Source: an uncultured Gammaproteobacteria bacterium (GTDB lineage Bacteria > Patescibacteriota > Patescibacteriia > UBA9934 > GWF2-40-263). From it: DNA of 64,000 bases. The position numbers were made by a program, and so were the translations under genes. The notes beneath the pieces were generated by a model. It saw only the letters and a program-made list of their open reading frames with translations, was not told where the DNA came from and searched no databases. Location of the stretch: positions 769-64,768 of the forward strand of contig CAZIDX010000004.1 in assembly GCA_964538435.1 (NCBI GenBank), given 5' to 3'. Of the stretch, positions 1 to 64,000 are shown piece after piece (the stretch's first letter is position 1; every line of letters begins with the position of its first letter).

Positions 1-115
1 CTCCATCGTAGTTCTCAACGCCGATAGATTACTAGAAAATCGAATAAATATCAAGTCTTTTGGGTGGATATATTTGCTCCCAAAAATACTGTGTTTATTG
101 TATCATGTACTTACT

Positions 116-1363
116 ATGAAAAAGACCCTTTTTACCCTTTTTGCGCTTGCGCTCTTGTTTTTTTCTCCTGGAGTTTCGCAAGCAGCAGAAGGCCTTAATC
201 TTTATTTCTTTTACGGAGACACCTGTCCGCATTGTGCGGCTGAGGAGGTGTATTTGGATGAGGTGCTTGAGGAGTATCCGCAGATTGAGCTGCATGCGTT
301 TGAGATTTATAAGGATCAGAGCAACGTTCGACTCTTTCAGCAGGTTGCAGAGAAGATAGATGCAGAAGCTACGGGAGTACCTTTTCTTGTGGTTGGTGAT
401 GAGGCGATTGTTGGGTATTTGGAGGGGCTGACAGATGCTGTTATTGATGAGCGTGTTGCGTTTTGTCTTGAGAATGAATGTCCAGACTCGGTTGCTGGCA
501 TGGTTGGTTTGGATGAGCCAGCAGTACCGACTTTGTATGAAGGTGATGGAGACGCAGAGCCGATGCTTGTTTCTGAAATAGAGGAGGAGGTTGAGGGGGT
601 TCAGGAGTCTAGTGTGCGGATGGTGAACCTTCCAATTTTGGGTGAGACAGACTTGGCTCAGTTTTCACTTCCTGTGCTTGCTGTGGTGATTGGTGTGCTC
701 GATGGGTTTAATCCGTGTGCGATGTGGGTACTGCTCTTTCTTATAAGCATGCTCCTCGGAATGGAGAATAAGAAGCGGATGTGGACGCTTGGAACTGTGT
801 TTATTGTTGCGTCTGCGGCAGTGTACTTTGTGTTCATGTCAGCATGGCTTAATCTGATTTTGTTCCTCGGTTTTGTTTTCTGGGTAAGGTTGCTTATCGG
901 TCTTCTTGCGCTTGGGGTGAGTGGTTATAACTTCAAAGAATACTTTTTCAACAAGGAGGCGGTTTGTAAGATTACAAAGGGGCAGAAGAGGCAGAAGGTG
1001 TTTGATAAAATCAAAACGATTATTTCTGAGAAGAGTTTCTGGATTGCGCTTGTGGGGATTGTCTTGCTAGCGTTTGCTGTGAATTTGGTTGAGCTTGTGT
1101 GTTCTGCTGGTCTGCCAGTGATTTTTACACAAATGCTAGCGCTCAATGATTTGTCTGCGTTTCAGCATTATCTCTACATTTTTATTTACATCTTGTTTTT
1201 CATGATCGATGATCTGATTGTGTTTTTTGTGGCTATGATCACACTTCATGTTACGGGAATAACCACAAAGTATACTCGGGCCTCACGGCTTATCGGTGGT
1301 GTTTTGATGCTTATTATCGGGCTGCTTATGTTGTTTAAGCCTGAGTGGCTCATGTTTGGATAA
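116..1363 (+). CDS. Exported thioredoxin domain (CPHC) fused to a CcdA/DsbD-family membrane thiol:disulfide transporter (DG-NPC motif); signal peptide MKKTLFTLFALALLFFSPGVSQA
   Basis: ORF 74..1363; internal Met at 116 begins a classic signal peptide; CxxC thioredoxin motif; multi-TM C-terminal half with 'DGFNPCAMW' CcdA-like motif. Confidence 0.7.
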   Translation: MKKTLFTLFALALLFFSPGVSQAAEGLNLYFFYGDTCPHCAAEEVYLDEVLEEYPQIELHAFEIYKDQSNVRLFQQVAEKIDAEATGVPFLVVGDEAIVGYLEGLTDAVIDERVAFCLENECPDSVAGMVGLDEPAVPTLYEGDGDAEPMLVSEIEEEVEGVQESSVRMVNLPILGETDLAQFSLPVLAVVIGVLDGFNPCAMWVLLFLISMLLGMENKKRMWTLGTVFIVASAAVYFVFMSAWLNLILFLGFVFWVRLLIGLLALGVSGYNFKEYFFNKEAVCKITKGQKRQKVFDKIKTIISEKSFWIALVGIVLLAFAVNLVELVCSAGLPVIFTQMLALNDLSAFQHYLYIFIYILFFMIDDLIVFFVAMITLHVTGITTKYTRASRLIGGVLMLIIGLLMLFKPEWLMFG

Positions 1364-1370
1364 GAGCAAG

Positions 1371-1396
1371 CTCCAGGTTGAGGCCTGGAGTTTTTC
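1371..1396 (+). terminator. Intrinsic terminator (ctccagg-ttgagg-cctggag + TTTTT) after the Trx-CcdA gene
   Basis: Perfect 7-bp stem followed by T-run immediately after the stop at 1363. Confidence 0.55.
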
Positions 1397-1706
1397 TATA
1401 CCAGGAAACCCCGCATGGAGGCGACCTCAAGGGCGCCGGAGTGCGGGGATGAATGGTGCCTGGAGCGAAGCGGAAGTTTTTGCATTCAAACGAATTTTTG
1501 TCATTCTGAAGGAGTCTGAGTTGACTGAAGAATCTCTCATGTTCACAGATCAGGAGATTCTTCGCTACGCTCAGAATGACAAAAATGTGTTTGAATGAAG
1601 CGTTGGAAACCCCGGATGGAGCCGCTAGGCGGAGTCCGGGGAGGATGTCATTGTATTGACAAAGCGCTTCTTTTGGTGCAATGTGTGCAGTCAGGAAGGA
1701 GGATTT

Positions 1707-2717
1707 GTGAGAATTATCCTGATCGGATTGCTGTTTTGTGCCTTGATTTGGGGATGTGAGCTTGAGGAAGGTTTCAACCCTCAAGATGACGATGTGGTCC
1801 AGGATGATGACGATTCGGCCGGAGACGACGATGACATTATCGAAGATGCGTGTCCGAATCCGGATGCTCAGATCAGGCTCGAGGCCGGGACATACGTGCT
1901 GGAGGGGCACGAGCTGGGCAACACAGAGTATATTCCGCAACTTCGACCTGAGAGCGAGCATGACTTCGATGGGCAGACGTGCATTGAAGAGTGTCGATTT
2001 CCTGGTTGTGGGTCCGAGCAGATTGGGCAGCACGAGATCATTGGTGATGGCTTGACCTATCGAATGGTTGAGTTCATTGCAGAGATGGCTCCGCAGCAGA
2101 TCGGACGGAGGCTTTGCACTGCTGCAGAACATCAGGCTGCCTCGGCTCTTCCTGAGAATCCTGCGTACGGGTATGGGGGCGCGTACCAGCAGTTAGCGTG
2201 TGACTCGTCACTGAGTCCGGTCTACTTGATCGGCGAGCTCGACAGTTGTGTGTCTGCGCTTGGATTGCGAGACGTGATGCACCGCGGGGAATGGGTGTTT
2301 ATCGACAAAGAGACAGCTGAGGCATATAACCAATGGTCCCATGATCATGGTTGGACTTGTCTTGGGCCTGAGAGCGAAAATGAGCCAGCGCTTATCGAAG
2401 AGGGGTGGCTTGCGGTCAGTGGGGGAACCAATGATCGTTGCGCAGAGGCCTTTTACGGCTGCTTCGTAAACTCGCTTCACTGGCATGTTCATACTGGAGA
2501 TCCGTTCTCGTATGGAGATCCTGATGTGGAGTATGACGACGACTCGCTCCGGTTCTGTGTGGACATTGACAGCCCGCCAAGCCAGGAGCAAGAGAAGCTT
2601 TACGAGCAGGTGCGAGCTTTGGCTCAGGAGGAGATTTCCTACGAACCCTTGCTCGAGGCTCTGGGGTGGTATAACCAGGCGATCTCAGCCAAAGTACCAA
2701 CGGCCGGTCATCACTAG
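1707..2717 (+). CDS. Hypothetical exported acidic protein (lipoprotein-like N-terminus, D-rich tract, Cys-containing)
   Basis: ORF 1656..2717; GTG at 1707 preceded by AAGGAGG (1696-1702); hydrophobic N-terminus LIGLLFCALIWGC; opposite-strand ORF 1350..2132 judged shadow. Confidence 0.5.
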   Translation: MRIILIGLLFCALIWGCELEEGFNPQDDDVVQDDDDSAGDDDDIIEDACPNPDAQIRLEAGTYVLEGHELGNTEYIPQLRPESEHDFDGQTCIEECRFPGCGSEQIGQHEIIGDGLTYRMVEFIAEMAPQQIGRRLCTAAEHQAASALPENPAYGYGGAYQQLACDSSLSPVYLIGELDSCVSALGLRDVMHRGEWVFIDKETAEAYNQWSHDHGWTCLGPESENEPALIEEGWLAVSGGTNDRCAEAFYGCFVNSLHWHVHTGDPFSYGDPDVEYDDDSLRFCVDIDSPPSQEQEKLYEQVRALAQEEISYEPLLEALGWYNQAISAKVPTAGHH

Positions 2718-2744
2718 ATGATCGGTTTTCTACTATTCAAAAAT

Positions 2745-2770
2745 CCGAGGCTTAACCTCGGACTTTATTA
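2745..2770. terminator. Bidirectional hairpin terminator (ccgagg-cttaa-cctcgg) between CDS 1707..2717 and tRNA-Arg
   Basis: 6-bp GC-rich stem with T-run on plus side and A-run (U-run on minus) on the other. Confidence 0.5.
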
Positions 2771-2775
2771 TTCGG

Positions 2776-2852
2776 TGGCGTACCTGGCAGGACTTGAACC
2801 TGCGACCTTTGGCTCCGCAAGCCAACGCTCTATCCAGCTGAGCTACAGGTAC
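2776..2852 (-). tRNA. tRNA-Arg, anticodon read as GCG (unusual)
   Basis: Reverse complement folds as canonical cloverleaf: 7-bp acceptor GTACCTG/CAGGTAC, D-arm GCTCAGCTGGATAGAGC (A20), anticodon stem TTGGC/GCCAA with loop TTGCGGA, T-arm GCAGGTTCAAGTCCTGC, discriminator G, CCA. Confidence 0.85.
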
Positions 2853-2857
2853 TCGGC

Positions 2858-3376
2858 TTACAGTTTATACAGTCTTCGCATGAGATCCGTCAAGTTTTCT
2901 TCGGTTCTGTCCATGTTTTCGTAGCAATAGTGCATGAGAGCCTCTCGGATTTCATTTGGATCATTGTCTTCTAGTGGAATGGAAAGAAGTGGTTGCCAAG
3001 GAGAGTGGAATTCGAAATAGAGGTACTTTACGTCTGGTGGATCATAGGCAATTGAGAAGTCCTGCAAGGCCTCGTAGTCGTAGTACATGTCACCCACAAC
3101 AACACCTGTGTTGGTAAGGATTACCGGGATGCGGTCAGGTGGCAGAAAAGTTGAGAGAAGGGTGATGATGCCGATCATGAGGATGATGACCGCAAACAGG
3201 AAGTTTGCTGTGGCAATGGAGTACATGATGAGGCCGACTCCAACAATTGCTCCTAATATATACCAATATTGTGAGCGTTTGTGGTGTGGGTATTCATCGA
3301 CTTCCCATTGAACAATTGGTGCACCAATCTCCATTGGGCTTATTTCTTGCTGTGCCATACGCGGGTATTTTAGCAT
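2858..3376 (-). CDS. Hypothetical membrane protein (two TM helices, bacterial PH-like)
   Basis: ORF 2858..3376; hydrophobic core YWYILGAIVGVGLIMYSIATANFLFAVIILMIGIITLL. Confidence 0.45.
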   Translation of the reverse strand: MLKYPRMAQQEISPMEIGAPIVQWEVDEYPHHKRSQYWYILGAIVGVGLIMYSIATANFLFAVIILMIGIITLLSTFLPPDRIPVILTNTGVVVGDMYYDYEALQDFSIAYDPPDVKYLYFEFHSPWQPLLSIPLEDNDPNEIREALMHYCYENMDRTEENLTDLMRRLYKL

Positions 3377-3433
3377 GTTTGGAAGGGGAATTGTAGGTTT
3401 TGTGAAGCTTGCACTCTTGACAAGTTCTCTGAT

Positions 3434-3463
3434 TTGAAGCAGTCAAGAATGCTACGATATTAT
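3434..3463 (+). promoter_or_regulatory. Putative sigma70 promoter (-35 ttgaag, -10 tattat) for the wHTH/Cas2-like gene
   Basis: Hexamers with 18-bp spacing ending ~30 bp before ATG 3495; repeat-A copy (3477-3494) lies between -10 and the start codon. Confidence 0.3.
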
Positions 3464-3476
3464 CATGGTCATTTAT

Positions 3477-3494
3477 ACGACGATCGACGGTTAT
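3477..3494. repeat. 18-bp direct repeat copy 1 (acgacgatcgacggttat), operator-like, abutting ATG of CDS 3495
   Basis: 16/18 identical to 4053..4070; contains CGATCG core. Confidence 0.5.
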
Positions 3495-4028
3495 ATGCCT
3501 AAGAAAGAATCAAGAAAACGTTCGATGAGTTTTTATTCAAGAGCTTCACAAATTTTGATGGGGATTTTTGAGTATGGAGATTTAGTAATTGAGAATATTC
3601 ATCAGCCAGGATTGGCTTTTCGATATGGGCTTGAGAACGCGATCGAGATTCGTGATTCTAAGGAAAAAGCTCTTCAAAAAAGAGAGCTTCGTCGGTTGGA
3701 AGAAAGGAGATTGGTGAAGATTGATAAAACTGCCAAGTTGTATGTTGTGCGTTTGAGTGATGATGGTTTATTGGAGGTTTTGAGGCAAAAAATTAACCAG
3801 GCATATCCATTACCAGACGGGAGGGATTGCATTGTGGTGTTTGATATTCCTGAGTCAAAAAGAAAGCTTAGGGATGGCTTGAGAAGGCTTTTAAAAGACG
3901 TCGGTTTTTTCTGTATTCAGAGAAGTGTTTGGATGTCTCCATTTGATGCTGGCGAGGCGTTCGCCGAGTTTTTTCGATTTGTTGGAAATGAAGACTGGGT
4001 TAGGGTATACACAGGGATAAGGCATTGA
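3495..4028 (+). CDS. Winged-helix (N-terminal) + Cas2/VapD-like (C-terminal) domain protein, PaaX-like architecture; putative regulator or toxin-like module
   Basis: ORF 3465..4028, ATG 3495 preferred; N-terminal 'RRLEERRLVKIDKTAKLYVVRLSDDG' helix+wing; C-terminal 'CIVVFDIPESKRKLRDGLRRLLKDVGFFCIQRSVWMSPFD' matches Cas2 beta1-alpha1-beta2 pattern. Confidence 0.5.
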   Translation: MPKKESRKRSMSFYSRASQILMGIFEYGDLVIENIHQPGLAFRYGLENAIEIRDSKEKALQKRELRRLEERRLVKIDKTAKLYVVRLSDDGLLEVLRQKINQAYPLPDGRDCIVVFDIPESKRKLRDGLRRLLKDVGFFCIQRSVWMSPFDAGEAFAEFFRFVGNEDWVRVYTGIRH

Positions 4029-4052
4029 GTTTTGAATTTTTGAGGCGCATAT

Positions 4053-4070
4053 GCGTCGATCGACGGTTAT
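4053..4070. repeat. 18-bp direct repeat copy 2 (gcgtcgatcgacggttat) containing 12-bp perfect palindrome cgtcgatcgacg, adjacent to 10-bp palindrome cgcatatgcg
   Basis: Direct comparison with 3477..3494. Confidence 0.5.
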
Positions 4071-4225
4071 GTGGTTGAGTTGGTTAATGTTTTGATTTAT
4101 GAAGATTAGTTGGTGAGGCTTTTGGTTTTGTGTTGACAGGGAGATGGGTGCAGGTTAATGTCTGAGAAATCGGAATTGGCATCCTGTGTGGGGTTCGGGA
4201 GTAACCCCGGGTGCGTGGAGTGGTT

Positions 4226-4417
4226 ATGGAACAGGTTGTGGTTTTCACGGCAGAAGACGAGAAGGTTGTCACGCTCGGTGAAAAGATCAGTGAGTGGCTC
4301 AGGACGCATCCGAATATCAGGATCACTGACAGGAAGCAGACCGAGTCGGCAGCCGGTAGTGAGTTGAGGAGAAGTCATTACGTGACGATCTCCATCTGGT
4401 ACATGGAGCCACTCTAG
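4226..4417 (+). CDS. Small hypothetical protein (63 aa)
   Basis: ORF 4211..4417; ATG 4226 (MEQVVVFTAEDEK...), purine-rich stretch upstream; followed by a strong terminator. Confidence 0.35.
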   Translation: MEQVVVFTAEDEKVVTLGEKISEWLRTHPNIRITDRKQTESAAGSELRRSHYVTISIWYMEPL

Positions 4418-4433
4418 GAAGAGTGATTCCACG

Positions 4434-4463
4434 AAGAGCTTTTGCTTCGGCAAAGCTCTTTTC
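4434..4463 (+). terminator. Intrinsic terminator (aagagcttt-loop-aaagctctt + TTTT) separating the small ORF from recG
   Basis: 9-bp perfect stem and T-run. Confidence 0.55.
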
Positions 4464-4489
4464 TAATTGATATGCTAAGATGCAATCGT

Positions 4490-6532
4490 ATGGCGATTCA
4501 CTTAACATCTTCTGTTTCTGAGCTTCCTGGAATCGGGGGAAAGGCTCTTGCGGCGCTTCGGTCGCTTGGGATTTCTTCTGTGCGAGACCTCTTATGGTAT
4601 GTGCCGTTTCGGTATGATGATTTTTCTGTTATTCGTGGAGCTGGTGAGGTGAAGGCTGGGGAGACTGTGACGGTGATTGGAGTAGTCCAATCGATTACGT
4701 CTCGGCCTGCGCAGAATCGTAAACTCAAGATTGTCGATGGGGTGATTGAGGATGAGACTGGGGAGCTTAAGGTGACTTGGTTTAATCAGGCCTATCTTGA
4801 GAAGACGCTTCCGCCTGGGACAAAGGTTGCGGTTGCTGGGCGCGTGGAAAATCGCTACGGGCTCTCGATGACCAGTCCGGTGATTGAGAAGAGAAAGGCA
4901 AGCGTGCACACTGGGCGCATTGTTCCAGTGTATGGCCTCACAGGTTCGCTTACGATGAGACGACTGCGCGATGCCATTCATGCTGCGCTCCCGGCTGCGA
5001 AGGAAATGACTGACTGGCTTCCTGAAGAGATTGCAAAGAAAGAAATTTTCCCGAGCTTGGCTGAGGCGATTCGGGCTGTGCATTTTCCTGAGACTCAGGC
5101 TGAGCTTACGTCTGCGATTGATCGCTTGAAGTTTGGTGAGCTGTTTTTGCATCAACTTATGTTTGCGCATGTGCGGCGTGAGCGAGAGAAAAAGTCTGCG
5201 CATTCGATTAGGCTTGATGAGGAGTTTTTGAAAGAGTTTGCTGCTGGTTTGCCGTTTGAGCTGACTAGCTCGCAGAAAAAAGCAATCTGGAGCACTGTGC
5301 AGGATACGGCTGGCAGTGAGCCAATGAATCGTTTGCTTGAGGGAGATGTTGGGTCTGGAAAAACAGTCGTGGCTGCGGCTGCGATTGCGAATGTGCTCAA
5401 GGGTGGGCTTACGGCCGTGTACCTTGCACCAACAGAGATTCTGGCCATGCAGCAGCATCAGGCGCTATCGAAGTTTTTGTCTGAGCCAGTGGGGCTTCTT
5501 ACACGCTCGCAGTCAAAGCTTGGGGAGGAAGAGATTGCAAAGACTGAGATCCTCGATCAGGCCAAGGGGCGATGCATTGTTGGAACGCATGCACTCCTTC
5601 AGGATAAAATTAAGATTGATGATGTCGCGCTTGTTGTGGTGGATGAGCAGCATCGTTTTGGTGTGGAGCAAAGGCATGCGCTACTTGAGACCGGAAACAA
5701 GCCATCGCCGCATCTTTTGTCAATGACAGCCACACCGATTCCGCGCTCACTATCACTTACAATTTTTGGAGACCTCGATCTGTCAGTACTCACTGAGATG
5801 CCGGTCGGGAGAAAGCCTGTAGCTACTGCGGTTGTTCCTCGAGCAGAGCAACAAGGAATGTGGACGCATGTGCTTGAGCAGGTCAAAGAGGATAGGCAAG
5901 TGTTTGTAGTGTGTCCGCTCATTGATCCATCAGACAAAATGGGAGCAAAGTCAGTAGCCGAGGTCGCACGCGAGCTTTCTAAAGGTCCTCTCAAGAGCCT
6001 CAAGATCGCGCAGCTTCATGGAAGGCTCAAAAGCGAGGAGAAGGAACAGGCGATCAAAAAGTTTCGCGATGGCAAGATCGACGTCCTTGTCTCTACAACG
6101 GTTGTTGAGGTAGGAGTGGATATTCCAAACGCGAGCGTGATGGTGATTGTTGGAGCAGATAGGTTTGGTTTGGCGCAACTGCATCAGCTTCGTGGGCGCG
6201 TTGGGCGTTCTGATATTCAGTCGTATTGTTATCTCTTGCCAGGGGAGGAGATGAGTGTGAATGGAGTGGAGAGGCTCAAAACCATGGAGGTAACCAACGA
6301 TGGGTTTAAGCTGGCAGAGAAAGATTTGGAGCTGCGTGGTCCAGGGAATATTTTTGGAAATGCGCAGTCAGGGTTTCCGGACTTTGTGCTGGCGACCGTG
6401 GCGGATGTGGAACTCATGTCCCGCGCGCGCGAGTGGTCAGGGAAGCTTCTTGGTGCTGATCCGGAGCTTGAGAGGCATCCTTTGATTAGGGATAGGGTAA
6501 AGAGGGAGTTTGATTCGGTTCATTTGGAATAA
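4490..6532 (+). CDS. recG: ATP-dependent DNA helicase RecG
   Basis: ORF 4442..6532; wedge domain, GSGKT Walker A, DEQHRFGV, TATPIPRSL, QLHGR, RGRVGR motifs; start 4472 or 4490. Confidence 0.9.
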   Translation: MAIHLTSSVSELPGIGGKALAALRSLGISSVRDLLWYVPFRYDDFSVIRGAGEVKAGETVTVIGVVQSITSRPAQNRKLKIVDGVIEDETGELKVTWFNQAYLEKTLPPGTKVAVAGRVENRYGLSMTSPVIEKRKASVHTGRIVPVYGLTGSLTMRRLRDAIHAALPAAKEMTDWLPEEIAKKEIFPSLAEAIRAVHFPETQAELTSAIDRLKFGELFLHQLMFAHVRREREKKSAHSIRLDEEFLKEFAAGLPFELTSSQKKAIWSTVQDTAGSEPMNRLLEGDVGSGKTVVAAAAIANVLKGGLTAVYLAPTEILAMQQHQALSKFLSEPVGLLTRSQSKLGEEEIAKTEILDQAKGRCIVGTHALLQDKIKIDDVALVVVDEQHRFGVEQRHALLETGNKPSPHLLSMTATPIPRSLSLTIFGDLDLSVLTEMPVGRKPVATAVVPRAEQQGMWTHVLEQVKEDRQVFVVCPLIDPSDKMGAKSVAEVARELSKGPLKSLKIAQLHGRLKSEEKEQAIKKFRDGKIDVLVSTTVVEVGVDIPNASVMVIVGADRFGLAQLHQLRGRVGRSDIQSYCYLLPGEEMSVNGVERLKTMEVTNDGFKLAEKDLELRGPGNIFGNAQSGFPDFVLATVADVELMSRAREWSGKLLGADPELERHPLIRDRVKREFDSVHLE

Positions 6533-6718
6533 GTTTCGCTTTCGCTCGAATTTTTCTACGGGAGCTTGGGGCGGCCACGAGGTCGTAGGTTAAAAACTCG
6601 CTGCAGATGTTTTTAACCTACGACCTCGAACGGCCGTTTGGCGTCCTGGGCCACTGGGTAGGGTGGTGTTACGACGCTTCGGCACATCGAGTGCCTCGCG
6701 TCGTCATCTTCATTGGGT
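6533..6718 (+). repeat. Family-1 structured interspersed repeat, copy 1 (two conserved hairpins: 6579-6627 and 6671-6704)
   Basis: Aligned by eye with 39821-40012 and 51311-51515; shared core 'ggggcggccacgaggtcgtaggttaaaaa...tttttaacctacgacctcgaacggccgtttggcgtcctgggcc'. Confidence 0.7.
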
Positions 6719-6730
6719 TCTGAGAAATGA

Positions 6731-6759
6731 TTGACACATAGTCCCAATAGGGCTATTCT
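6731..6759 (+). promoter_or_regulatory. sigma70-like promoter (-35 ttgaca, 17-bp spacer, -10 tattct) for NADAR gene
   Basis: Consensus -35, good spacing, GGAGGA RBS at 6768-6773. Confidence 0.45.
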
Positions 6760-6777
6760 TTTTTTCTGGAGGATGAA

Positions 6778-7281
6778 ATGCCGATCGAGATTCCTGGTGC
6801 GATTACTTCTTTTCGAGGAAGCTACCGGTTCCTCTCCAACTTCTACGGGCACAAGCCTGAGCACATCAAGTTCACTGTGGTGGTGGATGGGGTGGAGTTT
6901 CACACGAGTGAACATGGGTTCATGGCTTCCAAGACGACTGACTTGGAGACCAGGCGACTGATCCAGGCTATGCCTGGTGCGATGCAGGCCAAGATGTACT
7001 GGCATGATGAGAGCAAACAGCACCTGCTCCGCGAGGACTGGGATGAGATCAGGCTCTCGACCATGTTGGACATGCTTCGTCAGAAGTTTGCTCATCCGAA
7101 GCTTCAGCAGATGCTGCTTGACACAGGTAACGTGATCTTGATCGAGGGCAACAACTGGGGGGATACGTTCTTCGGTGTCGATGAGGAGACTGGAGAAGGG
7201 GAGAGCTGGCTTGGGCGTTTGCTCATGATGGTTCGCACTGAGCGCGCTCTGGAGGAGTATCTCAAACGGGTCGCTGCGTAG
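6778..7281 (+). CDS. NADAR / YbiA-like (DUF1768) N-glycosidase family protein
   Basis: Motifs FLSNFY, EFHTSEHGFMASK, NNWGDTFFG; GC content visibly higher than flanks. Confidence 0.8.
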   Translation: MPIEIPGAITSFRGSYRFLSNFYGHKPEHIKFTVVVDGVEFHTSEHGFMASKTTDLETRRLIQAMPGAMQAKMYWHDESKQHLLREDWDEIRLSTMLDMLRQKFAHPKLQQMLLDTGNVILIEGNNWGDTFFGVDEETGEGESWLGRLLMMVRTERALEEYLKRVAA

Positions 7282-7340
7282 CAGCGGCTTTTTCTGTGAC
7301 ACAAAAACTCGTAGGTACGAGAATCTGTGTCACGTTTTTG
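7272..7340 (+). terminator. Tandem hairpin terminators after NADAR gene (cgctgc-gta-gcagcg+TTTTT; gtgacaca...tgtgtcac+TTTTT)
   Basis: Two consecutive stems each followed by T-runs. Confidence 0.55.
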
Positions 7341-7388
7341 AAAAAAGTTTGCTAAGTTTAGTTAATAAAAATGTTGTTGGTTTATAAC

Positions 7389-7416
7389 AAAAAACACGTA
7401 TTTACGTGTCTTTTTT
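7389..7416. terminator. Bidirectional terminator (A6-acacgt-attt-acgtgt-T6) downstream of radA
   Basis: Hairpin flanked by A-run and T-run; radA stop at 7422. Confidence 0.55.
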
Positions 7417-7421
7417 GTTTC

Positions 7422-8738
7422 TTAGAGATCTTTGATGTTTGAAATCCTTCTCAGTTCGATGTTGTCTGTTTTTACTTTGCTCTTTGCTGGGATTGCTGCT
7501 GCTGTGATTCCTAGTCTTGAGGTTTCTACTAGTCTTTTTTGTGTGAGTGGGGCTGAGCGCACTTCTCCTCCTAGGCCTACTTCTCCGATGTAGACAGTTG
7601 GGGTTTGGTCGATCTTGTTTGCAAACGCACTCTTGATAGCTGCGCAGATTGCTAGGTCTGCTGCTGGTTCTGAGAGTTTCATGCCTCCGATCACGTTGAG
7701 ATAGACATCTTTGTCTGACAGTTTGAGGTTGGCTCGTTTGGAAAGAATTGCAGTGAGCATTTGCAAACGGTTTTGATCAAATCCGGATGCGCGGCGGATG
7801 GGGGTTCCGTATGAGCTAGTTTCAACAAGCGCTTGGACCTCGACAAGGAATACACGTGAGCCTTCCATGGTTGCTGCGATGACTGAGCCTGGGGTGGCAG
7901 CGCGCTCTTCTAGAAATCGGGCAGAAGGGTTCTCGACAGGGATCAGGCCTTTTTCTGTCATCTCGAACACACCGATTTCGTCTGTGGCTCCAAAGCGATT
8001 CTTTTTGCTGCGGAGCATGCGGTAGGCATGCACAGGATCTCCTTCGATTTCGATAACAACGTCTACGAGGTGCTCGAGTGTCTTTGGTCCGGCAATAGAA
8101 CCGTCTTTTGTGACTTGGCCTACGAGCAGGATTGAGACTCCTGTGCGTTTTGCAACCTCCATGAGTAGAGCGGTTGCATAGCGGACAAGGGTGGGGGAGC
8201 CGGCAGTGGAGTCGAGTTCGTCTGAGGTGATTGTTTGTACGGAGTCAATAATCGCGAGGGCAGGCTTCTCTTTTTCAATTGTTGCTGCAAGAGTCTCGAT
8301 TGGGAGAGGTTCGAGCACATGAACATGGTCGGTTGGTTTTTCAAGTCGTGCAAAACGTGCGGTGAGCTGACCTGGGGATTCTTCTCCTGAAATGTAGAGC
8401 ACGGTCTCCTTGAGTGATCCAGCGATCGCAGCGACCATGGTGGATTTTCCGATTCCTGGTTCTCCTGAGATGAGGATGAGTGAGCCTTTTACAATTCCAC
8501 CTCCGAGTACACGGTCGGTTTCAGTATCGCCGGTGGGGGTGCGTTTGTGCTCATTCTGCTCAGCAATCTCTTTGAGAGGTTGGCTTTTTGAGGCTGCGGC
8601 AGTGCGCGCAGTTTTAAGAGACGAGCTTTTTTTGCTCGTCCTCCCTTGTTCTTCAGTTAGAGTGCCCCATTTGTCGCATACAAGGCATTTGCCTGCCCAT
8701 TTGGGGGATTGTGCGTCACAGTTTGAACAGATATACAT
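7422..8738 (-). CDS. radA: DNA repair protein RadA/Sms
   Basis: N-terminal C4 zinc ribbon (CSNCDAQSPKWAGKCLVC), GEPGIGKST Walker A, KNRFG motif, Lon-like C-terminus. Confidence 0.9.
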   Translation of the reverse strand: MYICSNCDAQSPKWAGKCLVCDKWGTLTEEQGRTSKKSSSLKTARTAAASKSQPLKEIAEQNEHKRTPTGDTETDRVLGGGIVKGSLILISGEPGIGKSTMVAAIAGSLKETVLYISGEESPGQLTARFARLEKPTDHVHVLEPLPIETLAATIEKEKPALAIIDSVQTITSDELDSTAGSPTLVRYATALLMEVAKRTGVSILLVGQVTKDGSIAGPKTLEHLVDVVIEIEGDPVHAYRMLRSKKNRFGATDEIGVFEMTEKGLIPVENPSARFLEERAATPGSVIAATMEGSRVFLVEVQALVETSSYGTPIRRASGFDQNRLQMLTAILSKRANLKLSDKDVYLNVIGGMKLSEPAADLAICAAIKSAFANKIDQTPTVYIGEVGLGGEVRSAPLTQKRLVETSRLGITAAAIPAKSKVKTDNIELRRISNIKDL

Positions 8739-8741
8739 AGA

Positions 8742-10064
8742 TTATCCTCCTGAGTCAGTACAGTATTTTAAGTAGATTTCAGCGGCTTTTGCTGCATAGT
8801 GAGCGGCTTGTGCTCCAGATCCGTTGTAGGCACACATGGCCATAGCAAGGTCGCCAGTTCGATCAAGTCGTTTTTTTACAAATGTTGCTTGAGCTCTGAG
8901 GGTGTTGCTAATACCTCCCCAGTTTGTTCCACCAGTTGAGAGTTTAGTGTCAAAGTACTCTGCACATGAGTCTAGTGCGACTTGGCAAGTCCAGCATACA
9001 GTGGTGTTACAATCTGGAAATTTTGTTGTGTCAGGCGGCCAGGTTGGGTCATAGGATTCATTGCAGTGCGCAGCAACTTGTTCTCCTCGTGTGTGGTCTC
9101 TGGACACTGTACGCACGCAACATTCTTGTCCAAGGGTTGATTCAAAAGATGTTGGCATGAACTGCGCAATCCCAATTTCCCCACATGGTCCACGCTGCGA
9201 GGAATCGTAGTCAATTGTTCCGCTTGTTTCAATCTGTAGATGAGTTGCAAGCTGGAAACGATCAGCTCCTGTTTCGTCTGCAATAGAGTTAACGACGGCG
9301 GTAAGCTCATCAGTCCAACCAGAAGGTTTTTTTAAAACAGTTGCAGAGCAGGCTTTGACCATCCCTTCGACTCCTTCACAGTTTTCAAGTGAGAATGATG
9401 TAAGCGCATCTTCTGCAATGTTGTCTAACGAGATTGTTCGAAGGCGGACAAGTTCGGGGTTCACTGTCCAAAGAATGAGCCAAGTGCTTGAAAGTAGGAT
9501 AAGGCCAATGACAGCGTTTTTGATGCGCTCCTTTGCTTTTGATGTATCTCCATATCCGCCAGCTGCAGCATACTGAAATCCTCCAATCATGACCATGACG
9601 ATTGCAGCAATGGTGGCTATTCCCAAAATGTACTTATAAGCTCCTGCGATGTAGGCACCCAAGAAGGCGATGTGCAGCACCTTACCATCGACCTCAATGG
9701 CATCTGACAGGTCTATGCCTGGGATTTCAACACTGAGGAGCGGGGTGATGGTTTGTGTGCTGTTGTTAGATACAGCTCCTGTGTTTCCAGGTGCGGTTGA
9801 GTAGCCAGAGTTTGTGCACGTTGTCTTACAATCCATGATGTGGCTTGTGCCATCTGGGCACGAGCAGCCAGCATCAGAGAGAATAGTGGCGCCGCTGTCT
9901 CCGCAGTCTGAAATACATTCGTCCGTTGCATCAACTGAGTGCGCAATATTATCTGAGTCATAACAAGTACAACCTCCAGCAGCAAGAGTGGTCAATGGGA
10001 AAAGGGCACTCAGTGTGAGTGTGGAAAGTGCTAGGAGGATTGAAATTCGTTTTGTTAGTTGCAT
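8742..10064 (-). CDS. Modular exported protein: signal peptide + Cys-rich domain + conserved membrane-hairpin module + lytic transglycosylase (SLT-like) domain
   Basis: Signal peptide; module '...IPGIDLSD...FLGAYIAGAYKYILGIATIAAIVMVMIGGFQYAAAGGYGDTSKAKERIKNAVIGLILLSSTWLILWTVNPELVRL'; SLT-like 'ETSGTIDYDSSQRGPCGEIGIAQFMPTSF'. Confidence 0.6.
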   Translation of the reverse strand: MQLTKRISILLALSTLTLSALFPLTTLAAGGCTCYDSDNIAHSVDATDECISDCGDSGATILSDAGCSCPDGTSHIMDCKTTCTNSGYSTAPGNTGAVSNNSTQTITPLLSVEIPGIDLSDAIEVDGKVLHIAFLGAYIAGAYKYILGIATIAAIVMVMIGGFQYAAAGGYGDTSKAKERIKNAVIGLILLSSTWLILWTVNPELVRLRTISLDNIAEDALTSFSLENCEGVEGMVKACSATVLKKPSGWTDELTAVVNSIADETGADRFQLATHLQIETSGTIDYDSSQRGPCGEIGIAQFMPTSFESTLGQECCVRTVSRDHTRGEQVAAHCNESYDPTWPPDTTKFPDCNTTVCWTCQVALDSCAEYFDTKLSTGGTNWGGISNTLRAQATFVKKRLDRTGDLAMAMCAYNGSGAQAAHYAAKAAEIYLKYCTDSGG

Positions 10065-11044
10065 GATCGAGACATTTTTGGATTTTCAAAATGCCAGGCT
10101 TCTGAGTCGAGCAGGCAAAAGCCCTGTGCTTTCATTGCTGAAATAAGAATGCTGTGCCCTGCATTTTTTCTGCATTTATCTACTGCAGGGTTGTTGTCGC
10201 ATTGTGCTTTTGTTACGCAGGGCGAGCCGCTGCATGTTGCCCACATATCGATAGCACGTCCAGTTGTGTGTGGACAGTTTTCTGCTTTTCCGTCTCGGAG
10301 CATGCAGGCGTAGGTAATCCCATCTTTTGGATCACATGTAGCAGAACCTGGTGGGTTGTTGCAGTATTTGAGAATCAGAGAAGTTTGTTTTTCAACGGTT
10401 CGAAAGCTTGAGGCAATGTAGATGCCATATCCTTGAGCATCTACTTGTGCTGCTGCCGCTTCAATCAAGGGAGCTAAGTCTTTTGGTACTTCATTCACTC
10501 CTGGACCTGTTATGTTTGCTGCAACAGGTGCTTGGAATTCAACTGCTACATTACCACCTGTAATGTTTTCTTCTGATCCAAGGGTTGCAAGGCTGATGTC
10601 GTCTACGACATCCACTTCAACAGGACCAAGGCGAACAAGTTCGGGGTTTACGGTCCAAAGTAGGAGATAGACAGATGCTAAGAGCACAAGACCTGTGATA
10701 GCGTCTTTTATTCTCTTCTTTGCTTTTGATGTTTCTCCATGTCCTCCAGCCAGCGCGTATTGAAGGCCGGCAATCATGATCATGACAATGGCAACAATAA
10801 CAGCTGCGTCAAGCAAGTAATCGTAGATGGCCGAGATGTAATCGGAAAGATAATTTACACTCATGACATTCCCTTTGATGCTGATTTCAGAAAGTTTGAG
10901 TCCGGGGATGTCTACGTTAAGAATAGGGGTCTGGGTTTTGACTGAGCTGGTGGTGGCGTGTGCAACAAGGGGGGAGACGAGAAAGAGTCCAGCGATGAGT
11001 TGGAGGAGGAGGCGTGCTGGTTTTGTGAGGAGAGTTTTTTTCAT
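10055..11044 (-). CDS. Modular exported protein: signal peptide + membrane-hairpin module + peptidase M15 (VanY/LAS-like) domain
   Basis: ORF 10055..11077, start MKKTLLTKP at 11044; shared module '...SDYISAIYDYLL...GLQYALAGGHGETSKAKKRIKDAITGLVLLASVYLLLWTVNPELVRL'; M15 motifs SSFRTVEKQ, HTTGRAIDMW, SEAWHFE. Confidence 0.6.
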   Translation of the reverse strand: MKKTLLTKPARLLLQLIAGLFLVSPLVAHATTSSVKTQTPILNVDIPGLKLSEISIKGNVMSVNYLSDYISAIYDYLLDAAVIVAIVMIMIAGLQYALAGGHGETSKAKKRIKDAITGLVLLASVYLLLWTVNPELVRLGPVEVDVVDDISLATLGSEENITGGNVAVEFQAPVAANITGPGVNEVPKDLAPLIEAAAAQVDAQGYGIYIASSFRTVEKQTSLILKYCNNPPGSATCDPKDGITYACMLRDGKAENCPHTTGRAIDMWATCSGSPCVTKAQCDNNPAVDKCRKNAGHSILISAMKAQGFCLLDSEAWHFENPKMSRSCN

Positions 11045-11045
11045 G

Positions 11046-12413
11046 TTAGTAATCCAGGCAGGCAAGTAGGTGACCACCCTTTGTTTTCCAGCTCATGTGT
11101 ACGTGTGGTCCAGAGGTGTTTCCTGACTGCTCTACAACTTGGCAGTCACAATTTTCAAGTTTGTTTGGGTCTGTGCATGGAGTTCCTTCGACATTGCACC
11201 ATCCGTATTTTGCTGTGGCCCATCCTGCAGGAGCTGTTTGTCCATCACAGCAGCGCCCACCAACATGCCCAATGATGTCTCCTTGTGAAACGGCCTGTCC
11301 AGCAAGAATAGCCCCAGAATCATTTACAAAATCTTTTGCGTGACAAATGGTTATGTAGGCTCCAGCAGCATCACCTGTTCCTTCAAGGTAAATTCGATTT
11401 CCACATTTGTTGTTTGTGTCTTCTTGCTTGGCGTAGGTGACAATACCATCAAAAGGTGCGTACACACTTGAACCCCAACCTGCTCCCCAGTCCAGGTGTC
11501 TGATTTTTTTGTAATCACCGTTTGCTCCGTAGTCAAACCAGTGGTGGTTTCCGCAGGATGGTTGAGCGCCGCCCACGGGGGAAGTAACGCTTTGCGCGAT
11601 TTTGCACTCACCATGATCTTTTGCCTTTGCAACAATAGCATCGCATGTTGGGCGGGGGAGGGATCCGAATTTTGCCCCCTCAAAGCCTCTTGTTGCCATA
11701 TCGAGCTCGAGCTCGTCGACTTCTGTAAGGCGGATGGCGTCAAAAAATGTCGTGTTTGGATTTACGACCCACAAGATAAAGTACACGAAGAAGAGGAGGA
11801 CTAGTCCGATTACAGCGTCTTTTATCCTCTTTTTTGCTTTTCCAGTTTCTCCGTGACCTCCAGCAAAGGCGTATTGCAGACCGCCAATCATGATAATGAC
11901 AATTGAAATGATTGCAGCAATACTCAGAAGATATGTATAGACACCTGTGATGTATTCACCAAGCCAGTTGATTTCCATTTCTTCACCATCTGTGACGATT
12001 CTTGAAAAGTAGACACCTGGAATTTCGACCTCGAGTTCTGGTTCGATGTAGCCTTTTTCTGCATATTCAATATCAGATTTTTTTTGCGTTGTGTAACTAG
12101 CGTTTTCAGCAATGCACACCGCAGTGCAATCAAGTTCAGGCAATTCTCCAGTGGCTGGGCAGTTGCAAATACCCGCGTTTGTTTCCATGGCGTCATCATC
12201 GTTGCAGTCGATGATACATTGGGCCGTACCGCTTACGATTACGAGTTTGTCGCCATCGTAGCATTCACAGGCAAGAGCTTGCGTACAAACAAAAAACACC
12301 CCCATTACTACAGACAGGAATGAAAAAAGACACACGAACTTGAGTCTAAACTTAGTGTTGAGAACGTGTGTCATAACAGGAGAATTATTGAAGGGCAGTG
12401 AGTTGCTCTGCAA
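11046..12413 (-). CDS. Modular exported protein: signal peptide + Cys-rich domain + membrane-hairpin module + peptidase M23 (LytM-like) domain
   Basis: Shared module '...GEYITGVYTYLL...GLQYAFAGGHGETGKAKKRIKDAVIGLVLLFFVYFILWVVNPN'; M23 motifs HLDWGAGWGSSVYAPFDG, ICHAKDF, GDIIGHVGG, SGPHVHMSW; start 12413 or 12374. Confidence 0.6.
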   Translation of the reverse strand: MQSNSLPFNNSPVMTHVLNTKFRLKFVCLFSFLSVVMGVFFVCTQALACECYDGDKLVIVSGTAQCIIDCNDDDAMETNAGICNCPATGELPELDCTAVCIAENASYTTQKKSDIEYAEKGYIEPELEVEIPGVYFSRIVTDGEEMEINWLGEYITGVYTYLLSIAAIISIVIIMIGGLQYAFAGGHGETGKAKKRIKDAVIGLVLLFFVYFILWVVNPNTTFFDAIRLTEVDELELDMATRGFEGAKFGSLPRPTCDAIVAKAKDHGECKIAQSVTSPVGGAQPSCGNHHWFDYGANGDYKKIRHLDWGAGWGSSVYAPFDGIVTYAKQEDTNNKCGNRIYLEGTGDAAGAYITICHAKDFVNDSGAILAGQAVSQGDIIGHVGGRCCDGQTAPAGWATAKYGWCNVEGTPCTDPNKLENCDCQVVEQSGNTSGPHVHMSWKTKGGHLLACLDY

Positions 12414-13038
12414 CGATATCTAGAAGATCAGCTGCATCAAGAGCGCCAACGTGGATTTCGTCGTTGATGAACATGGTTGGTGTGGCTGTAAGCCCTAGTC
12501 CCATGGCTTCCTCAAAATCTTTTTTCACGATTGGGAGTGTGTCGCGTGTATCAAAACAGTTTTGGAATTTTTCAGTATCAAGTTCCAGGTCGGATGCGAT
12601 TTGAGAGAAGGTGGAGTCGCTCAGGAAAGATTGTCTGTTAAACAGTTCGTCATGGTAAGCCCAGAACGCATCTTGCCGGTCTGCGCAATGTGCGGCAATG
12701 GCAGCAGGAGTGGCTTGCGCATGAATAGATTCGTTTGGAAGATCTTTCCACACAATGCGCACATCCGTTGGGTGGGCTGTCATCACAGACACAAGATTTT
12801 CTGCGAGTTCACCACATGCATGGCATTGGAAATCACTATAGACAATGATGGAGACGCTTGCGGTATCGCTTCCCAAAGATGGGTTGATAAATGTCACGCT
12901 TGGCTCAGTTACTTCTTCGTAGGATGCCATGATCTCCTCCCGATCAACTTCGATGGGTTGCAGCCGGTACCAGAAAAAAATCATTACCATTACGGTGAGA
13001 AAAGCGATTGTTAAAAATGTGAGCCATTTATGAGACAT
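12385..13038 (-). CDS. DsbA-like membrane-anchored thiol:disulfide oxidoreductase
   Basis: N-terminal TM, CHAC active-site motif in thioredoxin fold. Confidence 0.65.
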   Translation of the reverse strand: MSHKWLTFLTIAFLTVMVMIFFWYRLQPIEVDREEIMASYEEVTEPSVTFINPSLGSDTASVSIIVYSDFQCHACGELAENLVSVMTAHPTDVRIVWKDLPNESIHAQATPAAIAAHCADRQDAFWAYHDELFNRQSFLSDSTFSQIASDLELDTEKFQNCFDTRDTLPIVKKDFEEAMGLGLTATPTMFINDEIHVGALDAADLLDIVAEQLTALQ

Positions 13039-13050
13039 ACAAGCACTGTC

Positions 13051-14286
13051 TTATTTGAGCATTATGAGTTCGAGTCGACCGCTGTCATTTGTGTAGTAGA
13101 TTTTTGATTCATCAGAGCTAACAGAAAGACTATTCATGGATGTTTCATTGTCGGGGATTGCCAAAAGGGAAGTGTGTCCTGTGTTGAAGTCGATTTTGTA
13201 GAGCACATCTGGGAGGTTGTCGTAAATCGATCGTTGTAGGCCGGCGTTGTCTGGGAGGTCCTGAGGCACAGCACAGTAAGCTGTTGAGCTTGATCCCCAG
13301 GTGCATTTATCAACCCAGGTGTTCAGGCCAAGGCTTCGTCTGTTTTCTCCCATGGTTGATGCGGTTCCGTCAACGATCCAGAGAAGAGGTTTGTTGCTTG
13401 AGTAGTCGCCCACAACAGAGTAGAGGATTTGTTTTCCGTTTGGTGACCAGACTGAGTCAAAGAAAAGACCCTCAACCACAAGCCCTTTGTAGTTTTCGTC
13501 GTTGAGGCCGACAGGGTAGATCATTGCACGATTCAGGCCGCCATAAGATGATCCTGATGTGTCAGCAAAGGCAACGACCTGGTCGTTTGGTGACCAATTT
13601 ACATCAACCTTGTCTTCGTTTTCTCCAAGTGCTTGAAAGCTTTTTACGTTTGATCCGTCGTCGTTTGATGTGACAAGGTAGCGGTTGTTTGGGTCAAGAC
13701 CAATGCTTTTTGCAACAATCTCGTCTGCAACAGGAGAGAAGTCGAAGTCTTCCCAGTGTTGTGGAAGGGTGACTTGTTTTTCTGTGTCAAAGTCATAGAT
13801 GATGTTTGATCCATCAGGGAATTCCATGACCGCTTTTTCTGCGTCTTTATTCCACTCAACAGTTTCAACATCAGGGAATTGCGTATCAGACATGCGTACG
13901 ACATTTCCGTCTTCATCGATGGTGTAGAACCTGCCGTCTGTGTCGTCGTAATAGTTCATTGACTGACCATCTCCGCTGAGTGTGGCATTGTATACCGCTC
14001 CGGTTGTAAGGGAGGTTGTTTCTGTCACGCTTCCACGAGCAACTTCATCTGCTTCAGCTAAGGTTCCGGTTCCTGTGTCAGTGGTGTCGTCGTTGGTGAA
14101 GTCAGAAAAGACGCCGTCCATTGAAAACGGAAGTCCAGTGGTTGTGTCTGTTGTTGCGGTGTCGTCTTCAACGGTTGCTTCTGGAATGAAGTCAGCAACA
14201 AACATTCTGTACATTACGAAGGCAATGATAACAACTGAGAGAAGAAATCCAATGATGAGTAAAATGCGTTTTGTTCGTTCATTCAT
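13051..14286 (-). CDS. Membrane-anchored beta-propeller (TolB/PD40-like) protein with Thr/Asp-rich linker
   Basis: N-terminal TM; repeated 'D-G-x' beta-propeller-like segments; same operon as PG-hydrolase triad. Confidence 0.45.
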   Translation of the reverse strand: MNERTKRILLIIGFLLSVVIIAFVMYRMFVADFIPEATVEDDTATTDTTTGLPFSMDGVFSDFTNDDTTDTGTGTLAEADEVARGSVTETTSLTTGAVYNATLSGDGQSMNYYDDTDGRFYTIDEDGNVVRMSDTQFPDVETVEWNKDAEKAVMEFPDGSNIIYDFDTEKQVTLPQHWEDFDFSPVADEIVAKSIGLDPNNRYLVTSNDDGSNVKSFQALGENEDKVDVNWSPNDQVVAFADTSGSSYGGLNRAMIYPVGLNDENYKGLVVEGLFFDSVWSPNGKQILYSVVGDYSSNKPLLWIVDGTASTMGENRRSLGLNTWVDKCTWGSSSTAYCAVPQDLPDNAGLQRSIYDNLPDVLYKIDFNTGHTSLLAIPDNETSMNSLSVSSDESKIYYTNDSGRLELIMLK

Positions 14287-14292
14287 ATGGTT

Positions 14293-15285
14293 CTAAAAAA
14301 TGCCAAGCGCTGAGTATAGTATACCACCCAGACACATGTTTCCGCCGCCGCTTCCAATAGCGTTTAAAATAAATGCAGGGCCTTGTGAGAGGTATTGGTA
14401 GTAGTCAAAACCTGCGCACATGCCAACGGAAAAAATTGCAAAGATAATGAAGATGAGAGCTAAGTCTGCGGCAATAAGAAGACCAGCTAAGATGTTAGCT
14501 TGTGGGTCAACGGGCATTGGGATTGGGTCCCAGGAAAGAGGGGAGATGAAAGGGTCTTTTCCTTGTCGCATTCCTCGTCCGTAAATGAGTTCAAGGTTGA
14601 GCCAACCAAATGTAAAGATGTAAAAAAGGATATCAACTAAGGTTGAGATTCCGGTTGTTCCAATATCAAGACACCCTGCAAGAAGGTCGATGACGTAAAT
14701 GATTCCACGTTTTACTCCTGCTTCAACTTTGCGTTTGACGGCTTTTCGAAGGCGCTGTTTTTGTTTTTCCATCATTGCCTCAAGCTCGTTTTTTGCGTCT
14801 TGGTTGTTTGTGCTTGCTTGCCTGGCTTTGAGGTTGGCCATTTGAGATCGGAGTTGGCTCACGGGTGTTGGGTCCACTTCTCCTGTTCCTCGTGGTTGCA
14901 TTGATTCAGGGGTGTCTCTGTCGATGTCTCGCTGCGCTGCCTGTGCTTCTGGTGTGCGCAGGTTGAGAGGTTGTTGTTGTGGGATTTTGTTTGGACCCAC
15001 GTCATTTGGGTTTCGTATTCCAAGATTAAATGCTTTGTTTAGACCACGACCAACTCTTGAGCCGGTTACGCCACGCGCAATTCCTTCTGCGTTTCCAGTG
15101 TTTGCTTGTTTGATGCCTCGTTGGTAGGCTTGGGCCATGTTTTTTCCGCCGTGTTTTTGTGTGGCAGCTTGTTCTTTGTCACTAAAAATCGTACCAACAA
15201 GTCCTTCGTTGATGTTTCGTTTTGCGTGTCGGTTCTGTGCGAGCTTTTGCTTGTGTCCGATTTGTTGTGCTGTGGCATTAGCCAT
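14293..15285 (-). CDS. Hypothetical protein with disordered basic/Q-rich N-half and multi-TM C-half
   Basis: ORF; hydrophobic C-terminus with 3-4 predicted TM segments; first gene of the minus-strand operon. Confidence 0.4.
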   Translation of the reverse strand: MANATAQQIGHKQKLAQNRHAKRNINEGLVGTIFSDKEQAATQKHGGKNMAQAYQRGIKQANTGNAEGIARGVTGSRVGRGLNKAFNLGIRNPNDVGPNKIPQQQPLNLRTPEAQAAQRDIDRDTPESMQPRGTGEVDPTPVSQLRSQMANLKARQASTNNQDAKNELEAMMEKQKQRLRKAVKRKVEAGVKRGIIYVIDLLAGCLDIGTTGISTLVDILFYIFTFGWLNLELIYGRGMRQGKDPFISPLSWDPIPMPVDPQANILAGLLIAADLALIFIIFAIFSVGMCAGFDYYQYLSQGPAFILNAIGSGGGNMCLGGILYSALGIF

Positions 15286-15291
15286 AACCTC

Positions 15292-17787
15292 CTATTTGCG
15301 CGGTTTAGTGACTGAGATCGTTTTGTTTTTTAGATTCACTTTGAGTTTCTTTGGTTTGTCTTTTTTTGTAAGTCGCTCTGCAATTTTGTGTTCGATGTGT
15401 GTTTGGATTTGGTTTCGGATGTTGCGCGCGCCGTAGGATGGGTCTGCAAGTGTGACAAGGTGGGGGATCAGGCTGTCGTGCACTTGGAGTTCCAGTCCTT
15501 GATCTGAAAGCCTGTCTGTTAGCTCGCCCAGCTGCTTGCGACAAATGTCGTGGAGCACGTCTTCTGTGAGGGGGTCAAACACGCAAACGTGATCGATGCG
15601 GTTGATAAGTTCTGGTCGCATGCGTTCCTCGAGTTCTTGTTTGAGATCTGTGTTTAGCGTCATCTTTCGTTCAGCGTGAGAGCCTTGGAATCCCATATCT
15701 CCTTGACCAAAACGTTCGAGGCCAATGTTTGATGTTAGGATGATAATTGCGTTTTTGAAGTTCACTTTGCGGCCGGTTGCATCTGTGAGTTCTCCTTCTT
15801 CCAAGACTTGAAGGAGGAGGTTTTGAACATCACGGTGAGCTTTTTCGATTTCATCAAAAAGTACAACTGAGTACGGGCGTTGCTTGATGCGGTCAGTAAG
15901 GTTGGCGTTTTCTTTGTAGCCAACATACCCTGCTGGCGCACCGATGAGCTTGGACATGGTAAAGCCTTCTGAATACTCGGACATGTCCAGGCGAATGAAG
16001 TTTTGTTTTCCGAGAAAGAGTGTTTCTGCAACTGTTTTGGCGAGCTCTGTTTTTCCTACACCTGAAGGACCAAGGAACAGAAACGATGCCAGAGGTCGGT
16101 CGGGGTGGGAGACGCCGGTTTTTGCTCGTTTGAGTGCGCCTGATACGCGGTCAATCACATTGTCCTGACCTAGCACGCGTGCGCAGAGTGATCCGTGAAG
16201 GGATTGAAGCTTTGATGTGTTGTCGATCAGAATGTCGTCGATTGGAATACCTGTGATACGCGCGACTACTGCAGCCACGTCGTTTTCTGAGATAACAGGA
16301 ACAGGTCCAACATCGTCAGTTATGCTTGCGCGCGCGATTTGTTCTTTGACACGATCTTCTTCGTCTTTGAGTTCGACTGCGTCAAGAAAACGTTCTTCAA
16401 TAACAGCTTGTCGCTTGGTGTCTTGAACTTTACGAAGTTCTTCTTCGAGTTTTCGTTGAAGGTTTTTTGGGGTTGGGTCTGTGCGCTTGATGTGCGTGGC
16501 AGCGGCAGCTTCGTCAATAAGATCAATGGCTTTGTCTGGGAGGTGCTTGTCCTGGATGTAGCGCTCAGACATTTTTACGGCTTGTTCTAAGGCGTCTGGT
16601 GCAATGCGGACGCGGTGATAGTTTTCATAAAAAGGAGCAATGCCTTGGAGGATCTCGAGTGTTTTTTCAGGTGTTGGCTCGTCAACTAATACAGATTGGA
16701 AGCGGCGTTCAAGTGCACTGTCTGATTCAATGTGTTTTTTGTATTCAGCTGGGGTTGTGGCTCCAATGCAGCGAATCTCTCCGCGAGAGAGCGCGGGTTT
16801 TAAGATGTTGGCTGCGTCCATTGAGCCTGATGCTGCACCTGCTCCGACAATGGTGTGGATTTCATCGACAAATAAAATAATGTCATCATCCTTTTTCACT
16901 TCTTCAATGATTTGCTTGAGGCGCCCTTCAAATTCTCCTCGATACATGGTCCCTGCAATGAGCATGGCCATATCAATGGCGTAGATGCGTTTTGTTTGAA
17001 GCACAGGTGGGACGCGGCCTTCTGTGATGAGTTTTGCCAGCCCCTCAACAATGGCTGTTTTCCCAACGCCTGGTTCGCCCAGTAGGAGAGGGTTGTTTTT
17101 TGTTCTGCGGCAAACGATTTCCATGAGACGTTCAATCTCGCGCTCTCGGCCAATGACGGGATCAATTTTTTTCTGCACTTCTTTTGAGGTGAGTTCTCGA
17201 CTGAAGTATTCAAGAGCGGCTACTTTTTGCTCACCCGCTTTTTCTTCAGTGAGGTTTTTTTCCTGTTGTCCTGATGGTGCAATGAGCATGCCTCCTTCTG
17301 GTGGAATGCTGTCTGTGAGCTCAGGGAATTTTGAAGTACTTTTTAGAACAATGGAAAGTTGATTGCGGAGTTCTTTTAGGTCAGCGCTGAGCACTTCAAA
17401 AAGTTGCCCTACATTTGGGCTGTCGATTTGAATCATTCCTGAGAGGAGGTGCTCTGTTCCTACGTAGCGATGGTTGTAGACGTTTGCAGTGAGGACGGCC
17501 TTTTCTACGATGCGCTTGGCATCATCTGAAAGGTTAAGGGACATGTCTACAGGTGGTGTGCTGGTGCCTGCTCCTTGTTTAGCTCCAACAAGTTTTCTGA
17601 GAGCTGGGGTTTTTACTCCTGATTTTTTGAGGATTTCTGCTCCAATACAACCTTTTTGAGTCCCAAGTGCCCAGAGGAGGTGTTCGGGTTGGATGGTTTT
17701 TTCGTCTGTTTCAACAACAAAGCAAAGCGCGCGCGTAAGCACGTTTTTCAGGTGTGATGAGAACTTGTCGACAATGTCTTGTGGCAT
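15292..17787 (-). CDS. clpC: Clp/Hsp100 AAA+ chaperone, ClpC-like (two AAA modules, short middle domain)
   Basis: Clp_N repeats; [25 protein letters not shown]; second P-loop [16 protein letters not shown]; length 831 aa and short M-domain favour ClpC over ClpB. Confidence 0.8.
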
Positions 17788-17789
17788 AG

Positions 17790-18674
17790 TTAGTCAAGCA
17801 TCCCCCTGAGCTTTTTAATGCGATCTTCAATCGGTGGGTGAGTTGAGAAAAGTGATTCGAACTTTTTTGTCACATGTGGATCGAATGGGTTGGCAAGAAA
17901 CATGTGAGCGGTTGCATGATTGGCTTTGACAAGTGGTTTGTCATGCGTGGCGATTTTTTGCAGCGCGCTTGCGAGGCCTTCTGGGTATCGGGTGAGGAGG
18001 GAAGCAGAAGCGTCGGCAAGGTATTCACGTGAGCGCGAGACAGCAAGTTTAATCATTTGTGCAAACAGCGGTGAGAGCATGGCGAGCACGATCCCGATGA
18101 TGATGAGAGGCAAGGCTCCTTTGTTGTCTCGTCCACGTCCTCCAAAGATGAATGTGCGCATGAGAATGTCTGAGAGGAGCAGTACGACTCCGACAAGCAC
18201 AACGACAATCGTCATGACGCGAATGTCGTAGTTTTTTACGTGTGAGATTTCATGTGCGAGCACGCCTTCGAGTTCTTGCTTGGTCATGATTTGCATGAGG
18301 CCAGTTGTGACGGCAACGGAAGCGTGTTCTGGATCGCGGCCAGCAGCAAAGGCGTTTGGAGAAGGGTCGTTTATCACGTAGATTTTTGGTGTTTGTATTC
18401 CAGCGGTGATAGCAAGATTTTCTACCATGCGAAATAACTGTGGGTTGTCTTGCTTCTCGATTTCTTTTGCCCCTGCGGTTGCGAGTGCGACTTTATCGCC
18501 GCGGTAGTAACCGATGAGGTTCATGAGCGTTGCAATCATTACTGCGCCAATGAGTCCGTAGTTTCCGGTTTCGGTTGCCTGGCCAAACACCCAGCCTAGA
18601 AACACAATCATGACCGTGAAGATCACGATCAGGATCCATGTTTTGCGTTTGTTTGCGTCAATCTGTGAGTACAC
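17790..18674 (-). CDS. htpX: Zinc metalloprotease HtpX (M48)
   Basis: HEISHVKN HExxH motif, 4 TM, typical lemA-htpX pairing. Confidence 0.85.
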   Translation of the reverse strand: MYSQIDANKRKTWILIVIFTVMIVFLGWVFGQATETGNYGLIGAVMIATLMNLIGYYRGDKVALATAGAKEIEKQDNPQLFRMVENLAITAGIQTPKIYVINDPSPNAFAAGRDPEHASVAVTTGLMQIMTKQELEGVLAHEISHVKNYDIRVMTIVVVLVGVVLLLSDILMRTFIFGGRGRDNKGALPLIIIGIVLAMLSPLFAQMIKLAVSRSREYLADASASLLTRYPEGLASALQKIATHDKPLVKANHATAHMFLANPFDPHVTKKFESLFSTHPPIEDRIKKLRGMLD

Positions 18675-18679
18675 ACGCT

Positions 18680-19231
18680 TTAGAACTCAACGGTTGGGGC
18701 TTCGTTTGCAACATCTGGTGCATCAAAGAACTCTCGGTCTTTGAATCCGAACATGCCTGCAATGAGGTTGGTTGGGAAGACTTGGAGCTTGGTGTTGAAG
18801 TCGCGAACGTTTGAGTTGTAGAAGCGACGAGAGGCCTGAATCTTATCTTCAGCGTCTGTGAGTTCGTGCTGAAGGTTCAGGAAGTTTTGTGAAGCTTGAA
18901 GCTGCGGGTAGTTTTCTGATACAGCAAAGAGAGATTTGAGCGTGTCTGAGAGCATGTTCTCTGTTTGAGCTTGCTCCTTCATGTCCTTGGCTCCCATGGC
19001 TGCAGCGCGCGCCTCAGTCACTTTTGTGAATACACTGTCTTCGTGCTTGGCATAGCCTTTGACTGTGTTGACCAGGTTTGGAATGAGGTCGTATCGGCGC
19101 TTGAGTTGCACCTCGATATCAGACCATGCTTCTTCTACGCGATTGCGGGAGCGAATGAGTCCGTTGTATGTTAAAATGAGCCACACAATGACAACTCCGG
19201 CGATTATTACGAGTGCCCAGATGAGTTCCAT
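18680..19231 (-). CDS. lemA: LemA family protein
   Basis: ORF 18680..19294 (TTG); likely start MELIWALV at 19231; LIRSRNRVEEAWSDIEVQLKRRYDLIPNLV signature. Confidence 0.75.
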   Translation of the reverse strand: MELIWALVIIAGVVIVWLILTYNGLIRSRNRVEEAWSDIEVQLKRRYDLIPNLVNTVKGYAKHEDSVFTKVTEARAAAMGAKDMKEQAQTENMLSDTLKSLFAVSENYPQLQASQNFLNLQHELTDAEDKIQASRRFYNSNVRDFNTKLQVFPTNLIAGMFGFKDREFFDAPDVANEAPTVEF

Positions 19232-19299
19232 ATTTTTCTGAAAATTTAGGGAATTTACACCCATAATTGTACGTAAATTAATCATCTCAGTCAAAGTTT

Positions 19300-20673
19300 A
19301 TGAGCTTTCCAAAACACATCTTTAAAATGTATGACATTCGAGGGTTGGTAGATAGTGAAATTACCGATGATTTAGCGGAAAAAGTAGGTCGAGCGTATGC
19401 GAAAATGCGTCAGTCTGAGCTTTCTCCAGGAAAGCCTATGACAGTGGCTGTGGGTAGAGACATGAGAGAGAGTTCGATTCGGTATCAAAAGCAGGTTATG
19501 AGAGGTTTGGTTTTGGCTGGTGTGCGTGTGCTTGATATCGGTTTGGTGTCGACTCCAGCATTCTATTTTGGTGTGGGGCACACAGGGGCTGATGGAGGAA
19601 TCATGGTGTCAGCTTCGCATAATCCAGCTGCGTACAATGGGTTCAAGATTACACGTGAGATGGCGATCCCTGTGAGTGGCGATAGTGGGATCATGGAGAT
19701 TCGTGACATGGTGGACGCTGGGGCGTTTGATGATGCTGAGCAAGCTGGGTCGATTGAGATTGTTGAGGATATTCCAAAGCTGGCTGTAGAGGCAGAGCTT
19801 AACTATGCAGGTAAAGGTGATATCAAGAGATTCAAGATCGTGGCTGACACTGCAAACGGAATGGGAGCGCAGTACTTGGATGAGATGTTTGAGCATGTTG
19901 ATGCAGAGGTGGTGCGAATGTATTGGGATTTTGATGGGAGTTTTCCAAATCATGAGGCGGATCCTTTGAAGCCGGAGAACATCGTTGATCTTCAAAAGCG
20001 TGTTGTGGAAGAGGGGGCAGATCTTGGGATTGCGGTTGATGGGGATGGGGATCGGATTTTTTATGTAGACGAGAAAGGGAATCTTGTGAATCCAGCGATT
20101 GTGCGTGGGCTTTTGGGACAGATTGCACTTCGTGTATTTCCTGGGGCTACGATTTGTCGTGACATTCGGCCTGGGAAGATTACAACTGACATGATTTTAG
20201 AGTCTGGCGGCGTGCCATCTATTACTCGAGTTGGGCATTCGCTTATCAAAGAACAGATGCGCGAGGTTGACGCTGTTTTTGGAGGAGAGTCGTCTGGTCA
20301 TTTCTTTTATCGTTTTAATACAGGGGTGTATGAAGGGCCGGTTGTGGCTACGGTTCAGATTCTTCATGAGATCACTGCGCTTGGAAAGAAGGTCTCTGAG
20401 ATTGTTGAGCCACTTGATCGATATGTACATTCTGGGGAGATTAACTTTGTGGTGGAGGATAAGGATGCGACGGTTCAGAAAATCAAAGATGCTTTTGCTG
20501 ATGGAGAGCTTAGTGAGCTGGATGGGATCACGATTGCGTATGAGGACTTCTGGTTCAATGTGCGTGGATCCAATACTGAGCCAAAGCTGCGGCTGAATCT
20601 TGAAGCCGTAGATCAAGCGACCATGGAGGCAAAAAGAGACGAAATCATTGCACTTATTGAGCAAAAAGCCTAA
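19300..20673 (+). CDS. Phosphomannomutase/phosphoglucomutase (alpha-D-phosphohexomutase family)
   Basis: IFKMYDIRG N-terminus; active-site SASHNPAAYNGFK. Confidence 0.8.
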   Translation: MSFPKHIFKMYDIRGLVDSEITDDLAEKVGRAYAKMRQSELSPGKPMTVAVGRDMRESSIRYQKQVMRGLVLAGVRVLDIGLVSTPAFYFGVGHTGADGGIMVSASHNPAAYNGFKITREMAIPVSGDSGIMEIRDMVDAGAFDDAEQAGSIEIVEDIPKLAVEAELNYAGKGDIKRFKIVADTANGMGAQYLDEMFEHVDAEVVRMYWDFDGSFPNHEADPLKPENIVDLQKRVVEEGADLGIAVDGDGDRIFYVDEKGNLVNPAIVRGLLGQIALRVFPGATICRDIRPGKITTDMILESGGVPSITRVGHSLIKEQMREVDAVFGGESSGHFFYRFNTGVYEGPVVATVQILHEITALGKKVSEIVEPLDRYVHSGEINFVVEDKDATVQKIKDAFADGELSELDGITIAYEDFWFNVRGSNTEPKLRLNLEAVDQATMEAKRDEIIALIEQKA

Positions 20674-20685
20674 GCTAGAGCTTGT

Positions 20686-21879
20686 ATGAATGTATCAACA
20701 GACAAAAAACAGATTGAAAAGTTATTGAATCGTGGGGTGGAGCATGTGTATCCATCAAAGGATTTTCTCGAAGCCAGACTCCTTGAAGGCAAGCAGCTTT
20801 CGATTTATCTCGGGATTGATCCAACAGGACCAGATCTTCACATTGGCCACTCGATTCAGCTTCGCAGGTTGCGGATGTTCCAGGACTTGGGGCATAAGAT
20901 CATCATGCTTGTTGGAGATTTTACTGGCATGATTGGTGATCCAACTGATAAGTCGTCAGCGCGCGTGAAGCTTACGCGGGAGCAGGTATTGAAGAATGCT
21001 GAGAATTACAAAGCACAGGCCTCAAAGATATTGGATTTTGACGGAGAGAATCCGGTTGAGGTGAAATACAACAGTGAGTGGCTTGGCAAGATGAGTTTTG
21101 AAGATGTGGTTGAGCTTGCATCGAACTTTACAGTGCAACAGATGCTGGAGCGGGATATGTTTGATAATCGCATGAAGGAAGGTAAGCCTATTTACCTTCA
21201 TGAGTTTATGTATCCGCTCATGCAGGGTCAGGACTCAGTGGCTATGGATGTTGATGGTGAGGTGGGTGGAAATGATCAAGTGTTTAACATGCTTGCTGGG
21301 CGCACGCTCATGAAGGCTGTGAGTGGAAAAGAAAAGTTTGTGGTGGCAAGTAAGCTTCTTGAAGATCCGACTGGGAAGAAGATGGGGAAGAGTGAGGGGA
21401 ATATGATTCGCCTTTGTGACGCACCAGATGAGATGTTTGGGAAGATTATGAGCTGGACTGATGGCATGATTATGCCTGGGTTTGAGATTCTTACTGATGA
21501 GGATCTTGAAGCTGCTAAGAAAGAGAGTGAAGAGAATCCTCGTGGAGCAAAGGCTCGTCTTGCTAGCCTGATTGTTGCGTACTATCACGGAGAGGAAGAG
21601 GGGAAGGCAGCGGCAGGGCGGTTTGATCAGCTTTTTAAGAAGAAAGAAATTCCAGATGAGATTGATGAGGTGAAGATTAAAGGTTCGATGTCTGTTGTTG
21701 ATGTTTTGGTTGAGACCGGGCTTGTGAAATCTAAGTCAGAGGCTCGACGGACGATTGATGGAAAGGGTGTGAAGGTTGATGGGGAGGTGGTTGAAGGGTA
21801 TGAGCTTGAGATCGAGCCAACAGTAGATGGTGTTCTTATTCAAAAAGGAAAGCGGCACTTTGTGCGGGTGAAGGCTTGA
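20686..21879 (+). CDS. tyrS: Tyrosine--tRNA ligase
   Basis: DPTGPDLHIGH class-I motif, KMGKS, C-terminal S4-like domain. Confidence 0.85.
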   Translation: MNVSTDKKQIEKLLNRGVEHVYPSKDFLEARLLEGKQLSIYLGIDPTGPDLHIGHSIQLRRLRMFQDLGHKIIMLVGDFTGMIGDPTDKSSARVKLTREQVLKNAENYKAQASKILDFDGENPVEVKYNSEWLGKMSFEDVVELASNFTVQQMLERDMFDNRMKEGKPIYLHEFMYPLMQGQDSVAMDVDGEVGGNDQVFNMLAGRTLMKAVSGKEKFVVASKLLEDPTGKKMGKSEGNMIRLCDAPDEMFGKIMSWTDGMIMPGFEILTDEDLEAAKKESEENPRGAKARLASLIVAYYHGEEEGKAAAGRFDQLFKKKEIPDEIDEVKIKGSMSVVDVLVETGLVKSKSEARRTIDGKGVKVDGEVVEGYELEIEPTVDGVLIQKGKRHFVRVKA

Positions 21880-22013
21880 CAAAATTGATAAAAACTGGTA
21901 AAACGTGGGTATCTTGAATGTGGAACACGGTGTGAATCCGTGACTGTCTCTCTGCAACGGTATAACCCCCCAACCCATTAAGTCCGATCTTCATCCAAGT
22001 GCACCCCAAAAAT

Positions 22014-22035
22014 CGCCTCAGAGAGGGCGGTTTTT
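22014..22035 (+). terminator. Intrinsic terminator after tyrS (cgcctc-agaga-gggcgg + TTTTT)
   Basis: GC stem + T-run ~135 bp after stop. Confidence 0.5.
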
Positions 22036-22061
22036 ACTTTGAACGTTTTTTTGTGATGGTT

Positions 22062-22157
22062 GTGAGTTTGCTGCATGAGAACAGCGCGAGGCGGAGCCGG
22101 GCCGTCTCGCAGGATAGACGACCACCACCTCGCACTGTTCTCATGCAGCAAACTCAC
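22062..22157. repeat. Family-2 element, site 1: 30-bp near-perfect palindrome arms (gtgagtttgctgcatgagaacagcgcgagg / cctcgcactgttctcatgcagcaaactcac) enclosing conserved core
   Basis: Core 'ggcggagccgggccgtctcgcaggatagacgaccaccacctc' shared with 37303-37346; arms unrelated between sites. Confidence 0.65.
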
Positions 22158-22238
22158 ATGGTGATTGACGTTCTCTGTGGTTTGGGGTGGGTGTTGTCTT
22201 GCTAAATATGTTTGAAAACGTTATCATTTAGCTGATTT

Positions 22239-23354
22239 ATGGGAACAATTATACTTTTCATCCTTGTCTTGTCCCTCCTTGTTTTTGTGCATGAACTGGG
22301 GCATTTTTTCATGGCTCGGCGCATGGGAATGCGTGTTGAAGAATTTGGATTTGGATTTCCACCGAAAATTTTTGGTGTGAGGCGCGGAGCAACAGAATAC
22401 ACAGTGAATTGGATCCCGCTTGGTGGGTTTGTGAGGATCAAAGGTGAGTCTGGGGATCACAAGTTCGACAGTGACAGTTTTGCTTCAAAAAGTGCTTTGC
22501 AAAGGTTTGTTGTTTTGATTGCGGGAGTGGCTATGAACATTGCTCTTGCTGGAGTGCTTTTTTCAATCGGTTTCATGATTGGCTTACCGAGCGTGATTGA
22601 TGACACATTGTCTGCGAATGCTGTTGTAAGCGATGAGAACATTATGGTCATGAGTGTTCTTGAAGGCTCTCCTGCTGAGGAGGTTGGCATGACACCTGGT
22701 GATGAGCTTGTCTCGATTGATAATCGTGTTTTTGAAAATGATGCTCAAGTTTTTGAGTACATCACAGAGGATGCAGGTGAGAGTCTGAGTGTTGTTGTTG
22801 AGAAGGTTGATGAAGTAAAGATGACGTATGAGCTTAGCCCTGCATTTATTGAAGAGCTTGATAGAGAGGCTTTGGGAGTTGGGTTTGTTTCGACTGGGAC
22901 GGTTGCTTATCCTTTTTTCTCAGCCATTGGACATGGAATTACAACCACGGGATTGATAACATGGGAGGTGATTAAAGCGTTTTATGAGATTATTCGGAAC
23001 TTGATTGTGACGCAGGAGGTTGGCATTGAGATTTCTGGACCTGTTGGGATCGCTGTGATGACAGGGGAGGTTGCAGCGCTTGGCCTTGTGTATCTCATTC
23101 AGTTCACAGCCATTCTTTCAATCAACCTAGCGATCATTAATGCGTTTCCGTTCCCAGCGCTGGATGGAGGAAGGATCTTGTTCTTGTTTGTTGAGAAGAT
23201 TAGAGGGAAGGCGCTTGATGATCGTATCGAGAACGTGATTCACAATTCGGGGTTTCTTCTATTGATGCTACTCGTTGTTTTGGTGACTTACAGAGACTTC
23301 CTTACTTTTTCTGATCAAATTTTAGGCGCTATTAAAGGCGTAATTGGAGTGTAA
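22239..23354 (+). CDS. rseP: RIP metalloprotease RseP (site-2 protease, M50, PDZ)
   Basis: HELGHFFMARRMG HExxH in TM1; PDZ region; second TM block. Confidence 0.8.
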   Translation: MGTIILFILVLSLLVFVHELGHFFMARRMGMRVEEFGFGFPPKIFGVRRGATEYTVNWIPLGGFVRIKGESGDHKFDSDSFASKSALQRFVVLIAGVAMNIALAGVLFSIGFMIGLPSVIDDTLSANAVVSDENIMVMSVLEGSPAEEVGMTPGDELVSIDNRVFENDAQVFEYITEDAGESLSVVVEKVDEVKMTYELSPAFIEELDREALGVGFVSTGTVAYPFFSAIGHGITTTGLITWEVIKAFYEIIRNLIVTQEVGIEISGPVGIAVMTGEVAALGLVYLIQFTAILSINLAIINAFPFPALDGGRILFLFVEKIRGKALDDRIENVIHNSGFLLLMLLVVLVTYRDFLTFSDQILGAIKGVIGV

Positions 23355-23355
23355 T

Positions 23356-24387
23356 ATGAAAAATGATTTAGAGAGATTAAAAGATGAGTTTTTGGAGCTC
23401 GTAGATAAGGTTGCAGACAGAGCTCAGCTTGATGAGCTTAAAAATGAGTTTTTGGGACGCAAAGGAAAACTTAAGGGTCTTATGCGAGACATGGCTTCAC
23501 TTGCTGATGAAGAGCGTCGAGCGATTGGGAAGTTTGCAAACGAAGTGAAGGATGCGATTGAAGCGGTGTACACAGAAAAAGATACTGGTCTTAAAAAACA
23601 GGAGCGAAGCAGTGCCATGGAAAAAGAGTGGGTTGATATGACCCAGCCTTCGCTTAAGAAAAAGTCACAGGGCGCGCTTCATCCCGTAACTCAAGTGCAG
23701 CAGGATCTTGAGGATTTGTTTTCCTCAATGGGATTTGTGGTAGCAGACGGTCCTGAGCTTGAGAGTGATTTTTATAACTTTACTGCACTAAATATCCCTC
23801 CAACACATCCTGCGCGAGACATGCAGGACACGTTTTACATTAAGGGGCAGGATAATGTTGTGATGCGTACGCACACATCTCCTGTGCAAGTGCGCAGCAT
23901 GCGCAAGTGGGGAGTTCCACTTCGCGTGATTAGTCCTGGTAGGTGCTTTCGCAATGAAGCTACAGATGTTCGTCACGAGCACACGTTCCACCAGCTTGAA
24001 GGACTTGTAGTTGATAAGGGAATTACCATGGGTGATATGAAGGGTGTTCTTGAGGTGGTGGCCAAGCACTTGTATGGAGAGGAGACTGAGATTCGTCTTA
24101 GACCAAAGTTTTATCCGTTTGTGGAGCCTGGTGTGAATGGTGAAGTGACATGTTTCTTGTGTAAGGGGGAAGGTTGTCGGCTTTGCAAAAAAACAGGTTG
24201 GCTTGAGGTGTTTGGTGCCGGAATGGTTCATCCAAATGTTTTAAAAGAGGGCGGAATTGATCCAGAGAACTATTCTGGGTTTGCCTTTGGCTTTGGGCTT
24301 ACACGGCTTGTGATGCTCAAGTATGGCATTGATGATATTCGTCATCTTGAAAGTGGTGACCTTCGATTCTTAAAGCAGTTTTCATAG
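23356..24387 (+). CDS. pheS: Phenylalanine--tRNA ligase alpha subunit
   Basis: ORF from 23344 (TTG); ATG 23356 with GGAG RBS; FTALNIPPTHPARDMQDTFYI motif. Confidence 0.9.
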   Translation: MKNDLERLKDEFLELVDKVADRAQLDELKNEFLGRKGKLKGLMRDMASLADEERRAIGKFANEVKDAIEAVYTEKDTGLKKQERSSAMEKEWVDMTQPSLKKKSQGALHPVTQVQQDLEDLFSSMGFVVADGPELESDFYNFTALNIPPTHPARDMQDTFYIKGQDNVVMRTHTSPVQVRSMRKWGVPLRVISPGRCFRNEATDVRHEHTFHQLEGLVVDKGITMGDMKGVLEVVAKHLYGEETEIRLRPKFYPFVEPGVNGEVTCFLCKGEGCRLCKKTGWLEVFGAGMVHPNVLKEGGIDPENYSGFAFGFGLTRLVMLKYGIDDIRHLESGDLRFLKQFS

Positions 24388-24388
24388 T

Positions 24389-26821
24389 ATGCTGATATCA
24401 AAAAAATGGCTTGAGACCTTTGTTGAGATTCCAAAAGATTTGTCTGATGAGGATCTTGCAAAGAAGATCTCGCTTTCAACTGTTGAGGTTGAGGAGACAA
24501 TCGATCAAGCGCAATGCTTTGAGAATATTGTTACTGGTCAAATCACGAGCGTTGAAAAGCATCCAAATGCCGACAAGCTTCGGCTTTGTCAGGTTGATGT
24601 TGGAAAAAAGAACGTGCAGGTTGTGTGTGGTGGAGCTAATGTTGCAGAGGGAATGAATGTGGCCATGGCACTTGTTGGTTCAAAAGTGCGTTGGCATGGA
24701 GAGGGTGATTTGGTTGAGCTTAAGAAAACCAAGATTCGAGGAGAGGAGAGTGAAGGGATGATCTGTGCAAGTGCTGAGATTGGTCTTGTGCAAACAGAAG
24801 GCGATGATGAGATTCGGGATTTGGGGGATGTTGAGGCTCCGCTAGGAACACATTTGGCTGAAGCGCTTGGGATCAATGATGTTGTGTACGACATTGAGCA
24901 TAAGTCGCTTACGAATCGACCTGATCTCATGGGGCATTATGGAATGGCTCGAGAGGTTGCTGCACTTGTACAAAAAGATTTGAAGGCGTTTGAGCTAAAA
25001 GAGATTGTTCAAGGGAAGGGGGTTGCACTTGATGTCTCAGTGAAGGATGCGGCTGCTTGTCCTCGATACATGGCTGTTGCAATGGATGGGGTCAAGATCG
25101 AGTCTTCACCTGAATGGATGCAGCGCAGGCTTGAGGCTTGCGGTGTGCGACCGATTAATAATGTTGTTGATGTTACAAATTTTGTTTTGCTCGAGCTTGG
25201 GCAGCCAATGCATGCGTTTGATGCAGATGATCTTGGAGGAGATAAGGTGAAGATTGTTGTGCGCAGCGCAAAGAAGGGGGAGGAGATTGTCGCGCTCGAT
25301 GAGGAAACATACAAGCTTTATGGAGAAGACCTTCTTATTACAGATGGAAAGCGTGCGCTTGCGATTGCTGGTGTGATGGGGGGAGAAGGAAGTGGTGTAA
25401 CAGAGAAGACGACTCGTGTTGTGTTTGAGTCTGCGAATTTTGATCCAGTTGCAATTCGAAAAACATCCACAAAACTTGGGCTTCGCAGTGAGTCGTCTGC
25501 TCGTTTTGAAAAGTCGCTTGATCCACGCATGTGTAATCTGGCTCTTTGTCGTGCGGCTCAGCTCATGCAAGAGCTCTGTCCTGAGGCAAAGGTTTGCTCT
25601 GAGGTTGTTGATGTGAAGAAGGATCTTCCAAAGCCGCTTGAACTTACATTTACTGTTGATCAGGTTAATGCCTGTCTTGGTGCAGAGATTGGTGTGAAGG
25701 AGATGACTCAAATTCTTGAAAGGCTTGGGTTTGAGGTTGCAGAAAAGAAAGAAGAGCTTAAAGTGATCGTTCCAAGCTGGCGAGCAACAAAGGATGTTGA
25801 GATTAAGGAAGATGTGTTTGAGGAGATTGCTCGGATTTATGGATACGAGCGCATTGAGTCTACGCTTCCGACATTTGAAACAGAGCCTCCTTTTGTTGAT
25901 TCTGTGCGCATGCTTTCACGCACTGCACGTCAGGCTTTGGCTGTTGGTTGCGGAGGGGTGGAGACGTATCAATATGCGTTTGTGCGACCTGAGACATTGG
26001 TAGCGCTGGGGGAAACAGCAAAGGATCATATTGAGCTTGCAAATCCGCTTGCGGCTGATCGTCCGTATCTTGTTCGTTCTCTTGTTCCGAATTTGCTTGA
26101 GGTGGTGGTGCGCAATCAGCGCACAACAGATGAGGTGCGTGTGTTCCAGGTTGAGCGCGTGTTCCGTAAAGATGAGAAAGGGCTTGAGATGGGAGAGGGG
26201 AAGAGTCTTTTGCCAAATCAGCCTCATATGGTTTGCGCTGTGTATTCATGTAAGTGCACAGAAGAGCCGGTTTGGGAGGTAAAGGCCATGCTTGATAACA
26301 CACTTCGTTCGCTTGGGTTTAAGTATGAGCTGAAGACTTCAAAGAAAGTGGCTGATTGGCAGCATCCGCTTCGCGCAGCTGAGGTTGTTGTGTGTGACAC
26401 GGTGATTGGTGCTCTTGGTGAGATTGCACCTGAGAATTCAGAGAATTTAGGGCTTGATCATCGTGCAGCATTTTTTGAGCTTAATTTGGATGTGCTTGCA
26501 GGGCTTGATTCAGATGTGTGTGAGTACAAGACGGTTTCTGTGCATCCACACTCTGATCGAGACTTGGCGTTTGTTGTGGCAGAGCGTGCTCAGTACGGTC
26601 TTATTGAGAGTGCACTTGTGGGTGCGAGCTCACTTCTTGAGTCTGTGAAGCTTTTTGATGTGTATCGAGGAGATGGGGTTGAGGAAGAAAAGAAGTCTAT
26701 GGCAGTCCGCCTGCGCTTCCGTTCTAGTGAGAAGACGCTTGCTTCCGAGGAGGTGGATGCAGAGCTTGAGAAGATTCGGGGTGTGCTTGAGAAGGAATTT
26801 GATGCTACAATGAGATCGTAG
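24389..26821 (+). CDS. pheT: Phenylalanine--tRNA ligase beta subunit
   Basis: 810 aa; tRNA-binding N-domain, B3/4 and B5 regions; immediately follows pheS. Confidence 0.9.
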   Translation: MLISKKWLETFVEIPKDLSDEDLAKKISLSTVEVEETIDQAQCFENIVTGQITSVEKHPNADKLRLCQVDVGKKNVQVVCGGANVAEGMNVAMALVGSKVRWHGEGDLVELKKTKIRGEESEGMICASAEIGLVQTEGDDEIRDLGDVEAPLGTHLAEALGINDVVYDIEHKSLTNRPDLMGHYGMAREVAALVQKDLKAFELKEIVQGKGVALDVSVKDAAACPRYMAVAMDGVKIESSPEWMQRRLEACGVRPINNVVDVTNFVLLELGQPMHAFDADDLGGDKVKIVVRSAKKGEEIVALDEETYKLYGEDLLITDGKRALAIAGVMGGEGSGVTEKTTRVVFESANFDPVAIRKTSTKLGLRSESSARFEKSLDPRMCNLALCRAAQLMQELCPEAKVCSEVVDVKKDLPKPLELTFTVDQVNACLGAEIGVKEMTQILERLGFEVAEKKEELKVIVPSWRATKDVEIKEDVFEEIARIYGYERIESTLPTFETEPPFVDSVRMLSRTARQALAVGCGGVETYQYAFVRPETLVALGETAKDHIELANPLAADRPYLVRSLVPNLLEVVVRNQRTTDEVRVFQVERVFRKDEKGLEMGEGKSLLPNQPHMVCAVYSCKCTEEPVWEVKAMLDNTLRSLGFKYELKTSKKVADWQHPLRAAEVVVCDTVIGALGEIAPENSENLGLDHRAAFFELNLDVLAGLDSDVCEYKTVSVHPHSDRDLAFVVAERAQYGLIESALVGASSLLESVKLFDVYRGDGVEEEKKSMAVRLRFRSSEKTLASEEVDAELEKIRGVLEKEFDATMRS

Positions 26822-27246
26822 TGTGGAATTGGGAATCGGGAATCGGGAATTGAGAATATTAGTTCAGGATCAGAAATAAAGTCATTTCAAGATTTGGTTG
26901 TATGGCAAGAAGGCCACAAACTTGTAGTGAAGACCTATCAAATTACAAAAGTTTTTCCACCTGAAGAGCGATACGGCTTGTCAAATCAAATGCGGAGAGC
27001 TGCTGTTTCTATCACTTCAAATATTGCGGAAGGTTTTGGGAGGTTTACATATAAAGAAAAAATTCGATTCTATTCATTGTCGCACGGATCACTGACAGAG
27101 CTGCAAAATCATTTCTTGATTTCAAAAGATGTTGGTTTTCTTCAAGAGGGGGAACTGGATGAAATTTGGAATCAAACAATTCGTGTCAAGAAATTACTTA
27201 ACGGTCTTATCAGGTCTTCAAAAATGAGAATCTAATATTCTCAATT
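26822..27246. mobile_element. IR-flanked cassette: heptamer tandem repeat (gggaat[ct])x4 + perfect 15-bp inverted repeats (26848-26862 aattgagaatattag / 27232-27246 ctaatattctcaatt) enclosing a four-helix-bundle gene
   Basis: Perfect reverse-complement 15-mers flanking ORF; right IR overlaps stop codon; no transposase. Confidence 0.45.
26894..27235 (+). CDS. Four-helix-bundle protein of the 23S rRNA intervening-sequence (IVS) protein family
   Basis: 'FQDLVVWQEGHKLVVKTYQITKVFPPEERYGLSNQMRRAAVSITSNIAEGFGRFTYKEKIRFYSLSHGSLTELQNHFLIS' matches family signature; TTG start, frame open back to pheT stop. Confidence 0.7.
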   Translation: MVVWQEGHKLVVKTYQITKVFPPEERYGLSNQMRRAAVSITSNIAEGFGRFTYKEKIRFYSLSHGSLTELQNHFLISKDVGFLQEGELDEIWNQTIRVKKLLNGLIRSSKMRI

Positions 27247-27276
27247 CTCATTACTATATTCCAATCTCCTTTCTAT

Positions 27277-27588
27277 ATGTTTTCACCACTTGATATTTTG
27301 TACATTGTGCTGGCGTTTTGTGCGCTGTGGCTGACGGCTGGGGTCTTTTGGCTTATCTGGCAGGTGGCTTCGATTTTCCGCACGGTTAACGATACGGTCA
27401 CCCAGGCTCAGGATACGCTTTGTAAGATTGAGGATGCGCTTGCGGGGATTAGGGCAAAGTTTGAGCATACGAGTTCTGTACTCGGTGTGGTGGTGGATGC
27501 GACCAGTCGGGTTGTGGAGCATGTTATCGACAAAAAACGTGATAAAAAGCGCAGAAAAGAAGAGGATGAAGATGTGATCGATGTTTAA
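27277..27588 (+). CDS. Small membrane-anchored coiled-coil protein with basic/acidic tail (DUF948-like)
   Basis: N-terminal TM; KKRDKKRRKEEDED tail. Confidence 0.45.
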   Translation: MFSPLDILYIVLAFCALWLTAGVFWLIWQVASIFRTVNDTVTQAQDTLCKIEDALAGIRAKFEHTSSVLGVVVDATSRVVEHVIDKKRDKKRRKEEDEDVIDV

Positions 27589-27603
27589 AAACAAAGCAAA
27601 AAA

Positions 27604-27625
27604 GCCCGCTGAAAAGCGGGTTTTG
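27604..27625 (+). terminator. Intrinsic terminator (cccgct-gaaa-agcggg + TTTT)
   Basis: GNRA-like tetraloop hairpin + T-run. Confidence 0.6.
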
Positions 27626-27662
27626 ATATTGTCCTGAGAGGATGGTAAAGTCTGCATAACAT

Positions 27663-30600
27663 ATGAGCAAATTTGTCCATCTTCACAGCCGCTCTCACTT
27701 CTCGCTTCTTGAAGCGCTTCCTAAGGTTGGGGAGCTTATTGAGCATGTGAAAGGCATGGAGATGGATGCGGTGGCGATCACAGACAATGGGACCATGTAC
27801 GGCATGATCGAGTTTTATCAGAAAGCAACAAAGGCTGGGATAAAACCAATCATGGGATGTGATTTTTATGTGGCTCAGCATGGTCGTCATCAAAAGCGTG
27901 CGCGTATTGATACAAAACCTCATCGTCTTGTTTGTCTTGCTGAGACATATGAGGGGTACTTAAATCTCCTTAAGCTGACTTCGGTTGGGTTCCTTGAGGG
28001 GTTTTATTATAAGCCGAGAATCGACAAGGAGATTTTGAAAGGAAACGTGAAAGGAGTGATTGCTCTCTCTGGTGGTCATCTGGGAGAGATCGATGAACTC
28101 TTGCGCCATGACAAGACGGAAGAAGCTGAGCAGCTTGTGAAGGAATTTGTTGATCTGTTTGGTGAGAATAATTTCTTTTTAGAGCTTGTTGATCGGCCTG
28201 AGATTGCAGAGCAGGAAGCAACGAATGCAAAGCTTATTGAGCTTGGGAAAAAGACAGGGGTTGGTGTGGTTGCTACAAAGAATACGTTTTATCTTAAGCC
28301 TCAGGATGTTGAGGCGTGGAAGATTTTGAATTGTATTAAGGGTGGAAGGACGCTTGAGCATTTTGATCGTATCAACCAGTTTGATTTTGATGCGTCCATG
28401 GTGAGTGGGGAGTACATGGAAGAGCGGTTTGCAGATGTGCCTGAGGCGATTGAGAACACAAGAAAGATTGCTGACCGATGTCATGTTGAGCTCGAGCTTG
28501 GGAAATGGCATTTTCCACTTTTTGAGATTCCAGAGAATAAAACATTTCGCGAAGTGCTCACTGAGCAGACGTTTGCGGCGCTTGAAAAAAAGAAGGGTCG
28601 CGAACTCACAGAGGTTGAGGTTGAGCGCTTGAATTATGAGCTTGATATTATTGATCAAAAAGGTTTTTGTGCATATTTTTTGATCACATCTGACTTTATT
28701 CAGTGGGCGCGTGACAATGGAATTATGACCACGACGCGTGGTTCAGCTGCAGGGTCGCTTGTTGGATACTCGATTGGAATTTCATCTATTGATCCGCTTT
28801 TATACGAGCTTCCGTTTGAGCGGTTTTTGAATCCTGAACGACCGAGTGCACCTGATATTGATGCTGACTTTGCTGATAACAGACGTGATGAGGTTTTGAA
28901 TTATGTGCGTGAGAAATATGGCTATGAGAAAGTGGCGCAGATTTGTACATTTGGAACTATGCTTGCGCGTGGATCTGTGCGAGATGTTGGGCGTGCACTT
29001 GGGTTTGAGTATTCGATGATTGATGAGATTGCCAAGCTTGTTCCAATGGGGTCGCAAGGTTTTGCAATGACACTTGCGCGTGCGCTTGATGAGTCGCCAG
29101 ATCTGAAGAAAAAATACAATACAGATGCGAATGTTCGGCGGGTGATTGAGCTTGCTCAGCAGATTGAGGGGTGTTCTCGGCATGTTTCAATTCATGCTGC
29201 AGGAACAGTTATTTCACCAACAGCGCTCACGGATTTTACTCCGCTGCAGATTGATACGCGTGAAGGTAAGATTATTACTCAGTACGAGATGAAATCCGTT
29301 GAGTCGGCCGGGCTTGTGAAGCTTGATTTTCTTGGTATTAGAAACTTGTCGATTCTTGGAGACGCTGTGCATTTGGTGCGAAAGGTGAAAGGGGATGAGA
29401 TTGATGTTGAGCAGATTCCTGTTGATAACAAAAAGACGTTTAAGCTTTTGGCTGCTGGTCATACTATGGGGGTGTTTCAGCTTTCAGGAGATGGAATGAC
29501 AAAGTACCTGATGGATCTGCGACCAGAGCGCGTGGAAGATATTATGGCCATGGTGGCGCTTTATCGTCCTGGGCCAATGGAAATGATCCCGGATTATATT
29601 GATCGAAAGGATCACCCAGCGAAAATCAAGTTTTTGGATCCTCGAATGAAAGAGTTTTTGCAAAAGTCATATGGACTTTTGGTGTATCAGGATGATGTGA
29701 TGCTTACAGCGATTCATTTGGCTGGGTACTCTTGGCTTGAGGCAGATAAGCTTCGAAAGGCCATGGGTAAGAAGATTCCAGAAGAGATGGCAAAGCAGAA
29801 GATTAAGCTTTTGGATGGATTTGTGGAGCATGGGCTTAGCAGCAAGATGGCGCGAAAGCTTTGGAAGCTTATTGAGCCATTTGCAGCGTATGGGTTTAAT
29901 AAAGCTCATGCGGCGAGTTATGGAATGGTGGCGTATCAGACGGCGTACATGAAGGCGAATTACCCGGCTGAGTACATGACAGCGCTCATGACGGCTGAGT
30001 CAGGTGACTTGGAAAAGATTGCAGAGGCAGTGAATGAGTGTGAGCGAATGGGGATTGAGGTGCTTGCGCCTGATATCAATCTTTCGCTCAAAGATTTTAC
30101 GTACATCAATGACAGTGAAATTCGTTTTGGTCTTCTTGTGATTAAGAATCTTGGCAGTGAAGTGATCGAATCCATCATTGAAGAGCGAAAAGAACATGGT
30201 GAGTTTAAGGACCTGGCTGATTTTGCTGGACGGATTTCTCATCGGGCTTTTAACAAGAAATCACTCGAAGCACTTATTAAGGTTGGTGCGCTTGATCGTT
30301 TTGGTGAGCGGAGACGATTGCTTGAGAACATGGATCGAATTCTCATGCATAACAAGGGGGTGCAGCAGCAAAAGGCGTCGAATCAACAAAGTTTGTTTGC
30401 TCTTGCTCCGAATGTGATGGATTCTCAAATCAAGCTTCGGGAGAGTGAGCCAGCAAAGATGCAAAACCTTCTTGCTTGGGAGAAAGAGTTGTTGGGATTG
30501 TATGTTTCTGCGCACCCGTATGATCCTGTTGCTGAGCGGATTGGGACACTTGTTACATCATGCGAGGATGTGCCAAAGCAGGCTAAGGATGCATTTGTGA

Positions 30601-31175
30601 AATGCGGTGGAGTTGTGACGTATCTTAAAGAGATCATTACAAAGAAAGGCGACCCAATGGCGTTCATGGGGATTGAGGATCATACGGGTCAGCAGGAGGT
30701 GATTGTGTTCCCTCGAACGTATGAGCAAGCGAAAACGTTTTTAGAGGAAGATCAGATGTATCTTGTTTCCGCAAAGGTGTCCAAGCGCGAGGGAGAAGAA
30801 GCAAAGCTTATTGCAAATAGTTTTGTGCCGATCAGTGAAGATGTTATTGATGGGGTTGAGAGCATGCTTCGCTCTGGACAATGGGCGAGTGCAAGTGGTC
30901 CACCTCCGTCTGTTGCGCCGCCTCAGGAGAAAAAGGATGAGCCAAAGGATGAAAAAAGTTTGTCTATTGCGCTGAAAGGAAAGCCAACGCCAGACATGGT
31001 TCAGCAGCTTAGGGAGATCCTCTCATCTTCTCCGGGGATTGCGCCGGTGCGACTTTTGGTGGAATCTGGCGGTCAGTTTAGGCGAATTGATACGGATTAT
31101 CGGGTTAGAATCAAAGACCAGCTTGTGTCTGACATTGCCCAGCTTGTGGGTAGGCAGAATGTAATTGTGGAATAG
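27663..31175 (+). CDS. dnaE: DNA polymerase III alpha subunit
   Basis: N-terminal PHP domain (HLHSRSHFSLLEA), polymerase core, OB fold; 1170 aa. Confidence 0.9.
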   Translation: MSKFVHLHSRSHFSLLEALPKVGELIEHVKGMEMDAVAITDNGTMYGMIEFYQKATKAGIKPIMGCDFYVAQHGRHQKRARIDTKPHRLVCLAETYEGYLNLLKLTSVGFLEGFYYKPRIDKEILKGNVKGVIALSGGHLGEIDELLRHDKTEEAEQLVKEFVDLFGENNFFLELVDRPEIAEQEATNAKLIELGKKTGVGVVATKNTFYLKPQDVEAWKILNCIKGGRTLEHFDRINQFDFDASMVSGEYMEERFADVPEAIENTRKIADRCHVELELGKWHFPLFEIPENKTFREVLTEQTFAALEKKKGRELTEVEVERLNYELDIIDQKGFCAYFLITSDFIQWARDNGIMTTTRGSAAGSLVGYSIGISSIDPLLYELPFERFLNPERPSAPDIDADFADNRRDEVLNYVREKYGYEKVAQICTFGTMLARGSVRDVGRALGFEYSMIDEIAKLVPMGSQGFAMTLARALDESPDLKKKYNTDANVRRVIELAQQIEGCSRHVSIHAAGTVISPTALTDFTPLQIDTREGKIITQYEMKSVESAGLVKLDFLGIRNLSILGDAVHLVRKVKGDEIDVEQIPVDNKKTFKLLAAGHTMGVFQLSGDGMTKYLMDLRPERVEDIMAMVALYRPGPMEMIPDYIDRKDHPAKIKFLDPRMKEFLQKSYGLLVYQDDVMLTAIHLAGYSWLEADKLRKAMGKKIPEEMAKQKIKLLDGFVEHGLSSKMARKLWKLIEPFAAYGFNKAHAASYGMVAYQTAYMKANYPAEYMTALMTAESGDLEKIAEAVNECERMGIEVLAPDINLSLKDFTYINDSEIRFGLLVIKNLGSEVIESIIEERKEHGEFKDLADFAGRISHRAFNKKSLEALIKVGALDRFGERRRLLENMDRILMHNKGVQQQKASNQQSLFALAPNVMDSQIKLRESEPAKMQNLLAWEKELLGLYVSAHPYDPVAERIGTLVTSCEDVPKQAKDAFVKCGGVVTYLKEIITKKGDPMAFMGIEDHTGQQEVIVFPRTYEQAKTFLEEDQMYLVSAKVSKREGEEAKLIANSFVPISEDVIDGVESMLRSGQWASASGPPPSVAPPQEKKDEPKDEKSLSIALKGKPTPDMVQQLREILSSSPGIAPVRLLVESGGQFRRIDTDYRVRIKDQLVSDIAQLVGRQNVIVE

Positions 31176-31188
31176 TGTATAATAGTAG

Positions 31189-32499
31189 GTGACAACAAAG
31201 CGAAAAAACGCTATGCCTCCAGCAAAAAAGAAAACAGCTACAAAAAAACGTGTATCCGTGAAAACAGCAAAGAAACCTGCTGCAAAAAAAGCGCCAGCAA
31301 AGAAAAAGCCGGTTGCGAAAAAACGGGTGCCTGTAAAAAAGAAGCCAGCGGTAAAGAAGCCGCCGGTGATTGAGCACGAGCCAGGTGCTGTGCCACTTGC
31401 TATGTATCGCCATATCGCTCTTGCGTTTGTGGTGGTGGTTGCGATTGCCTTGATGGGTATTTTGTATCTTGCAACCATGCAGGCTGTTATTCACGTTGAT
31501 CCTGTTGAGACAGTGGTGAGTGCAGAGTTTATTGTGAATGGAACAGAGACACAAACGAGTGAGCTTGAGATTCCATCAGAAATCATTGTTGGTACGATTG
31601 GAAAGACAGAAACATTCATGCCAAACGGTGATGGCACAAAAGAGGTGTTTGGAGTCGCAATAGGGCAGGTGACCATTTACAATGACATGAGCTCTAGTCA
31701 GCCACTTGTTGCAACAACGCGTTTGCTTACGCCGGATGATGTACTTTTTAGGATCAAAGAAGATGTAACTGTTCCTGCAAATGGTTCTGTGGTTGTGGGG
31801 GTCTATGCAGACGAAGAGGGGGCTTCTGGTGATGTTGAGCCAACCACGTTTACCATCCCAGGTCTTTCAGCGGCCAAGCAAGCGCTTGTGTACGCAGCAA
31901 ATGACGCAGCGTTTACTGGAGGTGTGAGTTTGGTATCGGTTGTGTCAGCAGAGGAGATGGAAGCCGCAGCATCTGGAATGGAAGAGGTGCTACTTGAAGA
32001 TGCAAAATACATGCTCTGGGAAGAGTCATCACAAGAGTATGCAGGTGAGGTATTTGATATTGAGGTGGTGGAGAAGACTTATAGCATTGAACCCGACAGT
32101 GAGGCAGAGAGCTATGACGTAACGATTACGCTTCAGATCGGTGCAGTGTTCTATGATGAGGTTGCGCTTGATAGTTTGGCTGAGATGAAGATTTATGAAG
32201 GCTTGGGTCAAGGGCAAGAGTTTGTGGATACGGGCGTGTCAGATATGGGTGTTGTGCTTGAGGGGTACAATGATGAGTCTGGAATCGCCTCGCTGCACGT
32301 CACTCTTGACGGCAGGGCAATTGCGTCTCGGGCGAGTGATGCACTTGAGGTTGATCGGTTTGTTGGGATGACAGAAGAAGAGGTGAAGACACTGCTTGTG
32401 GATGAGGGTGTGGCTGAGGATGTGAGTGTGGACTTCTTCCCGATTTGGGTAAGCAAGATCCCGAGACTGCAGGATCATGTGTATATTGAAATTGATTAA
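31189..32499 (+). CDS. Hypothetical membrane protein with Lys/Ala/Pro-rich (histone-H1-like) cytoplasmic N-terminus and large extracytoplasmic domain
   Basis: GTG start; AKK/PAKK repeats; single TM ALAFVVVVAIALMGILYLA. Confidence 0.5.
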   Translation: MTTKRKNAMPPAKKKTATKKRVSVKTAKKPAAKKAPAKKKPVAKKRVPVKKKPAVKKPPVIEHEPGAVPLAMYRHIALAFVVVVAIALMGILYLATMQAVIHVDPVETVVSAEFIVNGTETQTSELEIPSEIIVGTIGKTETFMPNGDGTKEVFGVAIGQVTIYNDMSSSQPLVATTRLLTPDDVLFRIKEDVTVPANGSVVVGVYADEEGASGDVEPTTFTIPGLSAAKQALVYAANDAAFTGGVSLVSVVSAEEMEAAASGMEEVLLEDAKYMLWEESSQEYAGEVFDIEVVEKTYSIEPDSEAESYDVTITLQIGAVFYDEVALDSLAEMKIYEGLGQGQEFVDTGVSDMGVVLEGYNDESGIASLHVTLDGRAIASRASDALEVDRFVGMTEEEVKTLLVDEGVAEDVSVDFFPIWVSKIPRLQDHVYIEID

Positions 32500-32504
32500 C
32501 TTGA

Positions 32505-32530
32505 CGCCCCGCCTTGGCGGGGCTATTATT
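32505..32530 (+). terminator. Intrinsic terminator (cgccccgcc-ttgg-cggggc + T-rich)
   Basis: GC hairpin right after stop 32499. Confidence 0.5.
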
Positions 32531-32777
32531 TATCCATCACTGTGATAAAAGACATGTTTGCAAGACATGCGTTGGAAAGAGAAAGAGAGTCTAGGCTGAA
32601 AGCTCTCTACAACAGCGCTTGCAAGTACCACTTTTTGAGTGATCCAGCTCTGGAAGAGCAGAATTGAGCGGCCTGAAGGGTGAACCTGATGGCAATCCGG
32701 GTGGAACCGCCCCGCTGAGCGGGGTCCCGAAGCTTCACTTTTTGTGGAGTTTTTTGATTATTAACTGTTCAATTACT

Positions 32778-34574
32778 ATGGACGATAAATTACATGCCAT
32801 GAGGCATACGGCTGCGCATGTGCTTGCAGCAGCGGCTCAGCGTTTGTATCCGGATGCAAAGTTTGGAGTTGGCCCTGTGGTCGATAATGGGTTTTACTAC
32901 GATATTCTTTTTCCAGAACCTGTTTCTGAAGATGTGCTAGACGCGCTTCAAAAAGAAATGAAAAAGATTCTCAAGGAGAGTCATGCGATGGAGCGTAGTG
33001 AGCTTTCGCTTGATGAAGCTATTGAGTTTTTCGAGGAGAAGAAACAGGATTTTAAAGTTGAACTTCTGCGAGATCTTAAAGAGAAGGGGACAACGAAACT
33101 TAATGCAGATGATGCAGCTGACCTTGATCTTGATCGGCCTGATGTTGCATCGCTGTATACAACTGGAGAGTTTGTTGATTTGTGTCGCGGACCTCATCTT
33201 GAGAAAGCGAAATGGATTGGAGCGTTTAAGCTTTGGAAATTGGCTGGAGCATATTGGCGCGGAGATGAGAAGAATGCGCAATTGCAGCGCGTGTATGGAC
33301 TTTGTTTTGAGACAAAGGATGAGCTCGCTGCCTATTTGAAGATGCTTGAGGAGGCTAAGAAGCGAGATCACAGAAAACTTGGAAAAGATTTGGACCTTTT
33401 TACGTTCTCAGAACTTGTTGGGTCAGGGCTTCCTCTTTGGACTCCAAAGGGTACAACAGTGCGCTTGCTGCTTGATGAGTTTGTGTGGAGTCTTCGTAAG
33501 GCTCGTGGGTATGAGCGTGTTGAGATTCCTCATATTACAAAAAAGGATCTTTATGAGACCTCTGGGCATTGGGAAAAGTATCAGGATGATTTGTTTAAGA
33601 TCACAACGCGTGAGGGGCATGAGTTTTGCATGAAGCCTATGAACTGCCCACATCACACGCAGATTTTTGCACGCAAAAGATATAGTTACCGCGAGATGCC
33701 ACAGCGTTATGCAAACACAACGATGTGTTATCGCGATGAGCAGAGTGGTGAGCTTCATGGTTTGTCTCGTGTGCGCGCGTTTGCGCAGGATGATGCGCAT
33801 GTGTTCTGTCGAGAGTCTCAGGCAAAGGAAGAGTTTTTGAAGATTTGGGATATTGTGGAAGCGTTTTATGCTGGAGTAGGTTTTGGTGAGCTTGATGTGC
33901 GTCTTTCACTTCGAGATCCAGATCAACCTGAGAAATACTTGGGATCGGCTGAGGGTTGGGAGCGTGCTGAAAAAGCGATTCGCGAGCTTGCAGCTGAGCG
34001 TGGTGCTGATACTACTGAGGATTTGGGCGAAGCAGCATTTTATGGGCCTAAGATTGATTTTCACGCAAAGGATTCACTTGGGCGAAGCTGGCAGGTGGCA
34101 ACCATTCAGCTTGATATGAACATGCCTGAGCGGTTTGGGCTTTATTGCGTGAATGAGGAGGGTGAGCAGGAACAGGTTGTGATGCTTCATGCTGCGATCA
34201 TGGGTTCAATTGAGAGATTCCTTTCAAACTTACTTGAGCATACGGCTGGAGCGTTTCCGTTCTGGCTTGCGCCCGTGCAGATCAGGGTTGTGAGTGTGTC
34301 GCAGGATTATGGTGAGTTTGCTCAGGAGTTGACGGACAAGCTTGTAGGCGCTGGTGTGCGCGCAGATCTTGATAATTCTGCAGAGAAGGTTGGGAAGAAG
34401 ATTCGCAGCGCGGCCATGGAAAAGATTCCGTGGACAATCGTTGTGGGGAGCAAGGAGGTTGAGGGAGGGGACTTTAAAATCAATGTGTTTGGGCAGGAGG
34501 AAGATATTGTGTTCTCGCAAGATACATTAATTGAGGAGGCACAGAAGGCTGGTGAGATTCCGAAGGAAAAGTAA
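32778..34574 (+). CDS. thrS: Threonine--tRNA ligase
   Basis: ORF 32664..34574 (TTG); ATG 32778 MDDKLHAMRHTAAHVLAAA; TGS/second additional domain, class II core, anticodon-binding domain. Confidence 0.9.
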   Translation: MDDKLHAMRHTAAHVLAAAAQRLYPDAKFGVGPVVDNGFYYDILFPEPVSEDVLDALQKEMKKILKESHAMERSELSLDEAIEFFEEKKQDFKVELLRDLKEKGTTKLNADDAADLDLDRPDVASLYTTGEFVDLCRGPHLEKAKWIGAFKLWKLAGAYWRGDEKNAQLQRVYGLCFETKDELAAYLKMLEEAKKRDHRKLGKDLDLFTFSELVGSGLPLWTPKGTTVRLLLDEFVWSLRKARGYERVEIPHITKKDLYETSGHWEKYQDDLFKITTREGHEFCMKPMNCPHHTQIFARKRYSYREMPQRYANTTMCYRDEQSGELHGLSRVRAFAQDDAHVFCRESQAKEEFLKIWDIVEAFYAGVGFGELDVRLSLRDPDQPEKYLGSAEGWERAEKAIRELAAERGADTTEDLGEAAFYGPKIDFHAKDSLGRSWQVATIQLDMNMPERFGLYCVNEEGEQEQVVMLHAAIMGSIERFLSNLLEHTAGAFPFWLAPVQIRVVSVSQDYGEFAQELTDKLVGAGVRADLDNSAEKVGKKIRSAAMEKIPWTIVVGSKEVEGGDFKINVFGQEEDIVFSQDTLIEEAQKAGEIPKEK

Positions 34575-34586
34575 GGGTAAAACAAA

Positions 34587-34615
34587 ACACCCTCGCGATT
34601 GCGAGGGTGTTTTTG
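34587..34615. terminator. Bidirectional terminator (acaccctcgc-gatt-gcgagggtgt + T5 / A-run upstream) between convergent thrS and CDS 34624..36582
   Basis: 10-bp stem. Confidence 0.6.
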
Positions 34616-34623
34616 TTCTGTTG

Positions 34624-36582
34624 TTATCCAATCTTTACTGTAAATACATGGCTTGGAGCCTTGTTCGCACGGTCTTTTAGGTCCTGGAACCTACCAAAGG
34701 CAGGTGAGTCTTTTCGGAGTCGAATGTCGCCTAGATCCATAGGTGCATTCTTCAATGCATCAAATGCTTTTTTCATATCAGATTGACCACCAAGCATCTT
34801 CTTAAAGAATCCCTTTAGACCCTTTTCGCTTGTACCAAGCTGAAGAAAATCGTTCCAGGTATTTGGCATTCCAAATGTTTCCATGCTTGTACCTCCACCA
34901 CTCTTTGCTTCATCCATGGCAATGCCTCCTTTAACCATTTCATACCACGCCTTGATTCCGTCGAGTTGTTCGACTGACATGCCAAGTTCTGCTGCAGCAG
35001 CATCAATAACTGCTGAGTCTACAGCAACTTCTTCTTCAGCAAACCACTCTTCCATATCATCGTCTTCTGCTTCTACAGCTGCTTCTGCCACGCCTTCTGC
35101 CCCAGTCTCTGCTTCATCTTCTTCTGTTTCTTTGATATATCCTTCGACTTCTTTTCCATCAAGAATGTCGAGGGTTTGTTTGAGAACATCTTTTTGAGCT
35201 TCTGAAGTGCTTTCTTGACCTAGCATGAAGTCAATGAATTCACGCACTCCTTCTTCGCTTCCGTCATTGGCCATGTCAAGAAGTTGGTCTTGGAGCTCTG
35301 TTTTTGCAGCCGCCTCTTCTTGCTCAACTGAGAAATCAAGCAAAATTCCGCGTTCGCCTAGTTCTGCTGCTTCTTCAGAGAGCTCGTTGAGTGTGTCGAG
35401 GTAGCCACCAGTTTGGTCCATGACAGTTGCTTGTTCGTCTGCATCGTCATCGTCCCAGTCATCCATTCCAAATCCAAGCTGCTCTCCATAATGGGCTGCC
35501 CAGCCGGTTGGATCAGGTAGGCGCTTTGCAGCTCGTTTTAGATGCATTCCCATTGACCATTTTGAGCGATCGATTTGGTCTAATCGATCTTCAATTTCAT
35601 GTGTTTGCTCTGCGATTTGAGATTCTGCTTTTTCTTCTGTCTCTGCAAGAGCTGCGCTGAGTTTTTCAACGTTTCTTAGCATTGGCAGTACAATCTGGTG
35701 CTTTTTCTTTTCGGTGATAAAGGCATTCAACTTCATTGTTTCTGCTGCACTGAGATAGCCTTTGTTTTTATCAAACTTTTCTTCAAGAGCTCGGATTTGA
35801 CCATCAAGCTCGTCGATGCGTCCCTGTGTTGCATCAGCACCTTCCTGGTATACAGCTGAAAATTCTGGCACAACAACACCTTCTGCGTTTGCTCGAGCTT
35901 TGTCAGCGTTGAATTCTCTTCGGTTTTCTTCTCTAATCGCTCCGCTACGTTCATAGGCTGCCGCGCTAGCAAGAAGTGACTTGGCGTCAGCGATTGTTTT
36001 GTCATGCAGTGACGCTGCTTCATCTACATCCACTTGTGCTTTTCGTGCTGCAAGATTTAGTTCGGATAGTTTTGGCCTGTTGGCAATCACTTCTTGCAGC
36101 TGCTTTGGTTTCATTTTCTTAAGCTCAGAAATTTTTGCCGTAATAACTTCACCTGACTTGTCTCCAGCTGCTACTGCATCTAGAAGAGTAAGGGTTTTAA
36201 CTGCTCCAGCAGCCTGCTTGTAGATCTCTTGATCAGCTTTTTCAGTGATTCCCATTGCTACTAGAGACGCTTCTAGTTGGTCATCAAAGGTTGATTGTAG
36301 ATCTGCAACAGTTGGTGCAGATTTTTCTCGAATCTGAACAAAGTTTTCCGGCACAATCACAAATCCTTCTTCTGATTTTAGTGTGTGCTTGCCGTCTTCA
36401 TTGGCAACAAGAGTGAATTCAACCTTGTTTTCTCCAATTTGGATTTCCATTGTTTCCCCAACAGAAAGCTCAGGAAGTTCCTTTTTTGCAGCCCCCTCCT
36501 GGTTATCTTTGCCAGCTTGTGCCTCTTGAGCATCTTTTAGCTCTTTTGGGTCAACAGCTCGCGCTTCGGCAGATTTTGCCAT
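34624..36582 (-). CDS. Hypothetical large acidic coiled-coil protein
   Basis: 652 aa, Glu/Asp/Ala-rich, no recognisable catalytic motif. Confidence 0.45.
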   Translation of the reverse strand: MAKSAEARAVDPKELKDAQEAQAGKDNQEGAAKKELPELSVGETMEIQIGENKVEFTLVANEDGKHTLKSEEGFVIVPENFVQIREKSAPTVADLQSTFDDQLEASLVAMGITEKADQEIYKQAAGAVKTLTLLDAVAAGDKSGEVITAKISELKKMKPKQLQEVIANRPKLSELNLAARKAQVDVDEAASLHDKTIADAKSLLASAAAYERSGAIREENRREFNADKARANAEGVVVPEFSAVYQEGADATQGRIDELDGQIRALEEKFDKNKGYLSAAETMKLNAFITEKKKHQIVLPMLRNVEKLSAALAETEEKAESQIAEQTHEIEDRLDQIDRSKWSMGMHLKRAAKRLPDPTGWAAHYGEQLGFGMDDWDDDDADEQATVMDQTGGYLDTLNELSEEAAELGERGILLDFSVEQEEAAAKTELQDQLLDMANDGSEEGVREFIDFMLGQESTSEAQKDVLKQTLDILDGKEVEGYIKETEEDEAETGAEGVAEAAVEAEDDDMEEWFAEEEVAVDSAVIDAAAAELGMSVEQLDGIKAWYEMVKGGIAMDEAKSGGGTSMETFGMPNTWNDFLQLGTSEKGLKGFFKKMLGGQSDMKKAFDALKNAPMDLGDIRLRKDSPAFGRFQDLKDRANKAPSHVFTVKIG

Positions 36583-36683
36583 ATATGTTGTTTTGTTAAA
36601 GAAATTGTAAAAAGTTAGCCCGCACAGGGGCTTTAAATTCTTTTAAAATATAGCAGAAAAAGGGGGTTTTGTCAATCAAGCTG

Positions 36684-36711
36684 TTGACAAACTTTGAGAT
36701 TTGCGTATACT
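36684..36711 (+). promoter_or_regulatory. sigma70-like promoter (-35 ttgaca within inverted repeat ttgtcaa/ttgacaa; -10 tatact)
   Basis: 16-bp spacer; GGAGG RBS 36725-36729; ATG 36735. Confidence 0.45.
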
Positions 36712-36734
36712 CAAAAGCTGCTATGGAGGCCAAC

Positions 36735-37229
36735 ATGGGAACGATTCACCCTTTTGCCGCGCATGATGCGCGAATCAATCGGGTGTGCCACAGCGCGCTC
36801 CCGAACCATTACCACGTTGCTGAGTTCATCGCTCAGACATTGCGTGATCACGACGGTTCTGTCTTGGTGGCGAGGATGCTCTGCGAGCATCTGACGCGCT
36901 ACGAGTACACTCGTGAAGCATCAGAAGAGCGTGTTCAGGCGTTTGCACCCATGGTGGGCAACGATGCTCTTCGTATGCGTGTGTGCCTGCACATGTCCCA
37001 GAACGATGGGCGGAATGTGGACGCTGCTGACGCGTATGAGGCTGCGTTGGCGAATTGCGCTGAGAACTACTGGTACATGGAAAGTGAGAACAAGGTCTGG
37101 AGTTCGCGGCGTAAGCTCGCGATCAAGAACGGCAAGTTCACGACCGCGTTCTTCGCTTCCATCCTTCACACGGCCTTTGCGATGCTCTCGGATACACCGA
37201 TTGAGCTCGTAGAGACGGCTGCGGTCTGA
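36735..37229 (+). CDS. Hypothetical protein (GC-rich cargo gene)
   Basis: ORF 36669..37229; RBS-supported ATG at 36735; noticeably higher GC than neighbours. Confidence 0.5.
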   Translation: MGTIHPFAAHDARINRVCHSALPNHYHVAEFIAQTLRDHDGSVLVARMLCEHLTRYEYTREASEERVQAFAPMVGNDALRMRVCLHMSQNDGRNVDAADAYEAALANCAENYWYMESENKVWSSRRKLAIKNGKFTTAFFASILHTAFAMLSDTPIELVETAAV

Positions 37230-37235
37230 CAACGA

Positions 37236-37270
37236 CCCTGGGGTAAACAACGATGTCCCAGGGTTTTCTG
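37236..37270 (+). terminator. Intrinsic terminator (ccctgggg-loop-cccaggg + TTTT)
   Basis: Hairpin + T-run directly after stop 37229. Confidence 0.45.
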
Positions 37271-37278
37271 ATACGCTC

Positions 37279-37370
37279 GTTGCTGTGTGTGATTTCATTC
37301 ATTCGGCGGAGCCGGGCCGTCTCGCTAGATAGACGACCACCACCTCATGAATGAAATCACACACAGCAAC
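37279..37370. repeat. Family-2 element, site 2: perfect 24-bp palindrome arms (gttgctgtgtgtgatttcattcat / atgaatgaaatcacacacagcaac) enclosing conserved core 37303-37346
   Basis: Core identical to site 1 except 2 nt (cgcAGgat vs cgcTAgat). Confidence 0.65.
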
Positions 37371-37461
37371 TTCGCTCCAGTTGGGTTATCAATATTTTGT
37401 TCTTCCGATAGAGTTTACGTTGGCAGTTGTGCCTTTTTTTGTTACGCTTGGGCCGAAATCT

Positions 37462-38850
37462 ATGAGCAAGCCAACCTATCACATCACCACCTATGGGTGT
37501 CAGATGAACAAGAATGACTCCGAGCGAATGGAGGCGCTTCTTCAGGCTGTGGGTATGGAGTCGGTTGATGGTCCTGAGAAGGCGGATTTGGTTGTACTAA
37601 ATTCGTGTTCAGTGAGGAAGAGTGCAGAGGATCGAATTTTCGGTCGGGTGCGGACATTGAACAAGATGAAGAAGAAGCGTCCAGGGATGATTATTGCGAT
37701 CACTGGATGCATGCCAGGTAGAGATCGGGATCGTGAATTTCAAAAAAAGATGCCTGGGGTGGATCTTTATTTTCCAACTGCGGATATGGGCCAGCTTCCG
37801 CGTTGGATTGGAGAGCTTCGGCCTGAGCTTGTGAATAGCACTGATGCGGTTGAGGATTATATGAAGCTTAAACCTGAGCGACATTCTGTGCGGCAGGCGT
37901 TTGTTTCGATTCAGACTGGGTGTAACAAGTTTTGTACGTACTGTGTTGTGCCATTTGCGCGTGGGCTTGAGAAGAATCGGCCGCTTAAGCAGATCCTTGA
38001 TGAGATAGAAGATCTTGTTGCTCATGGGTGTGTGGAGATTACGCTCTTAGGTCAGACAGTGAACAGTTATCAAGCACCTGATCCAGACACGATCTCAAAA
38101 AAAAATCCGTACACAGATCATTTTGCTGCGCTCCTTTGGGAGGTGAACCAGATCAAAGGTATTGCTCGTTTGCATTACACTGCGCCTCATCCTGTTCACA
38201 TGAATGATGAGATTATTGATGCAATGACGCTTCCTGCGCATCTCAACTTTATTCATATCCCTGTTCAGTCAGGTGATGATGAGGTGCTGCGTCGCATGAA
38301 TAGACGGTACACAGCAGAGGAGTTTTTGGCTGTAATTGAAAGGATTAAAGCAAAGATTCCTACAATTGCGATTGGGACAGATATCATTGTTGGGTTCTCA
38401 GAAGAGACTGAAGAGCAGTTTGAAAAGACCGTTGAGCTTTATAAGAATGTTGGGTTTGATATTTCTTACACTGCGCAGTACTCAGAGCGTTCTGGCACTG
38501 CAGCGTCGAGTGCATTTCCTGATACGGTTTCACATAAGGAAAAGAAACGGAGGTGGCGAGTGCTTCAGGCTCTTATGGAAAAGATGACGACTGAGAAGAA
38601 TCAGGTTTATGTTGGCAAGACTGTTTCTGTTTTGGTTGAGCGTCATGAACCACCAAAGGTTTCAGATGAGATGATGAAGATGCCGGAGAAAGTAAAAGAA
38701 TTACTTGAGAGTCATCCAGGGTATTGCTATGGCAACTCTCGTGAGATGAAGCTTGTGAGATTTAAGTCTGACGCATCAATGATCGGTGAGATTGTTGATG
38801 TAAAAGTAACTCGCGCGGATGTGTGGGTGCTTGAAGGGCAAATTGTATGA
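37462..38850 (+). CDS. miaB: tRNA-2-methylthio-N6-dimethylallyladenosine synthase MiaB (radical SAM)
   Basis: ORF 37351..38850; start MSKPTYHITTYGCQMN at 37462; CNKFCTYC radical-SAM motif; TRAM C-terminus. Confidence 0.85.
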   Translation: MSKPTYHITTYGCQMNKNDSERMEALLQAVGMESVDGPEKADLVVLNSCSVRKSAEDRIFGRVRTLNKMKKKRPGMIIAITGCMPGRDRDREFQKKMPGVDLYFPTADMGQLPRWIGELRPELVNSTDAVEDYMKLKPERHSVRQAFVSIQTGCNKFCTYCVVPFARGLEKNRPLKQILDEIEDLVAHGCVEITLLGQTVNSYQAPDPDTISKKNPYTDHFAALLWEVNQIKGIARLHYTAPHPVHMNDEIIDAMTLPAHLNFIHIPVQSGDDEVLRRMNRRYTAEEFLAVIERIKAKIPTIAIGTDIIVGFSEETEEQFEKTVELYKNVGFDISYTAQYSERSGTAASSAFPDTVSHKEKKRRWRVLQALMEKMTTEKNQVYVGKTVSVLVERHEPPKVSDEMMKMPEKVKELLESHPGYCYGNSREMKLVRFKSDASMIGEIVDVKVTRADVWVLEGQIV

Positions 38851-39797
38851 AAAAGAAAATCATTGCTGTGGTAGGTCCGACAGCTGCGGGTAAAACCTCG
38901 CTTGGAATTACGATCGCTAAGGAGATTGGTGGCGAGGTGATCTCGGTTGACTCGCGTCAGATTTATCGAGGTATGGATATTGGGACTGGAAAGGAGCCAG
39001 GAGAGTGGGTGGAACATGACATTGAGAAGGGGGGAAGTATTGAACAACTTTATGGTGCAAGGAAGCGTCTCGTAATTGATGGGGTGGTGCACTGGGGGAT
39101 TGATATCGTAGACCCGGATCAGGTGTACTCAGCGTCTGAGTTTAAGGATTATGCAGAGCAGAAGATCGATGAGATTGTGTCTCGCGGGCATGTTCCTGTG
39201 CTTGTTGGTGGAACTGGGTTCTGGCTTAAGGCGATTGTTGAGAATTTGGACCTTGGATCTGTGGCTGCAGATGAAAAACTCAGAGAAGAGCTTGGAACGC
39301 AAGGGGTGGGGTATTTGTTTGCTGAATACAAGCGACTTGATCCTGAGGGGGCTCAAACTATTGATCGAGATAATAAAAGAAAGCTTGTTAGAGCGCTTGA
39401 GGTTACAAAGCTGACTGGTAAGCCGTTTTCAGAGCTTAAAACGTCTGGAGAGCCAAAATACAATGTTTTAACGCTTGGAATTACTCATGAGAGAGATGTT
39501 TTAGCTGAGAGAATTAGTACGCGCGTGGAACAAATGGTGGCAGAGGGGCTGGTTGATGAGGTGAGGGGGCTCAGGGAGAAATATGGGTGTGATATCGAGT
39601 CAATGACAGGGATTGGATATCGGCAGGTTTGTCGATTTTTAGAGGGTGAAGATTCGCTTGAAGAAGCAATCGAAGAGATAAAAAAAGACTCTCGCAGGTA
39701 TGCTAAGAGGCAGATGACTTGGTGGAAACGTGACGGCAGTATTCAATGGGTGCGAGACTTTGGTGAAGCTGTTCCATTGATTGATGCTTTTCTTTAA
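38847..39797 (+). CDS. miaA: tRNA dimethylallyltransferase MiaA
   Basis: GPTAAGKTSL P-loop, DSRQIYRGMDIGTGK. Confidence 0.85.
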   Translation: MKKKIIAVVGPTAAGKTSLGITIAKEIGGEVISVDSRQIYRGMDIGTGKEPGEWVEHDIEKGGSIEQLYGARKRLVIDGVVHWGIDIVDPDQVYSASEFKDYAEQKIDEIVSRGHVPVLVGGTGFWLKAIVENLDLGSVAADEKLREELGTQGVGYLFAEYKRLDPEGAQTIDRDNKRKLVRALEVTKLTGKPFSELKTSGEPKYNVLTLGITHERDVLAERISTRVEQMVAEGLVDEVRGLREKYGCDIESMTGIGYRQVCRFLEGEDSLEEAIEEIKKDSRRYAKRQMTWWKRDGSIQWVRDFGEAVPLIDAFL

Positions 39798-39820
39798 ATC
39801 TTTCCTTTCCTTTACCTTTA

Positions 39821-40012
39821 ATTGGTTTCGCTTTCGCTCGGATCTCGCTGCGGGGGCTTGGGGCGGCCACGAGGTCGTGATTTAAAAATTCGTTGTAAAT
39901 TTTTTTAAACCACGACCTCGAACGGCCGTTTGGCGTCCTGGGCCTATAGGTGGGGTGGTGGGGGCTGCGACCTGTCAGGCCGTCGAGGCCTTCAGGTCGC
40001 CATCTCCATGGA
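39821..40012 (+). repeat. Family-1 structured interspersed repeat, copy 2 (hairpins 39867-39919 and 39967-40000)
   Basis: Alignment with copies 1 and 3; preceded by CT-rich tract 39800-39820. Confidence 0.7.
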
Positions 40013-40034
40013 GGATGAGCTTTAGAAAATCAAC

Positions 40035-40062
40035 AGCCCCCGGATCCTGCGTGGATTCGGGG
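40035..40062 (-). terminator. Terminator of pentapeptide-repeat gene (agcccccg...cgggggct hairpin; U-run on minus)
   Basis: 8-bp GC stem followed on minus strand by ttgattttct. Confidence 0.5.
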
Positions 40063-40080
40063 GCTTGTCGTTGGTGTTGG

Positions 40081-40851
40081 TCAGTCGTTGATGACCTTCA
40101 CCGCGGCCTGGGTCGCTCCGGAGAGGTCGAGGCCTGTGCAATTGACGAACTTCACAGCCTGCAGTGTCGCTCCGTGGAATCGGGCTCCAGTCAGATCGCA
40201 CTCCATGAACTTGGCGGCCATGATGACTGTGTTGGTGAAGTCAGCGTTGCGGAAGTCCTCACTGATGTGCTTGACGCTCATCATGTCCTGGCCGCTGAAG
40301 TCTTGACCTTGGGGCTGCTCATCTTCGTCCGGGGCAATGTACTCGCCTTCGTGGATGATCTGTGTGGGCAGGTTGGGGTTAGGCTGATCCTGGTTCTCCT
40401 CGGTAGAGGCTTGGAGCATTTCGTTCATGGTGTAGAAGACACGACCTTCGACCTCGTGGATGTTGGAGTCGGTGAGGTCGGCGTTGTCGACGAGGAGCAG
40501 GTCAGCGCTCAAGGGCAGCATTGTACCGATGAGGCTGGCTCCAGTGAGTTTGATTCCTTCGAAGGTGGTTTTGGACAGGTCACATCCATCCAGATTCGCG
40601 TGGGACAACAGGTTGGAGTCGAAGATGGCTCCATCCAGGTTGGCTCCGCGCAGGTCGGCGTTGCGCAAGATCATTCCGCTGAAGTTTTGCTCGCGCAGAT
40701 CTGTGCCTCGCAGGTCCAGGTGGGTGTAGAACTTGTGGTTGCACGCGGGACATACATGACCCGTCTCTCCGAGATGTGTGTTGTGCAGATCTGCTTCTGC
40801 CAGGGATCCACAATCGGGGCAAGGGGTGTTGGTGGACAGCAGGTCGCTCAT
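40081..40851 (-). CDS. Zinc-ribbon + pentapeptide-repeat protein (GC-rich cargo gene)
   Basis: CPDC...CPAC N-terminus; tandem A(D/N)LxG pentapeptide repeats; GGAAGGA RBS; ORF 39955..40893(+) is its shadow. Confidence 0.7.
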   Translation of the reverse strand: MSDLLSTNTPCPDCGSLAEADLHNTHLGETGHVCPACNHKFYTHLDLRGTDLREQNFSGMILRNADLRGANLDGAIFDSNLLSHANLDGCDLSKTTFEGIKLTGASLIGTMLPLSADLLLVDNADLTDSNIHEVEGRVFYTMNEMLQASTEENQDQPNPNLPTQIIHEGEYIAPDEDEQPQGQDFSGQDMMSVKHISEDFRNADFTNTVIMAAKFMECDLTGARFHGATLQAVKFVNCTGLDLSGATQAAVKVIND

Positions 40852-40981
40852 CTGGTTTCCTTCCTATCCGAGAGTGAATTCTCGCGGATTTGAGCGATGT
40901 GTTCCAAGTGGCTGTTCCTGTGCCACATTCGTTCGATACAGCCGATTGCACAATGCAATCTGATAGCCGTATAAGAGAGCC

Positions 40982-41010
40982 AGAATAGCACAAAATAGCC
41001 GTTTTGTCAA
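40982..41010 (-). promoter_or_regulatory. sigma70-like promoter on minus strand (TTGACAAAA -35, 17-bp spacer, TATTCT -10) with ~150-nt leader containing palindrome gattgca-ttg-tgcaatc
   Basis: Read from reverse complement; same architecture as five other promoters in window. Confidence 0.45.
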
Positions 41011-41032
41011 GGGTTTTACGTGTTTTTGAATC

Positions 41033-41060
41033 AAAAAACACCCAGTAAATGGGTGTTTTT
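41033..41060. terminator. Bidirectional terminator after gatB (A6-cacccag-taaa-tgggtg-T5)
   Basis: Hairpin with flanking A and T runs. Confidence 0.55.
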
Positions 41061-41073
41061 ATCTTATGTTTGA

Positions 41074-42597
41074 TTACTTGTTGAGCTCTACTTTTAAGAT
41101 GTTTTTTGCTACTCCTGGGTCTGCTGTGCCTTTTGATTTTTTCATGATCATTCCGATGAAAAACTGTAGCAGCTGCTCTTCGCCTGCTTTGTAGCGGGCT
41201 AGTTCTGCTGGGTGTGACTCGATTACGTTCATTACGATTTCGGCTAGCTCACCCTCGTCACTCATTTGGCCGAGTTGCTTGTCTTCCATGATGTGCGTTG
41301 GGCTCTCGCCAGCCTCGAGCATTGCTTCGAGTACTTTGAGTCCAGAGGTGTTGTTGAGTTTTCGTGTTGCTACAAGTGTGATGAACTCAGCAAAGTTTTC
41401 TGGGGTGATTTTCATGATGCGAATGTCGATGGATTTATCTGCGAGCAGTCCACCAAGTTTTGAGAGCAGCCATCCAGCGAGTAGTTTTGCCATTTTCTTT
41501 TTCTCGGTTTCAACTGCTTCAATTTCGTTGACATCAAGTTCTGGAATAGAAGCGAGCCAAGCATGGAGTTCTGAGAATGCACGCTCAACAAAGTCTGCCA
41601 TTACCAGGTCGTCGCAAATCTGTTTTGCATCCGATGGTTTGAGTGCGTATTCTTCTTCGAATCGTGCACGCTTTGCTGCGGGCAGTTCTGGGAGTTCGCT
41701 TTTTAGCTCGTCTGCAATGTCTTTGAGTGCAAGAGGTGGGATGTCAGGTTCTGGGAAGTAGCGGTAGTCAGATGCGCCTTCTTTTGACCGTTGGTCTTCT
41801 GTAATGCCTTTTGCGTCGTTCCATCCGCGTGTTGTTGAGATGGATGGGATTTCATCTTTCTCCCACAGTTTTGTTTGTCTTTGGATTTCGTGTTCGAGTG
41901 CGCGCTCAACATGTTTGAATGAGTTGAGGTTTTTGATTTCTGTTTTTGGGTGCAATGTGGAATCCTTTGGAACTCCGTTTTCGTCTACTTCTCGCAGCGA
42001 GATGTTTGCATCACAACGCAGGTGTCCTTTTTCCATGTCAGCATTGGAGACACCAAGGTAGCGCATGATGAGACGCAACTCTTGAAGGAATATTTTAGCC
42101 TCAAGAGGGGAGCGGAAGTCAGGTTCAGTTACGATCTCGATGAGAGGTGTTCCTCCGCGGTTGAAATCAACAAAGGTTTTTCCGTCTGTGCCGTGAACGT
42201 TTTTTGCTGCGTCTTCTTCGAGGTGCGCACGCGTGATTCCGATGTTTGCAATATCTCGCTCTCCACCTGGAACACGCACACTTAGGTGTCCGTGTTCTGC
42301 GATCGGGAGGTCAAATTGTGAGATTTGGTAGGCCTTTGGGAGGTCAGGATAAAAGTAGTTTTTTCGATCAAATTTTGAGTGATCTGCGATTTTACAATTC
42401 AAAGCAAGTCCCACAAGCACGCCAAAGCGAATGGCTTGCTTATTTGGGACAGGAAGGGTTCCTGGGTTTCCAAGGCAGATTGGGCATACATTGGTGTTTG
42501 GTCGAGCAGCGCTATCGTGCGTGGAACAACCACAAAACATTTTTGTTTTGGTTTTCATTTGCACGTGGATTTCAAGTCCGATTACTGGTTGCAGTTT
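41074..42597 (-). CDS. gatB: Asp-tRNA(Asn)/Glu-tRNA(Gln) amidotransferase subunit B
   Basis: ORF 41074..42654; start MKLQPVIGLEIHVQ at 42597; GatB catalytic and YqeY-like tail. Confidence 0.85.
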   Translation of the reverse strand, partial: KLQPVIGLEIHVQMKTKTKMFCGCSTHDSAARPNTNVCPICLGNPGTLPVPNKQAIRFGVLVGLALNCKIADHSKFDRKNYFYPDLPKAYQISQFDLPIAEHGHLSVRVPGGERDIANIGITRAHLEEDAAKNVHGTDGKTFVDFNRGGTPLIEIVTEPDFRSPLEAKIFLQELRLIMRYLGVSNADMEKGHLRCDANISLREVDENGVPKDSTLHPKTEIKNLNSFKHVERALEHEIQRQTKLWEKDEIPSISTTRGWNDAKGITEDQRSKEGASDYRYFPEPDIPPLALKDIADELKSELPELPAAKRARFEEEYALKPSDAKQICDDLVMADFVERAFSELHAWLASIPELDVNEIEAVETEKKKMAKLLAGWLLSKLGGLLADKSIDIRIMKITPENFAEFITLVATRKLNNTSGLKVLEAMLEAGESPTHIMEDKQLGQMSDEGELAEIVMNVIESHPAELARYKAGEEQLLQFFIGMIMKKSKGTADPGVAKNILKVELNK

Positions 42598-42628
42598 CAT
42601 AAACGTATAGGTTGCTTTGAAATGCAGC

Positions 42629-43360
42629 TTACGCTGTCTGTTTGCTTGTCGCAAGTTGTTTTAAGTGGAGGTAGAGAAGGGTGATGTAGATGGCAAATAG
42701 AGGTACAAAGAACATTTCTCCAATCACTTCAAAGATTTCTACCCAGAGTGGCAAGGTGTCGCTTTCGTAAATAGTAACAGGGTCGATTCCAAAAACAAGA
42801 GCAATGATAGTGATCACGCTGCCCACGAGTGCTGAGTAGACAAACGCGATAGCGACAGGTCCCAAAAGAAGTCTCCATAGCACGCGGAAGAATTGTCCCT
42901 TGAGAAGTTCTTTGCTGGTTGAGAGAGCGTCGAGGTCTTTCTTGCCGTCAATAACGAGAGCTTGCTGTGAGAACGCGAACCAGATAGCAAATACGAGTCC
43001 AGGAATAATGAGAAGAATCAGGCCACCGAGAAAGATGACGAGTTGCAGCAAGATGATGCGTACTGAGGAGGTGATGAGATTGAATGCATCACGTTGAACC
43101 TTTTGCAGATCAAGAGGCTTGCGTCTGGCAATTGCTGTTGTGATCTTGATGTAGATAACAGTGATCCAGATGGCTAGGAAGATTTCTAGAATAGACGCAA
43201 CAACCTCTGCAGCGGTGGTTGCGAGGTGGTCGGGGCTAAGACGTAAAACTACAAACGCCGCAAATGGCACGAGCAGCCATGCGGCGTAACCTAGGTACAG
43301 CCAGAGGTGTTTTTTGTAGAGGTGGTACGTTCGTGTGAGAAGATCTAGCGGTGGCAACAT
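42629..43360 (-). CDS. Hypothetical polytopic membrane protein (paralogue of next gene)
   Basis: 6 predicted TM; N-terminal similarity (Y-x-x-x-W-L pattern) to 43363..44244. Confidence 0.45.
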   Translation of the reverse strand: MLPPLDLLTRTYHLYKKHLWLYLGYAAWLLVPFAAFVVLRLSPDHLATTAAEVVASILEIFLAIWITVIYIKITTAIARRKPLDLQKVQRDAFNLITSSVRIILLQLVIFLGGLILLIIPGLVFAIWFAFSQQALVIDGKKDLDALSTSKELLKGQFFRVLWRLLLGPVAIAFVYSALVGSVITIIALVFGIDPVTIYESDTLPLWVEIFEVIGEMFFVPLFAIYITLLYLHLKQLATSKQTA

Positions 43361-43362
43361 AG

Positions 43363-44244
43363 TTATCGAGTCTCTTTGAGAGATCTGTAAAGAAGAACGT
43401 CTGAAATAATGATAAGTGGGTTGATGAGAACAACGATTAAGATTGGGACAACGGTTTCTGTCATTGTGGTGATTCTGAGTTGAAGGTCAAGGTTCAAGCC
43501 AGCACTGGCGTCGATGAGGATGCGCGCAGCAAACGCAGCCAGGTACATGGCAAAGACACCAAAGATGATAAAGACAAGTTTTGGAACAGCAATGCGAGCG
43601 AGTACAGCCCAGAAGCGATCTCTGACAAGGTCTCGGCTAAGTTCAAGAGCTTTCATTCCTCTGGCTCCGTCTAGCATGGTAGCGATCGGTCCAAAGAAGT
43701 AGTAACCCATCCAGCGGATGCTTAGGAATACGGATACAAACATTCCAGCGATTAGGAGCAGGGAGCCGATGACGATTAAGCTTGTGAGTCCGAAGGATTG
43801 TCCAATTGCAGCAACAATTGCTGGTGGGGCAAAACCAATCAAGATCGCGAGTCCTACCATGAGCACAACCATGATGGTGGTAATGGCAGCAGGGATAAAG
43901 ATTTTCCAACCTTCTTTTAGGGCCTTTTTGTGATCAGGGCGCTTGCGAGAAAGGTGGGTTCTGACCATGCGTGTGATTGATGTGAGCACCCAGAAGGTCA
44001 TGATTGGAGCAATGATGAATGTGGTGAGTGCATACAGATATACACCAAAGACATCTGTTCCTGTGAGCACAGCCCCGAATTGAAGCTTGCTGGCTGCCGG
44101 ATAGAAGGCAAGGGCAACGACATACAAGATGGCTGTGATCAAGATCCAGCAGGAAACAGCTAGGTATTCAACGATTTTGCTTCGGTATGTCTCCCAAGAG
44201 TCGTCAATGAGTTGTCCGACAGTGATGAGTGGTTTTGAAGGCAT
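43363..44244 (-). CDS. Hypothetical polytopic membrane protein
   Basis: 6-7 predicted TM helices. Confidence 0.45.
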   Translation of the reverse strand: MPSKPLITVGQLIDDSWETYRSKIVEYLAVSCWILITAILYVVALAFYPAASKLQFGAVLTGTDVFGVYLYALTTFIIAPIMTFWVLTSITRMVRTHLSRKRPDHKKALKEGWKIFIPAAITTIMVVLMVGLAILIGFAPPAIVAAIGQSFGLTSLIVIGSLLLIAGMFVSVFLSIRWMGYYFFGPIATMLDGARGMKALELSRDLVRDRFWAVLARIAVPKLVFIIFGVFAMYLAAFAARILIDASAGLNLDLQLRITTMTETVVPILIVVLINPLIIISDVLLYRSLKETR

Positions 44245-44252
44245 AGGTTGTC

Positions 44253-44966
44253 TTATCGCGAAAAGATTTGACTGATGAGCTCTGTTGCGCGCGCGCGAGA
44301 GTCATCAACGGTTCCTCCAGTATCGAGTAGATACACACGTGAACCTTTGTTTTTGAAAATAGAATGAAGCCACTTGGCAGCAAAGCGCTCCTCTTGTTTG
44401 AGCAGGAAGGCAAGTTCTGCGAACACACCTTTTGATTCATCGTCGCGAGCATGGATGCGTCTGTGAGCTTCCTGGGCATCAACTTTTGTGAGAATCAGGA
44501 CGTCTGGTGCGTGGTCGAGTGCGAGCTGGTTTCCAGGTAGGGACATGATGAATTCTTCTGTCATCCCTCCGTGCATGACGGGTTGGTAGACTAGCGAAGA
44601 GGAGATGCCTCTGTCTTGGATGACGATTTTTCCTGCTTTGAGCGCTGGGATAACAAGGCGCTTGTACATGATCTGTCGATCAAGAGCGAATGCGTGCGCG
44701 AGCTCTTCGCCTCCGTATGGATCGTCTGAGCGAGAGAGTTCGTAGCGGATGGCGCGACCTGTCCAGGTTCGGGTGGGTTCGTATGTGAAGAAGACGTCAT
44801 GATCTTGCAGGTCTTCAAATGCGGGTGGTTCGTGGTCGATCCAGTCAGAAAGTTTGAATACGTTGTGACCTTGCTCCTGTGTCCACTCTTGAACAGCATT
44901 AAGGACAGTGGATTTTCCACTTCCTGTCATGCCATCAACCATGATGAATTGACCTGATCGCTTCAT
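44253..44966 (-). CDS. Thymidylate kinase-like dNMP kinase
   Basis: P-loop VDGMTGSGKST; YEPTRTWTGRAIR; DRGISSSLVYQ (Tmk-like DRY/SS motif). Confidence 0.6.
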   Translation of the reverse strand: MKRSGQFIMVDGMTGSGKSTVLNAVQEWTQEQGHNVFKLSDWIDHEPPAFEDLQDHDVFFTYEPTRTWTGRAIRYELSRSDDPYGGEELAHAFALDRQIMYKRLVIPALKAGKIVIQDRGISSSLVYQPVMHGGMTEEFIMSLPGNQLALDHAPDVLILTKVDAQEAHRRIHARDDESKGVFAELAFLLKQEERFAAKWLHSIFKNKGSRVYLLDTGGTVDDSRARATELISQIFSR

Positions 44967-45117
44967 ATTATAGCAAATATTGCGTAATAATCCGATTTAG
45001 GGTGCCCCTTAATTCTCAAAGTGAGATCTATCCACAGGTTGCTCTGCAATGTCGTTATTTTAGCGGAAAGATGAGCCCATGGAAACCAGGTGCTTGGGGT
45101 GGTATTCTTGATCTAGT

Positions 45118-45951
45118 ATGACAAACTTTGATCAAATCTATTTAGACGCCATTGGGCGCATTTATAACGAGGGCGATGAAGTGTTTTCTGAGCGCACAGG
45201 ATACTCAACAAAGGCTATTCCGGGTCTTACGCTTGAGATTGAGCCTGCAAAGGGTTTTCCTCTGCTTACATTGCGCAAAATCCCTGTAAGATTGTTTTGT
45301 GCAGAGGTTGTGTGGATGGTAACTGGGCATAAACATCTTGAGTTCCTGCGTCAGTTTACAAAGGTTTGGGATGGGTTTGCAGAAGAAGATGGAACAGTGG
45401 AGGCAGCGTATGGTCACAGGTGGCGTCACTATTTTGGACGAGATCAGCTTTTGGATCTTGTGGATCATTTGCGCGCGGAGCCATCGTCTCGACATGGGGT
45501 TGTTGTGATGTGGGATCCTGCAACAGATGGGCTCACTGCGCCGAAGAAGAAAAATGTACCGTGTCCGTTTTGTTGGACAGCGAATATTATTCAAAATAAA
45601 TTGAATGTGCATTTGGTGATTCGATCAAATGACATGATGCTTGGAAATCCGCACGATACCGCTGGGTTCGCGCTCCTGCAGGCCATGCTTGCGCAGGAGC
45701 TTGGGGTCAATGTTGGGAAGCTTACGATTTCGATTTCGCATGCACATATTTATGAGAATCACTACTCTCAAGCTGTAGAACTTCTTGATCGAGATGATCA
45801 TTCTCATGACGAGATTTTTTGTAACTTGCCTGAGAATTCGTTTAGGCGAGCCATGGATGCTGATGAGACGCTTGTGAAGGAGATGTTTAAAATGTTTAAA
45901 AATCAGTATGAGCCTGCGCCTCCAGTGGAGCGCATGCAGATTGCGTATTAG
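45118..45951 (+). CDS. Thymidylate-synthase-family (ThyA-like) folate-dependent pyrimidine-C5 transferase with Asn->Asp specificity substitution (predicted dCMP- rather than dUMP-directed)
   Basis: Collinear with E. coli ThyA: ERTG (Arg21), PSSRHGVVVMWD, catalytic Cys in NVPCPF, IRSND, HAHIY; E. coli LGLPFN(177) aligns to LGNPHD. Confidence 0.75.
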   Translation: MTNFDQIYLDAIGRIYNEGDEVFSERTGYSTKAIPGLTLEIEPAKGFPLLTLRKIPVRLFCAEVVWMVTGHKHLEFLRQFTKVWDGFAEEDGTVEAAYGHRWRHYFGRDQLLDLVDHLRAEPSSRHGVVVMWDPATDGLTAPKKKNVPCPFCWTANIIQNKLNVHLVIRSNDMMLGNPHDTAGFALLQAMLAQELGVNVGKLTISISHAHIYENHYSQAVELLDRDDHSHDEIFCNLPENSFRRAMDADETLVKEMFKMFKNQYEPAPPVERMQIAY

Positions 45952-45953
45952 AT

Positions 45954-46454
45954 ATGGACGTTATACTTATTGCAGCGGTTTCGGCTGATGGAAAGATTGC
46001 TCAGTCCTCTGATCAGCTTTCTCTTGATTGGACAAGCAAAGAGGATTTGCGGTTTTTTGTTGAAAAAACTAAGGAAATTGGTGTGGTGATCATGGGGCGA
46101 AAGACCTTTGATACGATTGGAAAGCCGCTTAAAGACAGGCAGCTCATAGTGATGACACGCTCACCAGAGGAGCAGGAGACAATGGAAGGGGTGGAGTTTA
46201 CAAGCGAGACACCGCATGAGATTTTGGAGCGATTGGAGGGGCTTGGGCTAAAGAGTGTTGTGCTGGCTGGTGGGTCATCGATTTACAGCAAGTTTTTGTA
46301 TGACAATCTTGTGACAGATGTTTATCTGACGATTGAACCAATCTTGTTTGGTCAGGGTGTGCCACTTGCCTTTGGATTTGATCGAATTGATATGGAGCTT
46401 GAGGATGTGAGCGAGCTGGGGGAGAATGGAATTCTTGCGCATTACACGTTGTAG
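45954..46454 (+). CDS. folA: Dihydrofolate reductase
   Basis: VILIAAVSADGKIA...VVIMGRKTFDTIGKPLKDRQLIVMTRS matches DHFR fold motifs; translationally coupled to thyA-like gene. Confidence 0.7.
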   Translation: MDVILIAAVSADGKIAQSSDQLSLDWTSKEDLRFFVEKTKEIGVVIMGRKTFDTIGKPLKDRQLIVMTRSPEEQETMEGVEFTSETPHEILERLEGLGLKSVVLAGGSSIYSKFLYDNLVTDVYLTIEPILFGQGVPLAFGFDRIDMELEDVSELGENGILAHYTL

Positions 46455-46465
46455 AGAAAAATAAA

Positions 46466-46493
46466 ACCACCCTCGTATAGAGAGTGGTTTTTT
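46466..46493. terminator. Bidirectional terminator (ccaccctc-gtatag-agagtgg + T6)
   Basis: Hairpin between convergent folA and CDS 46501..49617. Confidence 0.55.
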
Positions 46494-46500
46494 GTTTTGC

Positions 46501-49500
46501 TTATTCTTCAGATGGTGGTGGGGCAAGGTCTTTTGGTAGCTCATAGCCCCCAAAGACGCGTTGGACCATTCCTTCTGCAATATCTGTGTTGAAACGGACG
46601 CGCTCGGCAAGTTTTGCATACTCTGGAGTGTTCTGGAGTCCTTCCTCTGCCATGTTCTCGAGTACGCCCCGCTGCTCAAGGGCATAGACCATTTGACGCA
46701 TAACGCGTTCTCCCTGCGTGTTCCAATCGTTGTCGTAGCCTTTGTCTCGGAAGGCTTCGTAGAGCTGGTCCTTTGGCACACCGAACTCGTTTGCAGCATC
46801 TGTCATTTCTGATTTGTTTGCGAAGAAGCCGATGATGCGTGCGGCTGTAACTTCACCTTCATCGTTATAACGGAAACGGATTTTGTTTTCATCTCCCACA
46901 AACTTTTTAAGAGCTTCGGATGATCCTCCCTGTGGTGATTCAGGGGTTGGTGGTGCTTCAACTGGTGGGGGAGGAGTTGGTTGCGGACCTGCTTTTAGGT
47001 TTTGTTGCAGAGTGTCAGGTTTTTCTGGAGCTCCTGCGCTCGCTGTTGAATTCATGTTTTCAGATAGGTTTGCCGATGCTACCACAATGTCGGCGTCAGC
47101 CATGGCTTGCTGCACAATTGGATTTCCTGCGTCAAGGTATCTTCCGTATTCTGCAAGTTCTTGTGCGATTTGTTGTTTGAGAGCCAGAGCTTCACCAGAG
47201 CCACCTTCTCCAACACCCTCTAGCGCACGTAGGGCCTTTTGCATGACAAAGATCTTTGTTGCGCTGTCTTGGATTTGACTTGAGCTTTCAAGAACACTTG
47301 CTTCTGTAGCTTCTTCCCATCCTTCAACAAGAAGACCTTGAGCACTTTCCACAACAGAAGGTTGTGGGTTTTCTAGTAGCGCTTGGAAGTTTTCAATGTG
47401 TGGTCGTCCTGATGCGTCCAGTGTGAAAGAAACTTCACCAACTCCTTCAACGTTTAAGGATTCGATTGGTGGGATTGCATCAGCTTCAGGGTCGAAGTGA
47501 ACAATTTTATCGTAGTGTGTGAAGAATCCTTTGAGTTCTTGGATTGTTTCGCTTTGCTCATCAATGATTCCAAATTGTTTTAACGCATAATAGTGCATTT
47601 CTGCAGTTGAGATTGTTTCCATTGCTTCGGCAGTTTCTAGCAGGTTGTTTTCTTGCAGTGTTTCCAGTAATTGGTGATATCCAGCGAGGTACTCGGCATT
47701 GTGCTGGAAGATTTCAGTGTACTGTCCTGCTAATTCTTGGTGCATTTCAAGCAAGTGCTGAGTTCCTCCATACATTGCTTCGACTTGAGCAAGTTCCTCT
47801 GCAGAGAGTTCGACGTTATCAAGAGCAAGTCCTTCGACAATATCGGTTGAGTCAGATGCGTATTCAAAGTTGATTGAAGATCCGTCTTCTAGGTCGACTG
47901 TTCCGACACCGGTCCCACCTGGGGCTTCGCGTGGGATTTGGGCGATAAGCTGTTCGGTTGGGTTTGGTGGGTTGCCGTGTTCGTAGATAAATCCTTCAGC
48001 GCGAAGTTCGTCCATGCTGAGTACATCTGGTGTATCGGAGCTGATATCAACAAAACCGATATCAAGACCACCTTCGGTTGCGGTTGCAACTACGGATAGA
48101 TTTCCAATGGCTTCTGTGGCTAATCGGGTGTCACCTCCAGTGCGGACAAGTCCTTCTGCACGTGCTGCTGTGAGAGCTTGCTGGTTTGCCCAAGCGTCCA
48201 CATCACCCTCGCCTGAGAATCCAAAACCTTCTGGGTTCGCTTTGAGTTGGGAGGTGATGAGTCCGATGATGCTGTTGTGCTCGGAATCTGCTGCAACGGT
48301 TCCCATTTGGAGTTTTTCAAGATTAAGGCTTGAGCCTTCTGCCGCGTCTGGAGCAACTGTTGCTTCTGTGTTTGTCTCAGGGGAGGCAGGGGTTGCTTCT
48401 TTTGTAATCGCAGCTTCAGTTTCGGGTGCTGGCTCTGCTTCGGTTGGTGCCCCTGTTTCTGTTGCTGCTTCTGCACTGTCTGTGATTTCAGCTTCAGAGT
48501 CGCTTGAGAACAGATCGTTAAACCGCGTGAAGTTTTCAGCTAGGTTGCTCTTGATGGCTTCTGTTGCTCCAAGTTCTTGGAATTTGTCTATTGATTCAGA
48601 AAGGGAGCTTAAAACACCTTCATCCATTGCTTCGGCTCCAGCCAGGAATCCAAGACCAGTGGCTGTGGCAATGGTTCCGAGGGCCTGTGCTCGGTTCATT
48701 GTGCGCTTCAACCCTGTGTCAGCGTTGTCTCCGTATTTGAGTTTTTCGTAGGTCTCTTGAGCGCCGAATACGAACATTTCATTGAAGTAGCTATCTGTTC
48801 GTTTTCCTTCTTCCATTTCAGCAGTGACCTTTTTATGCCTTTCGTAATATTTGAAACCAGCAAGAACACCCACTCGAGCGATGTTGAGGCCAGACATTGC
48901 TAGCATCGAGTTTATGGTTTGCTTGAGAACCTCTGTGTTCTTGATGCGATTATCAATGGCTGTCTGCAGCGCTTCGTCCATTTCTGCGCGCATATTTTCA
49001 CCAGCATCATCGACTTTCTCCCCATAGGTTTCAATAATTTCGTCCAGCTTGGCTTTCATTTCAGCTTTTTTTTCTGGTGTAAGGTGCTTTGATGATTCAA
49101 TCGCTTGAGCAAGAGCGGCTTTTTTCTGTTCAACAGGATTTGGTTTTTCGCCATCCTCTTCAATAACTTCTTGCGCTTTTTCTATTGCATCGAGGATTCG
49201 ATTACGTTCTTTTTTGGTGAAGATTTTTTGAGAAATATATTTTGGGACGTCAACAAAGCCTTTGAGACCGAAAATATGCAAAGGCACAGCCATACCAACC
49301 CCTCCCACAGATAAAACAGCGTCTGTCACTGTTTCTTCAGCGGTTTCTTTTTCTTCCTGTTTTACTTCACCTGTTGCTTCTCTTCGGATGCGTTTTCCAA
49401 TCGCTCGTGCAACGTTCATGAGCTTGTCTCGTGTGCTGGCAGGTGTTTCTTCTGATGGTTCTTCTGCTGGTTGCTCGCCTTCAGGCGAAGGTTCACCCTC

Positions 49501-49617
49501 AGGCGCTGGTTCTGCTTCAGGTTCTGGAGCAGGTTCAGGTTGGTCTTTTTTGGGTTCGGTTGGCGGATCTTGGGCATTCAATTGATCCATGATGTCGTTT
49601 GCTAGTGGATCACTCAT
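46501..49617 (-). CDS. Hypothetical large (1038 aa) acidic low-complexity protein
   Basis: PE/EA-rich N-terminus, one hydrophobic segment, long acidic helical regions. Confidence 0.5.
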   Translation of the reverse strand: MSDPLANDIMDQLNAQDPPTEPKKDQPEPAPEPEAEPAPEGEPSPEGEQPAEEPSEETPASTRDKLMNVARAIGKRIRREATGEVKQEEKETAEETVTDAVLSVGGVGMAVPLHIFGLKGFVDVPKYISQKIFTKKERNRILDAIEKAQEVIEEDGEKPNPVEQKKAALAQAIESSKHLTPEKKAEMKAKLDEIIETYGEKVDDAGENMRAEMDEALQTAIDNRIKNTEVLKQTINSMLAMSGLNIARVGVLAGFKYYERHKKVTAEMEEGKRTDSYFNEMFVFGAQETYEKLKYGDNADTGLKRTMNRAQALGTIATATGLGFLAGAEAMDEGVLSSLSESIDKFQELGATEAIKSNLAENFTRFNDLFSSDSEAEITDSAEAATETGAPTEAEPAPETEAAITKEATPASPETNTEATVAPDAAEGSSLNLEKLQMGTVAADSEHNSIIGLITSQLKANPEGFGFSGEGDVDAWANQQALTAARAEGLVRTGGDTRLATEAIGNLSVVATATEGGLDIGFVDISSDTPDVLSMDELRAEGFIYEHGNPPNPTEQLIAQIPREAPGGTGVGTVDLEDGSSINFEYASDSTDIVEGLALDNVELSAEELAQVEAMYGGTQHLLEMHQELAGQYTEIFQHNAEYLAGYHQLLETLQENNLLETAEAMETISTAEMHYYALKQFGIIDEQSETIQELKGFFTHYDKIVHFDPEADAIPPIESLNVEGVGEVSFTLDASGRPHIENFQALLENPQPSVVESAQGLLVEGWEEATEASVLESSSQIQDSATKIFVMQKALRALEGVGEGGSGEALALKQQIAQELAEYGRYLDAGNPIVQQAMADADIVVASANLSENMNSTASAGAPEKPDTLQQNLKAGPQPTPPPPVEAPPTPESPQGGSSEALKKFVGDENKIRFRYNDEGEVTAARIIGFFANKSEMTDAANEFGVPKDQLYEAFRDKGYDNDWNTQGERVMRQMVYALEQRGVLENMAEEGLQNTPEYAKLAERVRFNTDIAEGMVQRVFGGYELPKDLAPPPSEE

Positions 49618-49934
49618 AGAGTTTCGATAAATTCACGAACTTTATTGATTTGTTCGTTTCTTGTGATTTGATCTGCAAGTTGCAGAGATTGTTTTTGCAT
49701 ATCATGTGCAGCTTCTTTTTCTTGAGCTTCAACTTTTTTTGCAATGTCATCAAAACGTTCAAGAAGTGCAGCAACAATAGCTTGGTCAGCTTCATGCCAA
49801 GCAGCAACAAGTTCACCAAGGTCTTTCTCCAGCTTTGGGTCGTCACTGAGAGAGAGGAGATCAATAATCATGAGTTTTGTCTCACGGTCCAATGAGCCGT
49901 GTTGCAGGGCATCCAGGAGCTTTTGTCTGTTCAT
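49614..49934 (-). CDS. Small acidic coiled-coil protein
   Basis: ORF overlapping start of 46501..49617 by 4 bp (operon). Confidence 0.4.
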   Translation of the reverse strand: MNRQKLLDALQHGSLDRETKLMIIDLLSLSDDPKLEKDLGELVAAWHEADQAIVAALLERFDDIAKKVEAQEKEAAHDMQKQSLQLADQITRNEQINKVREFIETL

Positions 49935-49937
49935 AGA

Positions 49938-50336
49938 TTAGCTCTCCTCAGCTTTTTTAAGGATGTTTTCAATTTCTTCCATTTCAGAAAGAGCCTGCTT
50001 TTCAATCTCTTTGCGTTGTTCTTGGTACTTTGTTTTGACACGTTCGAGTGTTTCAACAAATTCCTGTGTTTCAATTTGAGTTGCGTCAGCAATGTTTGCC
50101 TCGAGCATGGTAGCGAGCTTGTCTATGAGTTCTGGGGTCATGTCAGGCAGAAGTGCCATGTAGGCATCTTTTACGTCGTCTGGGAGCGATGAGGCAGCCA
50201 TGAGCCAGGCTAGGCGTTCACCTAGTTGTTTTGCCTCCTTTTCAATTTCTTGCTCATTGTTTGTTTGGTCTGTCATACGAAAATATGCTAACTTTGATTC
50301 ACGATATTCATAGTATAGCGTATTTATGCCAGACAT
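49938..50336 (-). CDS. Small acidic coiled-coil protein
   Basis: ORF; first gene of the three-gene minus operon. Confidence 0.4.
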   Translation of the reverse strand: MSGINTLYYEYRESKLAYFRMTDQTNNEQEIEKEAKQLGERLAWLMAASSLPDDVKDAYMALLPDMTPELIDKLATMLEANIADATQIETQEFVETLERVKTKYQEQRKEIEKQALSEMEEIENILKKAEES

Positions 50337-51237
50337 TCAGTATCCATATTTACCAGAGGGTAAGACTATTAAGTACACCAGTGCTGACGATCCTTTCATG
50401 ATCGAGGCATCTAAGGTTCGAGATGGTCAAGCGGGTGATACGTTTTTTCCTGTGGGGAGTGTTCTTGTGAAAGATGGGGAGGTTATTGGTCGAGGAGGGA
50501 ATGGGTTTAACAAGGGGCCAGGGCAGCTTCATATTTGTCCTCGGATTGTTATGGATTGTAAGAGTGGAGAAGGGTATGATTTGTGCACGTTTCATGATTC
50601 TCCTGGGCACAGTGAAGCTATGGCTGTGCAGGATGCAATTCATAACGGGAAGGATCCTAGTGGAGCAGATATTTATATGCATGGGCATTGGTGGGCATGT
50701 GAGCCGTGTTGGACGCAGTTTTTGGAAGCTGGAGGGAATGATATTTATGTGCTTGATGATGCGCACGAGCAGTTTACAAAAGAAAAGATGTATGAGAAGG
50801 CCATGACTACGAGTTTGAAGAGTGCTTATGTTGCAGGAGGAATTACGAACATTGAAGATTTTGATGCCAAGGCAAAGTTTTATGAAGAGATTGGAGGTGT
50901 GTGTGATGAGCTTGGGATTGTTTCAAGGATTCCGCATCGAGATAATGCACTCAATGAAGATCGAGATAAGGGGAATTCGCGTGGGGTGTATGATTGGGCG
51001 ACAAAAGAGGCTCAAGACAATTGTGTAACGATTGCTGAGGTGAGTGATCCTTCGCTTGGGACCGGGGGAGAGATTGTGCATGCTGAGCTCTCGGGAAAGC
51101 CGGTTGTGTTGTATTCAAAGAAAGGGGCGAAGGTGTCAAGGTATGTGCTTGGGAATCCGGCGGTTGTGTATCATGTTGAGTATGAGGATTTAGACGATGC
51201 TAAGCGGCAACTTCGGAATGTGCTTCGGTTGATGTAA
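50326..51237 (+). CDS. Fusion protein: dCMP/CMP deaminase zinc-binding domain + DNPH1/Rcl-like 2'-deoxynucleoside-5'-phosphate N-hydrolase (nucleoside deoxyribosyltransferase fold)
   Basis: HSEAMAV (H-x-E) and ACEPCW (C-x-x-C) deaminase motifs; C-terminal AYVAGGI ... DPSLGTGGEIVHAELSGKPVVLY resembles DNPH1 'PSLGVGYELG'. Confidence 0.7.
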   Translation: MPDIQYPYLPEGKTIKYTSADDPFMIEASKVRDGQAGDTFFPVGSVLVKDGEVIGRGGNGFNKGPGQLHICPRIVMDCKSGEGYDLCTFHDSPGHSEAMAVQDAIHNGKDPSGADIYMHGHWWACEPCWTQFLEAGGNDIYVLDDAHEQFTKEKMYEKAMTTSLKSAYVAGGITNIEDFDAKAKFYEEIGGVCDELGIVSRIPHRDNALNEDRDKGNSRGVYDWATKEAQDNCVTIAEVSDPSLGTGGEIVHAELSGKPVVLYSKKGAKVSRYVLGNPAVVYHVEYEDLDDAKRQLRNVLRLM

Positions 51238-51243
51238 GAAACA

Positions 51244-51268
51244 AGCAGTGCAAACGCACTGCTTTTTT
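51244..51268 (+). terminator. Intrinsic terminator (agcagtgc-aaac-gcactgct + T6)
   Basis: Perfect 8-bp stem + T-run. Confidence 0.6.
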
Positions 51269-51310
51269 GATTGTATTCTTTTCCTCCTTCCTTTTCCTCC
51301 CTTCCTTTTT

Positions 51311-51515
51311 AATTGGTTTCGCCTTCGCTCGAACCTTGCTCGGATCTTGCTGCGGGGGTTTGGGGCGGCCACGAGGTCGTAGGTTAAAAACTCGCAGTAA
51401 ATGTTTTTAAACTACGACCTCGAATGGCCGTTTGGCGTCCTGGGCCTATAGGTGGGGTGGTGGGGCTCTGCGACGTGTCGGCACGTCGAGTGCCTCACGT
51501 CGCCATTTCCACGGG
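51311..51515 (+). repeat. Family-1 structured interspersed repeat, copy 3 (hairpins 51370-51422 and 51470-51503), preceded by CT-rich tract 51283-51308
   Basis: Alignment with copies 1 and 2. Confidence 0.7.
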
Positions 51516-51592
51516 GGATTCGGTTGTGTAAACAAAGAAGCACCCGGAGACGAGCTGCGGGTGCAACTTGTCTCGCGGGTGCGAGAGGGGGG

Positions 51593-51668
51593 TGGGGCCG
51601 GCTGCGGGACTCGAACCCGGAATCTGCTGATTACAAATCAGCTGCTCTACCAATTGAGCTAAGCCGGC
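51593..51668 (-). tRNA. tRNA-Thr (anticodon UGU)
   Basis: RC gives GCCGGCT acceptor, D-arm GCTCAATTGGTAGAGC, anticodon stem GCTGA/TCAGC loop TTTGTAA, T-arm CCGGGTTCGAGTCCCGG, CCA; hairpin+U-run downstream on minus. Confidence 0.85.
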
Positions 51669-51683
51669 TGAGTCGTCTTGAGG

Positions 51684-53198
51684 CTACCTCACATCCTTCA
51701 TGATGGGGGTGAAGTAGACAGCCACGACCCGGGGGGTCAGGTAGTGCCCGTCGACTCGGTACAGGACCAGGTCACCCTCGGAGGGGAAGTACCGGTGGTG
51801 TCCGCGCGCCTGCACCATCTTGAGGTGGCCGTGATGGACCAGCATCTGGGTGCCGCCCTTGGGGTGGCGACCTTGCTCGATCGTGCCGTACCAGTAGCCA
51901 GCTTGGTCGAGCCGGTACTCGAGGCTGTCCTCGAGCTGGGGGTGGCTCAGGCCCAAGCGCCTCCAGGCGATGAATGCCGTGGAGATGGTGTTTTCCGTGA
52001 GGGTCGGGGCGACCACTTCGCGGAAGAAGGCTTCACCTTCGCCCTCCAGATCTACCACGAGGCGGAGCAGGAATGAGAACGTGTGCCGTGTCGCGTAGTG
52101 AGGAGTGTGGGCCAGGTCCAGGCGCTTGGCCAGGGCCTTGCGAGTTCTTGCGTCCAGGCGCTTGAGCTCATCCTCGGGGATGCGGTCGAGGCTCTCGAGT
52201 CCCAGGATGGCCTGGGCGATGTGGGCGTCCACGGCCGCGCTGGGCAGTCGACGCTCCATCTGGACCCGTGCACCCATGAGCTTGTTCGGTGCCTTGGATC
52301 CGCAGATGGCCAGGGCGATGGACAGCTCCTGGTTGGTGAGCATGTCCCAGGGCTTGAAGTCGCCGAAGCAGTAGTGCCACTTCTCGGTCTCGGTGTACTT
52401 GCGCAGGTTCATGGTGAACGGCTCGTTCTGATGCGTGTAGCCGTCACCAGCCTTGAGCGAGGTCAGGCATGCGAGTACTTCCTGGTGGATCAGGTCGAAC
52501 CCGTGGGTGGGATCGGACAGGATGCGGTTGTAGAGGTCGCTTCCGCGGCTGACTGCGATTCCGAGGGAGTGCAGGGTGCTGCGGATGGGGGCGCTGTGGC
52601 GGTCGCCGATGCCGTACTCGATGAAGTCGTGCACATCGTTGGCCATGCCATGCCGAACCTGGGTGCGGCGCAGGCGCTCGATGATGGCCTGGGCGATCAC
52701 CTGACGGGTGACACCAGCCATGATGGCAGCATTGATCCAGCCGTTGTTCCACGAGCCGAAGCGCGGGTACAGCTCGTGGATGAACCGCTCGCGCCACTGG
52801 GGCGAGAGCAGGGTCAGGAGCTCTGCGGACTGGATGAAGCCCTGGAAGAACCAGTGCGGTAGGGACAGGAGCGGGGACTCGAAGTCCGTCTGCGCGGCCT
52901 TCTGCTCGCATGCGGTGTCGTACGCGTGCAGTGCGGCCTGCATGAACAGGTCTGCGTCCCCCACGATTTCGGTGAACTTGGTCGGGTTGGCCATGATCCA
53001 GGGCATGCCTGCAGACTGCGGGATCACTTCGTATCCACAGTCATCGACCAGGAGTGCGAAGCTGAGCATGTCCTCGGGCTTGGCCGTGCCGTCTTCGATC
53101 TTCGCCAGGATGGCGTCACGGGCTGCGTTCAGGCGGTCGTAGGACTCGCCGCGGCCACTGATCCACTGGTGGGTCACGTTCTGGGTCTCGATCTGCAT
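51684..53198 (-). CDS. Hypothetical protein (504 aa from RBS-supported start), first gene of GC-rich island
   Basis: ORF 51684..53276; ATG at 53198 preceded by GGAGGA; ~60% GC by eye. Confidence 0.5.
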   Translation of the reverse strand: MQIETQNVTHQWISGRGESYDRLNAARDAILAKIEDGTAKPEDMLSFALLVDDCGYEVIPQSAGMPWIMANPTKFTEIVGDADLFMQAALHAYDTACEQKAAQTDFESPLLSLPHWFFQGFIQSAELLTLLSPQWRERFIHELYPRFGSWNNGWINAAIMAGVTRQVIAQAIIERLRRTQVRHGMANDVHDFIEYGIGDRHSAPIRSTLHSLGIAVSRGSDLYNRILSDPTHGFDLIHQEVLACLTSLKAGDGYTHQNEPFTMNLRKYTETEKWHYCFGDFKPWDMLTNQELSIALAICGSKAPNKLMGARVQMERRLPSAAVDAHIAQAILGLESLDRIPEDELKRLDARTRKALAKRLDLAHTPHYATRHTFSFLLRLVVDLEGEGEAFFREVVAPTLTENTISTAFIAWRRLGLSHPQLEDSLEYRLDQAGYWYGTIEQGRHPKGGTQMLVHHGHLKMVQARGHHRYFPSEGDLVLYRVDGHYLTPRVVAVYFTPIMKDVR

Positions 53199-53330
53199 TT
53201 GTCTTCCTCCGATCGGGTGTCTTTCTTTGACATTGCCGAGTGAGGTCTTTCTGGGAACCGCCCAGAACGGAGCCAAAAGGCTTGTAGGAATGAAAGGAGC
53301 ATGCGCACATTTGTTGTGCGCGAACGGAGA

Positions 53331-53359
53331 AATATATCATAAAATAGGTGTTTTGTCAA
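53331..53359 (-). promoter_or_regulatory. Minus-strand promoter TTGACAAAA-N17-TATATT
   Basis: Reverse complement of 53331-53359. Confidence 0.45.
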
Positions 53360-53452
53360 TCCATTTAGACAAAAAGTAGGTCTATAATAGTCATTTTTGT
53401 AAAAGTGACTCAAAACTCTCACCATGGTGAGGTTTTTGAAACCTTTGAAATT

Positions 53453-53477
53453 GAAAAGATCCGCTTTGTTGCGGATC
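53453..53477 (-). terminator. Terminator (gatccgc-tttgtt-gcggatc; U-run on minus) overlapping stop of CDS 53477..54322
   Basis: 7-bp stem; A-run 53454-53457 on plus. Confidence 0.45.
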
Positions 53478-54322
53478 TAGAGGCTCAGGCCGGGTTTGGT
53501 TGAGCATTCGTAGAGAAAGCCTTCGTAGGCCTGGTTGACGAGTTGTATCCAGCCGCCATCGCGGGGGATGCGGCTGAGGTCTGGCATTGGATTTGTTTTT
53601 ACACGTCGAGGGCGTACGTGGGTGTGTGCGACGATTTGGAGTCGGAGTTTGTCCGGTCTTTGAGGGTCGCGATCCATGATGCGAGCTGTGATCAGCAGAA
53701 GTCTCATCTCAACGCCGATGACCGCACCTTCTGGTCCGTAGACTTCGGTGGCGGCGTAGATTGCTCCGTGTGCGGCTTTGGTTGAGTAGAGTCGCTTGCT
53801 TGGAGCGAAGTTGCCATGCTCGTCCTGGTTGATGATTGCGATCGGGTCCAGGGGACTGGTGTTTCGTTTGCACCAGACCGCGTAGCAGTCGCGCAGACCG
53901 TTGTTGAACGAGTCTGGGAGTTGTAGCTCGCGTTCGTCTGTGGTGCGGTGTCGCCTGTTGTACTGCCGGCGTCCGCTGCTCAGGATCGAGACAAGATAGG
54001 CTTTTGCACGCTCTCGCTCGGCTTTCTCACAAATGTGATGCCAAGCGAGTCTGTCTGCTGAGCGCATGGAAGCAATGCCATGCTGGAGCAGGTTCGTGCT
54101 TGTAGAGTTTTTCCACTGGCCCGGGATCGTGACATAGTGCCGGTCACGTCCCATTTTAGGTTGAATCAGCTCAGCCGAGGGGGTCTTGGTTGTCTGACAC
54201 AGTTCAAGATGTTTGCGTGCAGCAGCTTCGGAGTCGAATCCGAGTGCGGGTGTGATCAGGGACGTTGTGTCCTGTGTGCTCATCAGTCCAGGAAAAGGCG
54301 CAGTCATTGCATCCTCGTACAT
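53477..54322 (-). CDS. Hypothetical protein (281 aa), GC-rich island
   Basis: ORF; own promoter and terminator. Confidence 0.5.
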   Translation of the reverse strand: MYEDAMTAPFPGLMSTQDTTSLITPALGFDSEAAARKHLELCQTTKTPSAELIQPKMGRDRHYVTIPGQWKNSTSTNLLQHGIASMRSADRLAWHHICEKAERERAKAYLVSILSSGRRQYNRRHRTTDERELQLPDSFNNGLRDCYAVWCKRNTSPLDPIAIINQDEHGNFAPSKRLYSTKAAHGAIYAATEVYGPEGAVIGVEMRLLLITARIMDRDPQRPDKLRLQIVAHTHVRPRRVKTNPMPDLSRIPRDGGWIQLVNQAYEGFLYECSTKPGLSL

Positions 54323-54345
54323 TGGGCGTCATCGCCGGGAGCTGG

Positions 54346-54374
54346 AATTTACTGGACAGAGCGTGTTTTGTCAA
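54346..54374 (-). promoter_or_regulatory. Minus-strand promoter TTGACAAAA-N17-TAAATT
   Basis: Reverse complement of 54346-54374. Confidence 0.4.
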
Positions 54375-54404
54375 TCAAAAAGCAGCTCTTGTGAGCTCCT
54401 TTGT

Positions 54405-55061
54405 TTAGATTTTGAACTGATCTTTAAGATCGGTTAGTTTTCCGCTGATGAGCAGCTCGCGCTCGTCGTCTTTGTCTAGTTTGAACGACGGAGAGCCTGA
54501 GTCTGTGTATTTGGCTGCGCTCATGCCGTGAAGGTTGGCCTCTTCTGGAGTGAGGGATTCGTTCAGCTCTTGGAAGATTACCTGGCAGACGCGCTCGCCT
54601 GGATAGATACGGATGACTTGATCGCCTGCTTCGTTTTTCATTGGGAAGATCAGGTGTCCTTTGTAGCCTGTGTCAATGATTCCTGAGAGTGAAAGGTTGA
54701 TTCCGCGGCGGTTTGTGCTGGTGCGAGGAAAGAGGATGGCCATGAGGTTCATGGCGTTGATCTCGATGCGCTCAAGGCTGGTTGCGATTACGAACTCGTT
54801 AGGGAGAAGGTCAAAGTATTGGCCAGGTTGGAGTTGGACTTCGTCGAATTGTTCGCGGTGTGCGTCAACATCGTCGATGGCTACGTTGATAGCTCGTCGT
54901 CCTTTTTCATCCACTGTCCAGTTGCGGGGGATGAGGAACTTGTAGCCGAGGCGTAGGTCAAGGGCGTGTGGTTGGATTTGAAACTTGTCGAGTTCTGGCT
55001 CAAAGACAAGGTCTTTGTCCTCGATGGATTTGATGATTTGTGATCGTGTAAGTATTCCCAT
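54405..55061 (-). CDS. dCTP deaminase / dUTPase-superfamily protein (Dcd-like) with C-terminal extension
   Basis: N-terminal ILTRSQIIKSIEDKDLVFEP...IQPHALDLRLG; RTSTNRRG; SGIIDTGYKGHLIFPMKN...PGERVCQVIF; the Dcd catalytic Glu position appears to be Pro (alignment by eye). Confidence 0.65.
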   Translation of the reverse strand: MGILTRSQIIKSIEDKDLVFEPELDKFQIQPHALDLRLGYKFLIPRNWTVDEKGRRAINVAIDDVDAHREQFDEVQLQPGQYFDLLPNEFVIATSLERIEINAMNLMAILFPRTSTNRRGINLSLSGIIDTGYKGHLIFPMKNEAGDQVIRIYPGERVCQVIFQELNESLTPEEANLHGMSAAKYTDSGSPSFKLDKDDERELLISGKLTDLKDQFKI

Positions 55062-55119
55062 AGTGCTACTACGTTGCCATATTTTTGGGTATTAGAAAAG
55101 GCCCGGACGAATCCGTGGC

Positions 55120-55671
55120 CTAGCGTGGGGTGACCATGTCTTGGAGTTGCCAGAGGCAAGTATCTCGCAGTGCGTAGTCTTCGTCTGTGAGGGAGCCGCG
55201 ATGCCACTTAGCCAGAGCCAGCCAGCACTTCATGGCGTCGCTGGCGCGATTGCATCGAAGTGCCAGGTAAGTGGCCATGCGCAGTGTCCCTTTAGGAAAT
55301 CGAGTGCGAGTTGCAACTGGAGGGATCTTTTCGACCACCTCCCAGGCAGCATTGTCTCGTCCGAGGATTACGAGTGCCCAGGCGCCGTGGGCGTAGCGGT
55401 TGAGGATATTTTCGCCGTAGAAGCAGAACGGCGCTCCGTCAAGGATGCGACTTGCTAGGACAGCGTTAGGATTCTCGTCGCAGAGCCAGATTCGAGGGAG
55501 ATCAGCAAGGGATTCTGGTGATGGCTTCATGCCCTGAAGAGCCAGGGCAAGGATGCCATCGATCTTTTCTGGTTGATCGAAGACGAGAGTTTCGTTGATC
55601 CAGCTGCGCGGGGGCGGCTTTGTGACGTCCATGGCGTTGGGGTATTGCTTTGGTTCGTTTGTGACTACCAC
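55120..55671 (-). CDS. Hypothetical protein, GC-rich island
   Basis: ORF 55120..55683 (TTG); GTG at 55671 with GGGAGGA RBS. Confidence 0.4.
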   Translation of the reverse strand: MVVTNEPKQYPNAMDVTKPPPRSWINETLVFDQPEKIDGILALALQGMKPSPESLADLPRIWLCDENPNAVLASRILDGAPFCFYGENILNRYAHGAWALVILGRDNAAWEVVEKIPPVATRTRFPKGTLRMATYLALRCNRASDAMKCWLALAKWHRGSLTDEDYALRDTCLWQLQDMVTPR

Positions 55672-55696
55672 GTTTCCTCCCAAATGGCTTCAGTGG

Positions 55697-55725
55697 AGGA
55701 TAGATAAAAACGGTCTTTTTGTCAA
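55697..55725 (-). promoter_or_regulatory. Minus-strand promoter TTGACAAAA-N17-TATCCT
   Basis: Reverse complement of 55697-55725. Confidence 0.4.
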
Positions 55726-55763
55726 CCAAAAAACCCGCTTTGCAGCGAGTTTTTCATTTTGGT

Positions 55764-56444
55764 TTATGCTCCAGCGTTGATCTTGATTCCAGGGCCGATT
55801 GTAGATGAAATACTTGCGCCCTTGATGTAGATTCCTTTTGCACCTGCTGGCTTGAGACGCTTGATTTGATCTAGAAGCGCTTCAAGGTTCTGTGCGAGCT
55901 GTTCTTCTGTGAATGATGCTCGTCCAAAGACTTGGTGAATGTTTCCTGTGTTGTCGTTTTTGAAACTCTCTTTACCAGCCTTTTGATCCTCAACCATTTT
56001 CTTTACGTTTGGTCCTACAGTGTCAGACTTTGGGTTTGGCATGAGTCCGCGAGGTCCGAGGAAGCGCGCAAGCTTTGCGAGCTTTGGCATCATGGTTGGA
56101 GTTGCAACAGCGACATCAAAGTCAATGTTTCCTTTTTGAGCAATTTCTTGGATGAGCTCTTCGTTTCCAACGAGGTCTGCTCCAGCTTCCTTTGCCTCTG
56201 CTTCCTTTTCAGGTTCTACGAATGCAGCAACGCGCTTTGTTTTTCCTGTTCCGTGTGGAAGAGAAATGGTTCCGCGTACTTGCTGATCAGACTTTGAAGG
56301 GTTGATTCCTAGTTTTACGTGAAGCTCGATTGCCTCGTCATACTTTGCGGTTGCAAGCTTCTTTGAAAGTGTAAGCGCTTCTGGGATCTCGTAGATCTTG
56401 TCTTTGTCTACTTGAGATCGCGCTTCTGTCATTCTTTTTGTCAT
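55764..56444 (-). CDS. rplA: 50S ribosomal protein L1
   Basis: Characteristic L1 sequence; follows rplK. Confidence 0.9.
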   Translation of the reverse strand: MTKRMTEARSQVDKDKIYEIPEALTLSKKLATAKYDEAIELHVKLGINPSKSDQQVRGTISLPHGTGKTKRVAAFVEPEKEAEAKEAGADLVGNEELIQEIAQKGNIDFDVAVATPTMMPKLAKLARFLGPRGLMPNPKSDTVGPNVKKMVEDQKAGKESFKNDNTGNIHQVFGRASFTEEQLAQNLEALLDQIKRLKPAGAKGIYIKGASISSTIGPGIKINAGA

Positions 56445-56499
56445 AGTGTTCTATTAGTGGTCTAGCGCCATGCCAGTGGCAGAGCTCCCACGATTTAGA

Positions 56500-56925
56500 T
56501 TAACCTTTGATTTCGAGTCCCATTTGCTTTGCTGTGCCTGCAATAATCTTCATTGCTTGCTCAACATCATCTGTGTTGAGGTCAGGCATTTTCTTTTCAG
56601 CAATTTCTTGGAGCTGTGCGCGAGTGATTGAACCAACTTTGGTGGTCAAAGGGTTGCCAGATCCTTTTTTGATCTTTGCAGCCTTCTTGAGCATGTCAGA
56701 GGCTGGTGCTGTTTTTGTAACAAAGTCGAATGATCGATCTTCGTATACGTTGATGATGACCGGAACGATCTCACCGCGACGTTCTTTGGTAGCTCCATTG
56801 AACATGTTCACGAAGTCTCCGATTGGGAGTCCGTGCTGACCAAGTGCTGGTCCGATCGGTGGGGCAGGGGTAGCTGCGCCTCCTGGGATTTGCAACTTGA
56901 TCTGCGTAACGAGTTTTTTCGCCAT
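56500..56925 (-). CDS. rplK: 50S ribosomal protein L11
   Basis: [33 protein letters not shown]. Confidence 0.9.
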
Positions 56926-57007
56926 AGTATTGATATTTACTGGATTCCGCTGCCCGTAGGTAGCAGCAACCAGACTATGAATAATTATCTAGCTTCGGGA
57001 GGGTACA

Positions 57008-57559
57008 CTAAACTTCCTTAACTTGCAAGAAGTCGAGCTCTACTGGAGTCTCGCGTCCAAACATGGAAACAAGCACCTTAACCTTACCGCGCTCTTCGTC
57101 GATTTCAGCCACTTTTCCTTCCTGGTCTTTAAACGGACCGTCGGTGATAAGTACAGGTGATCCTTTTTGCAGATCAAGCTTGTATTCAGGTTCATCAACA
57201 CCCATGCGTTTCTGGAGAGAGTCGATTTCTTCTTGAGCGATTGGAGTAGGGGTTGTTCCGGTTCCAATGAATCCAGTCACGTTTGGTGTGTTTCGTACAA
57301 CGTACCAAGAGTCGTCTGTAACGATCATTTCCACGAGCACGTATCCAGGGAAGATTTTTTCTTCAATGGTTTTTCGTTTTCCGTTTTTGATCTTGATCTT
57401 CTTTTCCTTTGGTACCAAGACGTGAAAGATTTTCTCTTCCATGTCCATGGTCTCAATACGTTGATTGAGGTTCTCAGATACGTTCTCTTCGTATCCTGAG
57501 TAAGTGTGGATCGCGTACCAACGTCGACCCATGTTTGCTGTTTGCTTTGCCATACTCAC
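57008..57559 (-). CDS. nusG: Transcription termination/antitermination factor NusG
   Basis: NGN domain WYAIHTYSGYE; C-terminal KOW. Confidence 0.9.
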   Translation of the reverse strand: MSMAKQTANMGRRWYAIHTYSGYEENVSENLNQRIETMDMEEKIFHVLVPKEKKIKIKNGKRKTIEEKIFPGYVLVEMIVTDDSWYVVRNTPNVTGFIGTGTTPTPIAQEEIDSLQKRMGVDEPEYKLDLQKGSPVLITDGPFKDQEGKVAEIDEERGKVKVLVSMFGRETPVELDFLQVKEV

Positions 57560-57690
57560 GTCTTCAAAATTGACGATCTTTCAGTTCGTGTCTGTGCACT
57601 TCGACGATGTACCGATCAGTACACCTTACTGCAGTGCTCGACACTCACTGAAATCTCATTCAATTTTGCAAACGTTCAATGTTTAAAAAA

Positions 57691-57915
57691 TTAAGAGGTA
57701 AGTGAGATAAGCTGCTCTAGTCCAATGTTGAGCAACCAGTCTAATCCTCCAAAGAAACCAGCAATGATTAGACAAAGAACAATAGTGATAATTGAGTACT
57801 TGACGGTTTCCTTGCGGCTTGGCCAAGTGACTTTTTTCATCTCGCTTCGAGATTCACTAACGTAGCGAAAGAGCCATTTAATAGGATTCTCTTTCTCAGT
57901 AGTTTTGGTTTTCAT
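57691..57915 (-). CDS. secE: Preprotein translocase subunit SecE
   Basis: 74 aa, single C-terminal TM; canonical secE-nusG-rplK-rplA order. Confidence 0.8.
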   Translation of the reverse strand: MKTKTTEKENPIKWLFRYVSESRSEMKKVTWPSRKETVKYSIITIVLCLIIAGFFGGLDWLLNIGLEQLISLTS

Positions 57916-58024
57916 AAAATAAAGCGTGTAGCGGTTAGCGGGTAGCGAGTAGTCTATTCGCTAAACGCTATTCGCTCTTTAGCTGAAGTATTTTAAAAAC
58001 GGGCCCTGGGCCCATTCGATGAGA

Positions 58025-58053
58025 ACTATAAGGTATCTAGGGTATTTTGTCAA
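58025..58053 (-). promoter_or_regulatory. Minus-strand promoter TTGACAAAA-N17-TATAGT upstream of secE operon
   Basis: Reverse complement of 58025-58053; hairpin GGGCC-CAG-GGCCC+U5 just downstream of predicted TSS. Confidence 0.45.
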
Positions 58054-58076
58054 TGGGGTGGGGACAATTGAAAAAC

Positions 58077-58093
58077 CGGCTGGGAGGCCGGCT
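58077..58093 (-). terminator. Terminator hairpin ccggc-tgggag-gccgg (U-run on minus) after CDS 58109..58525
   Basis: 5-bp GC stem; plus-strand A-run 58071-58075. Confidence 0.4.
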
Positions 58094-58108
58094 TGGCGTG
58101 GAGCGCGA

Positions 58109-58525
58109 TCATTCGATCGGGTTTCCTGTGAGAGGGTTCTTCCACTCTGCTCCCTTGGGACCGTTGGCGGTCGTCTTGATCACACAGGACTCGAGATGTT
58201 CTCCGGGCATGAACACGTAGTAGCGTACCTGGTGGCCAGAGCGGTCGGGTACACGGTCGCCTGGTGCGAGCTCTCTGCTCCAGCGAACGGTTTCGCCCTT
58301 GAACAGCCAGGTAGAGCGGATGTGGACGGGGTGATCGTTGTTGTTTTTTACCCAGCCAGGTGCTGCATGGCCTGTCACCTCGACGCCGCACTGCTCAGTG
58401 CGGGCTTGGAGGTGGTCGGAACGTTCCCAGTGGGGGACAATGCTGATGTTGGCGGCCGCAGCCAGTCCCAGAGGGATAAGCATGATCGCGCCAAGCATCC
58501 AGAGGCCTCTGGTCGACATGGGCAC
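58109..58525 (-). CDS. Hypothetical small secreted protein (GC-rich)
   Basis: Signal peptide MPMSTRGLWMLGAIMLIPLGLAAAA. Confidence 0.45.
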   Translation of the reverse strand: MPMSTRGLWMLGAIMLIPLGLAAAANISIVPHWERSDHLQARTEQCGVEVTGHAAPGWVKNNNDHPVHIRSTWLFKGETVRWSRELAPGDRVPDRSGHQVRYYVFMPGEHLESCVIKTTANGPKGAEWKNPLTGNPIE

Positions 58526-58555
58526 CTCCTAAGGTGTTTGTGTGAGAGTGGGGGA

Positions 58556-59035
58556 TTATTCGGGCTTAGGCACCTCTTCTATGCGGAGGAGTAGGTGGAG
58601 ATCACCGAATTGGATGTGGTGCCTTGCATGACTGAGGTAGATGTGCACGAAGGAGACAGGGATGCAGTTTGCAGGGTCAATGATCACACCGTCGATCAGG
58701 ATGGTGTCGGTTGGCTCGTTTTGCCGGTACTTTTTTCTGTTTGGCTGGGATGCTTTTTGTCGCTCGGTGAGCTCGCTGGCGTGCTCCTTGTGGGCAATCA
58801 ATAGCACACAAGGTTTTTGCATCGTCTCCCTTGCTTGCAAAGTTAGAATGTCATCAGAAGCAAGGTTTGCCAGATGGTTGGGGATGTGGTGTCTGAGGAG
58901 CTCCCTGTCCATGAGGATTGTTGGGTTGTATCCTAGGGGATCTGCTGGAGGGGAGCACTCAATGGGTGTGCTAAAGGAGATGTCCAAAGGCTCTCCTGTG
59001 ATTGCATCGATGATACAGAAGCGGAGCATTAGCAT
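58556..59035 (-). CDS. Hypothetical protein
   Basis: ORF with GGAGG RBS (plus 59041-59046 cctccg). Confidence 0.45.
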   Translation of the reverse strand: MLMLRFCIIDAITGEPLDISFSTPIECSPPADPLGYNPTILMDRELLRHHIPNHLANLASDDILTLQARETMQKPCVLLIAHKEHASELTERQKASQPNRKKYRQNEPTDTILIDGVIIDPANCIPVSFVHIYLSHARHHIQFGDLHLLLRIEEVPKPE

Positions 59036-59068
59036 TTTTGCCTCCGTGAGTTTATGAGAGAACCAGTA

Positions 59069-59097
59069 TTATTAGCAAGTTTTTGTGAATTTGTCAA
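59069..59097 (-). promoter_or_regulatory. Minus-strand promoter TTGACAAAT-N17-TAATAA
   Basis: Reverse complement of 59069-59097. Confidence 0.4.
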
Positions 59098-59100
59098 TAC

Positions 59101-59127
59101 AAAAACCCGCAACGTGATTGGTTGCGG
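59101..59127 (-). terminator. Terminator (cccgcaac-gtgattg-gttgcgg; U5 on minus)
   Basis: 8-bp stem; plus A-run 59101-59105. Confidence 0.5.
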
Positions 59128-59146
59128 ATTCTTTACTTTGAAATAT

Positions 59147-61733
<2,587 letters not shown>

Positions 61734-61808
61734 CTATAGATTACACTATTTGAGCGACTTTTCCAAGCCCTGACTGTGGGTGTCTTGAGCGCATTTTTTC
61801 TTTTGTCG

Positions 61809-61817
61809 TGGTATAAT
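61809..61817 (+). promoter_or_regulatory. Extended -10 promoter element TGgTATAAT upstream of CDS 61826
   Basis: tggtataat 9-8 bp before the ATG; no good -35 at canonical spacing. Confidence 0.35.
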
Positions 61818-61825
61818 TTTCTTAC

Positions 61826-62755
61826 ATGAATCAGGAGGGATTTTTATTAGAAGAAGAACAAGAAGATAAGCGGTTTTATCGCTTGTCTTTGTGGTGGGTA
61901 GAGCATCGCGCGCTTCTGCGTCAGATTGGGATTGGAATTTTTATTGCGTTTGATGCTGTGCTCTTGTCTTTTGTTGTCTGGACCATGCTTGATAGCTTTG
62001 CGATTTCCTATGGCGCAGAGCAGCGTGCTGTGGCAGAGATGGTTGCATATGGTCAGTCGGATCTGCATGCGTATACGGTTGCAAATGCAGCAGAGGATTT
62101 GCAGATGGGAAGCGCAAGTGTGTTTTCTACGGGGGATGGCCAGTTTGATCTTGTTGTGTTTGTTCGCAATAAGAATGATGATTGGTGGGCTGAGGTTGAT
62201 TACCATTTCCTCACAGATTCAGGTGAGAGCGAATACCGCTCAGGGTTTATTTTGCCAAGCGAGGAAAAGCCATTTGTAGAGCTTGCATTTGATTCAGGCA
62301 GCACATTGTTTGATGCAGAGTTTGTGGTTGATAATGTTGCGTGGTATCGCGTTGACCATCATCTGATTTCAGACTACGAAGTGTGGTCAGATGATAGACT
62401 AAACATTGCGATTGAGGATGCTGCGTTTACAACTGAGGCGGGGTATGAAGACGAGGTTTATGGGCGTACGTCGTTTTATGCCACGAACAGCACGGCGTTT
62501 AGCTATTATGAGCCAAGGTTTTTTATTATGCTCATGAGAGGTTCGTCAGTGGTTGGAATAAACAGAACATCGGTTTCAGAGTTTGAGAGCGGTGAGATGA
62601 TTGATGTGAGTGTGAACTGGTTTGGGACACTGCCGTCAGTGACAAGTGTTGAGATCAGGCCGGAGATTAATATCTTTGATCTTGATTCGTATAAAGCATT
62701 GGCTGGTGAGACTACGCGAGATACACGTACAAGGGTGTTTGATACTCGAAGGTAG
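61826..62755 (+). CDS. Hypothetical membrane-anchored extracytoplasmic protein
   Basis: ORF; TM IGIGIFIAFDAVLLSFVVWTML. Confidence 0.5.
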   Translation: MNQEGFLLEEEQEDKRFYRLSLWWVEHRALLRQIGIGIFIAFDAVLLSFVVWTMLDSFAISYGAEQRAVAEMVAYGQSDLHAYTVANAAEDLQMGSASVFSTGDGQFDLVVFVRNKNDDWWAEVDYHFLTDSGESEYRSGFILPSEEKPFVELAFDSGSTLFDAEFVVDNVAWYRVDHHLISDYEVWSDDRLNIAIEDAAFTTEAGYEDEVYGRTSFYATNSTAFSYYEPRFFIMLMRGSSVVGINRTSVSEFESGEMIDVSVNWFGTLPSVTSVEIRPEINIFDLDSYKALAGETTRDTRTRVFDTRR

Positions 62756-62831
62756 GTTCAATTCTTAAAAGGAGGCAACCGGGGGTGGTTGCTTTTTTGC
62801 TTGGCTGTGATTAGCTAGGGGAGACATTGAT

Positions 62832-63962
62832 ATGAAACGTTTTCTTCCTAACATTTCAATGGGGTCAGGTCGGTTTAGATCACTGGACTGGCTTCTTTTG
62901 ATTAGTGTGTTTGTTTTGCTTTTGCTTGGTCTTTCTGCGATTTACTCAGTTGAGCTTTCTCAGGCGAGTGGGTTTTTGAATGTGAAAAAGCAGCTTATTG
63001 CTGTTGTGGTGGCAAGTGTGGTTTGTTTTTTTGTTTCGTTTTCAAATTATCAGCTTTTGCGTAATTATAGTTTGGTTCTTTATGTGTTTGGGGTTCTGCT
63101 TTTGGTGGGAGTGCTCGTGCTGGGGGATACCATTCGTGGCGCGCAAGGATGGTTTGTGTTTGGTCCAGCGAGTTTTCAGCCGGTTGAGTTCATGAAGGTG
63201 GCGCTTATTGTGATGCTTGCCGCGTATTTTTCTCGGCATGCAAAACGACCACTTGGGCTCAGGCAACTTGGTGGAAGTATGGTTATCATGCTTATCCCTG
63301 TCACGCTTGTAATGATGCAGCCTGACCTTGGTTCTGCGTCTGTGCTTGTGGGGATTTGGCTTTTCTTGTCACTGTTTGCTGGTATGCGCTGGCTTCACGC
63401 GATTGTCCTGGCTGTGTTTGGGTCTGCACTCAGTGCTTTGGCATGGCTCTTTTTTCTTGTTGAGTATCAGAAGGCTCGCATCATGACGTTTTTGGATCCG
63501 ACGTTTGATCCGTTAGGGCAGGGATATAATGTTGCGCAGGCAATTATTGCCATTGGGTCAGGCGGTTTTTTTGGAAGCGGGCTTGGGTTTGGAACTCAGA
63601 GCCACTTGAAGTTTTTGCCTGAGAGTCAGACAGACTTTATTTTTGCTGTGATCGCTGAGGAGCTTGGGTTTATTGGGGTGCTTATTGTGATGGCCGCGTT
63701 TGCACTTTTGTTTTCACGAATTCTAAGGCTTGTTTTTCGAGCGGCAAATGATTTTTCTGCGTTTTTACTTTTGGGGGTTGGTGCCATGTTCTTTTTGCAG
63801 TTTCTTGTGAACATTGGGATGAATCTTGGTCTCTTTCCTGTGACAGGAATCGGTCTTCCTTTTGTAAGTTATGGAGGAAGCTCGCTTCTCTTTTCGCTTC
63901 TTCTGGTTGCTATTGTTGAGAGTGTTGCTTGTCGAGATCGGGGTGTTCGTCAATCAAGATAG
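62832..63962 (+). CDS. SEDS-family peptidoglycan glycosyltransferase (FtsW/RodA)
   Basis: 10-TM topology, conserved SEDS motifs incl. C-terminal GGSSLL-like region. Confidence 0.8.
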   Translation: MKRFLPNISMGSGRFRSLDWLLLISVFVLLLLGLSAIYSVELSQASGFLNVKKQLIAVVVASVVCFFVSFSNYQLLRNYSLVLYVFGVLLLVGVLVLGDTIRGAQGWFVFGPASFQPVEFMKVALIVMLAAYFSRHAKRPLGLRQLGGSMVIMLIPVTLVMMQPDLGSASVLVGIWLFLSLFAGMRWLHAIVLAVFGSALSALAWLFFLVEYQKARIMTFLDPTFDPLGQGYNVAQAIIAIGSGGFFGSGLGFGTQSHLKFLPESQTDFIFAVIAEELGFIGVLIVMAAFALLFSRILRLVFRAANDFSAFLLLGVGAMFFLQFLVNIGMNLGLFPVTGIGLPFVSYGGSSLLFSLLLVAIVESVACRDRGVRQSR

Positions 63963-64000
63963 CTTGTGGTATTCTGAGAGTAAGGAGAGTCGTGGGGACT

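Follow-up and report, generated by a model that had tools for sequence, protein, structure and literature searches.

A putative mini-PaaX regulator with a Cas2-like domain, encoded between two copies of a lineage-specific palindromic site in Patescibacteria

PaaX is a repressor of E. coli and Pseudomonas that responds to phenylacetyl-CoA (structures 8a39, 3l09, 3kfw); a winged helix at its N terminus precedes a Cas2-like dimerisation domain. The operator of E. coli PaaX is a wide inverted repeat of ~39 bp, TGATTC-N27-GAATCA, and PaaX represses its own promoter, Px, by keeping RNA polymerase out (PMC9493321). The ferredoxin-like fold of such a domain and its signature, a hydrophobic strand ending in Asp, a basic helix and Q-x-S-V-F/W, are shared with Cas2 of CRISPR adaptation. 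In the Cas1-Cas2 integrase, Cas2 contacts the DNA backbone non-specifically. The looping repressors Gal, Lac, Deo and lambda CI use an operator that occurs twice, at the promoter and again several hundred bp away, and in REP/RAYT and IS200/IS605 a small gene of ~0.6-0.7 kb for a ferredoxin-like protein lies between lineage-specific palindromes, which the protein recognises and with which it co-evolves. The locus described here has features in common with each of these systems. Patescibacteria (CPR) have tiny genomes and, to our knowledge, almost no characterised transcription factors. Our literature search on PaaX with Cas2, Cas2-like, VapD or candidate phyla radiation found nothing.

In the window, which is the whole 64-kb stretch of DNA analysed, the gene studied here lies at 3495-4028 on the plus strand and encodes a protein of 177 aa, denoted as mini-PaaX. 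Its start codon, ATG at 3495-3497, is backed by conserved N-termini and an invariant ATATG in the alignment of relatives. The first-pass annotation had seen in this CDS a wHTH segment joined to a Cas2-like pattern, in an architecture of PaaX type, and both observations were borne out. The winged-helix-like segment comprises residues 1-107 (3495-3815, plus strand) and the Cas2-like ferredoxin fold residues 108-177 (3816-4025, plus strand). The Pfam profile PF20803 PaaX_M ('PaaX central Cas2-like domain') matched residues 108-173 with E 3.3e-15 and 56.4 bits (cut-off 24), and it also matched all 17 relatives of the window protein. Pfam CRISPR_Cas2 reached E 3.1e-4 and 21.3 bits, below its gathering score of 23.8, and TIGR01573 cas2 scored 29.2 bits (cut-off 24.5) in an alignment of only 39 residues (112-150). 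The N-terminal winged-helix domain of PaaX, PF07848, had no match at E<=1 in the window protein and none in the 17 relatives; a different wHTH profile, DUF6293_C, matched five of the 17 (best E 1.5e-6). No profile match to the PaaX_C effector domain was found in the window protein or the 17 relatives. The window protein stops at residue 177, directly past the Cas2-like fold, and is ~130 residues shorter than PaaX.

The AF2 model of the window protein (pLDDT 81.5) has a beta-alpha-beta-beta-alpha-beta order at residues 110-175 and a winged-helix-like fold predicted N-terminally, with low confidence at residues 36-50. The best Foldseek matches of the model were E. coli PaaX (8a39), Rv0674 (3kfw) and Cas2 (5zyf), and sequence searches of the PDB returned Cas2 chains only. 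Automatic pipelines label proteins of the family either Cas2 or PaaX. In 17 aligned sequences, F116, D117, I118, P119, E120, R123, R126, L133, Q142, S144 and V145 are invariant, and D117 (codon 3843-3845, plus strand) occupies the position of the catalytic Asp of Cas2. Considering the profiles and the model together, the gene product is probably a truncated, 'mini' PaaX-type regulator, consisting of a winged helix with putative DNA-binding function and a Cas2-like dimerisation domain, and lacking the C-terminal effector domain.

The gene is bracketed by two copies of a dyad-symmetric site. The upstream site, O1, spans 3466-3503, and CGATCG at 3481-3486 is the hexamer around its dyad centre, which falls between 3483 and 3484; the 18-nt arms of O1, compared by hand, are symmetric at 12 of 18 positions. 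The downstream site, O2, spans 4042-4077, begins 14 nt past the stop codon, and has its dyad centre between 4059 and 4060 with CGATCG at 4057-4062. An ungapped direct repeat forms the core of both sites (3474-3497 and 4050-4073; 21/24 identical), and the O1 core includes the start codon at its end. The first-pass annotation had put the repeat copies at 3477-3494 and 4053-4070; the bracket stands, with coordinates that were off by ~1 base. The two adjoining palindromes that it described were found within O2, where the perfect 12-bp palindrome CGTCGATCGACG lies at 4054-4065 and is abutted by CGCATATGCG at 4045-4054, a part of the left arm. The 20-mer pattern CGWCGATCGACGGTTATRTG matches 3478-3497 and 4054-4073, with 0 matches expected from 100 shuffles. 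Elsewhere in the 64 kb it has no match except one on the minus strand with three mismatches (4046-4065), which overlaps the downstream copy, and as such the repeat is not a widespread motif in the window. The 64 kb contain no target site besides O1 and O2. In the closest relative (L004), whose protein is 77% identical, the counterpart of O2 is a perfect palindrome of 32-34 nt.

Promoter-like sequences precede O1. A weak sigma-70-like candidate, TTGAAG-N18-TATTAT at 3434-3463 on the plus strand, agrees with the consensus at 9 of 12 positions, and promoter-like matches in this region are at or below chance level compared with shuffles. O1 does lie after a promoter-like sequence, as had been proposed, and its core ends in the ATG, but the promoter itself is no better than chance and is kept as a candidate only. 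A TTGACA box of uncertain role (3417-3422, plus strand) stands ~75 nt 5' of the start codon in the block GCACTCTTGACA, which is conserved in the upstream alignments of the window, L004 and L006, and lies 30 nt from a conserved -10-like TACGAT (3453-3458). In the clade of the window, O1 runs from just past a -10-like box to the start codon, whereas in most other clades the upstream site spans both the -35 and the -10 box. Upstream copies in the family carry a -35-like TTGAAA or TTGACG just left of the dyad centre and a -10-like box at arm positions 16-21, and exact TATAAT occurs in 7/36 upstream right arms compared with 2/45 downstream right arms. Sites in the family are 38-50 bp long with promoter boxes in the upstream copy, whereas those in the window are shorter, with O1 3' of the -10-like box; the family span of 38-46 bp matches that of the PaaX operator of E. 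coli. We also considered the downstream copy as a promoter of the next gene and rejected this, as its likeness to a -10 box does not change with the direction in which the next gene points, and convergent genes make up 20 of 67 downstream neighbours.

The bracket is a property of the gene family. Among 128 unique related loci, taken from Patescibacteria/CPR MAGs and metagenomes, 82 have a copy of a dyad-symmetric, lineage-specific site (20-50 bp) on each side of the gene, compared with 3 of 327 neighbouring genes used as controls; the other 46 loci have no significant site pair. One copy is located at the promoter or start codon and the other begins past the stop codon, at a median distance of 7 nt, and this anchoring to the stop does not depend on how the next gene is oriented. 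Every near relative has a repeat specific to its lineage at both the start and the stop of the gene, and the repeat pair beats every shuffle in 55/75 metagenome loci. The bracket was replicated in GTDB genomes, where relatives were found by an alignment-based scan; a single-sequence scan of the same genomes found no relative. Site cores were found elsewhere in the flanks of just 3/53 loci, and third copies of the palindrome occur at uvrA in L088 and also in L124, L140, L142 and L162. The family has more than 500 members, and several genomes hold two paralogues with different palindromes. Among the matches seen, the family is confined to Patescibacteria-type genomes, which distinguishes it from PaaX, and the mini-PaaX site further differs from the PaaX operator in that it is palindromic throughout, including a conserved 6-bp centre, and is duplicated on both sides of the gene.

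The genomic neighbourhood is not that of PaaX or of Cas2. The 469 neighbours of family members fall into 290 neighbour families with no conserved partner gene and no recurrent cas-like neighbour, and those identified are housekeeping genes, several of them for DNA repair, with no paa gene among them or adjoining the mini-PaaX gene. In the six proteins closest to the gene, PADLOC found no cas match besides the Cas2-domain matches of the regulator itself, at residues 112-150, and the 64-kb window holds no CRISPR array. With neither an array nor cas1 or any other cas gene nearby, the first-pass annotation was right that the locus is not a CRISPR remnant. In contrast with Cas2, the domain is fused to a winged helix and appears to read a specific hexamer. 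In the window, the next conserved gene 3' of the mini-PaaX gene is recG (4490-6532, plus strand); L004 has the same flanking genes, with recG directly 3' of its mini-PaaX gene. A LexA-like role, prompted by uvrA, uvrC and recG as neighbours, was not adopted because these neighbours occur in one clade only and a description of LexA regulons exists for Patescibacteria (Sanchez-Osuna et al. 2017, as cited in PMC8565304).

The central hexamer of the site co-varies with two residues of the Cas2-like domain, which are E120 (codon 3852-3854) and R143 (codon 3921-3923) in the window protein. By counts that carry no formal phylogenetic correction, CGATCG occurs with E120 and K/R143 in 45/47 cases, CGGCCG with E120 and Q143 in 12/15, AAGCTT with Q120 and Q143 in 13/16, and AACGTT with R/K120 and Q143 in 2/2. 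In at least six nearest-neighbour contrasts, including L003/L006 in the window's own clade, AT and GC switch together with K/R and Q/N; the central AT/GC switch arose several times independently. For the window protein, with FDIPE and QRSVW, this rule predicts CGATCG, which is the hexamer carried. Mean mutual information per domain did not localise the signal, which emerged only from single operator positions. The earlier proposal that the repeats are operator-like sites cognate to this regulator gains from both the family-wide bracket and the covariation, and on these sequence comparisons we regard them as putative operators.

From the domain composition, the bracket and its specificity to this gene family, the overlap of the upstream copy with promoter boxes in most clades, and the covariation, we infer binding, repression, a dimer geometry and a role for O2. 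We favour a model in which an autoregulated mini-PaaX homodimer would bind a dyad-symmetric dsDNA site present twice, as O1 and O2. The Cas2-like dimer would sit on the dyad axis and read the central hexamer via residue 120 in the F-D-I-P-E loop and residue 143 in the Q-x-S-V-W turn, and the winged helices would read the site arms. In this model O1 lies over the point where the transcription unit of the gene starts, so that binding there would repress its own expression. O2, just past the stop codon, may be a second, auxiliary site that acts as a roadblock, aids termination or is bound cooperatively with O1. The looping systems Gal, Lac, Deo and lambda CI differ in layout: the second mini-PaaX operator lies just past the stop codon of the regulator, the pair encloses the regulator gene, and the inter-site distance has no helical phasing across loci. 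The dimer model gives no account of the anchoring at the stop codon or of the symmetric changes within each copy described below, and both the second site and the upkeep of dyad symmetry per site can now be posed as precise questions. If the model is true, the family would be among the first CPR regulators with predicted operators and a readable rule that relates residues 120 and 143 to the central hexamer. The Cas2 fold would then work as a sequence-specific DNA reader, which would alter the reading of many 'Cas2-like' and 'PaaX-like' annotations, and the numerous protein-site pairs, each distinct from the others, would provide orthogonal repressor-operator parts of natural origin.

The unit could also be a selfish or mobile cassette that moves or duplicates as a block, with the palindromes as cleavage or recombination sites and the Cas2-like domain as an active metal-dependent nuclease that cuts at the centre of the palindrome in the manner of a homodimeric restriction enzyme or hairpin-forming resolvase. 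Such a cassette agrees with a self-contained unit of tight bounds, where the downstream site follows closely on the stop codon, with the lack of a conserved partner gene, and with paralogues of different palindromes. Proteins that are 60-80% identical have a neighbour family in common in only 56/278 pairs, D117 is invariant, the nearby residues 120 and 143 track the central hexamer, and dyad symmetry is kept in each copy. However, synteny extends over both flanks between the window and its 77%-identical relative, as it does between L001 and L003. Identical multi-copy elements, motifs of a transposase or recombinase and, outside the palindromes, target-site duplications were all absent, and phage and plasmid collections gave no match to the family. 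The upstream copy contains promoter boxes, and asymmetric sites pair both as direct (22) and as inverted (9) copies. Unlike REP/RAYT and IS200/IS605, mini-PaaX has no HUH or catalytic Tyr motif, neither an HUH motif nor a Tyr being among the invariant residues of the aligned relatives. The window has one copy of it, neither the 64-kb window nor most flanks gave any sign of a palindrome dispersed genome-wide, and the symmetry passes through the centre of the site. We consider a mobile cassette unlikely.

Control at the RNA level was judged quite improbable. Here, the palindromes would be mRNA hairpins in the 5' leader and at the 3' end, which an RRM-like Cas2 domain binds or cleaves, thereby tuning translation or stability. 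Homologues of Cas2 and VapD are reported to have RNase activity, the 3' UTR holds the downstream copy, and the start codon is inside the upstream copy in the window clade. As RNA, O2 folds with -14 kcal/mol (z -2.4) and its counterpart in L004 with -28.7 kcal/mol (z -7.4), but the upstream copy in the window folds no better than shuffles (z 0.10). In 76/80 strong palindromes the four bases at the centre are self-complementary, which a hairpin loop would not need, and the arms have no RNA-type wobble bias on the sense strand (G.T over A.C, 29 v 24). In most clades the upstream palindrome carries the -10 box at its right end and is therefore not in the mRNA, and asymmetric sites have no fixed orientation. 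Where the two copies differ, the changes are symmetric within each copy, with 69 compensated changes in the arms compared with ~4 expected. Compensated changes in the arms would fit RNA hairpins, and their symmetry within each copy points to the formation of hairpins or cruciforms, or to correction of quasi-palindromes in replication.

A further, very unlikely reading takes the Cas2-like domain as more than a dimerisation module, namely as a sequence-reading, possibly catalytic head on long palindromes, and the units as autonomous elements that use the centres to cut, resolve or copy themselves. If it were true, mini-PaaX would represent a free-living Cas2 relative in which the Cas2 fold is paired with specific palindromic repeats outside CRISPR, and it would bear on the first association of Cas2 with palindromic repeats.

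We give little credence to the palindromes being mere bidirectional transcription terminators or insulators, unrecognised by the protein. Their location between genes, past the end of the upstream gene and past the stop codon of mini-PaaX, the flanking A/T runs at some sites (e.g. L023, L028 and L053) and the convergent downstream neighbours counted above would fit such a role. In the window, however, O2 has no U-run and O1 no stable stem, and terminators would leave unexplained the lineage-specific sequence common to both copies, the confinement to one gene family and the covariation of residues and centre.

In contrast with the first-pass annotation, which had joined the Cas2/VapD-like protein and a 63-codon ORF (4226-4417, plus strand) into a toxin-antitoxin or defence cassette with shared operators, the comparative data largely refute such a pair, which is scarcely credible even with some toxins using the Cas2/VapD fold, given that the ORF is absent from L004 and every other related locus compared, no partner is conserved family-wide, and PADLOC finds no defence model besides the Cas2-domain matches. 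The mini-PaaX model has no part for this ORF, which lies in a lineage-specific intergenic insertion (4078-4470, plus strand) that makes the interval ~300 nt longer than in L004 and is outside the regulator unit. The ORF has its own weak promoter-like box, TTGACA-N17-TAATGT at 4133-4161 on the plus strand, with O2 ~60 nt upstream of it. It is a real but rare gene with four remote homologues of 62-68 aa, and the terminator noted for it earlier is present as a hairpin with a T-run at 4433-4461 on the plus strand (-14.2 kcal/mol, z -2.9).

The regulator gene of the window (CDS 3495-4028, plus strand) encodes a protein of 177 aa, in which the first-pass annotation had recognized a winged-helix segment followed by a Cas2-like domain. 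This assignment was borne out by the Pfam profile PaaX_M ('PaaX central Cas2-like domain'), which matched residues 108-173 at 3.3e-15, and by an AlphaFold2 model built on an alignment of 17 relatives (pLDDT 81.5), where residues 110-175 adopt the beta-alpha-beta-beta-alpha-beta order of a ferredoxin fold. Residues 16-101 were modeled as helix, strand, low-confidence loop, long helix, beta-hairpin and helix, and are predicted to be winged-helix-like. In profile searches the CRISPR_Cas2 match was weak and under its gathering score, the NCBIfam TIGR01573 and PADLOC Cas2 models covered residues 112-150 only, and the sequence profile retrieved only Cas2 chains from the PDB. The best PDB matches in Foldseek were E. 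coli PaaX (8a39), Rv0674 (3kfw), Cas2 (5zyf) and 3l09, with weak E-values and high probabilities. The 64-kb window contains no CRISPR array, in agreement with the annotation's statement that no CRISPR repeats are nearby. Alignments of the relatives begin at ATG 3495, where the surrounding ATATG is invariant among five upstream regions, and an alternative in-frame ATG at 3465 is unique to the window.

The repeat reported on both sides of this gene is real. Its copies at 3474-3497 and 4050-4073 are 21/24 identical and share the central hexamer CGATCG (3481-3486 and 4057-4062). The 20-mer pattern was found at these two sites only in 64 kb, with 0 expected by chance, so that the repeat is not a widespread genomic motif; a minus-strand match with three mismatches (4046-4065) overlaps the downstream copy, and no additional site copy was found in the window.

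A word search yielded 17 first relatives, and in each of the nearest ones, whose contigs were inspected, one repeat ends at the start codon and the second begins at or just past the stop codon. The repeat sequence depends on lineage, being GGCACGATCGGTCC in locus L001, GGTCCGATCGGCAC in L003 (an inverted pair) and AACGGCCGT in L006, while the downstream copy of L004, the closest relative, is a perfect 32-nt palindrome. An alignment-based scan added 80 metagenome loci and 79 loci from GTDB genomes, the latter almost all from Patescibacteria/CPR MAGs (Uhrbacteria, Staskawiczbacteria, Saccharibacteria, Daviesbacteria, Yonathbacteria and others). The metagenome and GTDB scans confirmed at least about 550 relatives, with nearly all proteins of 170-190 aa. 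When the best match between the start and stop regions was compared with 60 shuffles, it exceeded all of them at 55 of 75 testable metagenome loci, and the GTDB loci replicated the pairing; in all, 82 of 128 unique loci carried a significant pair. The same test on neighbouring genes gave a pair in 3 of 327, which are probably genes flanked by a third copy on one side and a member of the pair on the other, and site cores were essentially absent from the remaining flanks (3/53 loci). The bracket characterizes the regulator family as a whole, not the window alone. The sites are loop-less, near-perfect palindromes of 20-50 bp with lineage-specific arms, centred on CGATCG, AAGCTT, CGGCCG, CTATAG, CGTACG, AACGTT or CACGTG. 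Judged from sequence, these loci appear to form a family of truncated PaaX-like regulators found across the CPR, each gene lying between two copies of a co-evolving dyad site, which supports and extends the earlier idea of shared operators. We found no published description of the bracket or the covariation in an incomplete coverage of the literature. Many loci come from MAGs titled 'uncultured Gammaproteobacteria' (binchicken assemblies), and L150 (DAOPTN010000028.1), labelled 'Candidatus Pacearchaeota archaeon', shares its palindromes with L057 and L064, two bacterial loci from metagenomes; in both cases CPR contigs have probably been mis-binned or mislabelled.

Several features suggest that a symmetric dimer recognizes the sites as double-stranded DNA. 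In 76 of 80 strong sites the dyad symmetry is unbroken across the centre, which favours double-stranded DNA over an RNA hairpin, whose loop has no need for a symmetric centre. Arm mismatches show no excess of G.T (29, vs 24 A.C), and as RNA the upstream site of the window (3466-3503) does not fold (z 0.10) though its sequence is kept; the downstream copy folds only moderately. Among asymmetric sites, 22 loci have their copies in direct and 9 in inverted orientation. Alignment of the sites on their centres placed a -35-like TTGAAA/TTGACG directly to the left of the dyad centre and, at arm positions 16-21, a -10-like box. The exact sequence TATAAT occurred in 7/36 upstream right arms (mostly at position 16) vs 2/45 downstream right arms. 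The upstream copy therefore covers the regulator's own promoter in most clades. In the window clade the site is displaced: as the annotation had placed it, it lies between the conserved -10-like box (TACGAT/TATTAT, 3453-3463) and the start codon, and it takes in the start codon as well. PaaX binds the operator TGATTC-N27-GAATCA, spanning 39 bp, and shuts down its own promoter by keeping RNA polymerase off it (PMC9493321); the family sites are similar in span and would follow the same logic, the window's own being shorter. A conserved block, GCACTCTTGACA (3410-3422), also present in L004 and L006, lies 30 nt 5' of the -10-like box, beyond a standard sigma-70 spacer, and may be used by the divergent membrane-protein gene (2858-3376, minus strand) or by a second promoter.

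Mutual information was calculated between single site positions and the columns of an alignment of 96 unique family proteins, each paired with its cognate site, and the covariation was read from raw counts, nearest-neighbour pairs and a neighbour-joining tree, with no formal phylogenetic correction. The columns scoring highest for the innermost three arm positions fell in the Cas2-like domain (143, 163, 140, 132, 131, 120, 164), and for arm positions 4-8 they were N-terminal (55, 57, 83, 84, 23, 102). Residue 120 closes the F-D-I-P-E motif that follows strand 1, and residue 143 follows the invariant Gln of Q-x-S-V-W at the turn between strands 2 and 3. Glu120 accompanies CGATCG with Lys/Arg143 (45/47 loci), CGTACG with Arg143 (3/3), CTATAG with Lys143 (5/5) and CGGCCG with Gln143 (12/15, the other three having Ala or Asn at 143). 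Gln143 is also found with Gln120 at AAGCTT centres (13/16), with Arg/Lys120 at AACGTT (2/2) and with Ala120 at CACGTG (one locus). The window protein, with FDIPE, QRSVW and CGATCG, fits this rule. Nearest neighbours contrast in the same way, Lys/Arg143 going with central AT and Gln/Asn143 with central GC, in L003/L006 (63% identical, within the window's own clade), L121/L030 (66%), L138/L073 (61%), L036/L124, L098/L093 and L147/L120. The neighbour-joining tree gave nine changes of site character and seven of residue character, and the central AT/GC switch has recurred during evolution; fewer independent events lie behind the residue-120 association than behind that of residue 143. A ferredoxin fold brings the end of strand 1 and the turn between strands 2 and 3 to the same sheet edge, and in Cas2 dimers the strand-1 Asp is near the two-fold axis. 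The simplest reading of the covariation is that a Cas2-like dimer would sit on the dyad and read the central hexamer, while the winged helices would read the arms; we take this as evidence that the Cas2-like domain may read the site centre.

The downstream copy begins a median of 7 nt past the stop codon (interquartile range 0-19.5), whereas the distance to a following co-directional gene varies much more (median 57, interquartile range 27-185). Since it is anchored to the stop and occurs with co-directional (47 loci) as well as convergent (20 loci) next genes, it belongs to the regulator unit and not to the neighbour. It could act as a roadblock or help termination, offer a second site to cooperative binding, or mark the boundary of an element; the inter-site distance (median 613 bp) showed no helical phasing. 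Differences between copies are mirrored within each copy in 69 cases vs 53 uncompensated, with about four compensated ones expected for independent arms, the outer positions being partly ascertained by pairing. This suggests selection for hairpin or cruciform extrusion, or correction of quasi-palindromes by template switching, a known mutational process.

Third copies occur in a few other genomes. In L088 the order is uvrB - site - uvrA - site - regulator - site - uvrC, with the third palindrome (7237-7270) between uvrB (5170-7167) and uvrA (7357-9867). Several Uhrbacteria-type genomes likewise have the regulator between uvrA and uvrC and a third palindrome between uvrB and uvrA, further uvr-linked loci being L100, L092, L094, L112 and L018; recG neighbours the regulator in the window, L004, L009 and L091. 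Within the wider clade of the window, such repeated association with DNA-repair genes is a possible clue to the regulon. Exact or near-exact palindromes away from the regulator gene, in L124 (3737 and 3910; for example 5' of a KsgA/RsmA-like gene), L162 (1899), L140 (10639) and L142 (10688), are possible further targets.

Proteins at least 95% identical always had neighbours in common, whereas only 56 of 278 pairs at 60-80% identity did, and in several MAGs two paralogues occur, each with a site of its own; the unit has therefore often been duplicated or relocated on an evolutionary scale. Against recent mobility, there were no identical copies, target duplications or recombinase motifs, the unit was not found in phage or plasmid collections, and synteny between relatives is stable. 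A palindrome-gene-palindrome unit could also be read as a selfish element or a nuclease, which we consider improbable. The proposal that the regulator forms a two-gene toxin-antitoxin or defence cassette with the 63-codon ORF at 4226-4417 (plus strand) was rejected, because the ORF is missing in L004/L005, no partner is conserved (469 neighbours fell into 290 families, the largest in 10 loci) and PADLOC found nothing besides Cas2-domain matches. Of the first-pass annotation, the repeat is confirmed, the domain call and the idea of shared operators are supported, and the cassette is not.

The small ORF is itself probably a real, rare gene. It matched only itself in a word-indexed database and had no Pfam match; an exhaustive HMMER search found four proteins of 62-68 aa (35-43% identity) with the conserved pattern F..D......IN.WL..NP.I.I.DR.Q..S....T..I.Y. 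The terminator ascribed to it is a hairpin at 4433-4461. The ORF lies inside about 300 nt missing from L004/L005, a lineage-specific insertion; there the regulator is 77% identical and is likewise preceded by the divergent gene and followed by recG. L004 also has a Fic-domain gene (2964-4079) between recG and a NADAR-domain gene, where the window has only about 245 nt (6533-6777), a difference in gene presence. A tRNA-Arg(GCG) gene (2776-2852, minus strand) lies directly 3' of the divergent membrane-protein gene (172 aa), and the 68-codon ORF overlapping it (2718-2924, plus strand) is probably spurious. In L001 and L003 the unit is followed by a V-type ATPase operon (subunit I, c-ring, AC39-like subunit), the first gene of which is unannotated and encodes 107 aa (L001 4838-5161, L003 1543-1866).

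Follow-up and report, generated by a model that had tools for sequence, protein, structure and literature searches.

Re-reading of the window, that is, the whole stretch of 64,000 nucleotides analysed here, and comparison with the DNA of its relatives indicate that the structured element termed Family-1 is a real, selected and previously undescribed repeat. It is best explained as a lineage-restricted, non-coding and orientation-specific element of 200–250 bp in a lineage of Candidatus Uhrbacteria (Patescibacteria/CPR), the group to which the best matches of the MiaA and RecG proteins of the window belong. The reading tentatively preferred here, at a probability of roughly 40%, is that Family-1 is a REP/REPIN-like, hairpin-bearing dispersed repeat, which would be recognised in its single-stranded form by a trans-acting protein and co-transcribed in some 3′ UTRs.

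Location and architecture of the copies in the window

The three + strand copies that the original prediction had placed at 6533–6718, 39821–40012 and 51311–51515 were recovered at these coordinates when the window was read again. Their component features are as follows.

Copy 1: 6533..6718, + strand; covariance model 232 bits, 6524–6721
Copy 1 hairpin 1: 6578..6628, + strand; perfect 20-bp stem, 11-nt loop
Copy 1 core and G tract: 6628..6668, + strand; core GAACGGCCGTTTGGCGTCCTGGGCC, then G tract GGGTAGGGTGGTG
Copy 1 hairpin 2: 6671..6704, + strand; ACGACGC-TTC-GGCAC-ATCGA-GTGCC-TC-GCGTCGT
Copy 2 polypyrimidine (CT) tract: 39798..39820, + strand; starts at the miaA stop codon and aligns with the copy 3 tract
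Copy 2: 39821..40012, + strand; covariance model 248 bits, 39816–40017
Copy 2 hairpin 1: 39870..39920, + strand; mid-stem GTGAT replaces GTAGG, with two compensated pairs, one A.C and one U.U
Copy 2 hairpin 2: 39967..40000, + strand; GCGACCTG-TC-AGGCC-GTCGA-GGCCT-T-CAGGTCGC
Copy 3 polypyrimidine (CT) tract: 51276..51310, + strand; starts right past the T-run of the deaminase-gene terminator
Copy 3: 51311..51515, + strand; covariance model 242 bits, 51307–51520
Copy 3 hairpin 1: 51372..51422, + strand; 20-bp stem with one G.A mismatch
Copy 3 hairpin 2: 51470..51503, + strand; GCGACGTG-TC-GGCAC-GTCGA-GTGCC-T-CACGTCGC

Searches with nhmmer and with a covariance model built from the copies (R1) returned exactly these three copies in the window, where neither the HMM nor the covariance model detected partial copies or fragments. 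The 21-mer GGCCGTTTGGCGTCCTGGGCC occurs three times in the window, compared to 0.00 occurrences expected by chance from shuffles. The copies are 75–82% identical in pairwise comparison and are therefore not assembly duplicates, an artefact that the original prediction had named as a possible refutation. All of them lie in one orientation on the G-rich strand, the + strand of the whole window exhibiting a strong skew of G over C and of T over A.

The upstream genes proposed for the three copies were confirmed by Pfam as encoding RecG, MiaA (IPPT) and a dCMP/cytidine-deaminase-domain protein, respectively. The claim that each copy lies directly behind its gene holds for copies 1 and 2 but not for copy 3, where an intrinsic terminator (51243–51264) intervenes. 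Copy 1 starts 1 nt past the recG stop codon and ends approximately 12 nt short of the −35 box of the NADAR gene promoter, which is predicted downstream of the copy at 6731–6759. Copy 2 is flanked by the miaA stop codon and by the terminator (40035–40068) of the convergent pentapeptide-repeat gene. Copy 3, which carries an 11-nt internal tandem duplication (CTCGAACCTTG), is bordered on one side by the intrinsic terminator of its upstream gene and on the other by a terminator-like hairpin that belongs to the convergent tRNA-Thr gene (51593–51668, − strand). The CT tracts described ahead of copies 2 and 3 are present by reading, and copy 1 has none. In copies 2 and 3, this tract is predicted to pair with the 3′ GGAGGA/GGGGGA tail; such pairing was rejected as a defining feature of the family, since both copy 1 and its ortholog are without the CT tract.

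For hairpin 1, an 18-bp stem had been proposed; the stem is present, and in copy 1 it is a perfect one of 20 bp, extended by a helix between CGGCC (6572–6576) and GGCCG (6632–6636), that is, by a GGCC helix of 5–6 bp. The two compensated pairs claimed for copy 2 were observed, but so were an A.C and a U.U mismatch in the same stem. For hairpin 2, the sequences are as originally quoted, with double-sided changes among the three copies at 6 of the 13 pairs and with the RTCGA loop and the bulges conserved. Over both hairpins, which share no sequence with each other, 8 of 39 pairs changed on both sides among the window copies and 0 on one side only. The block between the hairpins, reported as invariant, is conserved but actually reads GAA(C/T)GGCCGTTTGGCGTCCTGGGCC, with a T at the fourth base in copy 3; the G-rich tract that follows it is also present, although in copy 1 it reads GGTAGGGTGGTG. 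The retained core amounts to approximately 40 nt (TTGGGGCGGCCACGAG ... CTCGAACGGCCGTTTGGCGTCCTGG ... GGTGGGGTGGTG).

Conservation of the recG copy in the nearest relative

The closest available relative is an NCBI contig in GCA_900089805.1 (locus L078), whose RecG is 88% identical to that of the window. The R1 model matched this locus at 12088–12291 (176 bits), between the recG stop codon and NADAR, as is the case for copy 1. The DNA of the window and that of L078 are approximately 80% identical, with third-codon identities of 0.59 in recG and 0.72 in NADAR. In the comparison of copy 1 with its ortholog, the core (alignment columns 120–140) is identical at 21/21 positions and TTGGGGCGGCCACGAG at 16/16, the stems are 60% and the loop 50% identical, and both hairpins of the ortholog are still perfectly paired. 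These comparisons show that the recG copy has been in place since before the split of the two species, and they indicate that the core sequence and the hairpin pairing have been kept across a speciation event, which is more than a recent selfish insertion would display.

In the four-sequence alignment, 14 of the 39 hairpin pairs exhibit double-sided Watson–Crick changes, 0 exhibit one-sided changes, and 96.8% of the cells are paired. This level of pairing was matched by 0/500 shuffles, and slid registers pair at 32–43%. All 18 changed hairpin cells are Watson–Crick and 0 are G.U; of the five mismatches, two are A.C. The interpretation of the pairing-preserving variation as selection on structure, as originally put forward, is thus supported, and is strengthened by the L078 ortholog. 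As read from the alignment, the Watson–Crick pairing, the loop and the bulges of both hairpins are kept, whereas the stem sequences are free to vary.

Within hairpin 1, the orthologs differ at 7 of 8 consecutive mid-stem pairs (GTCGTAGG to ACATTCAT, and the complementary arm alike), which exceeds the neutral expectation of approximately 40% and therefore looks like block replacement rather than stepwise compensation. In addition, the identity over the whole element is 68% for the orthologs compared to 75–82% for the paralogs within the window, and this greater likeness of the paralogs suggests concerted evolution or turnover among the copies.

A second family member, which has decayed, was found in L078 behind NADAR at 12850–13085. 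It has a CT tract, the G tract and the CATTTCTAT tail, but its core is mutated (CCGTTTGGTGATCTGG), its long hairpin is an unrelated one, and a terminator hairpin stands where hairpin 2 would be. This layout indicates that the family has a fixed architecture with exchangeable hairpins, and that copies can decay. NADAR in L078 has a family member on either side, both in direct orientation. The gene call for NADAR in this locus begins within the element, and gene callers extend spurious ORFs through Family-1.

A point that the original prediction had overlooked is that, in DNA palindromes, template switching can yield "compensatory" changes without selection. Family-1 could then be a decaying palindromic repeat whose structure is under no selection, its apparent compensation being the product of quasipalindrome template switching or of gene conversion among the copies. 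Such a history would account for stem changes that are all perfect Watson–Crick replacements with no intermediates, for the block replacement in the mid-stem of hairpin 1, and for paralogs that are closer than orthologs, as in concerted evolution. Template switching cannot, however, explain the complete identity of the non-palindromic core against approximately 59% at neutral sites. The conservation of the RTCGA loop and the bulges of hairpin 2 in the presence of varying stems, and the second L078 copy, which displays what unconstrained decay produces, also speak against a history of this kind, which is considered very improbable.

CPR/Patescibacteria genomes are small and gene-dense, and a non-coding element of 200 nt is here retained at one locus across two species. 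The invariant core and the compensated hairpins, set against largely randomised neutral sites, constitute direct evidence for a function or for active maintenance despite strong streamlining of the genome.

Distribution, insertion sites and neighbouring genes

Among the DNA searched, Family-1 was confined to this genome and L078. HMM, covariance-model and fuzzy core searches of 67 loci from related species, which are syntenic around thyA and amount to about 1.0–1.1 Mb, yielded no Family-1. Exact 21-mer scans for the two longest conserved blocks returned 0 matches in 185,579 species genomes, 0 in viral contigs (IMG/VR), and one chance match inside a high-GC coding region in the JGI metagenomes. 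The element had no blastn match in the phage and plasmid collections, and a profile of the open frame across it retrieved low-complexity matches only from 1.84 billion protein representatives. In the literature searched, no report of a dispersed structured repeat in CPR/Patescibacteria genomes was found. The window also holds a second repeat family, with a conserved 42-nt core between unrelated perfect arms of 23–24 bp; an 18-mer of this family gave three chance matches only in the viral contigs.

The gene order from miaB to rplA (ribosomal protein L1) is shared with the relatives. Where their MiaA is 78–80% identical, only a bidirectional terminator separates miaA from gatB, and the element is absent. 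The old miaA/gatB terminator is still beside gatB in the window, and the block consisting of the CT tract, the element, a terminator and the pentapeptide-repeat gene therefore occupies the interval from the miaA stop codon to this ancestral terminator. In relatives with 73–77% RecG identity, recG abuts radA, and NADAR and the element are both absent. In a JGI relative carrying a p530 homologue in the same slot (deaminase–dcd), the distance to the next gene is 78 bp, which leaves no room for the element. Three p530 homologues were found, all distant, and the one locus among them with readable DNA (L076) is without the element. Taken together, the empty sites indicate that the copies are insertions relative to the more distant relatives. 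Family-1 was inserted immediately behind genes, past the stop codon or the terminator, at intergenic spots that also take accessory genes.

The Logan short-read contigs of two samples, the window's own and that of the closest relative, end inside the element, and the Logan contig L001 breaks within copy 2, which is the usual effect of repeats on de Bruijn assemblies. The practical consequence is that short-read assemblies of such genomes break at Family-1.

The right-hand neighbours of the copies have an unusually high GC3 of 0.71 (NADAR), 0.74 (pentapeptide gene) and 0.85 (p530), compared to 0.40–0.50 for the housekeeping genes and the background, and the GC content of the element is 56–58% compared to 48% for the window. 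None of the syntenic relatives examined carries the pentapeptide gene or tRNA-Thr, and for p530 and p281 no match was detected among the twelve closest syntenic GTDB loci. The high GC3 and the empty sites together put the copies at the left edge of variable, probably acquired, blocks, and this adjacency to compositionally foreign genes could bear on DNA acquisition by CPR bacteria.

These observations raise the alternative of a recombination anchor or cassette boundary, in which the element would mark one end of horizontally acquired gene blocks, either because a site-specific recombinase acts on it or because it provides the one-sided homology needed for homology-facilitated illegitimate recombination once DNA has been taken up. 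The composition of the right-hand gene at every copy and of the element itself agrees with such a role, as do the absence or lack of matches of the pentapeptide gene, tRNA-Thr, p530 and p281 in those relatives, the joint absence of NADAR and the element behind recG, and the position of the L078 NADAR between two direct-orientation family members. The retention of the ancestral miaA/gatB terminator on the far side of the inserted block fits as well. In contrast, a p530 homologue occupies the same slot in the relative lacking room for the element, no recombinase lies nearby, the opposite ends of the blocks in the window carry no family member, and the element was not found in any potential donor collection searched. 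A compact genome offers few permissive intergenic sites, and the co-location is also expected if the element and the accessory genes simply accumulate there. A boundary role is judged distinctly improbable. The context could mean that the element takes part in gene acquisition, and equally that both collect in permissive sites; the p530 homologue without the element speaks for the latter.

Nature of the element and comparison with known systems

The absence of an Rfam match for the element was confirmed: Rfam 15 at gathering thresholds recognised two tRNAs only in the whole window, and permissive scans of copies 2 and 3 and both L078 copies gave generic miRNA-hairpin matches far below threshold. 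The reported absence of an ORF and of terminal inverted repeats was likewise reproduced, since six-frame translation revealed no long open frame and no frame unbroken through the element, and the inverted-repeat search returned the internal hairpins only. The element ends, TTTCGCTTTCGC... and ...CATYTCCAYGG, are not complementary. A fixed-length target-site duplication was sought around the three copies, and no consistent direct repeat was observed; the empty-site relatives are too diverged for base-level comparison. Pfam detected no transposase, RAYT, integrase or reverse transcriptase among the 52 window ORFs scanned, and none of these was seen in the L078 gene table (22 kb) either. The pentamer TTGAT precedes all three copies and occurs 221 times in the window; as an ISDra2-like target it was rejected, the copy 2 instance being native miaA coding sequence and the pentamer very common.

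Several further candidate classes were set aside. For an intrinsic terminator, the scan reported nothing at hairpins 1 and 2, whose downstream tails (CATCTTC, CATCTCC and CATTTCC) contain no U tract. For an independent sRNA gene, no sigma-70-like site was found at copies 2 and 3, and the site near copy 1 serves NADAR. For a group II (class C) intron remnant, the Rfam group II families gave no match at E<=10, and hairpin 2 differs from domain V in its pentaloop, its bulges on both sides and its lack of an AGC triad; 6S RNA was rejected for want of an Rfam match. For a DGR template/variable repeat, the variation among the copies is not adenine-specific, and a reverse transcriptase is missing. 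For a Chi/KOPS-like role of the G tract, GGTGGTGG is skewed 11:2 to the + strand, but so are G/T-rich words generally.

It is possible, though on the doubtful side, that Family-1 is a functional structured RNA module of the + strand, located in or processed from the 3′ UTR of the upstream gene, with a single-stranded core that would bind a protein or a target RNA and hairpins that would act as a scaffold or exonuclease block; it would then be a candidate for a novel ncRNA family. The orientation shared with the upstream gene at 4/4 independent loci (recG, miaA, deaminase and L078 NADAR), the start of three copies 0–3 nt past a stop codon, the conservation of the core and the pairing in the ortholog relative to the approximately 59% neutral background, and fold energy z-scores of −4.4 to −5.9 all point in this direction. 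Two long-range helices, which occur on the + strand only and remain paired through G-C/G-U/A-U changes with one double change, do so as well, but they were reached by 115/500 shuffles, which is not significant, and are expected by chance in a G+T-rich strand. Moreover, all copies occupy the G-rich strand, so that orientation to genes is confounded with orientation to replication. Against an RNA also stand the location of copy 3 and the second L078 copy, half of the loci, behind strong intrinsic terminators, the absence of a sigma-70 promoter at copies 2 and 3 in an organism that uses canonical ones (TTGACA-N17-TATAAT), the absence of a U-tract past hairpin 2, and hairpin variation that is never G.U. 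Overall, the upstream-gene co-orientation and the two G.U-containing helices weakly favour a + strand RNA, whereas the Watson–Crick-only stem variation, the block replacement of stems, the terminators ahead of half of the loci and the equal folding of the hairpins as DNA on both strands favour single-stranded DNA or templated arm copying.

For the preferred REP/REPIN-like reading, the element would be read single-stranded on the G-rich strand, which presumably doubles as the lagging-strand template and as the sense strand of the upstream transcript. Recognition would fall to a sequence- and shape-specific protein encoded elsewhere in the genome, such as an HUH/RAYT-like nuclease, that copies or maintains Family-1. 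Copies ahead of a terminator would ride passively in the 3′ UTR of the upstream mRNA, where their hairpins might also slow 3′ exonucleases. The occurrence of three diverged copies in 64 kb, the contigs that break inside them and the empty sites in relatives are consistent with such a dispersed repeat, as are the ortholog at the recG|NADAR junction, with its retained core and pairing, and the mortality of copies evident from L078. The hairpins, whose changed cells are all Watson–Crick, fold equally on both strands as single-stranded DNA; there is neither a promoter nor a U-tract, copy 3 lies between two terminators, and the co-orientation is on the G-rich strand. The points against this reading are the absence of a transposase, RAYT or integrase from the 64-kb window and the relative's 22 kb, the absence of terminal inverted repeats and of a convincing target-site duplication, two hairpins that are unlike each other and unlike IS200/IS605 ends, and a size far larger than that of a REP. 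Furthermore, only five family members, from partial genomes, were examined, and conservation of the core and the pairing at one orthologous locus also fits a host-level RNA function. A REP-like nature of Family-1 would imply that CPR bacteria possess a trans-acting nuclease system that has so far gone unrecognised.

A more far-reaching proposal, which is regarded as unlikely, is that Family-1 represents a new class of structured element restricted to one CPR lineage, in which the conserved 40-nt core would be the functional site and the perfectly paired, block-replaced stem segments would be specificity or addressing modules. The element could then be a strand-specific RNA or single-stranded DNA that partners an undescribed recombinase or nuclease, an enzyme by which accessory genes are captured or positioned behind housekeeping genes. 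The second repeat family of the window, with its conserved core and unrelated arms, may follow this logic as well.

Among known systems, integron attC sites, including solitary ones, resemble Family-1 as structured single-stranded sites beside accessory genes, with structure conserved over stem sequence and with extrahelical bases. However, attC sites carry R''/R' boxes (RYYYAAC/GTTRRRY) at the hairpin base, whereas Family-1 has none; by reading, the AAC/GTT of hairpin 1 is located by the loop and not at the base, and hairpin 2 is only 34 nt. Family-1 also differs in size (attC sites span 57–141 nt) and architecture, is dispersed behind housekeeping genes rather than arrayed, and no IntI was seen.

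The IS200/IS605-derived PATEs share with Family-1 the lack of inverted repeats and, as far as observed for Family-1, of target duplication, hairpins read on one DNA strand, an expected co-orientation with replication, and a 3′ hairpin 12–18 nt from the element end. In contrast to the left- and right-end hairpins of IS200/IS605, which resemble each other, hairpins 1 and 2 of Family-1 are dissimilar, and the element was not assigned to this class as an end pair; for Family-1, no conserved 4–5 nt target was established and no TnpA/TnpB was seen.

MITE-like repeats (Correia/NEMIS, RUP, ERIC, bcr1 and Rickettsia RPE) and Family-1 are alike in their 100–250 bp size class, their multiple intergenic copies, their strong predicted structure, their insertion polymorphism between relatives and their breakage of short-read assemblies. 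MITE-like families have terminal inverted repeats and defined target-site duplications, neither of which was detected in Family-1, and, unlike in these families, all copies of Family-1 are in a single orientation. A MITE was rejected on the absence of terminal inverted repeats.

The REP/REPIN/BIME repeats of Proteobacteria, which are mobilised by RAYT, an HUH Y1 nuclease, differ from Family-1 in size, REPs being 20–40 nt and REPINs (two inverted REPs) approximately 100 nt, compared to 200–250 nt. Family-1, unlike REP, combines two dissimilar hairpins with a non-palindromic core of 40 nt, a G tract and, optionally, a 5′ CT tract, and neither a GTAG-type motif nor a RAYT was identified in the examined DNA of the Family-1 genomes. 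In the strict sense, an element of 200 nt with non-palindromic hairpin 1 arms, a non-palindromic core and no RAYT in view is not a REP or REPIN. Nevertheless, both are non-coding, intergenic and dispersed, usually just downstream of genes; both have hairpins with conserved unpaired bases and no terminal inverted repeats; and both combine persistence at orthologous sites with co-transcription in 3′ UTRs, which is presumed for some of the Family-1 copies. By these likenesses, Family-1 would belong to the broad kind of structured dispersed intergenic repeats, with the REP/REPIN type as its closest functional analogy.

Genes and a tRNA to the right of the Family-1 copies

The GC content at third codon positions (GC3) of the genes directly right of the three copies of the Family-1 repeat ranged from 0.62 to 0.85, whereas that of the housekeeping genes was approximately 0.40-0.50.

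Genes directly right of the Family-1 copies, and the neighbouring tRNA
6778-7281, gene, GC3 0.71
40081-40851, gene, GC3 0.74
51684-53276, gene for the first hypothetical protein, GC3 0.85
53477-54322, gene for the second hypothetical protein, GC3 0.62
51593-51668, minus strand, tRNA-Thr (TGT) gene beside Family-1 copy 3

The pentapeptide gene was missing in all of the syntenic relatives examined, and no match to the two hypothetical proteins could be detected among the twelve nearest GTDB loci. For the first of them, a 49%-identical homologue was observed in the same slot of one JGI relative. A tRNA scan of seven syntenic relatives gave no equivalent of the tRNA-Thr gene. In addition, the Logan (short-read) contig carrying the neighbouring gene appears to stop near or within this tRNA gene, as estimated from the length of the contig rather than by alignment; if so, all or part of the tRNA would probably have a further copy at another place in the genome.

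Family-1 members around NADAR in a related genome

In L078, the locus of the closest available relative, a decayed relative of Family-1 was found behind NADAR, the gene that lies right of copy 1 in the window, at L078 12850-13085. This member has the CT tract and the G tract, but its core is mutated, its long nested hairpin is a different one, and the place of hairpin 2 is taken by a bidirectional terminator hairpin. The L078 NADAR gene is therefore accompanied by a Family-1 member on each side, in direct orientation.

The public NADAR gene call in L078 (12171-12842, 223 aa) begins within the Family-1 element. By comparison with the window, translation probably starts at the ATG near 12345. 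Spurious N-terminal extensions are caused by the element.

A second repeat family and a structured insertion

22062-22159, second repeat family, one copy
37279-37370, second repeat family, other copy
1400-1653, structured non-coding insertion of ~255 bp (compare L078 8125-8150)

The two copies of the second family share a 42-nt core, GGCGGAGCCGGGCCGTCTCGC(A/T)(G/A)GATAGACGACCACCACCTC, with 95% identity, and in both the core is flanked by a perfect 23-24-bp inverted repeat, the arm sequences of which are wholly unlike between the copies. The copy at 37279-37370 adjoins a high-GC3 gene (36669-37229, GC3 0.66), and the ATG of the miaB ORF, as predicted, falls inside its 3' arm; the initial 20-40 residues of this ORF are without counterpart in relatives.

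The insertion is missing from L078, where the empty site reads tttttgTAT|TGACAAA. TAT is found at both of its ends in the window and may represent a 3-bp target duplication. The insertion holds a hairpin with 27-bp arms (1483-1597), two direct copies of GGAAACCCCG.ATGGAG, and GGCGGAGTCCGGGG, a sequence similar to the beginning of the core in the second family.

Strand asymmetry, promoters and other genes

Strand asymmetry was strong and uniform across the window (1-64000), with a GC skew of +0.08 to +0.28 and T exceeding A. Both strands carry genes, so that the plus strand seems to be the leading one over the full length.

36646-36677, 40981-41012, 53330-53361 and 54345-54376, plus strand, recurring motif ...TATAWT-N17-TGTCAA
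8742-12413, three T4SS-pilin-domain paralogues in tandem
3465-4028, small PaaX_M/Cas2-like gene, 40% GC
26894-27235, 23S-rRNA-intervening-sequence-protein family gene, low GC (37%)

The recurring motif matches canonical sigma-70 promoters (GATTGACAAAAC...TATATT) of minus-strand genes, and the sequence common to the four sites extends beyond both hexamers. The 161-nt direct-repeat family D1 is explained by the T4SS-pilin-domain paralogues, one of which additionally carries a peptidase M23 domain. The PaaX_M/Cas2-like gene lies in a segment (3386-4472) that is missing from L078, whose flanking sequences abut. No reverse transcriptase was found near the gene at 26894-27235, whose family is the fold family of the DGR Avd proteins.

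Follow-up and report, generated by a model that had tools for sequence, protein, structure and literature searches.

What does a cell do with three adjacent genes that share one membrane-hairpin module and join it to three different enzymes? The question is raised by a cluster in a 64-kb stretch of DNA (the window, analysed over its whole length) from an uncultured, ultra-small member of the Patescibacteria, class ABY1, close to Candidatus Uhrbacteria. The ORF listing confirmed the three tandem genes described in the initial annotation (Table 1). An HMM of the shared module (about 109 aa, with 53-56% protein identity among the three genes), run against all six-frame ORFs of the window, matched exactly these three, with E values of 1e-57 to 1e-59. 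The next best match had an E value of 0.86, so the three-ORF match is far beyond chance. The length given for gene 3 is that of the longest ORF; the public gene call places the start at the ATG at 12374, yielding 442 aa, and this is probably the correct start. The genes had been assigned to an operon. They are co-directional and closely packed, no gap within 8742-15292 exceeding 12 nt, but the run is longer than first stated, extending from lemA (19294) to radA (7422). The three pilin-hydrolase genes, as we refer to them hereafter, abut or overlap, and there is no small ORF between or after them.

Table 1. Features of the pilin-hydrolase array and its flanks in the window.
Feature	Position	Strand	Description
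radA	7422..8738	-	conserved downstream flank of the slot
Gene 1	8742..10064	-	440 aa; signal peptide, 8-Cys N-domain, T4SS_pilin hairpin, SLT/lysozyme-like (GH23-type) head
Gene 1 shared module	9417..9746	-	aa 107-216; pre-helix PxLxVxIPG beta-hairpin, helix 1, basic loop, helix 2, VNP motif
Gene 1 Cys-rich N-domain	9747..9980	-	aa 29-106; 8 Cys; without Pfam family
Gene 2	10055..11044	-	329 aa; signal peptide, T4SS_pilin hairpin, M15/VanY-type (LAS) peptidase head; without N-domain
Gene 2 shared module	10604..10930	-	aa 39-147
Gene 3	11046..12413	-	455 aa; signal peptide, 8-Cys N-domain, T4SS_pilin hairpin, M23 (LytM-type) metallopeptidase head with Cys-rich insert
Gene 3 shared module	11718..12044	-	aa 124-232 of the 455-aa form
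Gene 3 Cys-rich N-domain	12045..12275	-	8 Cys; predicted small beta/alpha domain, pLDDT 75-92
DsbA-like thiol-disulfide oxidoreductase	12385..13038	-	membrane-anchored, CHAC; Thioredoxin_4 E 1.6e-23, DSBA E 3.7e-14
PD40/TolB-like beta-propeller protein	13051..14286	-	N-terminally anchored; PD40 21.0 bits (cut-off 20.9); weak TolB match
330-aa protein	14293..15285	-	basic disordered N-terminal half; 3-4 hydrophobic helices C-terminal
clpC-type AAA+ chaperone gene	15292..17787	-	conserved upstream flank of the slot

Profile matching places the shared module in Pfam family PF18895 (T4SS_pilin), the domain of VirB2-like pilins in Patescibacteria. The three proteins score 34.6, 37.9 (gene 2) and 36.4 bits, all above the gathering threshold of 26.6, which bears out the likeness to VirB2/TrbC pilins of type IV secretion systems (T4SS) that had been pointed out. 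The module family also gives weak but recurrent matches to TrbC (PF04956), DUF6112 and NCBIfam NF045849 ("pilin-like conjugal transfer protein"), and in NCBI its relatives go by the names "TrbC/VirB2 family protein" or "pilin". Sequence comparison cannot establish direct homology to canonical VirB2: PF04956 scored just 15.4 bits against a cut-off of 27.9, alignment of the module profile to a 5-sequence MPF_T VirB2 alignment with hhalign was not significant (E 0.23), and a PDB sequence search found no pilin.

All three proteins begin with a hydrophobic, signal-like segment, predicted to be a Sec-type signal peptide, followed in the hydropathy plots by two hydrophobic helices; the short loop between them carries 4-5 Lys/Arg in each protein. 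This is the PF18895 layout. In AlphaFold models (AF2) of genes 1 and 3 the module forms a long helical hairpin, with helices at 134-167 and 174-201 in gene 1 and at 137-171 and 177-204 in gene 3. Since the Lys/Arg-rich loop should stay cytoplasmic, the C-terminal enzyme and, in genes 1 and 3, the 8-Cys N-domain are both predicted to lie outside the membrane, in agreement with the topology proposed in the initial annotation. The sequence LW(T/V)VNPELVRL, earlier given as the end of all three modules, closes those of genes 1 and 2 only; gene 3 has LWVVNPNTTFF. The suggested likeness to a holin anchor is rejected, because no holin family in Pfam or NCBIfam was matched, the hairpin sits inside a large exported protein and the neighbours are chromosomal housekeeping genes.

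Genes 1 and 3 do share a Cys-rich N-domain, as had been noted, with a BLAST E value of 9e-5 between the two copies. The three proteins contain 52 cysteines. None is in the hairpin; 50 are in the parts predicted to be outside, in an even number per domain, and the remaining two are in the signal peptide of gene 3. The link to DsbA is strongly conserved in related genomes: in 15 of 17 loci the gene immediately ahead of the pilin-hydrolase gene or genes is DsbA-like. The exported domains would be oxidised by DsbA.

The heads, 180-240 aa in each protein, are predicted to be three different peptidoglycan hydrolases, M23, M15/VanY-type and SLT/lysozyme-like, with catalytic residues kept in all. Profiles, conserved catalytic residues and predicted folds back all three assignments, which are those originally made. 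The head of gene 3 scores above the Pfam threshold for M23, adopts the M23 fold in its model and has the metal and catalytic residues (H...D, catalytic H, HxH). That of gene 2 reached 22.7 bits with Pfam VanY, below the cut-off of 25, but its orthologues pass with 29.3 and 38.2 bits. A profile of these orthologues searched against the PDB matched LysB4 (E 4.7e-4), the L-Ala-D-Glu peptidase Ply500 and VanX. The LAS motifs SxxR...Q, H-x6-D and E-x2-H are all present in gene 2, and 13 homologues show no variation at R215, Q220, H259, D266, E315 and H318. Pfam detects SLT weakly in gene 1 (E 0.012), yet the assignment is confirmed by a predicted lysozyme-like fold with a catalytic Glu and by the GxxQ and AYNxG motifs expected of SLT/GH23 enzymes.

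Three copies of one module might also arise from a single gene mis-assembled three times, or the resemblance might be due to chance; we consider the probability of this to be negligible. The module copies are only about 60% identical in DNA and share no unbroken match of more than 15 nt, which shows that they are not the product of repeat collapse or duplication in assembly. Each is followed by a different C-terminal fold. The cluster recurs in a separate Logan assembly (SRR8146440), at 100% identity over the 13,441 bp that cover it, and other MAGs hold orthologous two- and three-gene arrays. These results refute the artefact reading, in favour of which no point was found.

The fusion is not peculiar to the window and, judged by profile searches, is widespread. 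When the module profile was searched against 1.84 billion proteins, 21,730 cluster representatives matched at E <= 1e-3. Almost all of the best 150 of these are 300-600 aa long and have the same layout as the three genes. Among 107 of the best 150, the partner domains were C39_2 (18), VanY (14), NlpC/P60 (13), M23 (9), M15_4 (8), SLT (6), Amidase_2 (3) and Glucosaminidase (2). PF18895 was matched by 102 of these 107 closest relatives. The initial annotation did not recognise the arrangement as a described system, and had named a common annotated domain as a finding that would count against it. This is partly the case, since the module is a curated Pfam domain with published tandem arrays; what stands is the fusion, in that the papers searched gave no description of a T4SS_pilin domain joined to wall hydrolases.

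The slot that holds the array is conserved as well. Its order, clpC, TM protein, beta-propeller, DsbA, one to three pilin-hydrolases and radA, is kept in Uhrbacteria-like (class ABY1) genomes, while the copies vary in number from 1 to 3 and differ in their heads; many relatives are single-copy. The beta-propeller protein has syntenic orthologues in Uhrbacteria-like genomes (39-90% identical), and the 330-aa protein, which has no Pfam or NCBIfam match, has fast-evolving syntenic orthologues in L002, L003 and L026. The closest relative, L026, has flanks 84-93% identical to those in the window. At position 1 of its array NlpC/P60 replaces M23, with the N-domain and hairpin retained (64%). Together with the variety of partner domains, this confirms from sequence, both family-wide and at orthologous positions, that the heads are interchangeable, as had been suspected. 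Array genes diverge faster than their flanks in the relative (72-84% against 90-93% identity).

Does the array belong to a T4SS? The search for VirB4/VirD4 suggested in the initial annotation was extended to VirB6 and VirB3, and none of these genes was found in the 64-kb window; nor were T4SS genes found near the array in L026 (within 10 kb downstream) or in L028. The surroundings are those of housekeeping genes (clpC, radA), which counts against a role in T4SS. In four relatives (L003, L005, L014 and L024), virB4 (PF19044, E 1e-29) lies 6-8 kb from the array, and in L024 it is adjoined by TraC-like and PrgI/VirB3 genes. Between the array and the nearest virB4 in relatives lie radA, recG and comF. 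In class ABY1, T4SS genes have been reported near comF, recG and radA (PMC12102498), and the arrangement in these relatives agrees with that pattern.

We lean tentatively towards the view that the array encodes hairpin-tethered, disulfide-stabilised, modular VirB2-like wall hydrolases that serve the T4SS or pilus of the lineage. The hairpin would tether three complementary wall-cutting activities at the membrane surface and, as this tether is the pilin module used by the lineage's T4SS, the enzymes would be brought to, or built into, the site of pilus assembly. There they might do the job that falls to separate VirB1-type hydrolases (PrgK, TraG, CwlT) in other single-membrane bacteria and open the wall of the cell itself, possibly also that of a touched host cell; head exchange between relatives would fit adaptation to different wall chemistries. 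Against this view, by a geometric estimate, a head of 20-25 kDa plus an N-domain on every subunit would be hard to fit on the surface of a VirB2-type pilus. It is also conceivable, although we think it unlikely, that the proteins are modular VirB2-like pilins which the T4SS pulls out of the membrane and incorporates into the pilus or its tip or base, so that the filament displays swappable hydrolases and drills the host wall. If true, this would be the first enzyme-armed T4SS pilus and would explain the pilus-bearing T4SS loci without a separate VirB1 in this lineage.

Two explanations dispense with a pilus. In one, which we regard as doubtful but worth serious attention, the three proteins are housekeeping autolysins and the pilin-like hairpin is a mere anchor that holds the hydrolases of the cell's own growth and division, namely an endopeptidase, a carboxy/dipeptidase-type enzyme and a glycan cleaver, at the membrane surface, with no T4SS role. 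The slot lies within a vertically inherited housekeeping neighbourhood (lemA-htpX-clpC ... radA-recG), a TolB-like beta-propeller is co-encoded, many relatives have one copy, and the lack of T4SS genes in the window and near the array in L026 and L028 is as expected. A gene for FtsW/RodA at 62832-63962 in the window indicates that the genome makes peptidoglycan and so needs such enzymes. However, the anchor belongs specifically to a T4SS pilin family rather than being a generic transmembrane helix, and virB4 clusters lie close by in four relatives. The same slot varies in enzyme type and copy number even among close relatives, and divergence of the array genes beyond that of their flanks would be unusual for core growth enzymes. 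Exchange of C-terminal heads behind a conserved N-terminal half, with variable copy number, would suit polymorphic contact weapons or host-lysis effectors, in which the N-domain and hairpin deliver swappable heads to host or competitor bacteria and a pilus polymer is not required. Cultivated Patescibacteria are epibiotic or parasitic (PMC11665869), a lifestyle that favours this explanation; we nevertheless find it quite improbable, as the heads are ordinary peptidoglycan hydrolases and not toxins, no immunity-like small genes accompany the tightly packed array, the proteins are predicted to remain membrane-embedded unless extracted, and the producer, having its own peptidoglycan, would itself be open to attack by the enzymes.

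A large part of bacterial diversity belongs to the Patescibacteria, which live attached to other microbes. T4SS is essential in the one Patescibacteria species tested (PMC10633639), and its role in the group has been called "completely unknown" (PMC11665869). Pilin-family proteins that carry hydrolases, as they do in this one large lineage, provide a testable idea of how a pilus passes through the cell's own wall and perhaps that of the host, and the fusion may equip the organism's contact pilus to break through cell walls. The heads also amount to a collection of disulfide-rich peptidoglycan hydrolases, each perhaps adapted to a particular wall chemistry.

Among known systems, the VirB2-like pilin arrays of the Patescibacteria T4SS (Wang et al. 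2023, PMC10633639; Quinonero-Coronel et al. 2025, PMC12102498) are from the same phylum and likewise have PF18895, divergent tandem paralogues and a recG/radA neighbourhood. The published arrays contain 2-11 VirB2-like genes each, with a maximum identity of 54%, and in class ABY1 are near recG/radA (PMC12102498). The published descriptions consulted mention no attached domains for their subunits, whereas here each protein has a hydrolase and two have the 8-Cys N-domain; moreover, our array adjoins DsbA and not virB4. Genomes with VirB2 mostly lack VirB1 in that survey (PMC12102498), which does not note that some VirB2 matches themselves carry hydrolases. As pilin-family proteins do so, counting "VirB2" by PF18895 lumps plain pilins together with enzyme fusions.

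Canonical TrbC/VirB2/TraA pilins share with our proteins the signal peptide, the two hydrophobic helices, the short basic loop and the location of both ends outside. Some family members match PF04956 weakly, but profile similarity is not significant. At 329-455 aa our proteins are 3-4 times larger than canonical TrbC/VirB2 (about 70-120 aa when mature, with no extra folded domains). They have folded domains before and/or after the hairpin, and the helices themselves are flanked by additional conserved motifs, PxLxVxIPG ahead of helix 1 and VNPxL behind helix 2.

Polymorphic toxins (LXG, Rhs, CdiA-CT) resemble the array in having a conserved N-terminal part and C-terminal heads that are swapped between close relatives. 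Our heads vary in this way, but the genes do not qualify as such toxins, since with gaps of 12 nt or less there is no small immunity-like ORF and no adjacent immunity gene; the heads are standard peptidoglycan hydrolases and the products predicted integral membrane proteins. Modular type IV pilins such as PilB and PilC of Streptococcus sanguinis follow the same concept, with a functional module grafted on a pilin scaffold and displayed by the filament. These are type IV pili, unrelated to T4SS in pilin class, fold and assembly machinery, and the grafted modules are adhesive.

VirB1-type hydrolases (PrgK of pCF10, TraG of pIP501, CwlT of ICEBs1) are, like our proteins, membrane-anchored, extracytoplasmic and of multiple activities. 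They have one N-terminal TM helix and several enzyme domains per polypeptide, in contrast to a pilin-type hairpin and one enzyme per paralogue, and their genes sit inside the T4SS operon rather than between dsbA and radA. PrgK consists of LytM, SLT and CHAP domains, the same combination of glycan- and peptide-cleaving activities that is predicted for the array.

The three adjacent reading frames described in the initial annotation were recovered at exactly the positions it gave, on the minus strand (see table). The public gene call starts gene 3 at the ATG at 12374, giving a product of 442 aa. A three-way alignment of the products delimited a block of ~109 aa with 46 invariant positions, referred to hereafter as the module, and an HMM of the module searched against all six-frame ORFs of the window matched these three genes only (E 1e-57 to 1e-59; next match 0.86). 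The module copies share 53-56% identity at the protein level and ~60% at the DNA level, with a longest identical run of at most 15 nt, and a separate Logan assembly (run SRR8146440) is 100% identical to the window across 13.4 kb. Because the copies have diverged and a separate assembly is identical, genes 1 to 3 are real, diverged paralogues, and the chance that they are an assembly artefact is negligible.

Coordinates of the features discussed in the text
Feature	Sequence	Coordinates	Strand	Length
Gene 1 (SLT/lysozyme-like head)	window	8742-10064	-	440 aa
Gene 2 (M15/VanY-type head)	window	10055-11044	-	329 aa
Gene 3 (M23 head)	window	11046-12413	-	455 aa as longest ORF
Thioredoxin-like membrane protein	window	116-1363	+	
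Acidic, Cys-rich protein	window	1656-2717	+	353 aa
PaaX_M (Cas2-like) protein	window	3465-4028	+	187 aa
PaaX_M (Cas2-like) protein	locus L024	12981-13544		187 aa
Small membrane protein	window	14293-15285	-	330 aa
Large protein	window	34624-36582	-	652 aa
Large protein	window	46501-49617	-	1038 aa
High-G+C block	window	51500-53000		
tRNA-Thr	window	51593-51668		
ORF of high-G+C block	window	51684-53276	-	530 aa
ORF of high-G+C block	window	53477-54322	-	281 aa
Serine recombinase	locus L028	17647-19023		

All three proteins scored above the gathering threshold of the Pfam family PF18895, 'Type IV secretion system pilin' (26.6 bits), with 34.6, 37.9 and 36.4 bits. Weaker matches were to TrbC/VirB2 (PF04956), DUF6112 and the NCBIfam entry NF045849 ('Mbov_0395 family pilin-like conjugal transfer protein'), and NCBI labels relatives 'TrbC/VirB2 family protein' or 'pilin'. 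The earlier guess that the module was VirB2/TrbC-like was therefore right, and what had been taken for an unrecognised module is a curated Pfam domain. Direct homology to textbook VirB2 was not significant when hhalign was run against an alignment of VirB2 from plasmid records (E 0.23); among PDB sequences the module profile matched no pilin, its hits being limited to PsbZ and a designed coiled coil. Generic helical hairpins scored as well as pilins in fold searches with the hairpin, so that the fold is non-discriminating. The profile scores support membership in PF18895; they do not demonstrate membership in canonical TrbC/VirB2. A holin-like anchor and a SPOR/LysM-type linker were also considered for the module and were rejected on the evidence.

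Each product begins with a hydrophobic segment that, read by eye, ends in an AxA-like site, and carries two more strongly hydrophobic stretches separated by a loop with four to five Lys/Arg residues. AlphaFold2 predicted long antiparallel helices for the products of gene 3 (residues 137-171 and 177-204, mean pLDDT 86) and gene 1 (134-167 and 174-201, mean pLDDT 61.6). The module helices are preceded by the conserved PxLxVxIPG segment, which forms a short beta-hairpin, and followed by a conserved VNP motif and one more short strand. None of the 52 cysteines in the three products falls within the hairpin (2 are in the gene 3 signal peptide, 50 in predicted exterior parts), and their number is even in every domain: 8 in each Cys-rich N-domain and 12, 10 and 12 in the C-terminal hydrolase domains, or heads. 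A membrane-anchored DsbA-like gene is located immediately upstream of the array, and together with the cysteine pattern this is consistent with extracellular disulfide bonding. Elsewhere in the window, the protein that the initial annotation called a 'thioredoxin-CcdA fusion' combines a signal peptide and a CPHC thioredoxin-like part with a polytopic membrane part that has cysteines in hydrophobic segments. Its thioredoxin-fold matches are weak (DSBA, E 0.0018; glutaredoxin-like, E 2.9e-4), and it may be a redox partner of exported Cys-rich proteins. The acidic, Cys-rich protein encoded nearby has a single N-terminal hydrophobic segment, matches no family even at E 1 and is a candidate for another Dsb substrate.

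The catalytic residues of the heads are intact. For gene 2, the VanY score is just under threshold in the window copy and above it in orthologues, a profile of the orthologues matches the LAS-family enzymes LysB4, Ply500 and VanX, and the SxxR...Q, H-x6-D and E-x2-H residues are invariant. A profile of the gene 1 head returned only noise against PDB sequences, and its assignment came from fold comparison. All three heads look catalytically competent by prediction and, combined, would cleave both glycan strands and peptide stems. The 8-Cys N-domains of genes 1 and 3 are homologous to each other and match no Pfam family, even at E 1.

A word-indexed homologue search with the module profile was insensitive (3 short proteins); scanning all 1.84 billion cluster representatives with the HMM instead yielded 21,730 proteins at E <= 1e-3, of which 4,791 reach E <= 1e-10. 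Almost all of the best 150 of the 21,730 are 300-600 aa long, with the module at about residues 35-145 or 100-230. Nine relatives (P0006, P0019, P0025, P0035, P0066, P0082, P0099, P0125 and P0138; 420-640 aa) carry 2-4 tandem pilin-type modules in one polypeptide, which would make a polytopic chain of hairpins. Omitting these and adding the 3 short proteins left 144 single-module proteins, 103 of which have an N-domain of ~100 aa (median 6 Cys); beyond the module, the tails have medians of 215 aa and 9 Cys. A Pfam scan of 107 of the best 150 relatives identified as partners Peptidase_C39_2 (18), VanY (14), NlpC/P60 (13), M15 (11), M23 (9), M15_4 (8), C70 (8), SLT (6), Amidase_2 (3) and Glucosaminidase (2). 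Judged by this variety of domain matches, fusion to a swappable wall hydrolase is a general trait of the module subfamily.

A scan of GTDB species genomes with the 3-sequence module alignment found 17 loci, labelled mostly Candidatus Uhrbacteria or Parcubacteria/Patescibacteria group; some TPA assemblies among them carry a Gammaproteobacteria label. Uhrbacteria belong to class ABY1 (supplement of PMC12102498). The conserved order is lemA, M48 peptidase, clpC, small TM protein, beta-propeller, DsbA, one to three pilin-hydrolase genes, radA and recG, and it is kept even where the RadA proteins of relatives are only 50-73% identical. In 15 of the 17 loci, including loci in which the other neighbours differ, no more than about 250 nt separate the end of the DsbA-like gene from the first pilin-hydrolase gene. 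All syntenic loci (L002, L003, L005, L014, L024 and L026) encode the small membrane protein that separates clpC from the beta-propeller; it evolves fast (72% identity in the closest relative, where its neighbours show 90-93%) and matches no family even at E 1.

The heads in this slot are swapped between relatives. The slot holds a single VanY head in L002 and L007, M23 in L005 and L024, Amidase_2 in L027 and M15_4 in L028; pairs are found in L003 (VanY and Amidase_2), L004 (M23 and C39_2), L009 (C39_2 and unknown) and L014 (M23 and NlpC/P60-like). In the window the heads are M23, M15/VanY and SLT-like, and in the closest relative, L026, an NlpC/P60 gene is followed by orthologues of gene 2 (84% identity, position 2) and gene 1 (72%, position 3). 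The first L026 protein aligns with that of the window over the N-domain and hairpin only (64%) and then continues as NlpC/P60 in place of M23: by sequence comparison, a clean exchange of one head for another at an orthologous position. The flanking genes of L026 are 84-93% identical to their window counterparts; the rate of evolution is higher in the array than in its flanks.

No VirB4, VirD4 or other recognisable gene of a type IV secretion system (T4SS) was found in the window among ORFs of at least 150 aa (Pfam, NCBIfam and Walker-A motifs), and virB4 is absent within 10 kb of the array in L026 and L028, which represent the window's own clade. Downstream of the array, L003, L005, L014 and L024 have radA, recG, a comF-like gene, a small TM protein and then a VirB4-type ATPase (PF19044, E ~1e-29), after which L024 also has TraC-like and PrgI/VirB3-like genes. 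This order is the published ABY1 pattern, in which T4SS loci take in comF, recG and radA (Quinonero-Coronel et al., PMC12102498). The same study reported VirB2 genes in tandem, 2-11 per array and no more than 54% identical, the absence of VirB1 from most VirB2-bearing genomes, and essential peptidase and lysozyme homologues adjoining virB4 in Southlakia epibionticum; its supplement lists VirB2 matches without lengths, so fusions are not distinguishable there. L028 encodes a serine recombinase (Resolvase/Recombinase domains) on the far side of recG, in the place that the comF-virB4 cluster takes in other relatives, which hints that the region was rearranged. A PaaX_M (Cas2-like) protein lies beside recG in both the window and L024; no CRISPR-Cas context was seen.

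Other features of the window were also recorded. The high-G+C block (62-65% G+C, against ~47% for the genome) begins right at the tRNA-Thr gene, and its two ORFs are without a match in Pfam or NCBIfam; the block may be foreign DNA inserted at a tRNA site. GC skew of the plus strand is positive in every 2-kb bin of positions 1-64000, often 0.2-0.3, regardless of gene strand. The strand asymmetry is strong and, since the skew never changes sign, the window holds no origin or terminus. The two large proteins are apparently acidic, of low complexity in part and perhaps coiled-coil; both lack a Walker A motif and a convincing Pfam or NCBIfam match, the longer having just one NCBIfam hit, below threshold (23.4 bits; cut-off 53.7).

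Given at close to, though short of, an even chance, our leading explanation is that these are hairpin-tethered hydrolases serving a T4SS or pilus assembly site. The housekeeping context of the genes and the lack of T4SS genes in the window favour instead pure housekeeping autolysins, a reading we consider somewhat unlikely given the head swapping, the change in copy number and the specific pilin-type anchor. That the array is a polymorphic weapon is quite improbable, because immunity genes are absent. The hydrolases might also enter the pilus: a VirB2-type geometry would place both termini, and hence both extra domains, outside. Display of the heads on a pilus is unlikely; should it hold, it would amount to a new way of penetrating host walls.

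If the hydrolases do serve an assembly site, the proteins would be exported by Sec and inserted through the hairpin, and their exterior domains would then be oxidised by DsbA. The hairpin would keep three complementary wall-cutting enzymes at the membrane surface, and because their anchor is the T4SS pilin module of the lineage, they are most likely brought to the site of pilus assembly. The parts are known: PF18895, the pilin arrays of Patescibacteria, T4SS hydrolases of monoderms and the individual enzyme families. Database annotations show both the pilin module fused to swappable wall hydrolases and the constant pairing of this fusion with DsbA, and we found no description of either in the searchable literature, which leaves out most subscription journals. 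Heads held at the assembly site would provide the VirB1 function, the role that we propose they share with PrgK (LytM+SLT+CHAP), TraG and CwlT, which supply it in other monoderm systems.
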